A stretch of DNA of 61,991 bases, the filler included. It is 12 parts of 12 records of this genome, joined end to end, with 100 filler letters (N's around TTAATTAATTAA, not from the genome) between each part and the next. Parts side by side here need not be neighbours in the genome. Positions count along the whole stretch, not along the records: positions 55,588 to 58,815 come from SRR11831585_890; 11 more parts are not named here. One strand, written 5' to 3'. Positions 1 to 61,991 of this stretch are shown piece by piece. Below the pieces are notes generated by a model that was given only the letters and a program-made list of their open reading frames with translations, did no database searches and was not told the DNA's origin. Each line of letters starts with the position of its first letter. Position 1 is the stretch's first letter. Both the position numbers and the translations under genes were made by a program.

Positions 1-29
1 CGGATAAGGCGTTTACGCCGCATCCGACA
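1..29. repeat. REP (PU) palindromic element, partial, at contig start
   Basis: CGGATAAGGCGTTTACGCCGCATCCG matches the enterobacterial REP consensus. Confidence 0.85.
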
Positions 30-36
30 TTATTTT

Positions 37-657
37 TCACGCATGCCTCGCCGATGCTAACAGCGCTCCCACCAGCATAAACAACGAGCCGAAAATCTTA
101 TTCAGCGCCTTCATCTGCTTTGGTCCTTTAATCCATAGAGCAATCCGTTGAGCAAGGGTGGCGTAACCGATCATCACAATAATATCGACCACAATAGTGG
201 TGACGCCGAGCACGATATACTGCATCAGTTGCGGCTGTTGCGGCATGATGAATTGCGGAAATAGCGCCGCCAGAAACACAATACTTTTGGGATTGGTGAG
301 ATTCACAAAAACTGCGCGCTGGAACAAATGTCGACGCGATTGAGTAGAGGCCAGCGATTTAAGGTCAATTGCACCAGCGGCGCGCCACTGCTGGATTCCC
401 AGCCAAATCAAGTAAGCCGCGCCTGCCCACTTCAACACTTCAAACGCAATCACTGAGCGGGAAAATAGCGTCCCCAACCCCACGCCAACCAGCACAATAT
501 GAATCGCCAGTCCGGTCTGAAGCCCAGCAATAGACGCCACCGCGCCGCGATAACCGTGGTTGAGCGAGGTGGTCATAGTGTTGATTGCACCAGAGCCTGG
601 CGACAGGCTTAAAATGATCGATGTCAGCAGGTAGGCAAACCACCATTCTAAGGTCAT
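37..657 (-). CDS. rhtB: Homoserine/homoserine lactone efflux protein (LysE family)
   Basis: 206-aa [28 protein letters not shown]. coli gene order next to pldB. Confidence 0.97.
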
Positions 658-767
658 GATGAACTCCCGGTGTGTCTATTTTTGTGCCACAATACGCTAC
701 TGTCGCAGCGTTGTGTCAGGCACGCTAAAAAAAACGATTTTACGTGGTTTAAGAGGCAGATTACCCG

Positions 768-1790
768 ATGTTTCAGCAGCAAAAAGACTGGGAAACAAGA
801 GAAAACGCGTTTGCTGCTTTTACCATGGGACCGCTGACTGATTTCTGGCGTCAGCGTGATGAAGCAGAGTTTACTGGTGTGGATGACATTCCGGTGCGCT
901 TTGTCCGTTTTCGCGCACAGCACCATGACCGGGTGGTAGTCATCTGCCCGGGGCGTATTGAGAGCTACGTAAAATATGCGGAACTGGCCTATGACCTGTT
1001 CCATTTGGGGTTTGATGTCTTAATCATCGACCATCGCGGGCAGGGACGTTCCGGTCGCCTGTTAGCCGATCCGCATCTCGGGCATGTTAATCGCTTTAAT
1101 GATTATGTTGATGATCTGGCGGCATTCTGGCAGCAGGAGGTTCAGCCCGGTCCGTGGCGTAAACGCTATATACTGGCACATTCGATGGGCGGTGCGATCT
1201 CCACATTATTTCTGCAACGCCATCCAGGTGTATGTGACGCCATTGCGCTAACTGCGCCAATGTTTGGGATCGTGATTCGTATGCCGTCATTTATGGCACG
1301 GCAGATCCTCAACTGGGCCGAAGCGCATCCACGTTTCCGTGATGGCTATGCAATAGGCACCGGGCGCTGGCGCGCGTTGCCGTTTGCTATCAACGTACTG
1401 ACCCACAGCAGACAGCGATATCGACGTAACTTACGCTTCTATGCTGATGACCCAACGATTCGCGTCGGTGGGCCGACCTACCATTGGGTACGCGAAAGTA
1501 TTCTGGCTGGCGAACAGGTGTTAGCCGGTGCGGGTGATGACGCCACGCCAACGCTTCTCTTGCAGGCTGAAGAGGAACGCGTGGTGGATAACCGCATGCA
1601 TGACCGTTTTTGTGAACTCCGCACCGCCGCGGGCCATCCTGTCGAAGGAGGACGGCCGTTGGTAATTAAAGGTGCTTACCATGAGATCCTTTTTGAAAAG
1701 GACGCAATGCGCTCAGTCGCGCTCCACGCCATCGTTGATTTTTTCAACAGGCATAACTCACCCAGCGGAAACCGCTCTACAGAGGTTTAA
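768..1790 (+). CDS. pldB: Lysophospholipase L2
   Basis: 340 aa; alpha/beta hydrolase motif AHSMGG; synteny. Confidence 0.97.
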   Translation: MFQQQKDWETRENAFAAFTMGPLTDFWRQRDEAEFTGVDDIPVRFVRFRAQHHDRVVVICPGRIESYVKYAELAYDLFHLGFDVLIIDHRGQGRSGRLLADPHLGHVNRFNDYVDDLAAFWQQEVQPGPWRKRYILAHSMGGAISTLFLQRHPGVCDAIALTAPMFGIVIRMPSFMARQILNWAEAHPRFRDGYAIGTGRWRALPFAINVLTHSRQRYRRNLRFYADDPTIRVGGPTYHWVRESILAGEQVLAGAGDDATPTLLLQAEEERVVDNRMHDRFCELRTAAGHPVEGGRPLVIKGAYHEILFEKDAMRSVALHAIVDFFNRHNSPSGNRSTEV

Positions 1791-1797
1791 ATTTCTT

Positions 1798-2598
1798 ATG
1801 TACCAGGTTGTTGCGTCTGATTTAGATGGCACGTTACTTTCTCCCGACCATACGTTATCCCCTTACGCCAAAGAAACTCTGAAGCTGCTCACCGCGCGCG
1901 GCATCAACTTTGTGTTTGCGACCGGTCGTCACCACGTTGATGTGGGGCAAATTCGCGATAATCTGGAGATTAAGTCTTACATGATTACCTCCAATGGTGC
2001 GCGCGTTCACGATCTGGATGGTAATCTGATTTTTGCTCATAACCTGGATCGCGACATTGCCAGCGATCTGTTTGGCGTAGTCAACGACAATCCGGACATC
2101 ATTACTAACGTTTATCGCGACGACGAATGGTTTATGAATCGCCATCGCCCGGAAGAGATGCGCTTTTTTAAAGAAGCGGTGTTCCAATATGCGCTGTATG
2201 AGCCTGGATTACTGGAGCCGGAAGGCGTCAGCAAAGTGTTCTTCACCTGCGATTCCCATGAACAACTGCTGCCGCTGGAGCAGGCGATTAACGCTCGTTG
2301 GGGCGATCGCGTCAACGTCAGTTTCTCTACCTTAACCTGTCTGGAAGTGATGGCGGGCGGCGTTTCAAAAGGCCATGCGCTGGAAGCGGTGGCGAAGAAA
2401 CTGGGCTACAGCCTGAAGGATTGTATTGCGTTTGGTGACGGGATGAACGACGCCGAAATGCTGTCGATGGCGGGGAAAGGCTGCATTATGGGCAGTGCGC
2501 ACCAGCGTCTGAAAGACCTTCATCCCGAGCTGGAAGTGATTGGTACTAATGCCGACGACGCGGTGCCGCATTATCTGCGTAAACTCTATTTATCGTAA
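1798..2598 (+). CDS. yigL: Cof-type HAD phosphatase (pyridoxal phosphate/sugar phosphate phosphatase)
   Basis: ATG at 1798; DLDGTLL and GDGMND motifs. Confidence 0.95.
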   Translation: MYQVVASDLDGTLLSPDHTLSPYAKETLKLLTARGINFVFATGRHHVDVGQIRDNLEIKSYMITSNGARVHDLDGNLIFAHNLDRDIASDLFGVVNDNPDIITNVYRDDEWFMNRHRPEEMRFFKEAVFQYALYEPGLLEPEGVSKVFFTCDSHEQLLPLEQAINARWGDRVNVSFSTLTCLEVMAGGVSKGHALEAVAKKLGYSLKDCIAFGDGMNDAEMLSMAGKGCIMGSAHQRLKDLHPELEVIGTNADDAVPHYLRKLYLS

Positions 2599-2673
2599 TC
2601 GTTCTTTATTTGGTCAGTTGTCAACCTGATACTTCGCTACAATGGATACCCGTTAATCAAAGAGTTTTCCATT

Positions 2674-3573
2674 GTGGCGCTACTTATCATCACCACGATT
2701 CTGTGGGCCTTCTCCTTTAGCTTTTATGGCGAGTACCTTGCGGGGCACGTCGATAGCTATTTTGCGGTGCTGGTGCGCGTTGGCCTGGCGGCACTCGTTT
2801 TTCTGCCGTTTCTGCGTACCCGTGGCAATAGCCTGAAAACGGTCGGCCTGTATATGCTGGTGGGCGCGATGCAGCTTGGCGTGATGTATATGCTGAGTTT
2901 CCGCGCTTATCTCTACCTGACGGTTTCCGAGCTGCTGCTGTTCACCGTGCTGACGCCGCTCTACATCACGCTGATTTATGACATCATGAGTAAGCGCCGT
3001 CTGCGCTGGGGCTATGCCTTTAGCGCCTTGCTGGCGGTGATTGGTGCCGGGATTATTCGCTATGATCAGGTCACCGACCATTTCTGGACTGGCTTGCTGC
3101 TGGTGCAACTCTCCAATATCACTTTTGCCATTGGCATGGTGGGTTACAAACGCCTGATGGAAACTCGCCCGATGCCACAGCATAACGCCTTTGCGTGGTT
3201 CTATCTTGGCGCGTTTCTGGTGGCAGTGATTGCATGGTTCTTGCTGGGAAATGCGCAGAAAATGCCGCAAACCACGCTGCAATGGGGCATTCTGGTGTTT
3301 CTTGGCGTGGTGGCTTCCGGGATTGGCTACTTTATGTGGAACTACGGCGCGACGCAGGTGGACGCCGGAACGCTGGGCATTATGAATAATATGCACGTTC
3401 CGGCAGGGCTGCTGGTAAACCTGGCTATCTGGCACCAACAGCCGCACTGGCCAACGTTTATTACAGGCGCGCTGGTGATCCTGGCCTCACTGTGGGTGCA
3501 TCGTAAGTGGGTCGCTCCGCGCTCTTCACAAACGGCAGATGATCGCAGGCGTGATTGCGCGCTGAGCGAATAA
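2674..3573 (+). CDS. yigM: EamA/DMT-family biotin transporter
   Basis: 299-aa hydrophobic ORF, GTG start, between yigL and metR. Confidence 0.93.
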
Positions 3574-4414
3574 ACGCTTCCGTAACTGGCTGACGCTGCT
3601 CGCCATCGCGCACGGCGGCGTACAGTCGGCTCCACAAGCCTTCGCCCAGGGTTTTGGTCACCACCAGACCCTGGCGCTCAAAACTCTCTACTACCCAATG
3701 CGGTAGCGCGGCAATACCCATCCGCGCGGCAACCATCTGAATCAACAATAAGGTGTTATCGACGCTTTTCAGTGACGGGCTGACGCCTGCCGGCTGAAGA
3801 AAATGCCGCCAGACATCCAGTCGACTACGCTGCACCGGATAAATTAATAGCGTCTCGCTGGCGAGATCTTCCGGTGTAATTCGCGTTTTCGCCGCCAGTG
3901 GATGGTCAGGTGCTAACACCAGACGCACTTCATAGTCGAACATCGGCGAATAATGCAGGCCACTGCGCGGCAGAATATCGGACGTCATTACCAGATCCAG
4001 CTCTCCCTGTTGCAAGGCGGGCTGCGGGTCAAATGTCACGCCCGATTTAAAATCCATCTCTACCTGCGGCCAGTTCTTATGGAAATTTTCTAACGCGGGT
4101 GTCAGCCACTGAATACAGCTATGGCACTCAATGGCAATGCGCAGACGCGTCTGCTGCGGTTCATTGCAGGCTTGCAGGGCCTGGCTAATTTGCGGCAGTA
4201 CCTGGTTTGCCAGTTGCAACAGGATTTCTCCCTGCGGTGTAAAGCGTAGCGGCTGGCTCTTACGCACAAATAGCCGGAAGCCAAGGCGTTGTTCCAGATC
4301 GCTAAACTGGTGAGACAGGGCGGATTGCGTCTGATGCAACGTCGCCGCAGCGGCTGCGAGCGAGCCGCAGTTCCGCAACGCTTGTAGCGTTTTCAGGTGT
4401 TTTACTTCGATCAT
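3461..4414 (-). CDS. metR: LysR-family regulator MetR
   Basis: N-terminal LysR HTH; divergent from metE. Confidence 0.97.
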
Positions 4415-4426
4415 GAAAGTCCTTCA
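4414..4426. promoter_or_regulatory. MetR binding site
   Basis: TGAAAGTCCTTCA fits TGAA-N5-TTCA. Confidence 0.7.
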
Positions 4427-4477
4427 CTTCGGCATGAATAATTTGCGCTTGAGGAATATACAGTAACCGCCAATTAT

Positions 4478-4501
4478 GGATGTGTAAACATCTGGACGGC
4501 T
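4478..4501. promoter_or_regulatory. Three tandem Met boxes (MetJ operator)
   Basis: GGATGTGT AAACATCT GGACGGCT resemble the AGACGTCT consensus, in the metR-metE intergenic region. Confidence 0.75.
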
Positions 4502-4650
4502 AAAATCCTTCGTCTTTTAAATTTATGGTGCGTTGGCTGCGTTTCTCCACCCCGGTCACTTACTTCAGTAAGCTCCCGGGGATGAATAAACTTGCCGCCT
4601 TCCCTAAATTCAAAATCCATAGGATTTACATATAATTAGAGGAAGAAAAA

Positions 4651-6912
4651 ATGACAATATTGAATCACACCCTCGGTTTCCCTCGCGTTGGCCTGCGTCG
4701 CGAGCTGAAAAAAGCGCAAGAAAGTTATTGGGCGGGGAACTCCACGCGTGAAGAACTGCTGGCGGTAGGGCGTGAATTGCGTGCTCGTCACTGGGATCAA
4801 CAAAAGCAAGCGGGTATCGACCTGCTGCCGGTGGGCGATTTTGCCTGGTACGATCATGTACTGACCACCAGTCTGCTGCTGGGTAACGTTCCGGCGCGTC
4901 ATCAGAACAAAGATGGTTCGGTAGATATCGACACCCTGTTCCGTATTGGTCGTGGACGTGCGCCGACTGGCGAACCTGCGGCGGCAGCGGAAATGACCAA
5001 ATGGTTTAACACCAACTATCACTACATGGTGCCGGAGTTCGTTAAAGGCCAACAGTTCAAACTGACCTGGACGCAGCTGCTGGACGAAGTGGACGAGGCG
5101 CTGGCGCTGGGCCACAAGGTGAAACCTGTGCTGCTGGGGCCGGTTACCTGGCTGTGGCTGGGGAAAGTGAAAGGTGAACAATTTGACCGCCTGAGCCTGC
5201 TGAACGACATTCTGCCGGTTTATCAGCAAGTGCTGGCAGAACTGGCGAAACGCGGCATCGAGTGGGTACAGATTGATGAACCCGCGCTGGTACTGGAACT
5301 ACCACAGGCGTGGCTGGACGCATACAAACCCGCTTACGACGCGCTCCAGGGACAGGTGAAACTGCTGCTGACCACCTATTTTGAAGGCGTAACGCCAAAT
5401 CTCGACACGATTACTGCGCTGCCTGTTCAGGGTCTGCATGTTGACCTCGTACATGGTAAAGATGACGTTGCTGAACTGCACAAGCGCCTGCCTTCTGACT
5501 GGTTGCTGTCTGCGGGTCTGATCAATGGTCGTAACGTCTGGCGCGCCGATCTTACCGAGAAATATGCGCAAATTAAGGACATTGTCGGCAAACGTGATTT
5601 GTGGGTGGCATCTTCCTGCTCGTTGCTGCACAGCCCCATCGACCTGAGCGTGGAAACGCGTCTTGATGCAGAAGTGAAAAGCTGGTTTGCCTTCGCCCTA
5701 CAAAAATGCCATGAACTGGCACTGCTGCGCGATGCGCTGAACAGTGGTGACACGGCAGCTCTGGCAGAGTGGAGCGCCCCGATTCAGGCACGTCGTCACT
5801 CTACCCGCGTACATAATCCGGCGGTAGAAAAGCGTCTGGCGGCGATCACCGCCCAGGACAGCCAGCGTGCGAATGTCTATGAAGTGCGTGCTGAAGCCCA
5901 GCGTGCGCGTTTTAAACTGCCAGCGTGGCCGACCACCACGATTGGTTCCTTCCCGCAAACCACGGAAATTCGTACCCTGCGTCTGGATTTCAAAAAGGGC
6001 AATCTCGACGCCAACAACTACCGCACGGGCATTGCGGAACATATCAAGCAGGCCATTGTTGAGCAGGAACGTTTGGGACTGGATGTGCTGGTACATGGCG
6101 AGGCCGAGCGTAATGACATGGTGGAATACTTTGGCGAGCACCTCGACGGATTTGTCTTTACGCAAAACGGTTGGGTACAGAGCTACGGTTCCCGCTGCGT
6201 GAAGCCACCGATTGTCATTGGTGACATTAGCCGCCCGGCACCGATTACCGTGGAGTGGGCGAAGTATGCGCAATCGCTGACCGACAAACCGGTGAAAGGG
6301 ATGCTGACGGGGCCGGTGACCATACTCTGCTGGTCGTTCCCGCGTGAAGATGTCAGCCGTGAAACCATCGCCAAACAGATTGCGCTGGCGCTGCGTGATG
6401 AAGTGGCCGATCTGGAAGCCGCTGGAATTGGCATCATCCAGATTGACGAACCGGCGCTGCGCGAAGGTTTACCGCTGCGTCGTAGCGACTGGGATGCGTA
6501 TCTCCAGTGGGGCGTAGAGGCCTTCCGTATCAACGCCGCCGTGGCGAAAGATGACACACAAATCCACACTCACATGTGTTATTGCGAGTTCAACGACATC
6601 ATGGATTCGATTGCGGCGCTGGACGCAGACGTCATCACCATCGAAACCTCGCGTTCCGACATGGAGTTGCTGGAGTCGTTTGAAGAGTTTGATTATCCAA
6701 ATGAAATCGGTCCTGGCGTCTATGACATTCACTCGCCAAACGTACCGAGCGTGGAATGGATTGAAGCCTTGCTGAAGAAAGCGGCAAAACGCATTCCGGC
6801 AGAGCGCCTGTGGGTCAACCCGGACTGTGGCCTGAAAACGCGCGGCTGGCCAGAAACCCGCGCGGCACTGGCGAACATGGTGCAGGCGGCGCAGAACTTG
6901 CGTCGGGGGTAA
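4651..6912 (+). CDS. metE: Cobalamin-independent methionine synthase
   Basis: 753 aa; HMCYCE and NPDCGLKTR zinc motifs. Confidence 0.99.
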
Positions 6913-6919
6913 AATCCAA

Positions 6920-6948
6920 ACCGGGTGGTAATACCACCCGGTCTTTTC
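6920..6948 (+). terminator. Intrinsic terminator after metE
   Basis: ACCGGGTGGTA-A-TACCACCCGGT hairpin followed by CTTTT. Confidence 0.7.
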
Positions 6949-6951
6949 TCA

Positions 6952-7767
6952 TTACAGCGACTTCTTCCCACCATACTGCTTAAACCATTCCAGCATACGC
7001 TGCCAGCCATCTTCTGCAGATGCGGCATGATAGCTCGGGCGATAATCAGCGTTGAATGCATGCCCGGCGTCCGGGTACACGATAATCTCTGCTTTCGCAT
7101 TAGCAGCCCGCAGCGCCTGGCGCATGGTTTCAACGCTCTCCTGCGGAATGCTGTTATCCTGACCACCATATAAGCCGAGAATCGGCGCGTTAAGATCGGT
7201 TGCGATATCAACAGGTTGTTTCGGTGAATTCAGCGACTTGTCGCCCGTCAGTTTGCCGTACCACGCCACTGCGGCTTTTAGCTGTGGATTATGCGCGGCA
7301 TACAGCCAGGTGATACGTCCACCCCAGCAGAATCCGGTGATCATTAAACGATGAACATCGCCGCCGTTGCGGGAAGCCCAACTGGCGACATGATCGAGAT
7401 CGGCCAGCACCTGCGAGTCAGGCACTTTTGCTACCAGACCGCTAAGCAACGTGGGGATATCGGCAAAATCATTCGGATCGCCTTCGCGGAAGTAAAGTTC
7501 AGGTGCGATAGCCAGATACCCCTCCAGCGCCAGACGGCGACAAATGTCGCGGATATGTTCATGCACGCCAAAAATTTCCTGCACTACAATGACCACTGGC
7601 AGTGGGCCATCGCTTTGCTTTGGTCTGGCATGGTAAGCAGGCATGTTATCCCCTTGTGAAGGGATAGAGGTGAAGCCCGCCACAATCGCGTCGTCCGGGG
7701 TCTGAACGATGGTCGAAGCGAGAGGCGATGCAGCAGGTGCAAATCCAGATTGTTGTGTTGTTGCCAT
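6952..7767 (-). CDS. ysgA: Dienelactone hydrolase family protein
   Basis: GFCWGG nucleophile motif; start MATTQQ. Confidence 0.92.
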
Positions 7768-8028
7768 GGTATTCTCCGTACCCTTATAAAAATGTTGCGC
7801 AATGTTAACTATAGTCAGCATGCAACAAATCACATTGCCTGAATCGGCTCATCTTTTATGCAGTCCTGCAGAATGAAGGGTGATTTATGTGATTTGCATC
7901 ACTTTTGGTGGGTAAATTTATGCAACGCATTTGCGTCATGGTGATGAGTATCACGAAAAAATGTTAAACCCTTCGGTAAAGTGTCTTTTTGCTTCTTCTG
8001 ACTAAACCGATTCACAGAGGAGTTGTAT

Positions 8029-8790
8029 ATGTCCAAGTCTGATGTTTTTCATCTCGGCCTCACTAAAAACGATTTACAAGGGGCTACGCTTGCCATCGTC
8101 CCTGGCGACCCGGATCGTGTGGAAAAGATCGCCGCGCTGATGGATAAGCCGGTTAAGCTGGCATCTCACCGCGAATTCACTACCTGGCGTGCAGAGCTGG
8201 ATGGTAAACCTGTTATCGTCTGCTCTACCGGTATCGGCGGCCCGTCTACCTCTATTGCTGTTGAAGAGCTGGCACAGCTGGGCATTCGCACCTTCCTGCG
8301 TATCGGTACAACGGGCGCTATTCAGCCGCATATTAATGTGGGTGATGTCCTGGTTACCACGGCGTCTGTCCGTCTGGATGGCGCGAGCCTGCACTTCGCA
8401 CCGCTGGAATTCCCGGCTGTCGCTGATTTCGAATGTACGACTGCGCTGGTTGAAGCTGCGAAATCCATTGGCGCGACAACTCACGTTGGCGTGACAGCTT
8501 CTTCTGATACCTTCTACCCAGGTCAGGAACGTTACGATACTTACTCTGGTCGCGTAGTTCGTCACTTTAAAGGTTCTATGGAAGAGTGGCAGGCGATGGG
8601 CGTAATGAACTATGAAATGGAATCTGCAACCCTGCTGACCATGTGTGCAAGTCAGGGCCTGCGTGCCGGTATGGTAGCGGGTGTTATCGTTAACCGCACC
8701 CAGCAAGAGATCCCGAATGCTGAGACGATGAAACAAACCGAAAGCCATGCGGTGAAAATCGTGGTGGAAGCGGCGCGTCGTCTGCTGTAA
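8029..8790 (+). CDS. udp: Uridine phosphorylase
   Basis: [15 protein letters not shown] and YEME motifs; CRP-like sites upstream (TGTGA-N6-TCAC near 7887-7902). Confidence 0.98.
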
Positions 8791-8806
8791 TTCTCTTCTC
8801 CTGTCT

Positions 8807-8830
8807 GAAGGCCGACGCGTTCGGCCTTTT
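8807..8830 (+). terminator. Intrinsic terminator after udp
   Basis: GAAGGCCGA-CGCGT-TCGGCCTTTT. Confidence 0.75.
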
Positions 8831-8930
8831 GTATTTTTGCGTAGCGCCTCGCAGGAAATGCCTTTCCAACTGGACGTTTGTACAGCACAATTCTATTTTG
8901 TGCGGGTAAGTTGTTGCGTCAGGAGGCGTT

Positions 8931-10358
8931 GTGGATTTCTCAATCATGGTTTACGCAGTTATTGCGTTGGTGGGTGTGGCAATTGGCTGGCTGTTTGCCA
9001 GTTATCAACATGCGCAGCAAAAAGCCGAGCAATTAGCTGAACGTGAAGAGATGGTCGCGGAGTTAAGCGCGGCAAAACAACAAATTACCCAAAGCGAGCA
9101 CTGGCGTGCAGAGTGCGAGTTACTCAATAACGAAGTGCGCAGCCTGCAAAGTATTAACACCTCTCTGGAGGCCGATCTGCGTGAAGTAACCACGCGGATG
9201 GAAGCCGCACAGCAACATGCTGACGATAAAATTCGCCAGATGATTAACAGCGAGCAGCGCCTCAGTGAGCAGTTTGAAAACCTCGCCAACCGTATTTTTG
9301 AGCACAGCAATCGCCGGGTTGATGAGCAAAACCGTCAGAGTCTGAACAGCCTGTTGTCGCCGCTACGTGAACAACTGGACGGTTTCCGCCGTCAGGTTCA
9401 GGACAGCTTCGGTAAAGAAGCACAAGAACGCCATACCCTGACCCACGAAATTCGCAATCTCCAGCAACTCAACGCGCAAATGGCCCAGGAAGCGATCAAC
9501 CTGACGCGCGCGCTGAAAGGCGACAATAAAACCCAGGGCAACTGGGGCGAGGTAGTATTGACGCGGGTGCTGGAGGCTTCCGGTCTGCGTGAAGGGTATG
9601 AATATGAAACCCAGGTCAGCATCGAAAATGACGCCCGCTCGCGGATGCAGCCGGATGTCATCGTGCGCCTGCCGCAGGGAAAAGATGTGGTGATCGACGC
9701 CAAAATGACGCTGGTCGCCTATGAACGCTATTTTAACGCCGAAGACGACTACACCCGCGAAAGCGCGCTACAGGAACATATCGCGTCGGTGCGTAACCAT
9801 ATCCGTTTGCTGGGACGCAAAGATTATCAACAGCTGCCGGGGCTGCGAACTCTGGATTACGTGCTGATGTTTATTCCCGTTGAACCCGCTTTTTTACTGG
9901 CGCTTGACCGCCAGCCGGAGCTGATCACCGAAGCGTTGAAAAACAACATCATGCTGGTTAGCCCGACTACGCTGCTGGTGGCGCTGCGCACTATCGCCAA
10001 CCTGTGGCGTTATGAGCATCAAAGCCGCAACGCCCAGCAAATCGCCGATCGTGCCAGCAAGCTGTACGACAAGATGCGTTTGTTCATCGATGACATGTCC
10101 GCGATTGGTCAAAGTCTCGACAAAGCGCAGGATAATTATCGGCAGGCAATGAAAAAACTCTCTTCAGGGCGCGGAAATGTGCTGGCGCAGGCAGAAGCGT
10201 TTCGCGGTTTAGGAGTAGAAATTAAACGCGAGATTAATCCGGATTTGGCTGAACAGGCGGTGAGCCAGGATGAAGAGTATCGACTTCGGTCGGTTCCGGA
10301 GCAGCCGAATGATGAAGCTTATCAACGCGATGATGAATATAATCAGCAGTCGCGCTAG
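8931..10358 (+). CDS. rmuC: DNA recombination protein RmuC
   Basis: 475 aa; coiled coil plus GNWGE..PD..DAK nuclease-like motifs. Confidence 0.96.
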   Translation: MDFSIMVYAVIALVGVAIGWLFASYQHAQQKAEQLAEREEMVAELSAAKQQITQSEHWRAECELLNNEVRSLQSINTSLEADLREVTTRMEAAQQHADDKIRQMINSEQRLSEQFENLANRIFEHSNRRVDEQNRQSLNSLLSPLREQLDGFRRQVQDSFGKEAQERHTLTHEIRNLQQLNAQMAQEAINLTRALKGDNKTQGNWGEVVLTRVLEASGLREGYEYETQVSIENDARSRMQPDVIVRLPQGKDVVIDAKMTLVAYERYFNAEDDYTRESALQEHIASVRNHIRLLGRKDYQQLPGLRTLDYVLMFIPVEPAFLLALDRQPELITEALKNNIMLVSPTTLLVALRTIANLWRYEHQSRNAQQIADRASKLYDKMRLFIDDMSAIGQSLDKAQDNYRQAMKKLSSGRGNVLAQAEAFRGLGVEIKREINPDLAEQAVSQDEEYRLRSVPEQPNDEAYQRDDEYNQQSR

Positions 10359-10452
10359 CCCATTGGGAGTAGTTAAGCCGGGTAGAAATCTAGGGCATCG
10401 ACGCCCAATCTGTTACACTTCTGGAACAATTTTTTGATGAGCAGGCATTGAG

Positions 10453-11208
10453 ATGGTGGATAAGTCACAAGAAACGACGCACTTTGGTTTTCAGACCGTC
10501 GCGAAGGAACAAAAAGCGGATATGGTCGCCCACGTTTTCCATTCCGTGGCATCAAAATACGATGTCATGAATGATTTGATGTCATTTGGTATTCATCGTT
10601 TGTGGAAGCGATTCACGATTGATTGCAGCGGCGTACGCCGTGGGCAGACCGTGCTGGATCTGGCTGGTGGCACCGGCGACCTGACAGCGAAATTCTCCCG
10701 CCTGGTCGGAGAAACTGGCAAAGTGGTCCTTGCTGATATCAATGAATCCATGCTCAAAATGGGCCGCGAGAAGCTGCGTAATATCGGTGTGATTGGCAAC
10801 GTTGAGTATGTTCAGGCGAACGCTGAGGCGCTGCCGTTCCCGGATAACACCTTTGATTGCATCACCATTTCGTTTGGTCTGCGTAACGTCACCGACAAAG
10901 ATAAAGCACTGCGTTCAATGTATCGCGTGCTGAAACCCGGCGGCCGCCTGCTGGTGCTTGAGTTCTCGAAGCCAATTATCGAGCCGCTGAGCAAAGCCTA
11001 TGATGCATACTCCTTCCATGTGCTGCCGCGTATTGGCTCACTGGTCGCGAACGACGCCGACAGCTACCGTTATCTGGCAGAATCCATCCGTATGCATCCC
11101 GATCAGGATACCCTGAAAGCCATGATGCAGGATGCCGGATTCGAAAGTGTCGACTACTACAATCTGACGGCAGGGGTTGTGGCGCTGCATCGTGGTTATA
11201 AGTTCTGA
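10453..11208 (+). CDS. ubiE: Ubiquinone/menaquinone C-methyltransferase
   Basis: YDVMNDLMS and LDLAGGTGD motifs. Confidence 0.98.
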
Positions 11209-11221
11209 CAGGAGACCGGAA

Positions 11222-13464
<2,243 letters not shown>

Positions 13465-13542
13465 TTTTTTCATCGCTCAAGGCGGGCCGTGTAACGTATA
13501 ATGCGGCTTTGTTTAATCATCATCTACCACAGAGGAACATGT

Positions 13543-13812
13543 ATGGGTGGTATCAGTATTTGGCAGTTATTGATTATTGCCGTCATCGTTGTACTGCTTT
13601 TTGGCACCAAAAAGCTCGGCTCCATCGGTTCCGATCTTGGTGCGTCGATCAAAGGCTTTAAAAAAGCAATGAGCGATGATGAACCAAAGCAGGATAAAAC
13701 CAGTCAGGATGCTGATTTTACTGCGAAAACTATCGCCGATAAGCAGGCGGATACGAATCAGGAACAGGCTAAAACAGAAGACGCGAAGCGCCACGATAAA
13801 GAGCAGGTGTAA
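13543..13812 (+). CDS. tatA: Tat translocase subunit A
   Basis: [25 protein letters not shown]. Confidence 0.97.
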
Positions 13813-13815
13813 TCC

Positions 13816-14331
13816 GTGTTTGATATCGGTTTTAGCGAACTGCTATTGGTGTTCATCATCGGCCTCGTCGTTCTGGGGCCGCAACGACTGCCTGTGGCGG
13901 TAAAAACGGTAGCGGGCTGGATTCGCGCGTTGCGTTCACTGGCGACAACGGTGCAGAACGAACTGACCCAGGAGTTAAAACTCCAGGAGTTTCAGGACAG
14001 TCTGAAAAAGGTTGAAAAGGCGAGCCTCACTAACCTGACGCCCGAACTGAAAGCGTCGATGGATGAACTACGCCAGGCCGCGGAGTCGATGAAGCGTTCC
14101 TACGTTGCAAACGATCCTGAAAAGGCGAGCGATGAAGCGCACACCATCCATAACCCGGTGGTGAAAGATAATGAAGCTGCGCATGAGGGCGTAACGCCTG
14201 CCGCTGCACAAACGCAGGCCAGTTCGCCGGAACAGAAGCCAGAAACCACGCCAGAGCCGGTGGTAAAACCTGCTGCGGACGCTGAACCGAAAACCGCTGC
14301 ACCTTCCCCTTCGTCGAGTGATAAACCGTAA
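13816..14331 (+). CDS. tatB: Tat translocase subunit B
   Basis: [16 protein letters not shown]. Confidence 0.97.
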
Positions 14332-14333
14332 AC

Positions 14334-15110
14334 ATGTCTGTAGAAGATACTCAACCGCTTATCACGCATCTGATTGAGCTGCGTAAGCGTCTGCTGAACT
14401 GCATTATCGCGGTGATCGTGATATTCCTGTGTCTGGTCTATTTCGCCAATGACATCTATCACCTGGTATCCGCGCCATTGATCAAGCAGTTGCCGCAAGG
14501 TTCAACGATGATCGCCACCGACGTGGCCTCGCCGTTCTTTACGCCGATCAAGCTGACCTTTATGGTGTCGCTGATTCTGTCAGCGCCGGTGATTCTCTAT
14601 CAGGTGTGGGCATTTATCGCCCCAGCGCTGTATAAGCATGAACGTCGCCTGGTGGTGCCGCTGCTGGTTTCCAGCTCTCTGCTGTTTTATATCGGCATGG
14701 CATTCGCCTACTTTGTGGTCTTTCCGCTGGCATTTGGCTTCCTTGCCAATACCGCGCCGGAAGGGGTGCAGGTATCCACCGACATCGCCAGCTATTTAAG
14801 CTTCGTTATGGCGCTGTTTATGGCGTTTGGTGTCTCCTTTGAAGTGCCGGTAGCAATTGTGCTGCTGTGCTGGATGGGGATTACCTCGCCAGAAGACTTA
14901 CGCAAAAAACGCCCGTATGTGCTGGTTGGTGCATTCGTTGTCGGGATGTTGCTGACGCCGCCGGATGTCTTCTCGCAAACGCTGTTGGCGATCCCGATGT
15001 ACTGTCTGTTTGAAATCGGTGTCTTCTTCTCACGCTTTTACGTTGGTAAAGGGCGAAATCGGGAAGAGGAAAACGACGCTGAAGCAGAAAGCGAAAAAAC
15101 TGAAGAATAA
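14334..15110 (+). CDS. tatC: Tat translocase subunit C
   Basis: HLIELRKR; multi-TM; LTPPD. Confidence 0.97.
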
Positions 15111-15151
15111 ATTCAACCGCCCGTCAGGGCGGTTGTCATATGGAGTACAGG

Positions 15152-16464
<1,313 letters not shown>

Positions 16465-16585
16465 TTACGCTAAGTTAATTATATTCCCCGGTTTGCGTTA
16501 TACCGTCAGAGTTCACGCTAATTTAACAAATTTACAGCATCGCAAAGATGAACGCCGTATAATGGGCGCAGATTAAGAGGCTACA

Positions 16586-18079
16586 ATGGACGCCATGAAA
16601 TATAACGATTTACGCGACTTCTTGACGCTGCTTGAACAGCAGGGTGAGCTAAAACGTATCACGCTCCCGGTGGATCCGCATCTGGAAATCACTGAAATTG
16701 CTGACCGCACTTTGCGTGCCGGTGGGCCTGCGCTGTTGTTCGAAAACCCTAAAGGCTACTCAATGCCGGTGCTGTGCAACCTGTTCGGTACGCCAAAGCG
16801 CGTGGCGATGGGCATGGGGCAGGAAGATGTTTCGGCGCTGCGTGAAGTTGGTAAATTATTGGCGTTTCTGAAAGAGCCGGAGCCGCCAAAAGGTTTCCGC
16901 GACCTGTTTGATAAACTGCCGCAGTTTAAGCAAGTATTGAACATGCCGACAAAGCGGCTGCGTGGTGCGCCCTGCCAACAAAAAATCGTCTCTGGCGATG
17001 ACGTCGATCTCAATCGCATTCCCATTATGACCTGCTGGCCGGAAGATGCCGCGCCGCTGATTACCTGGGGGCTGACAGTGACGCGCGGCCCACATAAAGA
17101 GCGGCAGAATCTGGGCATTTATCGCCAGCAGCTGATTGGTAAAAACAAACTGATTATGCGCTGGCTGTCGCATCGCGGCGGCGCGCTGGATTATCAGGAG
17201 TGGTGTGCGGCGCATCCGGGCGAACGTTTCCCGGTTTCTGTGGCGCTGGGTGCCGATCCCGCCACGATTCTCGGTGCAGTCACTCCCGTTCCGGATACGC
17301 TTTCAGAGTATGCGTTTGCCGGATTGCTACGTGGCACCAAGACCGAAGTGGTGAAGTGTATCTCCAATGATCTTGAAGTGCCCGCCAGTGCGGAGATTGT
17401 GCTGGAAGGGTATATCGAACAAGGCGAAACTGCGCCGGAAGGGCCGTATGGCGACCACACCGGTTACTATAATGAAGTCGATAGTTTCCCGGTATTTACC
17501 GTGACGCATATTACCCAGCGTGAAGATGCGATTTACCATTCCACCTATACCGGGCGTCCGCCAGATGAGCCCGCGGTGCTGGGTGTCGCACTGAACGAAG
17601 TGTTTGTGCCGATTCTGCAAAAACAGTTCCCGGAAATTGTCGATTTTTACCTGCCGCCGGAAGGCTGCTCTTATCGCCTGGCGGTAGTGACAATCAAAAA
17701 ACAGTACGCCGGACACGCGAAGCGCGTCATGATGGGCGTCTGGTCGTTCTTACGCCAGTTTATGTACACTAAATTTGTGATCGTTTGCGATGATGACGTT
17801 AACGCACGCGACTGGAACGATGTGATTTGGGCGATTACCACCCGTATGGACCCGGCGCGGGATACTGTTCTGGTAGAAAATACGCCTATTGATTATCTGG
17901 ATTTTGCCTCGCCTGTCTCCGGGCTGGGTTCAAAAATGGGGCTGGATGCCACGAATAAATGGCCGGGGGAAACCCAGCGTGAATGGGGACGTCCCATCAA
18001 AAAAGATCCAGATGTTGTCGCGCATATTGACGCCATCTGGGATGAACTGGCTATTTTTAACAACGGTAAAAGCGCCTGA
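16586..18079 (+). CDS. ubiD: 3-octaprenyl-4-hydroxybenzoate decarboxylase
   Basis: 497 aa; [10 protein letters not shown] motif. Confidence 0.98.
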
Positions 18080-18124
18080 TGCGCGTTTGTTTTGCCCTAT
18101 TTATCGATCCGACAGAGAAAGCGC

Positions 18125-18826
18125 ATGACAACCTTAAGCTGTAAAGTGACCTCGGTAGAAGCTATCACGGATACCGTATATCGTGTCCGCATCGTGCCAG
18201 ACGCGGCCTTTTCTTTTCGTGCTGGTCAGTATTTGATGGTAGTGATGGATGAGCGCGACAAACGTCCGTTCTCAATGGCTTCGACGCCGGATGAAAAAGG
18301 GTTTATCGAGCTGCATATTGGCGCTTCTGAAATCAACCTTTACGCGAAAGCAGTCATGGACCGCATCCTCAAAGATCATCAAATCGTGGTCGACATTCCC
18401 CACGGAGAAGCGTGGCTGCGCGATGATGAAGAGCGTCCGATGATTTTGATTGCGGGCGGCACCGGGTTCTCTTATGCCCGCTCGATTTTGCTGACAGCGT
18501 TGGCGCGTAACCCAAACCGTGATATCACCATTTACTGGGGCGGGCGTGAAGAGCAGCATCTGTATGATCTCTGCGAGCTTGAGGCGCTTTCGTTGAAGCA
18601 TCCTGGTCTGCAAGTGGTGCCGGTGGTTGAACAACCGGAAGCGGGCTGGCGTGGGCGTACTGGCACCGTGTTAACGGCGGTATTGCAGGATCACGGTACG
18701 CTGGCAGAGCATGATATCTATATTGCCGGACGTTTTGAGATGGCGAAAATTGCCCGCGATCTGTTTTGCAGTGAGCGTAATGCGCGGGAAGATCGCCTGT
18801 TTGGCGATGCGTTTGCATTTATCTGA
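18125..18826 (+). CDS. fre: NAD(P)H-flavin reductase
   Basis: RPFSMAS and AGGTG motifs; 233 aa. Confidence 0.97.
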
Positions 18827-18918
18827 GATATAAAAAAACCCGCCCCTGACAGGCGGGAAGAACGGCAACTAAACTGTTATTCAGTGGCATTTAGATCTAT
18901 GACGTATCTGGCAAACCA

Positions 18919-18953
18919 TGCCCGATGCGACGCTGTCGCGTCTTATCGTGCCT
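18919..18953. repeat. REP element, partial, at contig end
   Basis: TGCCCGATGCGACGCTGTCGCGTCTTATCG. Confidence 0.8.
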
Positions 18954-19053
18954 NNNNNNNNNNNNNNNNNNNNNNNNNNNNNNNNNNNNNNNNNNNNTTA
19001 ATTAATTAANNNNNNNNNNNNNNNNNNNNNNNNNNNNNNNNNNNNNNNNNNNN
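18954..19053. other. Artificial contig spacer N44-TTAATTAATTAA-N44. The same spacer lies at 21783-21882, 24477-24576, 26741-26840, 29083-29182, 32148-32247, 34954-35053, 44937-45036, 47085-47184, 55488-55587 and 58816-58915
   Basis: Identical 100-bp structure occurs 11 times; the 12-mer gives stops in all six frames. Confidence 0.99.
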
Positions 19054-19083
19054 TGTGTGTGTGTGTGTGTGTGTGTGCTGCAG

Positions 19084-19580
19084 CCCTGTGGGTTCCCCTG
19101 CCGTGGCAATGGCACCCGTGTGTGGCTGCTGATCAACGACGCACGTGGGGAGCCCTTTGAGCCGGACCTTGCACACCAGTGCATGTGGGCCGAACCCAGC
19201 GTACAACACCTGCGGCGACTTATGAGGTGCCTGTGTGAATGTGAGTGTGCGCGGTAGGAGAGTGTTTGCCGTTGGTTGTGTGTTTGTGTATGTGTGTGTA
19301 TGCTGGTGTATATCTCAGTAACGGATGGCGTAATACTGCATACCGCTGTGAGCCTTGTGGTGTCTCCGCATTCATACGTGTGCACTTACGTCCGCATTCT
19401 CGTTCCTCTGAAAATCATAGACATGTGTTTGAAAACCGCGTGGAGGCCAAACTAAAAGGCGAGCGCGCGCGTGCATACGTCACGCAACATTTTGGCTGGG
19501 ACACAGCACACAGACGCGCCAAGGAGCGGTTGGTGTGGCTGTGGGAGCACCGCGACCAGTTATTGCAAGGTAGCGTATAA
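19084..19580 (+). CDS. Eukaryotic glycosyltransferase (GT4/GT-B-like), last two exons (19084-19226, 19421-19580), 5' truncated
   Basis: Spliced product ..WAEPSVQHLRRLMR|HVFENRVEAKLKGERARAYVTQHFGWD..; GT-AG intron 19227-19420. Confidence 0.65.
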
Positions 19581-20290
19581 CCAAGGAACAGAAAATCGCA
19601 GTCATTTGGAGCATTGTTGTTGACATATGAGCGATTCCACGTCCACCTAGAGTACTTTTAGTAGTGTATTCAAGCCGAGTTTGCACGGACGTCTAAGCGC
19701 GGGTTGAGTGAAGGATGCTATGGAGTGAGTGTGTGTGATGCGGTTGTATGAGTCAACGAAACCAACCTAGCAAAAAAGGATTCCCGTACCTGCACCATTA
19801 GCGTGCGCGGACGGATGATACATATGCTGGGTGACCGAGTGTGTTGTTTTGAGTGAAGGGTTACACACATACAATTCGCGAAGCAAAAAGAACGTATGTT
19901 TTCAGGCAACCAAGGACACAAACACAACTACGATACGATGTTGCTGTATTCAAACAACCGCGACAGGGACAACGCCCGCCTGGTGTGAGCAGTCGAGGAG
20001 CACACCTCATGGACCACATCGACACCGGGGTCGACAACCAGTCCGCCCCACACTGCATGAGGACATACACGACTACGCCCATCGCATCAACGCATAGCAC
20101 GTACGAAGCGGTATACGTGGTGTGCGGGCTCGAGTGAATAACGCACGAGGATGATGCCAGCCGCATACAATAGGTCATGCTCCACTGGTTCAAACAGATG
20201 CTGGAGCTGAACACGCGGACAGAGATGACACACAGGATGCGTGCTAACGCGAGGTACCCACGAAGGAGAAAGGATTGTGGAACGGAACTA

Positions 20291-21695
20291 CTACCGGCGC
20301 GGACTGTGGATCCATGTCACATGTCAGAACATGGTTACGGAGGCACAAGAGACACACGTACCCTTGCTGGGGGAACATGCCCTTGTACGAGCCGCGGCTT
20401 GTCAGAGAGTACGTGACAGGGCCGCCCCTCTTGCGGGGCTGGTAGCGCACGGCACCGGAGTCACGCAGCTGCGAGTGTGCTGCAACAGACACAGTGCATG
20501 TAAGATTGTATGTACGCAGCATACGAACGGAGAGAGAGAACACACCCTCGGTGAGCTCCTGGTCCTCGCGTGTGCGCTCGTAGTCCAGCACAAACTGCTT
20601 GACATCCTTGTCAGCCCTCTGCGCCTCGTCCGCAGTCTCCGCCATTTCCGCAGCCACGGCCGAGTCCACGGGGATCTCCACCTGCTTGGCCTATGTACAC
20701 AGTGTCAGGGTGTGTGGGGCACGTGAGCGATAGAGCAAGCGCGATAACAAATGTTGAACACACGCACACACATGCACACACATGCCACCACGCACTGCAA
20801 CAACGAAACGACGCACCTTGCCCCCGCGTTTCATGAGCACCTCAAACACCATGGCGGTCTGCCCTGTGCTGGTATCGGTGGTGACATTGGTGGAAGGAAC
20901 GGATGCAGTCTCTATACCACCGAGAACAGTCAATACACACATGCTACATGCTGGTGCACACACACTCGTGCACACAGACAGCAACACACCTCTCCGTTTC
21001 TTGAGCATGGTGATGGGCATGGACATGGACTCGACACGCTTGGCCTGCAGACGGGACGACTCCAGAGACTCGGACACGAGCAGACTGACAGCACGGTCAA
21101 ATTCGTCTGGAGGAAATGTCAGCGGGACACGAACGAAATGCTAGAAACGCAACAAACATATTACGGTTAGGGACACAGACTTCAGCAACACGATGCATAT
21201 CATGAGCCACCATGCAAAAGTGTCGGCATCTGAGACACGCAGCACACAGATACGATGCACACCAAATACGCCTGACAGACGCGCAAAACACAAAGCACAA
21301 ACAAGGAGAGACGCACCATCCTCCCGGCGTCTGGTGATACGATCGACCTCTTCCTCGGATGCAGACTCGGACCCACTCTACGATAACGACAGAGACACAC
21401 ACACACAGACGGACACCAAAGACACAGTCGTTAGGAAAGAAACCAACCGGCCAGAATAGCACCACTCACAAAACCAATATCGCCTGCCTCCATTTATCAG
21501 AGCCCACACAGCACAAATCCCACACACAGCATCCAAACAAACTAACACGCACATACACGATACAGGGCAGCAGTGATTCCGTACCTCAGATCCTGAGCTG
21601 CTCTCTGCGTCGGACCCTGAGGCTGGCCCCTCGCTCTCGTCCTGGCTGTGTGCGGCGGGGGCATCCCCATCATCAGACAGCTCATCATCGCTCTC
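20291..21695 (-). CDS. UPF2: Nonsense-mediated decay factor UPF2, C-terminal exons, 5' truncated
   Basis: Acidic tract (ESDDELSDD, SEEEVD), then DEFDRAVSLLVSESLE, then MVFEVLMKRGGK|AKQVEIPVDSAVA..VKQFVLDYE, matching the UPF1-binding helix and hairpin of UPF2. Confidence 0.75.
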
Positions 21696-22179
21696 CTGCA
21701 CGTGTCACACACACAGGGACACACAGACACACACACAGAGTGGACGTGTGAGAAAGAAGAGAGAGAAAAGCGCGTCAAATAANNNNNNNNNNNNNNNNNN
21801 NNNNNNNNNNNNNNNNNNNNNNNNNNTTAATTAATTAANNNNNNNNNNNNNNNNNNNNNNNNNNNNNNNNNNNNNNNNNNNNTGGATGGTGTGTGTGTGT
21901 GTGTGTGTGTGTCGCTTGATGTAGGCGTGTTCGTTGCGTTGGTGCGTATCGTATTCATGTAATTGTTAGCTGCCTGTTGTTGAGGTGGATGCCCCTCTCC
22001 CATACAAACAAACAAACACACACGCACCCACGCAACATACACACACCGATCCCACTCCCACTCCTTTTCTTCTGCTTTCAATACGCGCAGATTCAGTCAC
22101 TCGCTCTTGCTCACTTTCTCACACTTTCACTTTGCTTTACTCTCTCTCTCTCTCTCCTCTTTCTCTCACGCACACACAG

Positions 22180-22630
22180 GCATCTGGCAAGGGATTGAGT
22201 ACACAGACAGGCGGGGGAAAGGCACATCTTCGCATCGACTCTCTTGATTGTGGTCTTGTCAGCGCTGGGGTGCCCAGTGCGTACCCGACCCCCCTGGAAA
22301 GCCCTGATTTTAGTCAGGGATGGGGTTTTAACCTGGTCAATAACCTGTGGGGCACCAAGTACGTGCGCGTGAAGGCCGAATGTGTTGGTGGTGTTTGTGG
22401 TGGTTGTGGTGGTGAGGTGGTGTTGATGGTGGTGTCATGTTGTTTTCGTTATTGTCGTTTGTTCCTCACATGTGCGTCGTTTCACGCTCAAGTACACGAT
22501 GCGTGTTTGTGTTAGCTCTCGCACTGACGTGATGTGTGTGCGTGTGTGTCTGTGTAGTTACATTATGTGGTATCCGTATCTGGAGTCAGACAGCAACATG
22601 CGCTTCCGATTCGCGATGCAAACCGAATAA
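22180..22630 (+). CDS. DUF5054-like (putative glycoside hydrolase) protein, last two exons (22180-22358, 22558-22630)
   Basis: Spliced end GWGFNLVNNLWGTN|YIMWYPYLESDSNMRFRFAMQTE*. Confidence 0.7.
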
Positions 22631-23855
22631 TAACAGCGCGTGACTGGCCTTCCTCTCACATATGCGACACACAGCTCCCTCCCGCTGACGCACGCATATA
22701 CATGTGTTCTGGTGGATTGCGTTGTGGGCGCGGTGTAGCGGTTGTGTTGATTTGTGGTTGGGTCTGATATCTGTCGTGTGAGTGAGTGTGTGTGTGTTTG
22801 TGGGCGTTTTTTGTTGTATGAATGGACAGAAGGACAAAAACAATCGTTCGATTCGTGGGTATGCTTGGGTTGGATGGAAGGGTTCATATTAAAGTCCTCG
22901 CCAGTAACTGTGTGAGCACAACCCTTAACTCTGTGTGACCACCGCCTGATTTTATCTAGCATTGCTCGTAACACAGCTAGTTGTGAAAGTTCGGGAATCA
23001 CGCGGCAGGGAGCTTTAGAGCGATACCATTTGCTCTGCTACTGCTCCCAGTCTGTTCGGACGTCCCGTCGTCTTTGCGATTATTCGCGTACTGTTAGTAC
23101 AGTCGAATGATGGTTGTGAGATACTCCACCCAACACCCCAATCGTAGCAGCTTCTCGCCTGATCATGAGGTATCAAGTTATATTCGTATGCCATCGCCAC
23201 CCCGCCCATCCCGCCGGGCACTCTGACAGCGTATAATCGGCACAGACCAAGGGGAGGAAGTTCTTAAAATATCATTTGTACATCACTGGTCGTGTCACAG
23301 ACTGTGTGCACAAATGTCATTATCTATTATAGCTAGCATGCCGTGCCCGCAACAAAAGCAAGCGTGAAGTTTTATTTTGTGTTATATTCCCATGTTCAGG
23401 CGCTGACCTTTGAATGGTAGGCGGCTGCCTCAGCGCGTTCTTGCGGGACATATATACATATCAGTGGACCTACCCAGGACAACACAGCCGACGCCTCTTG
23501 ACCCGTACGCGCTTTAAAACATCTTGCAACTCGTGGGCGGTATATCATGGTATAAAGATTGATTTACTAATTGTGACAGCCACGTATACCTTGACGAGCA
23601 AACTCATATACACCAACCATAACACCTCACATCACCTCTCATACCACACACACACATACGCCAATAGAGCCAGTGTGCCCAACAACCAGAAACCAGAACA
23701 CGCACACAAATCGGAAACCCCCGACAGCGTGTTGCAAACCACCGGACATCCACAGGCAAAAGCACGGACCCAAATATCATCACGCATAGCAGATCAACAC
23801 AACCGGTACTCACACAACGCACGTTTCTCAACACCACTCAACGACCTTACTTTCC

Positions 23856-24476
23856 TCACATGGTGTTGAACGTAGCAACGACGGGGTAGTGGTCACTGAT
23901 CCCCACTGCACCGTATACAATCTCCGCCGATTGCAGTTGCAGACCCTACAGATGTGCACATACACACAGAGTGAGTATCCACAAAGATAATTTAATTGAG
24001 GTACGGTACATGCAATGGAGTTCTCCGGCAAATAACTGATTGGGAATATGACATACACACACATACACACACAGACAATACACAAATAACACACGTTTGC
24101 CCAGTGAGAGGAGGACCTTGTAACGGACTGCACAACAGCAAAAATGTAATCTCACGCCGAACGCACACGCACACACGCAAATAAACACACACACACACAC
24201 ACAACAGAGCAGCCAGATGACGGACCTTGTAGAACACATAGTCGATGTGTTCCCCGTTGACATGTGTGGGATGCAGACGTCCTGCTGGGTTGAACACGTC
24301 ATACGCACTCCGCAATCCCGTTGTCAGCAACGTTCTGACACCCGTGGAGTTGAACGGCATATTAAAATCGCCCAGCAGCAGAACCGGTACTGTGGCAAGC
24401 GAACGTAATCACGGACATGAGCGACAGAGAACCGTTTACCCAGCGCGAAATACTCACCACAATGGCACATAGATAA
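23856..24476 (-). CDS. Endonuclease/exonuclease/phosphatase (EEP) domain protein, 3' exons (24458-24476, 24226-24389, 23856-23945)
   Basis: PVLLLGDFN..HIDYVFYK|GLQLQSAEIV..SDHYPVVATF are canonical EEP motifs. Confidence 0.85.
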
Positions 24477-25095
24477 NNNNNNNNNNNNNNNNNNNNNNNN
24501 NNNNNNNNNNNNNNNNNNNNTTAATTAATTAANNNNNNNNNNNNNNNNNNNNNNNNNNNNNNNNNNNNNNNNNNNNGTGTCAAGAGATTCTTCAAAAACG
24601 CCGGCATGACAATGGGAGGGGAGATATCTAAGAGAACTTCACGAATTTCTTCTTCGTTTAGCATAGCCCTGAGAAGGAGCGGTGATGCAATTTTCTGCGG
24701 TGACGCTGTTTTCTTCATTTGCCGCAGAATCAGTAAGCCCTCATTTCACCATTCCGCCGCGCAGCGAAGTTAATGTTCAACATATGATACCGTATGCACC
24801 CGACTGCTGTACATCGATATACAAACACTGCTCCTAGTACATATATATGTTCGAACTGGCAGTCTCTCTGAAGTCAAAATCTCTGGAAAGTCGGAATTCG
24901 TAGCGGCGGGTTGCGGACAAAGAGTCCTGCCTAAGTTTGAAACGTCACGATGTCTCCCATTGCGCACCAAGACATGCACGGGGAAGCACCGCTCCTGGCT
25001 GCATGGCGTTGCGCAGTTATTGTGTGTCTCGCATCGCAAGAGTAAGAGCTTGCAGTTTTTCGTTGAGTTCAGTTTTTTAAAGACCATCTGTGGTC

Positions 25096-26269
25096 ATGTT
25101 TGTTACACTCGTGCGTCAGTACGTAGTTGTTTGATGCTCTCGTTCCTTACTGAATATAACTGTACTGCAGTGGAGAAACAGTTGGTAATGTTCACAGTGT
25201 GATCGATGGTCAGTCCGATGGACAGTTAACGGTTTGGGGAGCGAAACAAGCTGTATTAGTGGCGCAAAGGTTAGCAGCAGAACGTTATGATGCTGTGTAC
25301 GTCAGCGATCTCGCGCGATGCATGCAGGTACCCCGCTGTCGTAGCGTTTGTGCCCTGTGTCTCAAAGCCCTGTAGACCGCTTTCCCTATTGTAAAAATGC
25401 ATCCAAAGACGCCTGTACGTCTCTCCGCACTTCTCAGAGAAAAGGTATTGGCTTGATGCTGTTCCGTGTGTGTGCTCACGGTTTCGCACTCGTCGTCGCG
25501 CAGGCGGCGGGCTGCTGCCAGGGTGCGCCCATCGGGACCAACGAAGTAGAGGCGCGGCGTGCGGGCGAGTCCATTCGTGAGTTTCGGGTGCGTTGCGCGT
25601 GATGCATAACACGAGTGTTCCGGGCACTGACGCTCTGTTGAAGGCGGACGGCGGCGGCGAGAGCTGGAATGATGTGCGTTCGCGGGCGGAGAAGTTCTGG
25701 CAGCTGCTGCTGAGTGTGCATGTCCACGGCGCGGCGTACGATGCGCTGCTGAGCACGGCGCCGCACAAGGAGCAGGTGCAGGCGGAGGGCACCATGTCCC
25801 CCCTGCTGACCCCAAAGCTCCCGTCCCCGACCTCCGCCGTCTCCTCCGCTATGCGCTTTGCGGCCGCGCTGCCGGACGACCCGCCCGCCCCGCCCTCACC
25901 CTCCAGGGAGCAGCGCATCCGTGCGCAGGACTCGGGCTCTGCGATGCTGCAGCGCGCGTCGTTGCGGCCGCAGCACATTCTGGTGGTGACGCACGGCGGG
26001 TTCATCAAGGAGTTCACCAACTACGTGCAGCGCAGGAAGGAGCCGGGGCTCTGTCCGAACAAGGCCTGCAACACAAGGTACGCAGTTGTTTTGTGTGGCT
26101 GTGTAATTCTCATGCGCGCAGTGTGTGGACGTTCCAGTGTGTGCTGAGCGGGGCAGTGAAGCCCTTCCGGCTGCTGAAGGAGAACGACGTATCGCATCTT
26201 GCGGGGATGGGCAGGAAGCAGCCCGCAGACCGGGAGCCCTCGGACATGCCCTGTGTGCGGCAGTCGTAG
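25096..26269 (+). CDS. Histidine phosphatase, TIGAR/phosphoglycerate-mutase-like, complete, 6 exons
   Basis: MFVTLVRH|GET..DGQL..VSDLARCMQ|T..LLREK|..GESW..VVTHGGFI..NTS|..NDVSHL; the catalytic His codon is split by intron 25119-25170. Confidence 0.85.
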
Positions 26270-26353
26270 CCCTCTTATTGCGGTTCCCATGTTAATTATC
26301 TGTGTAAGTTTGTACTACGTTGTGAGATAAAGGTGTGGGTTGGAAAATCTCCG

Positions 26354-26403
26354 GAAAGTTCCCAAAACTGGAAAGTTTGTGCACGTAAAATGACCGAATG
26401 TTC
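26354..26403 (+). promoter_or_regulatory. Possible heat-shock elements upstream of DnaJ
   Basis: GAAagTTC at 26354-26361 and GAAtgTTC at 26396-26403. Confidence 0.3.
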
Positions 26404-26473
26404 TTCGATGATCTGCATTTTCTTTGGTTGACCAGACCAACCGTGCAGCAATTGTGACTTTAGCGTGCAAACA

Positions 26474-26740
26474 ATGGGAAAGGATTACTATGCAGTACTG
26501 GGAGTTGATAAAAGTGCATCGGAGGCCGACATCAAGAAGGCATATCGCAAGGTACGTTGTGATACACACTAGGCTTTCAATACAACGTATGTATGTTTCT
26601 TTCTAGATGGCCTTGAAATGGCACCCGGATCGGAATCAGGATAACAAAGATGAAGCAGAGAAGCGCTTCAAGGAGGTGGGAGAGGCGTTTGAGGTTCTCA
26701 GTGACGCAAACAAGAAAGCTGTCTACGATCAGTATGGTGA
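26474..26740 (+). CDS. Class B DnaJ/Hsp40 (Sis1/DNAJB-like) J domain, 3' truncated; intron 26552-26606
   Basis: [45 protein letters not shown]. Confidence 0.92.
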
Positions 26741-26840
26741 NNNNNNNNNNNNNNNNNNNNNNNNNNNNNNNNNNNNNNNNNNNNTTAATTAATTAANNNN
26801 NNNNNNNNNNNNNNNNNNNNNNNNNNNNNNNNNNNNNNNN

Positions 26841-29082
26841 CCCCAACCTCGCGGTGCTAGATGTGGGCGGCAACAAGCTGGAACTCAAACCTATTATGGC
26901 GCTGGGGTCTGCGCTGAATTCTGCGCCGGGGCTGCAGTCTCTGCGGCTGACAGACTGCGCACTCAACTCCAAATCCGTGTCCAGCATATGTACGTCCCTG
27001 TGTTTAGACGCACACGCATGCCATATCTACTATTATTCGCCTTGCAGCATTGGCCGTGCCGCCTGACGAACATGCTGTCTCCTGTGCGCCCACCCGCACT
27101 CATATTGTGCTTCTCCCTGGTCTCATGTGTTGCGTGTGTAGGCTCTGCGCTCGAGCAGAACACGGTGCTTCTAGCGCTGCAGCTGGGCGAGAACGGCATC
27201 GACGGCCAGAGCTGCGGCCCCATCGGCAGTCTGCTCACAAACAACAGTGTGCTGAGCAGTGTCGACTTGCGCTTCAACCCGATCGGGGTGCGTGTGTGCG
27301 TCTGTGGCTGTGTGTGGCTTTTGCATCTTTTCCTATTGTCCTTGTGCGTGCAGTACACGGTTCTTCACTCAGGGGTTCTGTGGTGCTGTGTGTTGTGCTG
27401 CTGCTGGCATCTCTGCTGCGGCACTGTGCGTCCATGGCACACGATGGCGGCTGCATGCGTTCTGACATAGGGGCGGTGTGTGTGTATCGCTGCAGGATGC
27501 GGGTGCGCAAGTGCTGTCTGAGGCTCTTCTCAAGAACCACACACTCATGAACCTTGTGCTGTGGGCGTGCAATATCTCCGCCAACGGAGCAGCATTCTTG
27601 GCCGAGGCGGTGGTATGTGCGCGCTCGTTACACCATTCTGTCCGATCGCGCCGTGCTCACTGTGTATCTTTGATCCTTGTGTGTGCAAGCGTCGTGCAAA
27701 GATGAGCAGTTGTTTTGTTATCCACTGTGTGCGCGTGTCATGACTAACGTTACGTTCTGCGTGTGTTCCCTTGTACATCAGCGCGGCAACTCAACACTCA
27801 AGGCGCTGGATCTGGGTGTCAACGACATCGGTGTGGACGGGGTATGTGCGCGTCGCAGTGCGTCTGTCACGCTTTGTGGACCATTATCTGTGTGTTGTGG
27901 GTGTGTTTGTTTGTATGTGCGTATATGCGTCCGGTAGGGCTGATACGGGTGTAGGTGCTGGCGCTGAAAGACTCACTGTGTCTGAACGCCTCTCTGGTGC
28001 GGCTCGGTCTGGCCGCTACGCAGATTGGAAGCGAGGGTGTGTCTCTGTCAGACTGTGTCTGTGACTCGTTTCTTGCGAGGTGCGCTCTCCATGCTCACCT
28101 AATTGTGTGTGCAGGCGCTGTCACGTTTGCGGAGGCACTTGCATCCAATGTCGGCCTCACGTATGTGGACCTGCGCCGCAACAGCGTGGGGGCGGCCGGT
28201 CTGATGGCTCTCTCGAACGCAACCAAGTACAACCACACCGTCACGCACGTGGCGCTGGACAGCGATATGGAGGTGCGTGTGTGTTGTGTGTGAGATGTGT
28301 TCGCTGTCTATTGGGGGGACGGAATTCCCCACGTGTGCGTTATTTGAGTGAAACAGATGCGACTGCGCGTGCTGACTAGTTTTGTGCCGTCCAGACGGAA
28401 ACTGCTATGGAGCGGGACTATAGGCGGCTGATTATTGAGGCGTGCCATCGTAACTACAACAAGTACGCACCTGTGTGAATGTGTGTACACATCTCCTCGT
28501 TGCATGGCAGTGTTACACACCGTTCCTGTACCGAGGCACGCGTTCTCACGTGTGTCCTGTCAGGATTGTGGGTGCCGCTCCGCCAGCTCCCACTACGACC
28601 CCGTCCACGGCCACCAGCACCACGCAGCCCAGCAGCGTCACCACCACCACCAGCACAGTAACGGCCGCGACTCGCACACACGCCCCGCACTCTGCGGACA
28701 CGAGCGCACCGAGCGAATGGGTGCAGCCCGCCTCGCATGCGGCACAGCAGCGCTCCCAGCATGCGGAAGAGTCGCCCCAACAGGAGGAACACGCGGCCGC
28801 GAAGGAGCCCACACACATCGCTACGACGGTGTCGCCGCAACTGACGGCGCTTGTGGGGCCCACGCCCGCACAGACAGAGCAGCCCGCCCACAACGAACCG
28901 ACCACTCAGGAGGCTGCGGTCGCCACAACAGGTGCTGCCGCGGAACTTGCATCTGCGGAGGTGGACACGTCCTTCTTCGCGGCGGCCACGACCGCACATG
29001 CCGAGATTGCGCCCAGCAGCACGCCCTCGCATACGGAGCCCGCTTCGGATGGAGCCGCACAGCAGGACTCTGTCTCCGGCGA
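26841..29082 (+). CDS. RNI-like leucine-rich repeat protein, PPP1R37-like, with a Thr/Ala/Pro-rich tail; multi-exon, both ends truncated
   Basis: Repeated LxxLxLxxNxIG units; LKDSLCLNASLVRLGLAATQIGSEG|AVTFAE..VDLRRNSVGAAGLMALS. Confidence 0.75.
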
Positions 29083-29185
29083 NNNNNNNNNNNNNNNNNN
29101 NNNNNNNNNNNNNNNNNNNNNNNNNNTTAATTAATTAANNNNNNNNNNNNNNNNNNNNNNNNNNNNNNNNNNNNNNNNNNNNCAG

Positions 29186-30143
29186 GTACTACCTGAAGCA
29201 GATCGGCATCGCCATGTCGCCGCTCAGCAACAACTCGCTCTTCCTCGACTACCAGCACTCGCCCTTCCCCAAGTTCTTCGAGCGCGGCCTCAACGTCTCC
29301 CTCTCCACGGACGACCCCATGCAGTTCCACTTCACGCGCGAGCCGCTCATGGAGGAGTACAGCATCGCGGCGCAGATGTGGAAACTCAACACGTGTGATC
29401 TGTGCGAGATCGCCCGCAACAGCTGTCTGCAGAGCGGCTTTGAGCATCTGACCAAGGCCTACTGGCTGGGCGACACCTACACGGTCCCCGGCCCCTCCGG
29501 CAACGGTATGTGTGCACATTCACTGACCGGTATTCCTTGGTTTGGGTATCTGAGTTCCCCTGTGCAGACATCAACAAGACCAACGTGCCCAACATTCGGC
29601 TGGCGTTCCGCCACGACCTGCTAGTGGGAGAGCTGCAGATTATTGAGAAGGGCAATGCAAAGGTACGCCGCGGTGTGCTGCGCGCTTGTACACGCTGCTT
29701 GTGTGATTTGACGCACGTGTTCTGACGACGGAGTCGGTAGATGGCGAGTGATTTCCAGCGCACGGGCGACATCACCGACTCCCCCAACCGCATCCGTCCT
29801 CTTGTCAGCCCGCACATCGTGCCCCGCACCATCAAGTTCCCAGAGGTGCGCTCGTTCTGTGGTACCGTGTGGGTGAGTGGGCTGACGTGTGTTCTCTCGC
29901 TTCGCGTGTGGCTCTTTATGTGTGCAGGAGGCTGGGACTAGCGGGGAGGGTGAGTCCACGATCACAGGTGCCGAGCCCCCGCCGCTCGACAGCTTGTCGC
30001 TCACCGCATCGCTGAATGCGGTACGCGAGTTTATAGGTTGCGCGTGGAAGCTGACTGAGGTGTTGTAGGGTGCCGGACTGGCCAAACTGCTCGCGGTGAC
30101 TCATGATCTTCCGACAGAGGCGCATGCGGGCGCGCAAAAGTAG
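29186..30143 (+). CDS. AMPD: AMP deaminase, C-terminal 5 exons
   Basis: [41 protein letters not shown] motifs. Confidence 0.93.
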
Positions 30144-30357
30144 TTCTATACGGTGTAGTTGGTTTACAATATTATGGTGGACTGTTCAGTTTGTTTGATG
30201 TTGATCGGAGTCAGTGAATACTAGCTGGCTTGTTATAGTTGTTCCTTATGTGCTCGAGTTTTTGAAAGTGAAGGTGACTGTATGTGAGATACACAACGTT
30301 CGCTAAGGTAACGGTTTATAAACACAGACGAATACAGTGGATTGTTCCAGCAACCTC

Positions 30358-30933
<576 letters not shown>

Positions 30934-31033
30934 CTAGCTGCGCAGCTGGTCCGCTGGAGGCGATCCTGACAGGTGCGGGCAGCTTACACCTTTGATGACC
31001 TTCTATCAACATTCATTTTCGTAGACCGACATC

Positions 31034-31870
31034 ATGTCTCTTCTGGCTCGGTTTTCTCGCTCTGTTGTGCATTCATTCAAGGTGCGCGTTTTCAAAATTT
31101 GGAATGTCGTGGATTTTTATTCTTTTAGACTGTCCGTGCTGCACCGTTGGTCGCACAACGCCCATTCTCTGATGAAACGGCCAATGGTGAGCTTCCGTTG
31201 CGCGGAACGAGCACACACGCCAACCTGATTGAAGCATTCAAGGGCGAGTCAATGGTAATTTGTGGAGTTTCGTCTTTGTATGAATACTGACGTGTACTCA
31301 GGCCAACCGCCGATACCTGTACTTTGCGCAAAAGGCTGACGTTGAGGGCCAGCCGGATGTGGCTGCCATTTTCCGCTCGACCGCTGAGGGTATTTGTCTT
31401 GTTGTATTGTGCTCCGATTTCTGATGTATACTTGAAGGTGAGACTGGCCATGCTTTGGGCCATCTTGAGTTCCTCGAGGAGTGCGGCGATCCCGCAACCG
31501 ATGAGCCCTTCGGTACCACGGATCTGAACTTGAAGTCTGCCATCGCGGGTGAGACCCACGTATGTGTTTCCGAACTGCACGCTCGGGTGTAGTTATTCTT
31601 ACGTATGTGTGTGCTGCAGGAGTACACCGACATGTACCCCGGCATGGCCCGCACTGCACGCGAGGAGGGCTTTGATGATGTACGTCGTTGTTCTATGTCA
31701 CACTCGTCTGCCACAACACCCATTCTGTTTTCGTTTCACACATCGCTTCGGGTGTGGGCTCACCGTGCGGGGTGCAGGTTGCTGACTGGTTTGAGACGCT
31801 GGCGATGGCGGAGAAGAGTCATGCCGGACGCTTCACCCGTGCTCTGAAGGACTACGAAGCCAACAACTAA
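31034..31870 (+). CDS. Short (rubredoxin-less) rubrerythrin with a mitochondrial-type presequence; exons 31034-31081, 31129-31254, 31302-31389, 31438-31559, 31620-31679, 31778-31870
   Basis: AFKGESM|ANRRYLYFAQKADVEG..STAEG|ETGHALGH..AGETH|EYTDMYPGMA..|VADWFETLAMAEKSHA; five in-phase GT-AG introns. Confidence 0.92.
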
Positions 31871-32279
31871 ACAGCATGCGGTACCTGTGTAGCGTGGTTC
31901 GTGCTCATGTTCGCCGTATATAAAAGGAATTCAGGAAACGGTGTTGTTGTATCATTTTTTTTTATCGCATACACAAGGTGTACCTTTGAGCTCTGACAAA
32001 ACGTACACAAACCTAATCACGTGCGCTATGACGCGATCACCCAAGCGCACGAAACCCTCTAGCAAACAAGTTACATCAACACAGCAACAAATAAAACAAT
32101 AAACCAAGAACACTGCAGCACTCACACACACACACACACACACACACNNNNNNNNNNNNNNNNNNNNNNNNNNNNNNNNNNNNNNNNNNNNTTAATTAAT
32201 TAANNNNNNNNNNNNNNNNNNNNNNNNNNNNNNNNNNNNNNNNNNNNTAGGCATCATCTAATATCCTTGCTTTTTCAAG

Positions 32280-34447
32280 AGTAACTACGATTATGATAAC
32301 ACTAATGACAATGACGAGTATGCCACCGGTGGTTTCCGGGATACCACTGCTCAGTACGACAGCTATGCGGCGGATACGTCGGCTGCCCCTTGTACGTCTG
32401 TGGTATTGCTGACGATCTCCGACTAATTATTGCCTGTGCAGCGGGGTCAGTTTCTGCTCAAGGGTCATCTGATGTGAAGCCACGAATTTTGCTCATGGGT
32501 TTGCGAAAGTACGATCGTTATCTTACTTCAATCAAGCGATTTACGGATGTTTTCTCTGATTAGGTCTGGCAAGTCTTCTATTGTGAAAGTTGTGTTTCAC
32601 AAGATGTCTCCCAACGAGACTTTGTTCCTGGAGAGCACAAGCAAGATCCAGCAGAGCGGTATGCACTCCTTGTAATAATTGTCTTGTCCGTCCTGTCCAC
32701 GGCTGAGTGGTTGCCACGTATTTGTTCCCGTACATGTATGTGTAAACTCCTCCCATCAGTTTGGGCTTTCACTGTGCGTGGCTGTGTGTCCTGTATCCGT
32801 GTGCATTACTTCGTGGTGTATGGCTTTGTGTGTCTGTGCGCCCCACTCACGTGCACGGGCAGGCATTGCGGGCTGCTCCTTCGTGAACTTTGACATCTGG
32901 GACTTCCCCGGCCAGATCAACTACTTTGACAACGCATTCGACAAGCAGGAGATCTTTGGCAACTGCGGGGCGCTGGTTTTTGTGATCGATGCGCAGGAGG
33001 ACCACCTGGAGGAGTTTGACGAGGCCCTGCAGAAGCTGCACCAGACCGTCACCGAAGCCTACAAGGTGCGTGGCGCGGTGAGGGTTTGTGTGTGTGGATG
33101 TTTGTTCAACAATGTGCTACTTTGTATGTCCGTTGGGGATTTGGGGCGTGGATGTGCGTTGTCGCGCGGCTAGTTTTTTATGGGTGTGTGGGGCGGTGCA
33201 GGTGAACAAGAACATCAAGTTTGAAGTATTTATTCACAAGGTAGATGGTCTGTCCGATGACCACAAGATCGGTGCGTTGGCGCTGTCCTTGTTCCATCAC
33301 GCATGTATCCGTCCAATGAATGTTACCCATCCTATGTTTCTGTGCGTGTGTCTCTCTGCGCTGCTGTTGCTCATGTGCCTGTGCGGTGTAGAGCGGCAGG
33401 ACCACATCCACAACCGCAGCGAGGAGGACCTTGCGGAGAAGGGTCTCAAGGACGACATCCACCTCTCGTTCCATCTCACGTCTATCTACGATCACAGGTG
33501 CGGCTCGTTGTTATGTGCTTGTGTGTGCGCGACGGAGTGTTGTTGCACGGGATAGTGGGTTTTCGTGAGTCCCTTGCTTGGCGTTTCGTGATTTTGCTCG
33601 CACTGCCGCTTTCTCACCGTATGTATGTGTGATCTCGATAGTATATTTGAGGCCTTCAGCAAAGTCGTTCAGAAGCTCGTACCCCAGATGGGCATTCTGG
33701 AGAGCCTGCTTGACATGCTTGTGTCGGTATGCAAGCGCGTTCTCTCTTCAGCTATATTGTGTGTCGCTTGTATGTGGGTTGATGTGTGTATGTGGTTTTT
33801 CTGTGTGTATGTATGTGTGTGTTTGTGTTTATTTGTGCGATATCGCGCTCATCTGCGTCTCTCTATTTGATTTCGTCTGCGACATCCGTATTAAAAAAAA
33901 ACGCCCGATCTCGCTCACCCCTCGTCATGCACACACAGAGCTGCCGGTTGGAGAAGGCCTTCCTGATCGATATTGTCAGCAAGCTGTACATCGCGTCGGA
34001 CAGCTCGCCCGTGGACATGCAGAACTACGAGCTGTGCGCGGACATGATCGACGTGGTGGTCGACATCTCGTGCATCTACGGGTATGTGTTAGCCGCATCT
34101 GTCTCCCCCGGCTGTGTTTGTGTGCGGTACAATGTGTGTCGTCGCGTCCTGATGTCTCGTGCTCCTTGTGTCCGCTCTCTTATGCTGTCTGCTCACACTG
34201 CTGCAGCGCTAAGGATGAGTCGAACCCGCTCGCCTACGACGAGCACTCGCGGTCGATCATGAAGCTCTCGAACGGCATGGTCATCTACCTGCGCGAGATG
34301 ACCAAGTACCTGGCCCTGGTGTGTCTGGTGCGCGAGGACAACTTTGACAAGCATGGTGTGCTCGAGTACAACTTTGCCACCCTCAAGGACGCTATCTCCA
34401 AGGTGTTCACGCGCCCTCCCCGCCGAACCGCCAAGCGCGCCGTGTAG
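32280..34447 (+). CDS. RRAGC: Rag GTPase RagC/D (Gtr2), 9 visible exons, start codon missing
   Basis: [62 protein letters not shown]. Confidence 0.93.
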
Positions 34448-35053
34448 AGCAGCTGTACGTGGGACACAAAGGTGCCTAGTGCGGAGAGCAGAGTGGCGTG
34501 TGTTTTGTTGAGTGAGAGCAGACTATAAAAACTCGGTGGATGAGGCAGGCATGGTGGTGCACAATGAATGTGAGGTCGCAGCGATTTTATTCCATCGCCG
34601 TGATCTCGGCCCACTCTTTCGCTAAGGCCTTGTGCAGTTTTTCCTCCGATGGCTCCTGTACCTGCAGAGCATACCACGGGTGTTAGCTGCGAAGAAGAGC
34701 TTTCACAAGTAACACAATGCACAGAGATCCGGCCCAAGAAGAGATAGAGTGCAGTCACACACGGCGCACAGCTAGACGTACCGACTCTTGCAACTCGTGT
34801 ACAAACGCGCTGTCCCGCTTGTGTTTTCGTACCGACACCATATACACAGGTTCGCCGCCCTACACGTACTCGTTAGCTCATAGATCGCACCCGGACACCA
34901 ACAGCACAATGATCCATACAGGGACACGCACACACACGCACGCACGCTGCATANNNNNNNNNNNNNNNNNNNNNNNNNNNNNNNNNNNNNNNNNNNNTTA
35001 ATTAATTAANNNNNNNNNNNNNNNNNNNNNNNNNNNNNNNNNNNNNNNNNNNN

Positions 35054-35074
35054 CGTTCACGCCGCATCCGGCAT
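35054..35074. repeat. REP element, partial, at contig start
   Basis: CGTTCACGCCGCATCCGGCA. Confidence 0.8.
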
Positions 35075-35131
35075 AAACTAAGCGCACTTTGTCAACAGTC
35101 TAGCCCGATGGCATCACCATCGGGCCTCTTT

Positions 35132-36184
35132 TTATTTACTCTCCTGCGGCGACAAATGTTGCATCGCCTGCGCGATACTACGTTCAATCACCGCACGGCG
35201 AGTATCGTTGGCAGGTAAGAGTTTCAACATCATCTCCCACGCGGCAACGGCTTCGCCAAATCGCTGCTGCTCAAAGGCATTAAACGCATACATGCTTAGC
35301 ACACGGATATTGCTATGGTCCGTTCTCACCAGCTGACGTAGCAGTTCACCGCCGAGGCGGTTGTCGTTGGGATCAGATGAACGAGTCAACGCTTCAGCGT
35401 ATCCCAGTGCAGCATCACTGTTTTTCGGATCGAGGCGATACGCAGTGGCGTATGCATCGGTGGCGATACTGGCGTTACCCAGCGCCATGCCAACGCGGCC
35501 CAACATAATCCAGCCTTCTATATCTCCCGGATTTTTTTGCAGTTGAGTACGCATCCCCAGCGCAAGACGCGACATCTCTTCTTCGTTGAGCGGATCGGCT
35601 TTCGGATCCAGCGCCCTGTCCAGCAACGCCGGAGCCTGTGCCGTGGCCTGCTGCCAGATTTTCACCTGCTGATAATTGCCAGTCTGGTAGTAGCTGACGC
35701 CAGCCACAATTAACGCCACCACAATACCCGGCAGATAAACAACATATCCGGCACGCTTACCTTCCGGCACGCTTTGTTCAGGAAACGCTTCCGGCACCAC
35801 GCGTACCCGACGCCGCGAGCGGGCGTATATGACCCAACCGCCAATGCCAATAGCCACTACTGGCAGCACCCACAGCAGCACGGTCAGCGGCGTTAACGGC
35901 GGATCGTAAGTGACGAAGTTGCCGTAACGCGCCACCATATAATCGACAATCTCTTTTTTACTTTTACCTTCCTGCATCAGTTCATACACTTTCTGACGCA
36001 GGTCGGTGGCAATCATCGAGTTGGAATCGGCAATGCTGTTGTTCTGGCATTTCGGGCAGCGCAGTTCTTCAGTGAGCTGACGGAACTGTTGTTCCTGTGC
36101 TTCATCTTTAAACTGCAACACATCGATGGTCGCCAGCGCTGAGCCGGAGATCATCAGCATCAGCACGCCCAATAAAAACCTCAT
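35132..36184 (-). CDS. ccmH: Cytochrome c maturation protein CcmH
   Basis: LRCPKCQ motif plus TPR region. Confidence 0.97.
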   Translation of the reverse strand: MRFLLGVLMLMISGSALATIDVLQFKDEAQEQQFRQLTEELRCPKCQNNSIADSNSMIATDLRQKVYELMQEGKSKKEIVDYMVARYGNFVTYDPPLTPLTVLLWVLPVVAIGIGGWVIYARSRRRVRVVPEAFPEQSVPEGKRAGYVVYLPGIVVALIVAGVSYYQTGNYQQVKIWQQATAQAPALLDRALDPKADPLNEEEMSRLALGMRTQLQKNPGDIEGWIMLGRVGMALGNASIATDAYATAYRLDPKNSDAALGYAEALTRSSDPNDNRLGGELLRQLVRTDHSNIRVLSMYAFNAFEQQRFGEAVAAWEMMLKLLPANDTRRAVIERSIAQAMQHLSPQESK

Positions 36185-36738
36185 TGTGCGGCCTCCTTAC
36201 TGTATTTCTCCCACAGCGGCTTGATCTCTTCTTCCCAGACGCGAGGATTCAGATCGCCCGCATGGCGATAGCGAATGATGCCGTTGCCGTCAATAAGAAA
36301 CGTTTCTGGCGCGCCATAGACACCGAGATCCAGCCCTAACATGCCATCGCCATCAAACAGGCTTAGCGCGTAAGGATTGCCCAGCTCTTTCAGCCAGCTG
36401 ATTGCCTTCTGGCGATCGTCTTTATAGTTCATGCCGACCACGCGGATGCCCTGCGCAGAAAGCTGATTCAGATATTGATGTTCCGCACGGCAGGTCGGAC
36501 ACCAGGTCGCCCAGACGTTAAGCAGTACTGGTTTGCCCTGAGTCAGCACATCCGCCTGATAAAACTGCCCCGGATTGTCCAGTGATTCGAGACGAAACTT
36601 CGGCACAGGCTTGCCAATGAGCGCCGATTCCAGATTGGTCGGATCATCCCCTTCGGCATTACGCGCCAGCTGCCACAGCAGCGCCGCGGCAATCGCCAGG
36701 AAGATAATCAACGGAATTAACAATACTTTGCGCTTCAT
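36181..36738 (-). CDS. ccmG: Thiol:disulfide interchange protein CcmG/DsbE
   Basis: WCPTC and GVYGAPETF motifs. Confidence 0.97.
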   Translation of the reverse strand: MKRKVLLIPLIIFLAIAAALLWQLARNAEGDDPTNLESALIGKPVPKFRLESLDNPGQFYQADVLTQGKPVLLNVWATWCPTCRAEHQYLNQLSAQGIRVVGMNYKDDRQKAISWLKELGNPYALSLFDGDGMLGLDLGVYGAPETFLIDGNGIIRYRHAGDLNPRVWEEEIKPLWEKYSKEAAQ

Positions 36739-38678
36739 ACGGCCTCCGGCGCAGTTTTTTGCGGACTCACGCGCTTACGATAGCGAGGATCAAACAGACA
36801 CAGCAGTCCGCCCAACGCCATCATCAGCCCGCCCGCCCAAATCCAGCGAACAAATGGTTTGTAGTAAAGACGCACGGCCCACGCGCCGTTTTCCAGCTCT
36901 TCACCGAGGGCCGCGTACAGGTCACGCGTGATGCCGCCGTCAATTGCCGCTTCGGTCATCATCGACCCGGCAGTGTTGTAATAACGTTTTTCCGCATACA
37001 GCACCGTTTCCGGCTTGCCATCGCGCGTTACGCCGATAGTCGCCACACCGCCACGCCAGTTCGGGCCAGTCACCTCTTTGACATCACGGAAGGTGAAGCG
37101 ATATTCATGAATATCGACGCTATCGCCGGACTTCATGCGCACATCACGCTCAACGCTATAGTTCTGGCTAAAGGCAATGCCAACAATTGTCACTGCCAGC
37201 CCAAGGTGAGCCGCCACCATCCCCCAATAACTGAAGGTGGTTTTCGTGCCGCGTGAAATACGTAGCGCAGCTTCCGCAATTGCCAGCACCGCAATCCAGC
37301 AGGCCATTGCCAGGCCGAGCACCGTCATCGCCACAACTTTGCTTTCGAACAGCCACGGCAACAGCAGCGACAGCACCAGCGTAGAGATGAAGGCGATAAT
37401 CAATAAATTGCGGATCTTACGCGGGCGATCCCGCCCCCAGCGCACCAGAGGACCGACACCAAGCAGTAGCGCAAACGGCACCATCAGCCAGGTAAACATG
37501 GTGTTGAAGAACGGTTCGCCAATCGAAATACTGCCCAGTCCCAGTTGCTTATGCACCAACGGCAGCAGCGTCCCCAGCAACACCACCAGCATCGCAGCGA
37601 CCAGCAAAACATTGTTCGCTAACAGCAAAGATTCCCGCGACCACAGCGCATTGTTTACGCGTGAGCGAACTTTGTGTCCACGCGCGGCAAACAGCAGCAG
37701 CGAACCGCCAATCACCAGCACCATAAAGGCGAGGATAAACATACCGCGCGCCGGATCAGACGCAAACGCGTGTACCGATACCAGCACGCCGGAACGCACG
37801 AGGAAAGTCCCCAACAGACACAACGAGAAGGCACTGATTGCCAGCAGTAATGTCCACGCTTTGAAGCTGGCGCGTTGTTCAGTGACCGCCAGTGAGTGCA
37901 TCAGCGCAGTCCCCACCAGCCACGGCATAAACGAGGCGTTTTCTACCGGATCCCAGAACCACCAGCCACCCCAGCCGAGTTCGTAATAGGCCCATGCGGA
38001 ACCGAGCACGATGCCGAGCGTCAGGAAGATCCACGCTGCCAGCGTCCACGGACGAGTAAAACGCGCATAAGTGCTGTCCAGACGCCCGCTCAGCAAAGAA
38101 GCAATGGCAAAAGCAAACGCCACCGAGAAACCCACGTACCCCATATAAAGCAGAGGCGGATGGAAGATCAGCCCCGGATCCTGCAATAGCGGGTTAAGAT
38201 CGCGACCTTCAATCGGGAAGTTCGGCAACGTGCGAGAGAACGGGTTAGAGGTAAAGAGAATGAACAGCAAAAAGCCGACACTGACCATCCCCATTATCGC
38301 CAGTACACGGGCCACAATATCCAGCGGAATACGCTGACTAAAAATCGCCACCGCAAAGGTCCAGCCGCTCATCAGCAGCACCCACAGCAGTAGCGAGCCT
38401 TCATGCGCGCCCCAGGTAGCCGCCACGCGATACCACACCGGAAGCTGGGTATTGGAGTTGCTGGCAACATAGGTGACGGTGAAGTCGTTGACCACGAAAG
38501 CATTGACCAGCACCAGAAATGCGCCAGCCACAGACATAAACAGCAGCCAGGCAAACAAGCGGGAAGACGCCATCATGCGCGCATCTCCGCGCGCCACGCC
38601 CCATAGCGGATACACGGACAGCAGCAGCGCAATTCCCAGCGCCAGGCACAGCAGTCCGTTACCAATTTCTGGCATCAT
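36735..38678 (-). CDS. ccmF: Heme lyase CcmF
   Basis: [12 protein letters not shown] motif. Confidence 0.98.
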
Positions 38679-39154
38679 GATGCTGGGTCCTTATAAACAC
38701 TCGCCGGGCGACGGTGGTTAGCTTCCATCGCTTTCTCAACTTCTGGCGGCGTATAGTTTTCATCGTGTTTCGCCAGCACTTCTTTCGCGAGGATATGATT
38801 GCCTTTTTCCAGTTCGCCCTGCACCACAACGCCCTGCCCTTCACGGAACAGATCCGGCAAAATGCCTTCGTAAGAGACATCCACTGAGCCTTCAGCATCG
38901 TAAATGGTGAAGGTCACTTTCAGCGAATTGGGATCGCGCTGCACACTACCCGGCATCACCATCCCGCCAACGCGCAGACGCTGACCGACTTCCGGCATTT
39001 GCTGAGTTTCACGCTTGCCGTAGAGAATTTCCCCCGGCGTATAAAAGAGATCGATATTCGAGCGCAGCGCATATAGCACCAGACCGATAGTCAGCGCCAG
39101 CCCTGCCAACACGGCACAGGCAATCCACAAGCGGTTTTTACGGCGAATATTCAT
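38675..39154 (-). CDS. ccmE: Heme chaperone CcmE
   Basis: LAKHDENY motif. Confidence 0.97.
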
Positions 39155-39360
39155 GCAGCCTCCTGCTGTTGCGCAGCACGTAAACGCGCCTCACGCGCCC
39201 GCTGTTGCGCCACGCCACGCAGAATTGCGCGATGTTGCATCACCGAGTGCACGACCAAAACCACCAGCGGAATAACGGTCATCACCACCGCCAGCCAGAC
39301 AAAAAAGGCGTAACCGCCCATTGCGAAAAATTCATTCCAGGAAGCAAATGCAGGGGTCAT
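39151..39360 (-). CDS. ccmD: Heme exporter protein CcmD
   Basis: 69 aa; MGGYAFFVW. Confidence 0.95.
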
Positions 39361-40094
39361 TTACGGCCTCTTTTCAGTATCAGTTCACTCACCCACGGAC
39401 GGCGTTTTTCCATCAGCAAAATCAAATTACGCATCCGCATCAGCGTCAGCGTGGCAGACAGGAGCAGGAAGCCAAAAATCGACCAGCGCAGCGGCGAACG
39501 CATCGCCGGATCGATACTTTGCTGCATCCGCGTTGATCCCTGATGCAGGGTGTTCCACCACTCCACGGAGTAATGAATAATCGGCAGATTCACCACGCCA
39601 ATCAGCACCAGGATACCTGCCGCACGGCCCGCCAGACGGCGGTCGTCGAAGGCGTGCCACAGGGCAATCACACCCACATACAAAAACAGCAGCACCAGTT
39701 CAGAAGTCAGACGTGCATCCCATACCCACCAGGTGCCCCACATCGGTTTTCCCCATGCAGAGCCGGTAACCAGGGCAATAAAGGTAAACACGGCACCAAT
39801 GGGGGCCATCGCCGCCACCGCCAGGTTGGCCATTTTCATCTGCCAGACAAGGCCAATAAACGCTGCCACTGCCATTGATGCATAAATGCCCATCGACCAG
39901 ATCGCCGCAGGCACATGCAGGTAGATAATGCGGTAGCTATTTCCCTGCTGATAATCAGCCGGAGCAAAGCCGAATCCCCAGATCCAGCCGACGGTAAGCA
40001 CGACCACACTGGCAATTGCCAGCCACGGTATAAACCAGCCACAGATTTGATACAGCCGTGGTGGGATCGCCAGTTGATGCAGTGTTTTCCACAT
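39357..40094 (-). CDS. ccmC: Heme exporter protein CcmC
   Basis: WGKPMWGTWWVWDARLT motif. Confidence 0.97.
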   Translation of the reverse strand: MWKTLHQLAIPPRLYQICGWFIPWLAIASVVVLTVGWIWGFGFAPADYQQGNSYRIIYLHVPAAIWSMGIYASMAVAAFIGLVWQMKMANLAVAAMAPIGAVFTFIALVTGSAWGKPMWGTWWVWDARLTSELVLLFLYVGVIALWHAFDDRRLAGRAAGILVLIGVVNLPIIHYSVEWWNTLHQGSTRMQQSIDPAMRSPLRWSIFGFLLLSATLTLMRMRNLILLMEKRRPWVSELILKRGRK

Positions 40095-40135
40095 AGTTTC
40101 GATACCAGACTCGAACAAAAATCAGTAATCCAGCG

Positions 40136-40798
40136 TTATTGAATGCTGATTCGTAACGCTGCCGCCGTCGCAAAAGGACTTAATGTCGCGGTGCCTGCCA
40201 GCAACGCGCCTAAAATTGCCAGATACCCGTCAACGGGCAAATGCATAGAAGCCGCGTCCATCGCGGCGGTGGCAAAGATGAGTAATGGGATAGTCAGCGG
40301 TAACACCAGTATGCTGAGCAGCACACCACCGCGCTTAAGTCCCACTGTCAGCGCCACGCCCGGTGCACCGAGAAAGCCAAGCGTAGGCGTTCCCAGCAGC
40401 AGCGTCAGCGCCATCACTTGCCAGCCATAAACATCCATTCCCAGTAGCATTGCTACCAGTGGCGAAAGGATGAGTAACGGCAGACCGGTTACCATCCAGT
40501 GCGCCATCACCTTCGCCAGCACAACGGCGGGCAAGGGTAACGGCAACAACATCAATTGTTCAAGACTGCCGTCCTGCAAATCGTCACGGAACAGTCGTTC
40601 CAGCGCCAGCAAGGATGAAAGCAGCGCAGCAACCCAGATAATGCCCGGTGCAATACGCGCCAGCAGTTGCGGCTCCGGACCGATACTGAGCGGAAAAAGG
40701 GTAATTACAATCAGGAAGAACCACAGCGGGTTGGCGATTTCGGCGCTATGGCGAAACGCTACACGCAGCTCAAGACGGAAAATGCGCCAGAACATCAT
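40136..40798 (-). CDS. ccmB: Heme exporter permease CcmB
   Basis: [12 protein letters not shown] motif. Confidence 0.96.
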
Positions 40799-41418
40799 GC
40801 GGCCCTCGTTTGCGTCAGTGAAATGCGGCGAATTTTACTTTCAGCAACGTTGAGCGGCTGGTGGGTAGTCAGAATCACAATCCCCCCCTGCTCCGTATGC
40901 TGCGCCATACGCTGGGTCAGACGATCGACACCGTTAACGTCAATCGCGGTAAAAGGCTCGTCGAGGATCCATAACGTGGCACGGGTCAGCCACAGACGCG
41001 CTAAAGCGACGCGGCGTTGTTGCCCGGCCGAGAGCTGATTTACAGGAATATCTTCGAATCCGGCAAGCCCGGCCTGCGCCAGGGCTTCCAGACATTGTGC
41101 GGTATCGCCATCGCGATGATAAAAGTGCAGATTTTCTAACGCCGTCAGCCGGGTTTTGATCCCCGGCTGATGGCCTATCCATAACAGGTTTTGATGGTAG
41201 CTGTCGCGTACCTGATGCAAGGGCTGCCCTTGCCAGAGAACCTCGCCTGCGTCAGGGCGAGACAACCCCGTCAGCAAACGGAGAAGCGTTGTCTTCCCCG
41301 CGCCGTTGCTACCGGTGATTTGTACCCACTCTCCTGCGTTCAGCGTAAATGACAAGCCACTAAATAAGGTTCGTTCATCCCGCTCACAAAGTAACTCTCT
41401 GGCTTCAAGCATACCCAC
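40795..41418 (-). CDS. ccmA: ABC ATPase CcmA
   Basis: [13 protein letters not shown] and ILDEP motifs. Confidence 0.97.
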
Positions 41419-41430
41419 GCAATAACCCTG

Positions 41431-42033
41431 TTAAAAACCTGGCTCGACTTCACGCATATCGGGCAGCTTGTGCGCTATCCCTTTATGGCAATCAATACAG
41501 GTTTGCCCATCTTTCACCGCCTGGTCATGCATCTTCGCGGCAACCGATTTCTGGGCGGTTGTATCCATATACTCGAAGTTGTGACAGTTACGGCACTCCT
41601 GCGAGTTATTGTCCTTCATGCGCCGCCACTCATTCTGTGCCATCGTCAGACGATGAGCTTCAAATTTCTGCGGCGTGTCAATAACGCCAAAAATTTTACC
41701 ATACAGCTCTTTACTTGCTTTGAGCTTGCGTATCATCTTCGGCACAAACTCGTGCGGAACGTGACAATCCGGACAGGTCGCACGGACGCCGCTACGGTTG
41801 TTGTAGTGCACGGAATCCATGTATTCCTGATACACCGTGTTGCGCATTTCGTGGCAGCTAATGCAGAACTCTTCGGTATTGGCTTTTTCCATCCCGGTGT
41901 TAAAGCCACCCCAGAAGACGATGCCGCCAACAAAACCGATCAACAGCAGCGTCCCCAGCGCCAGACGGCTGGGGGTACGCCACCATTTCCACAGGCGCTT
42001 AATCAGACCAGGCTTACGGTCAGAATTTCCCAT
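41431..42033 (-). CDS. napC: Tetraheme cytochrome NapC
   Basis: Four CxxCH motifs. Confidence 0.97.
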   Translation of the reverse strand: MGNSDRKPGLIKRLWKWWRTPSRLALGTLLLIGFVGGIVFWGGFNTGMEKANTEEFCISCHEMRNTVYQEYMDSVHYNNRSGVRATCPDCHVPHEFVPKMIRKLKASKELYGKIFGVIDTPQKFEAHRLTMAQNEWRRMKDNNSQECRNCHNFEYMDTTAQKSVAAKMHDQAVKDGQTCIDCHKGIAHKLPDMREVEPGF

Positions 42034-42042
42034 AATAACCTC

Positions 42043-42492
42043 TTATTTCCCGTAACCTTTTGATGGGGTAAAGGTATTCCCCACGATTGGCGCGGTATCG
42101 GCCTGCGGTACGTGACATTGCAGACAGAAATAACGACGCGGAGCCACTTCCGCGCCCACTTTGCCGTCGCTGTCCATAAAGTGAGTAGGACTGATACGCG
42201 GCGCGCCAGTGGTGCGATAGCTTTCGACACCGTGGCACTGCAAGCAGCGATTGGTATTGGTCGTTACCTGATAACCTTCAACGCTATGCGGGATCATTGG
42301 CGGCTGATTCACATAGTTCAGCGGCATCCGATCCTGCTCTTTTGGCATCCGAATGGCCCCTTCCTGTGTCCCGGATACTTCCGGCGACTGGCTAAAATCG
42401 ACGCCATTAGCCGCCCAAACCGCGCCGCTTACCACCAGGGCCAGCATCGCCGTCCATTGACACAGCGCTTTCTTCAGGTCATGGCTTTTCAT
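42043..42492 (-). CDS. napB: Diheme cytochrome NapB
   Basis: Two CLQCH motifs; PPMIPH. Confidence 0.96.
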   Translation of the reverse strand: MKSHDLKKALCQWTAMLALVVSGAVWAANGVDFSQSPEVSGTQEGAIRMPKEQDRMPLNYVNQPPMIPHSVEGYQVTTNTNRCLQCHGVESYRTTGAPRISPTHFMDSDGKVGAEVAPRRYFCLQCHVPQADTAPIVGNTFTPSKGYGK

Positions 42493-43352
42493 GATTTCGC
42501 TCCCGAACTCCATCGTGTAGTTATTGTAAATACATCCTCAGAACAGACATCCACGCAGCGACCGCACGTCATGCAATCGCGGCTGGTGACCTGCACCGGG
42601 CTTTGTTCATCCAGCACCGGGGCACGTAGCACATGCGGTTCCGGGCAAACATGAAAACAATCCATACAGCGGTTACATTTCTGCCGATCGGTGGCCGCAA
42701 CGGTAATCACACCTTTGCTACCCAGCACGCCATACAGCGCGCCAACCGGACAAATGTGCCCGCACCAGCCGTGTTCAACGACCAGTAGATCAAATAAAAA
42801 CAGCGCGAGAATAAGCAGCGCGCCGCTGCCGAAGCCCATTACCAGGCTACGCCCCATCAGAGAAACGGGGTTGATCCATTCCCAAATGAGCGTGCCAGTT
42901 AAGGCTGATCCCACCAGAATGACCACCAACAGCACGTAGCGAATGTGGCGAGGGATCGTCGCAGACTGATTGAGGTCAAAGCGCCTGCGTAACCAGTTCG
43001 CTAAGTCGGTAATCGGGTTCAGCGGGCAGACCCAGCTGCAAAATAATCGCTTTCCCGCCAGGGCGTAGAGCACGGTGATAATCACCGCACCGGTCAACGC
43101 CACCGTGGCAGGCAGATGACCACTGGCAAGACTTTGCAGCGTCATCAGCGGATCGGTCAGCGGAACGGTGTCGAATAACAGGCTACTGCTGTAGTTGCCG
43201 TGCAAGATCCACACACCAAACCATGGACCGCTCAAAAACATCCCCAGCACGAAGAACTGACAAAGGCGACGTAACACCAGCCAACGGTGACTGCGCCACC
43301 AGCCTTTTTTCTCCAGCGCCTCGCGCCCGGCGTCACGTTTACGATTTGCCAT
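42489..43352 (-). CDS. napH: Ferredoxin-type membrane protein NapH
   Basis: CSWVCP and CxxCxxCxxxC motifs. Confidence 0.96.
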
Positions 43353-44034
43353 TGTTCCCCTCCAGCCAGCCGAAGCGGTAATGGTGACCTAACTCCCCTT
43401 TCGCCAGTGACAGCGGTAACACCTTGATTGCCGGTTGTTCCAGCACGCATACTTTTTCGCACTTACCGCAACCGGTACAGGCGTCGCTGTGAACCGTCGG
43501 CAGAAAGCGGGCGTGCTTACCGGTACGCGTGTTGCGCTCCAGCTCCAGGGTGATGGCCTCATCAATTTTCGGGCATTCGCGATAACAAACATCGCAGCGC
43601 AGCCCCTGAAAGTTGAGACAGTTTTCCTGGTCCACCAGTACCGCCAGCCCCATCCGCGCGTCGTCGATCGATTCAATCTCACGATCCAGCGCACCGCTTG
43701 GGCACACTTTGGCGCACGGAATGTCCTCACACATTTCGCAAGGAATATCCCGTGCGACAAAATATGGCGTGCCCGCCGACAGACCAGAGGCCAGCGTCGC
43801 CAGTTTTAAGGTGTCGTAAGGGCAAGCCTGAACACACTGACCGCAACGCACACAGGCACTGGCAAAGGCGTTCTCGTTTATGGCTCCGGGCGGGCGCAAC
43901 CGCACGCCAGATGCGCGTGCGGTTTGCTGTTGTAACCCCAGCGCCACACCCACGGCAGCCAGCCCGCCTGCTGTGCGAACGACATCGCGCAGAAAGCGGC
44001 GGCGACCATTTTGAGGTTTCGCTGACCGGGACAT
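43339..44034 (-). CDS. napG: Ferredoxin-type protein NapG
   Basis: Tat signal RRRFLR; four Fe-S motifs. Confidence 0.96.
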
Positions 44035-44040
44035 AATGGC

Positions 44041-44936
44041 TTACACCTTCTCCAGTTTGACCGCGCACTTCTTGAAGTCCGTCTCTTTCGAGAGCGGATC
44101 GGTCGCATCCAGCGTCAGTTTGTTAACCAACTGTGCGGCGTCGAAGAACGGCATGTACACCAGGCCCTGTGGCGGACGGTTACGACCGCGCGTTTCAACA
44201 ATCGAGATCACTTCGCCACGGCGAGAAACCACTTTCACTTTGTCGCCACGGCGCAGATCGCGCGCTTTCGCATCCAGCGGGTGAATAAACAGGACCGCTT
44301 CCGGGAAGGCGCGGTGCAGTTCTGGTACACGGCGAGTCATACTGCCGGTGTGCCAGTGCTCCAGAACGCGTCCGGTAGAGAGCCACAGGTCGTACTCTTC
44401 ATCCGGTGCTTCCGCCGCCGGTTCGAATGGCAGTGCGAAGATCACCGCTTTGCCATCCGGTTTACCGTAGAACTTATAGCCTTCGCCCGCTTTCACGTAC
44501 GGGTCGTTACCTTCGCTGTAACGCCACTGCGTTTCTTTACCGTTCACCACCGGCCAGCGCAGACCGCGCGCTTTGTGGTAGTCATCGAACGGTGCCAGAT
44601 CGTGACCGTGACCGCGACCAAACCATGCGTACTCTTCGAACAGCCCTTTTTGCAGATAGAAGCCCAGCTCGCGGGATTCATCGTTCAGCTGATCTTCCGC
44701 CAGTTCGGATACCGGGAATTTGCTCACTTCCGGTGTGGCATACAGCACTTCGTACAGCGTTTTGCCACGCAGTTCCGGTTTCTTCGCCAGCAGATCTTCC
44801 GGCCATACTTCTTCAGTTTTGAAGCGGCGGGAGAACTGGACTAACTGCCAGAGATCCGATTTCGCTTCGCCCGGTGCCTGTACCTGTTGACGCCAGAACT
44901 GAGTACGGCGTTCGGCGTTACCGTAAGCGCCTCTTC
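44041..44936 (-). CDS. napA: Periplasmic nitrate reductase catalytic subunit, C-terminal part (contig-truncated)
   Basis: [30 protein letters not shown]. Confidence 0.96.
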
Positions 44937-45036
44937 NNNNNNNNNNNNNNNNNNNNNNNNNNNNNNNNNNNNNNNNNNNNTTAATTAATTAANNNNNNNN
45001 NNNNNNNNNNNNNNNNNNNNNNNNNNNNNNNNNNNN

Positions 45037-45643
45037 CCCCGTCAGCATCATCACACACGAAACCGCAGCCTGCGTCTCTCCGTGTCACACACCAGTGTCG
45101 GTTCGCTGAGCGGCCGTCTCTCCATGCAACAGCGTGCTGCGGAGGACGCACTTCGGCTCATGTCCCAACTCGCGCTGTGGATCACACACTGCACGGGGGA
45201 GACCCTGCCCCAGGAAACCCACAATATGTTGTGGTTCCTGCGGGACGGTGCGCTCTTGCTGCGTCTGCTGGACACGCTGTTCCCATCGGAAATCACCTCT
45301 ACCTCCTCACAAACCACATCCCAACCAGCGCCCTCCGCTGCCCCGTCCCGCTCTGCTGTGTTGCAGCATCGAGATCTGACCCGTTTCAGTCCTTCCACCC
45401 GCTATCATGCCTCCCAACATACCCTGGGGCTGGCGGCTCGCCCCCTGATTCGGTGCGATCCGTACCGCGAACGGCGCAACGTGCAACGGTTCATTGACGG
45501 GTGCCGGCGTCTGGGCGTCTCTTCGGTGTTTGCCGTGGATGATCTGTGTGAGATGCGTGACGTGTTTGGTGTGATTACCTGTTTGGTGGAGCTGGCTGAG
45601 CTGTCCGGTGCATGTGGAAAGGCGCCCCTTCCCAGTGCGGAAA
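45037..45643 (+). CDS. Calponin-homology (CH) domain exon of a eukaryotic protein; boundaries uncertain
   Basis: LALWI..LRDGALLLRLLDTLFP..NVQRFIDGCRRLGV..FAVDDLCE..VITCLVELA. Confidence 0.75.
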
Positions 45644-46430
45644 GTGTGAGCTGTAGTTTGGCGGCGGGGCGGGTGCAATGGATGTGTGATTGTATGTCAC
45701 GAGCCATGTCATCGTAAGCCATCGCGTTGTTTGCTTACGTCTGGGAACATGTAAAGGGTGTTTTGTTTGTTATGAGTGCAGCAGTAGTAGTGTTGTGTTT
45801 GTATGTGCGTGTTTGTGTGTACAGAGTATGGGATGGTGCTTCGTTCCTCCGCTATTCTCTTTCTCTCCCTTTCTTTGTTGGTGAACGAATTCGGGTTTCT
45901 TTTTATGAGTTGGTGTTTTTCTCGTAAAACCGAAAAATTTGTTTGTGTATGTATGTGTGTGTATCACTGTGTCAGAATGGTTCGTTTCAGTATATATACT
46001 GGACACACATGAATCCCCATTACCCTATTGCTCACTGCTACTGCTTGAAAACAAACGTTTCATATATTATCGTAACTATCATGCAGCATCATAGTTCTAC
46101 TTGCGGTTCCTCGCTCTCACTCCAATCGACATCCCAACTATCTTGCTCTCTCACACAAATAACACACACACACACACACACTCGTACATACTTTAAGCAC
46201 AGAGCGATCATTCCACTCTCTCACAGTACATTGATTCATTGGCTCGTGCAACACAGACAAACAAACAAATAAAACCAAGATGACTTGCACGCCTCGTATC
46301 GTCGCATTTCCCACACATAGCCCCTAACGACCCACGAAACATGATCACACGGGAAACAAATGATTCAGTTCCTGGTCTCTATGTCAAAACACACACACAC
46401 AGCACACAGCACACACCACCGCACATCGTC

Positions 46431-47052
46431 TCAGCGTGGGCCAGGGACCGGGTGCACCTCCGTGGGAGTCATAGTCGTAGCGCTGTTACTGCCACTGCCG
46501 CTGGTGTTTCCGTTGTTGCTAGAGCCGTTGCTGTTGTTGGTGCCGTTGCTGTTGGGGATCTCGGACACCACGATGGGCTGGATGGTTTCGACATCGTCTC
46601 GGTCGATCACCCATTGAATCTACACACACAGAGAGGAGAGACACACACAGCGCACATTCGAATGAGTGGAGAGAGAGAGGAGGGGGGGGAGCAAATGAGG
46701 TACATGAATGGATCAACCAACACGCATACAAAACCCACAAACAGTGCAATGTACCTCCTGCAACCCGTACGCAGCAGGCTTTAGCTCGATCACCGTATGC
46801 AGCGGTACGTCAATATTGGGGCAGTCCTCCACAGGCTTATTCCGGAAATAGGCCAGCAGGGCGCGGTTCACCGCCTGATGGCCAATGACCAAAACAGGCG
46901 TACGCAGCGATTCGAGCTCCAGAATGACCGTTTCGAGCCTGTCAATGACGTCTTCGTAGCTCTCGCCACGTGGATACCGGTATCGCAGCTTGTCCTTACG
47001 ACGTGCCTCCCAATCGGAGGGATATGCCTCTTGAATCGCCTCATATGTCATG
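46431..47052 (-). CDS. PFKFB: 6-phosphofructo-2-kinase/fructose-2,6-bisphosphatase, last two exons (46755-47052, 46431-46619)
   Basis: [53 protein letters not shown]. Confidence 0.9.
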
Positions 47053-47184
47053 CTGCACACACACACACACAAACAAACAAACAANNNNNNNNNNNNNNNN
47101 NNNNNNNNNNNNNNNNNNNNNNNNNNNNTTAATTAATTAANNNNNNNNNNNNNNNNNNNNNNNNNNNNNNNNNNNNNNNNNNNN

Positions 47185-47206
47185 CTCGCTCCGGCGGGGT
47201 TTTTTG
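47185..47206 (+). ncRNA. istR: 3' terminator end of the IstR sRNA (truncated)
   Basis: CTCGCTCCGGCGGGGTTTTTT upstream of ivbL, as I recall for E. coli. Confidence 0.6.
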
Positions 47207-47334
47207 TTATCTGCAATTCAGTACAAAACGTGATCAACCCCTCAATTTTCCCTTGCTGAAAAATTTTCCATTGTCTCCCCTGTAAAGCTGTGCTTGTATA
47301 AATATTGTTAAACACAAAACCAACAAGGTCCCCA

Positions 47335-47433
47335 ATGACTACTTCCATGCTCAACGCAAAACTACTACCAACTGCGCCATCCGCCGCAGTGGTCGTCGTG
47401 CGTGTGGTGGTGGTCGTCGGCAATGCGCCGTAG
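47335..47433 (+). CDS. ivbL: ilvBN leader peptide (Val/Leu-rich)
   Basis: MTTSMLNAKLLPTAPSAAVVVVRVVVVVGNAP*. Confidence 0.95.
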   Translation: MTTSMLNAKLLPTAPSAAVVVVRVVVVVGNAP

Positions 47434-47456
47434 GGACTGGAACAACACACGATTCC

Positions 47457-47490
47457 AAAACCCCGCCGGCGCAAACCGGGCGGGGTTTTT
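47457..47490 (+). terminator. ilvBN attenuator terminator
   Basis: AAAACCCCGCC..GGCGGGGTTTTT. Confidence 0.9.
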
Positions 47491-47538
47491 CGTTTAAGCA
47501 CCTCCCGGAAAGTCGGCCCAGAAGAAAAGGACTGGAGC

Positions 47539-49227
47539 ATGGCAAGTTCGGGCACAACATCGACGCGTAAGCGCTTTACCGGCGCAGAATTTATCGTTCA
47601 TTTCCTGGAACAGCAGGGCATTAAGATTGTGACAGGCATTCCGGGCGGTTCTATCCTGCCTGTTTACGATGCCTTAAGCCAAAGCACGCAAATCCGCCAT
47701 ATTCTGGCCCGTCATGAACAGGGCGCGGGCTTTATCGCTCAGGGAATGGCGCGCACCGACGGTAAACCGGCGGTCTGTATGGCCTGTAGCGGACCGGGTG
47801 CGACTAACCTGGTGACCGCCATTGCCGATGCGCGGCTGGACTCCATCCCGCTGATTTGCATCACTGGTCAGGTTCCCGCCTCGATGATCGGCACCGACGC
47901 CTTCCAGGAAGTGGACACCTACGGCATCTCTATCCCCATCACCAAACACAACTATCTGGTCAGACATATCGAAGAACTCCCGCAGGTCATGAGCGATGCC
48001 TTCCGCATTGCGCAATCAGGCCGCCCAGGCCCGGTGTGGATAGACATTCCTAAGGATGTGCAAACGGCAGTTTTTGAGATTGAAACACAGCCCGCTATGG
48101 CAGAAAAAGCCGCCGCCCCCGCCTTTAGCGAAGAAAGCATTCGTGACGCAGCGGCGATGATTAACGCTGCCAAACGCCCGGTGCTTTATCTGGGCGGCGG
48201 TGTGATCAATGCGCCCGCACGGGTGCGTGAACTGGCGGAGAAAGCGCAACTGCCTACCACCATGACTTTAATGGCGCTGGGCATGTTGCCAAAAGCGCAT
48301 CCGTTGTCGCTGGGTATGCTGGGGATGCACGGCGTGCGCAGCACCAACTATATTTTGCAGGAGGCGGATTTGTTGATAGTGCTCGGTGCGCGTTTTGATG
48401 ACCGGGCGATTGGCAAAACCGAGCAGTTCTGTCCGAATGCCAAAATCATTCATGTCGATATCGACCGTGCAGAGCTGGGTAAAATCAAGCAGCCGCACGT
48501 GGCGATTCAGGCGGATGTTGATGACGTGCTGGCGCAGTTGATCCCGCTGGTGGAAGCGCAACCGCGTGCAGAGTGGCACCAGTTGGTAGCGGATTTGCAG
48601 CGTGAGTTTCCGTGTCCAATCCCGAAAGCGTGCGATCCGTTAAGCCATTACGGCCTGATCAACGCCGTTGCCGCCTGTGTCGATGACAATGCAATTATCA
48701 CCACCGACGTTGGTCAGCATCAGATGTGGACCGCGCAAGCTTATCCGCTCAATCGCCCACGCCAGTGGCTGACCTCCGGTGGGCTGGGCACGATGGGTTT
48801 TGGCCTGCCTGCGGCGATTGGCGCTGCGCTGGCGAACCCGGATCGCAAAGTGTTGTGTTTCTCCGGCGACGGCAGCCTGATGATGAATATTCAGGAGATG
48901 GCGACCGCCAGTGAAAATCAGCTGGATGTCAAAATCATTCTGATGAACAACGAAGCGCTGGGGCTGGTGCATCAGCAACAGAGTCTGTTCTACGAGCAAG
49001 GCGTTTTTGCCGCCACCTATCCGGGCAAAATCAACTTTATGCAGATTGCCGCCGGATTCGGCCTCGAAACCTGTGATTTGAATAACGAAGCCGATCCGCA
49101 GGCTTCATTGCAGGAAATCATCAATCGCCCTGGCCCGGCGCTGATCCATGTGCGCATTGATGCCGAAGAAAAAGTTTACCCGATGGTGCCGCCAGGTGCG
49201 GCGAATACTGAAATGGTGGGGGAATAA
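47539..49227 (+). CDS. ilvB: Acetohydroxyacid synthase I large subunit
   Basis: RHEQGA and GDGSLMMN motifs; 562 aa. Confidence 0.98.
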   Translation: MASSGTTSTRKRFTGAEFIVHFLEQQGIKIVTGIPGGSILPVYDALSQSTQIRHILARHEQGAGFIAQGMARTDGKPAVCMACSGPGATNLVTAIADARLDSIPLICITGQVPASMIGTDAFQEVDTYGISIPITKHNYLVRHIEELPQVMSDAFRIAQSGRPGPVWIDIPKDVQTAVFEIETQPAMAEKAAAPAFSEESIRDAAAMINAAKRPVLYLGGGVINAPARVRELAEKAQLPTTMTLMALGMLPKAHPLSLGMLGMHGVRSTNYILQEADLLIVLGARFDDRAIGKTEQFCPNAKIIHVDIDRAELGKIKQPHVAIQADVDDVLAQLIPLVEAQPRAEWHQLVADLQREFPCPIPKACDPLSHYGLINAVAACVDDNAIITTDVGQHQMWTAQAYPLNRPRQWLTSGGLGTMGFGLPAAIGAALANPDRKVLCFSGDGSLMMNIQEMATASENQLDVKIILMNNEALGLVHQQQSLFYEQGVFAATYPGKINFMQIAAGFGLETCDLNNEADPQASLQEIINRPGPALIHVRIDAEEKVYPMVPPGAANTEMVGE

Positions 49228-49230
49228 GCC

Positions 49231-49521
49231 ATGCAAAACACAACTCATGACAACGTAATTCTGGAGCTCACCGTTCGCAACCATCCGGGCGTAATGACCC
49301 ACGTTTGTGGCCTTTTTGCCCGCCGCGCTTTTAACGTTGAAGGCATTCTTTGTCTGCCGATTCAGGACAGCGACAAAAGCCATATCTGGCTACTGGTCAA
49401 TGACGACCAGCGTCTGGAGCAGATGATAAGCCAAATCGATAAGCTGGAAGATGTCGTGAAAGTGCAGCGTAATCAGTCCGATCCGACGATGTTTAACAAG
49501 ATCGCGGTGTTTTTTCAGTAA
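49231..49521 (+). CDS. ilvN: AHAS I small subunit
   Basis: ACT domain NHPGVM. Confidence 0.97.
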
Positions 49522-49596
49522 CCGCTCAAGGCTTGAACAACATCGCGCTTATCGTTAAGGTAAGCGCGTATTTTTTTTACCCGCCAGGACAAGACC

Positions 49597-50187
49597 ATGA
49601 TCACCGTTGCCCTTATAGACGATCACCTCATCGTCCGCTCCGGCTTTGCGCAGCTGCTGGGGCTGGAACCTGATTTGCAGGTAGTTGCCGAGTTTGGTTC
49701 GGGGCGCGAGGCGCTGGCGGGGCTGCCGGGGCGCGGTGTGCAGGTGTGTATTTGCGATATCTCCATGCCCGATATCTCCGGTCTGGAGCTGCTAAGCCAG
49801 CTGCCGAAAGGTATGACGACGATTATGCTCTCCGTTCACGACAGTCCTGCGCTGGTTGAGCAGGCGCTTAACGCGGGGGCACGCGGCTTTCTTTCCAAAC
49901 GCTGTAGCCCGGATGAACTCATTGCTGCGGTGCATACGGTTGCCACGGGCGGCTGTTATCTGACGCCGGATATTGCCATTAAACTGGCATCCGGTCGTCA
50001 GGACCCGCTAACCAAACGTGAACGCCAGGTGGCGGAAAAACTGGCGCAAGGAATGGCGGTGAAAGAGATTGCCGCCGAACTGGGCTTGTCACCGAAAACG
50101 GTACACGTCCATCGCGCCAATCTGATGGAAAAACTGGGCGTCAGTAACGACGTAGAGCTGGCGCGCCGCATGTTTGATGGCTGGTGA
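49597..50187 (+). CDS. uhpA: Response regulator UhpA
   Basis: REC domain plus LuxR HTH. Confidence 0.97.
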
Positions 50188-51689
50188 TGAAGACGTTGTT
50201 CTCCCGCTTAATTACCGTTATTGCCTGCTTTTTTATCTTCTCTGCCGCATGGTTTTGCCTGTGGAGTATCAGCCTGCATCTGGTTGAGCGCCCTGATATG
50301 GCGGTGCTGTTATTTCCGTTTGGTCTGCGTCTGGGGCTAATGCTGCAATGCCCGCGCGGATACTGGCCCGTATTGCTGGGCGCGGAGTGGCTGCTGATTT
50401 ACTGGCTAACGCAGGCGGTCGGTTTAACCCATTTTCCGTTATTGATGATCGGTAGTTTACTGACGTTACTGCCCGTAGCGCTGATCTCGCGCTATCGCCA
50501 TCAGCGTGACTGGCGCACCTTGCTGTTACAGGGGGCGGCGTTAACGGCGGCGGCGTTGTTGCAGTCGCTGCCCTGGCTTTGGCACGGCAAAGAGTCGTGG
50601 AATGCGCTGTTGCTGACTTTAACTGGCGGCCTGACGCTGGCCCCGATATGTCTGGTGTTCTGGCACTATCTCGCCAATAACACCTGGCTGCCGCTCGGTC
50701 CGTCACTGGTTTCTCAGCCAATCAACTGGCGCGGGCGACATCTGGTCTGGTACTTGCTGCTGTTTGTTATCAGTCTCTGGCTCCAGTTGGGATTGCCGGA
50801 CGAACTGTCGCGCTTTACGCCATTCTGTCTGGCGCTGCCGATTATCGCGCTGGCCTGGCACTATGGTTGGCAAGGGGCGCTGATTGCGACGTTGATGAAC
50901 GCCATCGCGCTGATCGCCAGTCAAACCTGGCGCGATCATCCGGTGGATTTATTGCTCTCGCTGCTGGTGCAAAGTCTGACAGGGTTGTTGCTTGGCGCTG
51001 GCATCCAGCGGTTGCGTGAACTTAACCAGTCGCTGCAAAAGGAACTGGCGCGCAATCAGCATCTGGCTGAACGGTTGCTGGAAACCGAAGAGAGCGTGCG
51101 CCGTGATGTGGCGCGTGAGCTGCATGATGATATCGGTCAGACCATCACTGCTATTCGTACTCAGGCGGGCATTGTTCAGCGGCTGGCGGCAGATAACGCC
51201 AGCGTGAAGCAGAGCGGGCAGCTCATCGAACAACTATCGCTGGGCGTTTACGACGCGGTGCGCCGTTTGTTGGGTCGGTTACGTCCGCGCCAGTTGGATG
51301 ATCTCACCCTGGAGCAGGCCATCCGCTCACTGATGCGGGAAATGGAGCTGGAAGGGCGCGGTATTGTCAGCCATCTCGAATGGCGAATCGATGAATCAGC
51401 GTTAAGCGAAAACCAGCGCGTGACGCTGTTTCGTGTCTGCCAGGAAGGGCTGAACAACATTGTGAAACATGCTGATGCCAGCGCGGTCACCCTGCAAGGC
51501 TGGCAGCAGGATGAACGGTTGATGCTGGTTATTGAAGACGATGGCAGCGGTTTGCCGCCGGGTTCCGGGCAACAAGGTTTTGGCCTCACCGGAATGCGCG
51601 AGCGCGTAACGGCGCTGGGTGGCACATTACACATTTCCTGTCTGCACGGCACGCGTGTCAGCGTTTCTCTACCTCAACGCTATGTCTAA
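50187..51689 (+). CDS. uhpB: Sensor histidine kinase UhpB
   Basis: [14 protein letters not shown]1 TM region. Confidence 0.97.
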
Positions 51690-51698
51690 GGTTTGATG

Positions 51699-53018
51699 AT
51701 GTTGCCGTTTCTGAAAGCGCCTGCCGATGCGCCATTAATGACTGATAAATATGAAATTGATGCCCGCTATCGCTACTGGCGTCGGCATATTCTGCTGACC
51801 ATCTGGCTGGGTTACGCGCTGTTTTACTTCACGCGGAAAAGTTTTAACGCCGCCGTACCAGAAATCCTTGCTAACGGCGTGCTCAGCCGTAGCGATATCG
51901 GCCTGTTAGCGACCCTGTTTTACATTACCTATGGCGTGTCGAAGTTTGTCTCCGGCATTGTCAGCGATCGCTCAAATGCCCGTTATTTTATGGGGATAGG
52001 GCTTATCGCCACGGGCATTATCAACATTCTGTTTGGCTTCTCGACGTCGCTATGGGCGTTTGCCGTGCTCTGGGTGCTGAACGCCTTTTTCCAGGGCTGG
52101 GGTTCACCGGTGTGTGCGCGTCTGTTAACGGCCTGGTATTCACGTACCGAGCGCGGCGGTTGGTGGGCATTATGGAACACGGCGCATAACGTCGGCGGCG
52201 CACTCATTCCCATTGTGATGGCAGCGGCTGCGCTGCATTACGGCTGGCGTGCCGGGATGATGATTGCTGGTTGTATGGCGATAGTCGTGGGGATTTTTCT
52301 CTGCTGGCGGCTACGCGATCGCCCGCAGGCGTTAGGTTTACCGGCGGTCGGTGAATGGCGACACGACGCGCTGGAAATTGCTCAACAACAAGAAGGGGCA
52401 GGGTTGACGCGTAAAGAGATCCTCACCAAATATGTGTTGCTGAATCCGTATATCTGGCTGCTTTCGTTTTGCTATGTGCTGGTCTATGTGGTCCGGGCGG
52501 CGATCAACGACTGGGGCAATTTGTATATGTCCGAGACACTGGGCGTCGATCTGGTCACGGCGAATACGGCAGTGACGATGTTTGAACTGGGCGGATTTAT
52601 CGGTGCGCTGGTAGCCGGTTGGGGCTCGGACAAATTGTTTAACGGCAACCGAGGGCCGATGAATTTGATTTTCGCCGCCGGAATTTTGCTTTCAGTCGGC
52701 TCCCTGTGGCTGATGCCATTTGCCAGCTACGTGATGCAGGCAACCTGCTTCTTCACCATTGGTTTTTTTGTCTTTGGCCCACAGATGTTAATCGGTATGG
52801 CGGCGGCAGAGTGTTCCCACAAAGAGGCGGCAGGGGCGGCGACGGGGTTTGTCGGCTTGTTTGCTTATCTGGGGGCGTCGCTTGCTGGTTGGCCGCTGGC
52901 GAAAGTACTCGATACCTGGCACTGGAGCGGATTTTTTGTGGTTATCTCTATCGCCGCCGGGATTTCCGCACTGCTGTTACTGCCCTTTTTGAACGCCCAG
53001 ACACCGCGCGAAGCGTGA
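51699..53018 (+). CDS. uhpC: Glucose-6-phosphate sensor UhpC (MFS)
   Basis: YFTRKSF; MFS topology; synteny. Confidence 0.96.
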   Translation: MLPFLKAPADAPLMTDKYEIDARYRYWRRHILLTIWLGYALFYFTRKSFNAAVPEILANGVLSRSDIGLLATLFYITYGVSKFVSGIVSDRSNARYFMGIGLIATGIINILFGFSTSLWAFAVLWVLNAFFQGWGSPVCARLLTAWYSRTERGGWWALWNTAHNVGGALIPIVMAAAALHYGWRAGMMIAGCMAIVVGIFLCWRLRDRPQALGLPAVGEWRHDALEIAQQQEGAGLTRKEILTKYVLLNPYIWLLSFCYVLVYVVRAAINDWGNLYMSETLGVDLVTANTAVTMFELGGFIGALVAGWGSDKLFNGNRGPMNLIFAAGILLSVGSLWLMPFASYVMQATCFFTIGFFVFGPQMLIGMAAAECSHKEAAGAATGFVGLFAYLGASLAGWPLAKVLDTWHWSGFFVVISIAAGISALLLLPFLNAQTPREA

Positions 53019-53155
53019 TGCATCTCACCTTTTCACTTCATATCCGGCAAAACTAAGAAATTTTCCAGGTTTTGCCTGGACGCTATCTCAGGCCTGATTT
53101 GCTGCTGATTTTTACAATGCATGCCTCACGCAGGTATTCATTTCAGGAGTAACCC

Positions 53156-54547
53156 ATGCTGGCTTTCTTAAACCAGGTTCGCAAGCCGACCCTGGACCTT
53201 CCGCTCGAAGTGCGGCGCAAAATGTGGTTCAAACCGTTCATGCAATCCTACCTGGTGGTCTTTATCGGCTACCTGACGATGTACCTGATTCGCAAGAACT
53301 TTAACATCGCGCAGAACGATATGATTTCGACCTACGGGTTGAGCATGACGCAGCTGGGGATGATCGGCCTGGGTTTCTCCATCACTTATGGCGTGGGTAA
53401 AACGCTGGTTTCCTACTACGCCGACGGCAAAAACACCAAACAATTCCTGCCGTTCATGCTGATCCTCTCTGCTATTTGTATGCTGGGCTTCAGTGCCAGT
53501 ATGGGCAGCGGCTCGGTTAGCCTGTTCCTGATGATTGCCTTCTACGCCTTAAGCGGCTTTTTCCAGAGTACCGGCGGTTCGTGCAGTTACTCCACCATCA
53601 CCAAATGGACGCCGCGTCGTAAACGCGGGACATTCCTCGGTTTCTGGAATATTTCTCACAACCTTGGCGGTGCAGGCGCAGCAGGTGTGGCGCTGTTCGG
53701 GGCAAATTACCTGTTCGATGGCCATGTCATCGGCATGTTTATCTTCCCGTCGATTATCGCGCTGATTGTCGGTTTTATCGGCCTGCGTTACGGCAGCGAC
53801 TCCCCGGAATCTTATGGCCTCGGCAAAGCTGAAGAACTGTTCGGCGAGGAGATCAGCGAAGAGGACAAAGAGACAGAATCTACCGATATGACCAAGTGGC
53901 AGATCTTTGTTGAGTATGTGCTGAAAAACAAAGTGATCTGGCTGCTGTGCTTCGCCAACATTTTCCTCTATGTGGTACGTATTGGTATCGACCAGTGGTC
54001 AACCGTATACGCGTTCCAGGAACTGAAACTCTCTAAAGCGGTGGCGATTCAGGGCTTTACGCTGTTTGAAGCTGGTGCGCTGGTCGGTACGCTGCTGTGG
54101 GGCTGGCTCTCTGACCTGGCGAACGGTCGCCGTGGCCTGGTGGCCTGCATCGCGCTGGCGCTGATTATCGCCACGCTCGGTGTGTATCAACATGCCAGTA
54201 ACGAATATATCTATCTGGCTTCTCTCTTTGCGTTGGGTTTCCTGGTCTTTGGCCCGCAATTGTTGATTGGTGTGGCTGCTGTTGGCTTTGTACCTAAAAA
54301 AGCGATTGGCGCTGCCGATGGTATTAAAGGCACCTTTGCTTACCTGATTGGTGACAGCTTTGCCAAGTTAGGTCTGGGAATGATTGCCGATGGGACGCCG
54401 GTATTCGGCCTTACCGGCTGGGCAGGCACCTTCGCCGCGCTGGATATCGCCGCGATTGGTTGTATCTGCCTGATGGCGATAGTGGCGGTAATGGAAGAAC
54501 GCAAAATCCGCCGCGAGAAAAAAATTCAGCAGTTGACAGTGGCATAA
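53156..54547 (+). CDS. uhpT: Hexose phosphate:Pi antiporter
   Basis: [22 protein letters not shown]. Confidence 0.98.
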
Positions 54548-54565
54548 ACGTAACTGGTGACTTTT

Positions 54566-54591
54566 GCCCGGCATGACGCCGGGCTTTTTTT
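54566..54591 (+). terminator. Intrinsic terminator after uhpT
   Basis: GCCCGGC-ATGAC-GCCGGGC followed by a T run. Confidence 0.85.
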
Positions 54592-54592
54592 A

Positions 54593-55487
54593 TTATTCCG
54601 TGACTTCCAGCGTAGTGAAGGCAAACTTCTCGCCATCAAATAGCCCCTGACTGGTTAGTTTTAGCGCGGGGATCACTGGCAGAGAAAGAAACGCCATCTG
54701 AATAAACGGCTCATCGGGTAACGGACCGCATTCACGGGCGGCGGCTTTCAAGGCGTCAATTTGTTCCGCCAGCGACTGCGCCGTGTCGGTGCTCATCAGC
54801 CCGGCAATGGGTAACGGCAGATGACTTTGTACCTGGCCGTTACGTACCACGCACAGCCCGCCGCCATCCTGAATCACCTGATTGACCGCCAGCGCCATCT
54901 CTTCGGCACTGCGACCGATCACCACAATATTATGGCTGTCATGGCTGACCGTCGCAGCCAGCGCACCTTCATTCAGTCCAAAGCCGCCAAGCAAACCACA
55001 AGCCGGAGCCAGCCGTTGCCCGTAACGCTCAAGTACGGCAATAAAGCTCACATCATCGCGATCAAAACCATTTTCGCTGTAGACGCTGGAGTGGGAGTGC
55101 GTAATCAATTCGTTATGGATGACGTCAATGACCCGATAGCGTTTTCCGGGCGTAAATTGCAGGGCAAAGTCGCTGGCGGAAACTGGCTGGCGGGCAATGG
55201 TGTTGCCATATGGCGGAGCGGATTGTGCCAGTCTCGCCGACTCTTCCGCCTGTAAGGTTTGCGCATCAATCGGCTCGCCTTTCACCAGTACCTGCTGCAC
55301 CGTGACCTTACGCGCATCGCTCAACAGGACGATATCGGCCTGCTTGCCGGGTGCCAGTAAGCCGAGGTGATTCAGACCAAAGTGGCGCGCCGTCGACCAG
55401 CTGGCGACGCGATATGCCACATGCAGCGGCACATTGTGTTGTTCGATCAGGCGGCGAATTAAGGCATCGATGTGTCCTTCATGGGCG
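54593..55487 (-). CDS. adeD: Adenine deaminase, C-terminal part (contig-truncated)
   Basis: [16 protein letters not shown] and FLSLPVIP motifs. Confidence 0.95.
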
Positions 55488-55587
55488 NNNNNNNNNNNNN
55501 NNNNNNNNNNNNNNNNNNNNNNNNNNNNNNNTTAATTAATTAANNNNNNNNNNNNNNNNNNNNNNNNNNNNNNNNNNNNNNNNNNNN

Positions 55588-58299
55588 ACCACTGCCCTGA
55601 CGACGCATACCTAAGCAACAACACATGATTAACACGGGAACATGGACCCAACACAAACTAAGTCGATCAATGCACACGACACAGTAAGACGGGACGCGTC
55701 ACATTTCCACGCACTTGATAGAGAGCACCGGCTCTGTGTGCAGAGTCAGCTGATACTTCTTGTTGGGTTCCACCAGGTTCAAAATCTCAATCTTCATCGA
55801 ATCCATTCTGCACAACAACAACACATACAGCACAAAACACACAACGGATCAGACACAGAACATGCGCACGCTGACGACACCAAGGGGCCACTCCCAACAA
55901 GCCTGATGTAAGAGGACCGTACCCCACGGAGATATAGGGCGAGGAGGGAGAGGCTGCCAGTGCAAAGATCTTGTCAGGGAACACATAGTCCTTGAGCACC
56001 TTGCGGGAGGCGATGTCCCACACACGCAGCTGCTTGTTGAGCGTGCCCGTCACCAGCTGCACTCACACTCCGCATGTCAGCACGTTGACACGCACACAGC
56101 GCCGCAACGCACCTTGGTCCCGTCGTTGCTGATGTCCACCGACGTTACCGTCTCTGTGTAGTTGGGCATGGTGCTGCAGGACACAACCCGCACCGGTTAG
56201 CTCGACCAGGACAGAGGGACGACGGATAGCGATAATGCCACCAGGAAACACAAACAGCGACATTGAGAAAAAAAAATCTGACACGAATGCACATAGCGCC
56301 GGACAACAACATGACAGGCAACATACGCAACGCAGGTTTTGGAGGCCAGATCCCACACATGCACGCCCGTGTTGGACGCGATGAAGACGGTGCGGGAGTC
56401 CGCACTGCACACGGTCTGGTACGCAGAGTCGAACTTGCCTGCGAACCGCGACACCAACTTGGGGATGTCCTGCAGCGCATCACCTATAAGGGCCCCACCC
56501 CATACACACAGCAGACGATGTTGCACACGTACCCCCTCGTAGTCGTAGAGCAGCACAGGAGAGCGCTCGCCGGCCACGAGCACGTGTGAGGAGCTGGGTG
56601 TCATGCGGATGCCGCGCACAAAGTTGACGTCGGGGAAGGCCTGGTCGGCACAGCTGATGCGGGTGATGGGCTCCTTGACCTCAAGGGTGGACCACAGACA
56701 GAACGCACCCTGCACAGATAGACAGACAGCACATGCAGACGGTGGCAGACAAACGTCAGAGCAGTGCGTGTGTCAACGCGGGGACGGGTGGACGCACCTT
56801 GTGGCCTGTGAGAACACGCGTGTGGGAGGAGCCGAAGCATACTGCCGAGACGACCTCGTGGTTGGAGATGGTGGCCAGGTGCTGGGCACTCACGGGGGCG
56901 CGGTTCGTGTCCACGGGCTTGTCGTCGTTCACTGCACAACACACACGGGTCAGAACGAAAGACGGGCATAAGAGCAGGTACACACGCACACACACATAGG
57001 CGCGCAACGCACGAGCACGTACCGTCCATGTCCTCCGCGAGGGCACCGGCGTCCACGGACTGCGTTGTGTGTGTGGGTGCGGGAGGGACTGATGCGTTGG
57101 GGGTGAGCGGTGTGAACGCTCCAACACGCTATACGGAGACACGTCGGCAACAGCACGGACAAATCACAGTACATCACACGCATATGGCACACACAAAATA
57201 CATACTGGACGTGTGGCACCAGGGACGGGTGGTTGATGCGCAACCATTGAACCCTATCGCAACAGACGGGATGAGCAATGCATACGAAGTCGGATTGACT
57301 ACAGAAACCGCCACTCACATGTACACGCGCAAAAGGGATACAGACGCGCATAATCGCATGCTAAAATATAAACGCACCAGTAATGCGGGCGCAGGAACAG
57401 CAACAGGCTGCACCACTGTCGCACCATAATCACCCGCGGTCTAACCACACACACAAACGCACACACGCAAAGCATCAGCGCACAATACAAACAAGACGGC
57501 GAGTGAGAGACTGTACCCTGCCGCGTGCTGCGAGGCCATCTACACACAATAACGCGAGTTAGACAGCCACACGGAGCAAATAGCAAACAGCGTACTTGCA
57601 TAAGCTGCGGGGCGGGGTCGAAGCGGCTCGCGATCTGAACTCACACCGCTCTGCACCATGCCACAACATTAGAACTACTGTAGAACACAGTGGGACAGCA
57701 ACAAACCTTTATCCGTTTCTCGATATCATCGAATGTTACGTTCTTGGCAGTCTCCAGCTCAGCTTTTGCAGACGCTTGCTCCTGTCAACGACATAAGAAT
57801 TATACAGACGGAGTAACTGACGCACCTCGTCAGGTAGCTTGGAAATAAGACTGTCCACCAACTTTCCAAGTCTTGCATTAATTTCTGATTCCCGATGCCA
57901 CTCAAGGTTTAGATTATATGAGAGCTCCAACGCCTGAACTGCGGTTAGAAAAGGCAACAGGCGATCCACGGACCTTCTCGTTGGCCTGCCGAATTTCAGT
58001 GCTTTCAAGTCGTACATGGTCGACCTCGACTCGTGCGCTTTGGAGCTGTCTCTCAAGTAATACAAAGTCGGCCTTTATAGCGTCGCAGTACTCCGATACC
58101 GTTCCCTACACAAACAATGACAAATGACTCAAACGCACAGGCGAAACAACATACCACTCGCTTCTGTAAAGTTGGAGCAGCTGTAATCCGTTTTACTTGC
58201 TACATGAAAGTCAGTATGGGCAGCAAACGCAGCAACAAAACGTACCATGCTCGGCGTCGAGTCAGCCGCCGGCCGCTTTTTGGCCTTCGGCTCCGACAT
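55588..58299 (-). CDS. TLE: Groucho/TLE transcriptional co-repressor (Q domain plus WD40); about 16-17 exons visible, 3' truncated
   Basis: Q domain TVSEYCDAIKADF..ELSYNLNLEWHRESEINARL..AKNVT; WD40 AQHLATISNHEVVSAV..TGHK|GAFCLW..VDISNDGTK|LVTG..KYQLTLHTEPVLSIK|YASSGQW. Confidence 0.88.
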
Positions 58300-58779
58300 A
58301 ATCACACAGAATGTCTGAGTGTGATCGTCGACTGTCGGTCCGTACACAAAGTGATCGTAAATGTGCACGGTGGTGTTGTTGGACGGGACTTTCGGACATG
58401 TGACTAAGCAAATGATCTAAGATCCACCTCGCTAGCGGCGTATTACAGAACCCTACATTCATCATTGCGAAACCAACTTCTGCCGCAACAAACAGGCATC
58501 CGCTCCTTTGCTGAGTCCTTTTTCCGCTGCGTTCGCACTTCGCAGGTACTGAAATGGGCTGGTCTGGGTTGCCTATGGGCGATTTCTACTTGTTGTTTCG
58601 TCTCTTCTTGATCGCATTCGTCAATGGGGTCTTGTGGGTTCTTTGTCTGCTACCTCGAATTCTATTCACTATTATGTGTTATTATGATGTTGTACATTTG
58701 ATCTGTCAGCTGTACTGTGTTGGTCATTTTCCTGTTCATACCGCGTAATGACCGTGTGTTGTATTCTGTTGTTTTAGAA

Positions 58780-58815
58780 ATGGTGTCTCTTCGCCTGCAG
58801 AAGCGCCTTGCGGCT
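58780..58815 (+). CDS. RPL19: 60S ribosomal protein L19 (eL19) N-terminus, truncated; probable 5'-UTR intron 58546-58777
   Basis: MVSLRLQKRLAA; pyrimidine tract CCTTTTTCC at 58517-58525. Confidence 0.75.
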
Positions 58816-58915
58816 NNNNNNNNNNNNNNNNNNNNNNNNNNNNNNNNNNNNNNNNNNNNTTAATTAATTAANNNNNNNNNNNNNNNNNNNNNNNNNNNNN
58901 NNNNNNNNNNNNNNN

Positions 58916-60353
58916 TCAACATCTCAACGGACGGGTCCCCATATGTGTTTGGCAATCTGTACGCACCGGTGCTGCAATCCACTCTGGTCCTCAGGAGCTT
59001 TGGATCTTGCAACGGAGCCGTTCTGCAGCAATACAATTGGAATGTCAGCACATTGAGCCTGAGTACGTGGTTTCGTTTTCTCTCACCCGTCTTGTGCTCT
59101 ATGGTTCGCACGTGTAACGGTTTCGTCATTCCCTTGTCCGTGTCATATAATCCCGCCGCCAACAAAACAAACTCACACTTCGCTATCTAGATCCGCTGAC
59201 GTACACCGTGAGCGGGCCGTACCAGTTTGCCAGTGCACCCAACGCCGTCACCTCACAGCTCCCCACCATCACCATCACGCAGCTTGTGGCGCCCTCGCCC
59301 TCTGTTTTCATGTCTCCTGTGACCGTGACGAATGCCGCGGGCGCTGTAGTGGGCTCCGGAAACATCACACGGGCAGACGATGTGGACGTGTCGTTGGTGC
59401 TGACGCCCCCTGGTGGGGCGCCGTACCTATGCGGGGGCGCTCTCCGCAACGGGGTGCTCTACCTGCAGTGTCAGGCGCTGCCTCTGAGTGTGGGCACATC
59501 ATCCGCCCATTCTCTGCAAGCCACGGCCGTGTGCTCCAACGACGCATGCATGGCACCCTCTCAAGGCGGTGCCGCCCCTCCGAGTATGTGTTGTTTGTGT
59601 GCATTCATAAGATGTACCTCTGCGTGTGCGCGTGCGTTTGTGTATGCCTATGCGTGTGTGTATGCGTGCGTACGTCGTGTGATATGCTTGTGAACGTGGA
59701 CTTGCACGCTTATGCTGTTGTACAATGCCTCATTGCGCGGTGGGAATGTAGCGCTACCCGCATACTGGGAGTCAGCCACGCTGCATGGAACCCCGTGCTT
59801 CCCGCAGCTGACCAGCACCTTTACTGTCACTACCTCCACATATATTATCCGATCATTCGGTAACATTCCAGTCATCGGCACCATCAGCGCCTCGGGAGAA
59901 ATTCTTTTTTTCTAACACCAACACTTTCCAGAGCTGCTCTGGTCACTTTTATCCGGGCTTTGAGAACAGGGGGCTCACCACAACGCTGTACTGTGACCAG
60001 TGTATCGCCAGTTTCATCCTTTTCAACTCCTATACCGGTCGTACGTTCATGCAACGTGCGCTGTCGCAATCAATGACTGTCGCGTGCTTCACGTCGTTCT
60101 CGTGTTTTGATCCCATCACGCTAGTCCTGTTCGCTCATGATGATGCTGAGCACCTTGTACCGTATGCTCACTGATCCTGTTTGTGTTTAATGTAGCGCTC
60201 TTGGGGCCCGTTGGGATTGTGGCTGTAATCGTGCCGCTGGCAGTGATTATTGTGATTGTGGTGGGCGTGATTCTGTGCATTCGACGCCGCCGTGCCCAGC
60301 AAGCCGCCGCTCCCGCACAACCCCAGACCTATTCGGAGCTCCGCACTGTATAG
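58916..60353 (+). CDS. Type I single-pass membrane protein of unknown family, 5' truncated
   Basis: Ser/Thr/Cys-containing exons; last exon 60196-60353 encodes GIVAVIVPLAVIIVIVVGVILCI-RRRR..QTYSELRTV*. Confidence 0.65.
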
Positions 60354-60798
60354 CCCACATCGGTAACATATATACGGCCACCGGGCGTCGGTTCCTGGTC
60401 ATGAGACCGCAATTCTTTTTTGTTATTTATAGTCTGCGTGATCCCCTTGTTGTCACTTGGGGAGAGTTTTACGGTGCTGCTGGAGCACCATTTTTTGGTC
60501 ACTCGTTGGTAAACTACAAAGTCACACTGCTCTCCTTTGTCCGATAGTCACGTTGGTGAATCCCTCTCTGTTCTTCGTGCACGCCATGCAAGGACGCAGG
60601 TATCGTCGAATGCACGCCGTTGTTGCACATATGCATAGACTATGGTAACCAACGCAGCGCCGTGAATGCGCCACAGCAGTACTAGTGGACTGCACATCAC
60701 ACCGGCCTGTTCATCGAAAACCTGCGCCAAGTATAAACACCGCATGCGTGAGACAACAACATCACGAGCGTCATAGCAGCATACGCCTTAGCCTGTGC

Positions 60799-61311
60799 TC
60801 AAATCGGTCTTACATCATCGGACGCGCAGGACAGCACTAACTGATGTAGGTGCTCGAGCAAGCTGGGCGTCGCCTCTCTTATCTCGTCTCTCACCGCCTC
60901 ATACAACGCAAGAGGACCACCGTACGGATCCGCAATGTCCTTCCTGTCCCCTGCGCCCATTACAAATTCACGCATGAGGAGCAGGTGCTTGGGGACGGGC
61001 CTCGCGTGCGTCTTAATCACAGTGCGGTGCGACTCACCCATGCAGATGACGGCGAACGCTTCGTCAAGTAACTTCTGTGAGAGAGGCTGTGCGCGATGGG
61101 TGGAGATGTCGATGCCGATCTTGCCCAGGGCGATCACAGAATTTTCGGAGACGGGGTCGCCCATCCGTGCGGAAATTCCAGCGGAGAGGACACGAGCTGA
61201 TTGTAGTGGTCCGGGGTGCCTCGCTAGAGCTTGTTGCACAATTGCAGCAGCCATTGGGCTGCGACATGTGTTGCCTGTACAGATTATGACGATAGGGCCC
61301 AAGGTGGACAT
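60799..61311 (-). CDS. Low-molecular-weight phosphatase, YwlE/arginine-phosphatase-type signature, intronless
   Basis: CTGNTCRSPMA P-loop, SAG, and DIADPYGG motifs. Confidence 0.92.
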   Translation of the reverse strand: MSTLGPIVIICTGNTCRSPMAAAIVQQALARHPGPLQSARVLSAGISARMGDPVSENSVIALGKIGIDISTHRAQPLSQKLLDEAFAVICMGESHRTVIKTHARPVPKHLLLMREFVMGAGDRKDIADPYGGPLALYEAVRDEIREATPSLLEHLHQLVLSCASDDVRPI

Positions 61312-61967
61312 CAGAAGGCTCGCTGGGGCTCGCTTACAGTAACTTCACTCAGTGAAATGAAATCCGAGTTCGAATTGGTAGCCACTGGCCCAACTGGATT
61401 GTTTTCTGAGGAGTTTCGGAATTTTCCCGTGAAAGATCGATATCGATACGCAAGGTCACTAGCTAACGGTCACTGGGTCCAATTCGGCGATCTTTCTTTT
61501 GAAACCACCACATACGAACTCATCCTCAGCGCGCACCACAGCAAAAACTAGACTACACAATAACTAACTAAACGTATCTTCCTCTTCAACAACTGCAAAA
61601 ACTATATTCCCAACCAACCGCAAAAATACGTACAACAACATGCATTTAGCTCTACCACACACAACACATTAAGCTGCCTAACAGACCATCGTCACAAGCA
61701 GGTTACAAGCCTGCTAAACGGGCGCGAATAATAATAACAACGTCGACAACACAGCGCACAAACAAACTGCCAATACAAGTACACACAGATACCCCATACA
61801 AATCACTCCACACAAAACCGGCAATCAGCAACAGTAAGTTGAGTGACTCAAAATGCCTCTCACTCAAACAGAGCTTAGAAAGCGGAGAGTTTGAGCAGCC
61901 GACAAAAGACCACCAACAGCCCATCCCCCTCACATCACATCACTCAGCGCAAAACACAGATACGTAT

Positions 61968-61991
61968 ACACACACACACACACACACACAC
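61968..61991. repeat. (CA)n microsatellite at contig end; similar tracts at 19054-19077, about 21889-21911, 32124-32147 and 47056-47084
   Basis: Read directly from the sequence. Confidence 0.9.

Follow-up and report, generated by a model that had tools for sequence, protein, structure and literature searches.

Groucho/TLE proteins are central developmental co-repressors in animals, and where they came from is relevant to the way in which animal gene regulation was put together. In animal Groucho, the Q domain forms tetramers, the pore of the WD40 domain binds EH1 and WRPW motifs, and repression proceeds through contacts with chromatin and histone deacetylases. The human representative TLE1 is available in the PDB as 4om2/4om3 (Q domain) and 1gxr (WD40). 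Fungal Tup1 (1erj for the WD40 domain, 3vp8 for Tup_N) is likewise a co-repressor with a coiled-coil N-terminus and a seven-bladed WD40 domain, and according to the main text of Copley 2016 (PMC4943189) it is probably the sister family of Groucho, with an analogous role. The plant TOPLESS and LEUNIG proteins are described there as functionally analogous WD40 co-repressors whose N-termini are of the LisH/CTLH type, TOPLESS having two propellers.

The same main text (Copley 2016, PMC4943189) uses the TLE_N domain as a working criterion that marks Groucho orthology. Orthologues carrying this domain are reported in Ichthyosporea, Corallochytrium and Trimastix pyriformis, and a WD40 protein of Naegleria gruberi without TLE_N falls on the Groucho branch where Groucho and Tup divide. 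A single transcript from Trimastix and a single protein from Naegleria form the basis of the prima facie case made there that Groucho predates Holozoa and possibly goes back to the ancestral eukaryote. Contamination, transfer and tree artefacts are stated not to be excludable without more genomes of free-living protists.

The locus analysed here has the same order of TLE_N, linker and WD40 as animal Groucho/TLE. It is probably a real, intron-rich Groucho/TLE gene, mostly present, that belongs to the eukaryote in a mixed assembly, most likely a malawimonad relative.

Gene structure and the TLE_N domain

The window is the whole stretch of DNA that was analysed (61,991 nucleotides, filler included) and consists of 12 contigs with N/TTAATTAATTAA spacers between them. 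On the minus strand of the Groucho contig, 17 exons and 16 GT-AG introns (40-153 nt) give a frame that is open for 491 aa and continues past the contig end (Table 1). No stop occurs within any exon that has homology support. The preliminary description had placed one boundary of the locus at 55588; the gene does reach this position, but the coordinate is simply the contig end, and the gene is therefore cut at that point. In the register of TLE1, the propeller lacks about 58 residues at its C-terminal end, so that the last blade or so would be lost. The five N-terminal peptides originally quoted are all encoded in the window, by exons 1 to 5 in Table 1, and each of these exons is bounded by GT...AG, as had been proposed, and closes on a whole codon. 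The basic stretch of exon 1 may be a nuclear localisation signal.

Table 1. Positions of the Groucho contig, the modelled exons and the host marker, counted along the window
Feature	Position	Strand	Length	Content and basis
Groucho contig SRR11831585_890	55588..58815		3,228 bp	GC 0.535; N/TTAATTAATTAA spacers at either side
Exon 1	58246..58299	-	54 nt	Predicted ATG and basic stretch; donor GTACGT
Exon 2	58155..58199	-	45 nt	GC3 0.27; without homology support
Exon 3	57974..58105	-	132 nt	TLE_N (Q) domain, first half
Exon 4	57826..57933	-	108 nt	TLE_N domain, second part
Exon 5	57707..57781	-	75 nt	Presumed end of Q domain; splice sites and frame
Exons 6-10	57023..57650	-		Tentative linker, Pro/Ala-rich, not alignable; frame-consistent GT-AG model only
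Exon 6	57650-57596	-		Linker, tentative
Exon 7	57539-57517	-		Linker, tentative
Exon 8	57440-57378	-		Linker, tentative
Exon 9	57253-57206	-		Linker, tentative
Exon 10	57128-57023	-		Linker, tentative
Exon 11	56798..56931	-	134 nt	Start of WD40 propeller, HEVVSAV stretch; GC3 0.87
Exon 12	56533..56709	-	177 nt	WD40; aligned to TLE1 1gxr 85-126
Exon 13	56327..56469	-	143 nt	WD40; aligned to TLE1 1gxr 129-176
Exon 14	56113..56173	-	61 nt	WD40 with DISNDGTK; sole PDB match TLE1 1gxr 181-197
Exon 15	55923..56056	-	134 nt	WD40, canonical WD motif
Exon 16	55715..55807	-	93 nt	WD40, KYQL..LH stretch; sole PDB match TLE1 1gxr 243-271
Exon 17	55588..55610	-	23 nt	Cut by contig end
AMP deaminase fragment (another contig)	29184..29510		109 aa	Host marker

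Nine exon translations were scanned against Pfam, each scored singly at E<=10. Exon 3 matches TLE_N (PF03920) at positions 4-41 with 23.4 bits (E 8.4e-5) and exon 4 matches it at positions 48-81 with 21.8 bits (E 2.6e-4), both being scores of single exons below the curated cut-off of 32 bits. TLE_N is the sole Pfam family matched by these two exons, and the offset (+2) is unchanged from exon 3 to exon 4. In the PDB, both exons match only the TLE1 Q domain, exon 3 at 4om3 12-49 and exon 4 at 4om3 57-85 (E 0.035), again in one register. The gapless alignment to the animal Q domain that was first proposed thus holds for exons 3 and 4 but does not extend to exon 5, which alone matches nothing in Pfam (E<=10) or the PDB. 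Neither Tup_N (PF08581) nor a LisH/CTLH-type domain is matched by exons 3, 4 or 5 in the Pfam scan (E<=10). Among 150 ORFs scanned from small contigs, TLE_N was found in one member, and the TLE_N search returned nothing in the nearest prokaryote genome or in 14 control genomes.

A Pro-rich linker had also been proposed. Pro/Ala-rich exons can indeed be modelled in frame where animal Groucho has the GP/CcN/SP region, but they are without homology support and their exon structure is uncertain. GC3 is 0.27-0.55 in exons 2-5, 0.31-0.62 in exons 6-9, 0.69 in exon 10 and 0.71-0.90 in exons 11-16. Because exons 6-9 lie below the WD40 exons in GC3 and homology support is lacking, the linker model is tentative. 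Exons 6-9 together comprise 189 nt, so the frame also survives when they are skipped.

Collinearity of the WD40 exons with TLE1

Nine exon queries were searched against 177,635 distinct PDB sequences, and human TLE1 is the best or sole match in five of them (exons 3, 4, 12-13, 14 and 16), at weak E-values of 0.028-1.5. With exons 12-13, TLE6 accounts for 4 of the 14 other matches listed. Exons 12-16 are collinear with TLE1 1gxr 85-271 with four small indels only, and TLE1 numbering is preserved exactly at junctions 3|4, 12|13, 13|14 and 14|15|16. Exons 12 and 13 become contiguous on 1gxr after removal of 21 intron-coded residues, and exon 15, with 44 residues and a split codon, exactly fills 1gxr 198-242 between exons 14 and 16. 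In the aligned exons, 24-53% of the residues are identical to human TLE1.

Two TLE-specific words had been singled out in the propeller. DISNDGTK is identical to TLE1, but the L of the longer DISNDGTKL is separated from the K by an exon junction. HEVVSAV can be matched by eye to the letters of TLE1 (HGEVVCAV), but a one-residue gap is required and exon 11 alone has no PDB match. The second half of exon 15 has no PDB match, and exon 15 alone yields generic WD40 matches only, with WDR5 and Tup1 (28.2 bits, summed over repeats) outscoring TLE1. In the ESM Atlas, the exon 12-13 stretch matches generic beta-propeller clusters only, at a recognition of 2009, which is under the reliability mark of 2300.

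The second residue of exon 16 is an Asp aligned to the pocket Glu of TLE1 (1gxr residue 244, which we take to be E677). By register only, residue 31 of exon 15 is a Phe at the position of the Groucho-type pocket Phe, and its distance to the Asp is 16 residues, equal to the F661-to-E677 spacing. This pocket pair discriminates between the families, with Phe/Glu in TLE1 (F661/E677) and Tyr/Leu in Tup, according to the main text of Copley 2016 (PMC4943189). The F/D pair found here, its Phe placed by register, is neither F/E nor the Y/L of Tup.

The supported reading, in line with the preliminary description, is that the gene is an orthologue of Groucho/TLE, though a divergent one, and not Tup1: exons 3 and 4 match TLE_N only, Tup_N has no match at E<=10, and collinearity with TLE1 extends over the WD40 exons. 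The gene aligns without gaps to the animal Q domain in exons 3-4 and shares DISNDGTK with TLE1; it differs in its strong sequence divergence, its unalignable linker, the change of the pocket Glu to Asp, the missing C-terminus and the non-animal host. It differs from fungal Tup1 in having no Tup_N match (E<=10) and an F/D rather than a Y/L pocket, and Tup1 surfaces solely for the generic WD exon 15. The N-terminal exons also lack, in the Pfam scan of exons 3-5, the LisH/CTLH-type domain of TOPLESS and LEUNIG.

Could the gene instead encode a Tup1-like or generic WD40 protein, with an N-terminal coiled coil that resembles TLE_N through heptad composition alone? The preference of exon 15 for WDR5 and Tup1, the generic ESM Atlas placement and the two TLE_N scores under the cut-off are what such a protein might give. 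However, heptad composition would have to produce matches to TLE_N alone at consecutive positions in one register (E<=10), with no Tup_N or other coiled-coil family and with the TLE1 Q domain as the sole PDB match, and a generic propeller would have to keep TLE1 numbering exactly over four WD40 junctions and carry a pocket pair other than that of Tup. This makes the generic reading highly improbable. We consider it equally improbable that the locus is a pseudogene, or that the model fuses a short Q-domain gene with a separate neighbouring WD40 gene. The unsupported linker exons 6-10 and the leap in GC3 between exons 2-5 and exons 11-16 would suit a fusion, but all 17 exons are joined in an uninterrupted frame through canonical sites, the exons with homology support are free of stops, and the main text of Copley 2016 (PMC4943189) defines the family by a single polypeptide that carries a Q domain and then WD40.

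As a Groucho orthologue, the protein would carry the TLE_N (Q) domain for oligomerisation at its N-terminus, then a Pro/Ala-rich linker that cannot be aligned, and then a seven-bladed WD40 propeller of the TLE type. On the model of the animal proteins, the Q domain is predicted to assemble into coiled-coil tetramers, and the face of the central pore of the propeller may bind EH1- or WRPW-like peptides of DNA-binding transcription factors. The recruited oligomer would then repress transcription through contacts with chromatin and histone deacetylases. Such a co-repressor function of the protist protein is suggested by its likeness to the animal proteins.

Source of the contig

The AMP deaminase fragment, which lies on another contig (Table 1), is 98% identical to a Logan protein and 89% identical to Gefionella okellyi (EukProt), as against at most 72% for the next-best matches listed. 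In an ML tree that took in 40 of 118 fragments, it groups with Gefionella okellyi and the Logan protein (99/84). The probable host is a relative of malawimonads, which would place it outside Holozoa and Opisthokonta. A second marker, the C-terminal exon of RagC, has only two matches, both of them metagenome proteins (65% and 52%), and no Gefionella match in that search. The 12-contig window contains no rRNA.

Composition and introns indirectly point to one organism as the source of both the Groucho contig and the AMP deaminase contig. The tetranucleotide profile of the Groucho contig correlates with those of the eight other small contigs at r 0.59-0.84 (0.72 for the AMP deaminase contig) and with those of three E. 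coli contigs at r 0.22-0.32. The donor +5 position is G in 15 of the 16 Groucho introns, and the RagC introns (n=7, read by eye) have the same GTGCGT/GTATGY donor style. TG/CA-rich spacers are common to the Groucho contig and other eukaryote-like contigs. A host outside Holozoa had been raised as a condition in the preliminary description. The AMP deaminase fragment and the shared composition suggest that this is so, but the assignment is only probable, and its single marker, of 109 aa, sits on another contig.

Searches for relatives covered three collections. Exon 12 was compared with 5.8 billion clustered proteins (including EukProt and NCBI), which gave six candidates among longer proteins, none at E<=0.01, and no Groucho match in Gefionella either. 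The 127-aa read-through of exon 12, intron and exon 13 gave six matches among 1.84 billion representatives; none of the five that were checked in Pfam has TLE_N, and these five were rejected as Groucho relatives, being NB-ARC/WD40, Ig-like or other generic repeat proteins. Among metagenome contigs, 131 pattern matches included no confirmed related locus.

The three E. coli contigs make the assembly demonstrably mixed, and the host was assigned from another contig, so perhaps the contig is a contaminant of holozoan origin (from an ichthyosporean, from Corallochytrium or from an animal that evolves fast) and the gene an ordinary, known Groucho. TLE_N Groucho is established in holozoan protists (main text of Copley 2016, PMC4943189). 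However, such a contaminant would have to share its tetranucleotide profile, TG/CA-rich spacers and donor-site style with the other eukaryote-like contigs, be no closer to human TLE1 than the aligned exons are, and have no close match in a collection containing EukProt and NCBI proteins, and we regard this origin as unlikely. Alternately, the gene might now belong to the protist's own genome yet have come from a holozoan by horizontal transfer, in which case its presence would be uninformative on an early Groucho origin. In the survey of Copley 2016 (PMC4943189), as its main text presents it, TLE_N is patchy, being found in Holozoa and Trimastix only, and transfer or contamination is named as an alternative. 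The exon 12 search also retrieved no Gefionella orthologue; this carries little weight, since RagC, a universal gene, is without a Gefionella match as well. Against a transfer stand the far divergence from animal TLE1 and the 16 host-style introns and host-like composition, which imply long residence. Transfer, like contamination, thus has a low probability, and we infer that the gene is native to its host.

Distribution of Groucho among eukaryotes

Malawimonads branch close to the deepest divisions among eukaryotes, Trimastix belongs to Metamonada and Naegleria to Discoba. It is possible, though the odds fall a little short of even, that malawimonads possess the full Groucho architecture (TLE_N and TLE-type WD40) natively and by vertical descent. 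If so, the occurrences in Holozoa, Trimastix and Naegleria would together with this one date Groucho, and the duplication that separated it from Tup, to the last eukaryotic common ancestor or close to it. Many later losses would follow, including those in fungi, choanoflagellates, filastereans and plants, and the recruitment of Groucho by short motifs would go back to ancestral eukaryotes and not to Holozoa. The protist would also offer a tractable non-animal, non-fungal system in which to ask whether EH1/WRPW-type recruitment predates animals.

The preliminary description went too far in claiming that a host outside Holozoa would push back the origin of Groucho, since the non-holozoan TLE_N protein of Trimastix and the Groucho-branch protein of Naegleria were already published (main text of Copley 2016, PMC4943189). 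The gene is likewise a TLE_N-bearing WD40 protein of a unicellular eukaryote, as are those of Ichthyosporea, Corallochytrium and Trimastix, which are compared here by their description in that text (PMC4943189). Its host is probably, like Trimastix, outside Holozoa, but of a different, malawimonad-like lineage that is unnamed in the main text of Copley 2016 (PMC4943189). Compared with the protein of Naegleria gruberi, which is also non-holozoan, it has the TLE_N domain that is absent there (Copley 2016, PMC4943189, main text). Our search of one literature library found no report that links Malawimonas with Groucho, and none of Groucho outside Holozoa besides Copley 2016.

The novelty is therefore modest: one more deep-branching lineage, apparently malawimonad-like, is added to a non-animal distribution described in 2016, and the gene strengthens the published case for an early origin but does not open it. 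A genomic two-domain copy from yet another independent deep lineage, the third, and with 16 host-style introns, would supply evidence of the sort that Copley 2016 (PMC4943189, main text) sought. Because the copy is genomic and rich in introns, transcriptome contamination is less easily invoked to write it off. Current views are not overturned, and the published hypothesis would be made firmer.

Two minor observations concern the rest of the window. An LMW phosphatase ORF is of a bacterial-looking type and is uninformative on the host. One of the three contigs derived from E. coli is 100% identical to K-12 DH5alpha, and on that account E. coli was rejected as prey of the protist.

The TLE-type gene and its two domains

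The Groucho gene occupies the minus strand of the 11th piece of the window, a contig of 3,228 bp with a GC content of 0.535, and position 55588, where the preliminary description had started it, is the end of this contig. A Groucho/TLE-type gene is confirmed. All five N-terminal peptides that had been proposed are encoded at their claimed places on this strand, with GT and AG flanks and whole-codon ends. The extended model comprises 17 exons separated by 16 GT-AG introns of 40 to 153 nt, and gives an open frame of 491 residues that runs off the contig end. Donor sites follow an unusual pattern, GT[AG][CT]G[TC], and 15 of the 16 have G at +5; the introns are rich in T+G (0.53 to 0.78 on the sense strand).

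Nine exon translations, taken one by one from unaltered window sequence, were compared with Pfam (E≤10), and nine queries were searched against 177,635 distinct PDB sequences. The Pfam scan matches exons 3, 4 and 15, and the other six translations have no match at this threshold. Exon 3 matches only TLE_N (23.4 bits, E 8.4e-5, profile positions 4-41), as does exon 4 (21.8 bits, E 2.6e-4, positions 48-81). These matches are independent and consecutive in the profile, and with the 40-nt intron taken out both have an offset of +2. At E≤10 the Q-domain exons match neither Tup_N nor LisH, nor any other coiled-coil family. The anticipated TLE_N match without Tup_N is therefore found in exons 3 and 4, although neither single-exon score reaches the curated 32-bit TLE_N cut-off. 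In PDB, both exons match only the human TLE1 Q domain structure (4om3), exon 3 at residues 12-49 (E 0.34) and exon 4 at residues 57-85 (E 0.035), with a single offset (+10) across the junction. Identities to TLE1, counted here and below from the printed alignments, are 13/38 and 12/29. Exon 5 has no match in Pfam (E≤10) or PDB.

The WD40 side is likewise collinear with TLE1. Exons 12 and 13 are stop-free through their 63-nt intron, and thus provide an unaltered query of 127 residues. Its best PDB match is the WD40 structure of human TLE1 (1gxr; E 0.028); exon 12 aligns to residues 85-126 (identity 11/46) and exon 13 to 129-176 (13/47). The two alignments are contiguous after removal of 21 intron-coded residues, and TLE6 accounts for 4 of the 14 other matches listed. 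Exon 14 matches only 1gxr 181-197 (9/17), including an identical DISNDGTK. The longer word DISNDGTKL of the preliminary description crosses the exon 14/15 junction. Exon 16 matches only 1gxr 243-271 (14/30). Exon 11 and the latter half of exon 15, each searched alone, have no PDB match. Over the nine queries, TLE1 is the top or sole PDB match for five, three are blank and one is generic. Judged from the TLE1 numbering, the model lacks about 58 residues at its C-terminus. An Asp aligns to 1gxr residue 244, which is probably the pocket residue E677 of TLE1, and a Phe lies 16 residues upstream, placed by register, so the pair reads F/D.

The Pro/Ala-rich linker, exons 6 to 10, is tentative and is proposed on frame consistency. 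Exons 6 to 9 sum to 189 nt, so the frame would also be kept if they were skipped. Third-position GC varies strongly within the gene, from 0.27-0.55 in exons 2 to 5 and 0.31-0.62 in exons 6 to 9 to the higher 0.82-0.90 of exons 11 to 15. Either wrongly modelled linker exons or a true gradient within the gene may account for this heterogeneity.

Groucho versus Tup, and known distribution

Copley 2016 (PMC4943189) uses TLE_N versus Tup_N as a proxy for orthology. A second feature used there is a pair of pocket residues, F661/E677 for Groucho versus Y580/L596 for Tup1, with exceptions in the most divergent unicellular taxa. The F/D pair, whose Phe is placed by register, would be like Groucho at the first position, conservative at the second and unlike Tup at both. 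Exon 15 carries a canonical WD motif. It matches six generic WD40/beta-propeller families in Pfam (E≤10), and in PDB its matches are WDR5 (8e-11) and a large number of generic WD40 proteins, Tup1 among them (28.2 bits as a sum over repeats); TLE1 does not occur among the 60 PDB matches listed. The length of this exon (44 residues plus a split codon) exactly fills 1gxr 198-242, between exons 14 and 16. For the stretch of exons 12 and 13, neighbours in the ESM Atlas are generic propellers only. The earlier interpretation as a divergent Groucho/TLE orthologue and not Tup1 is supported, at the sequence level, by the exon-wise TLE_N match and the TLE1-collinear WD40 domain.

If the protein works like animal Groucho, its Q domain would form tetramers, and short EH1/WRPW-like motifs in DNA-binding proteins would be bound at the pore face of the propeller. 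The tetramer with its bound DNA-binding protein would then repress transcription. Exon 1 contains a basic stretch, possibly a signal for nuclear localisation.

Copley 2016 (PMC4943189) reports Groucho orthologues with TLE_N from Ichthyosporea and Corallochytrium. The metamonad Trimastix has a protein with TLE_N, and Naegleria a WD40 protein that is on the Groucho branch but lacks TLE_N; that survey found no orthologue in choanoflagellates or filastereans. Its sequences came from NCBI nr as of 2015, the Broad multicellularity set and the Torruella transcriptomes, and a malawimonad proteome would have been absent from these. In the literature searched, no paper has both 'Malawimonas' and 'Groucho', and nothing on Groucho outside Holozoa was found beyond Copley 2016. 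The host is likely outside Holozoa, and the suggestion that this gene pushes back the origin of Groucho was largely anticipated in print. What is new is a further deep-branching lineage with Groucho, and a copy that is genomic, bears introns and has both domains.

The host and the origin of the contig

The window of 61,991 bases is composed of 12 contigs joined by spacers (N44-TTAATTAATTAA-N44), so adjacency between pieces has no biological meaning. The contig adjoining the Groucho piece matches E. coli K-12 DH5alpha at 100% identity across 8,303 bases, in the ilvB-uhp-adeD region, and the bacterial fraction of this eukaryote assembly therefore looks like cloning-host carry-over. The remaining nine contigs, 2-3 kb each with fragmented ORFs, contain AMP deaminase, Gtr1/RagA-family, EF-hand protein, Upf2, CH domain and TLE_N genes.

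Features of the window, by position
Feature	Position	Strand	Remarks
Bacterial contigs	1-18953, 35054-44936, 47185-55487	n/a	long bacterial ORFs
Enterobacterial Erse sRNA	11576-11827		on bacterial contig 1-18953
CA/TG-rich tracts (examples)	19054-19385, 21920-22244, 61650-61991		small contigs
AMP deaminase, C-terminal part	29184-29621	+	contig 29183-32147
Calmodulin-like ORF	30361-30933	-	same contig, adjoins AMP deaminase; complete, apparently intron-free
RagC/Gtr2-type GTPase gene	32480-34447	+	multi-exon, about 8 exons read by eye
CH (calponin-homology) domain ORF	45037-45714	+
ORF at contig end	46716-47084	-	opposite strand to CH ORF
Groucho contig	55588-58815
Groucho gene	55588-58299	-	strong GC3 heterogeneity
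Exon 12-13 query stretch, intron included	56329-56709	-	stop-free
Phosphotyrosine phosphatase ORF	60802-61344	-	low-molecular-weight type; uninterrupted, 181 aa

The window contains no rRNA, and the host is probably a relative of malawimonads, judging from AMP deaminase. A search with 109 residues of this protein retrieved 6,510 proteins at E≤1e-10. Among the best 120 of these, a Logan protein is 98% identical (BLASTP), two EukProt proteins from the malawimonad Gefionella okellyi 89%, and another Logan protein 85%. The next-best matches in this list are at most 72%: a record flagged as contaminant by its source (72%), Brassica (70%) and Echinamoeba (70%), with named Amoebozoa and Euglenozoa at 55-70%. 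A maximum-likelihood tree was built from 40 of 118 retrievable fragments, comprising every named one plus the top-ranked; in it the nearest neighbour of the window sequence is the 98% sequence (100/97), and Gefionella joins this pair next (99/84). The second host marker, the C-terminal exon of RagC, matches two metagenome proteins only (65% and 52%). No Groucho relative was found in the protein collection; because the universal RagC gene also has no close match there, this absence is weak evidence.

Given such a host, the Groucho contig is, on indirect evidence, very probably native to it. Its tetranucleotide profile correlates with those of the eight other small contigs (r 0.59-0.84; 0.72 for the AMP deaminase contig and 0.82 for that of RagC), versus 0.22-0.32 with the three E. 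coli contigs, which correlate mutually at 0.92. CA/TG-rich spacers are common to the small contigs, and the seven RagC introns, read by eye, are TG-rich with GTGCGT/GTATGY donors, like those of the Groucho gene.

Minor observations on the small contigs

In all eukaryote-like contigs, CA/TG-rich low-complexity tracts are frequent in spacers and introns, and translate as T-H or C-V runs. The nearest Atlas clusters of the phosphotyrosine phosphatase are bacterial (Verrucomicrobiota, Bacillota), and in composition its contig falls among the eukaryotic ones (r 0.78 with the Groucho contig). The ORF could be a bacterial-type gene in a protist, or a second contaminant. Of 150 ORFs scanned with Pfam, 2 contain His_Phos_1, a count for the whole set and not tied to the ORF at 46716-47084, which by eye resembles a histidine-phosphatase (PFK2/FBPase2-like) exon.
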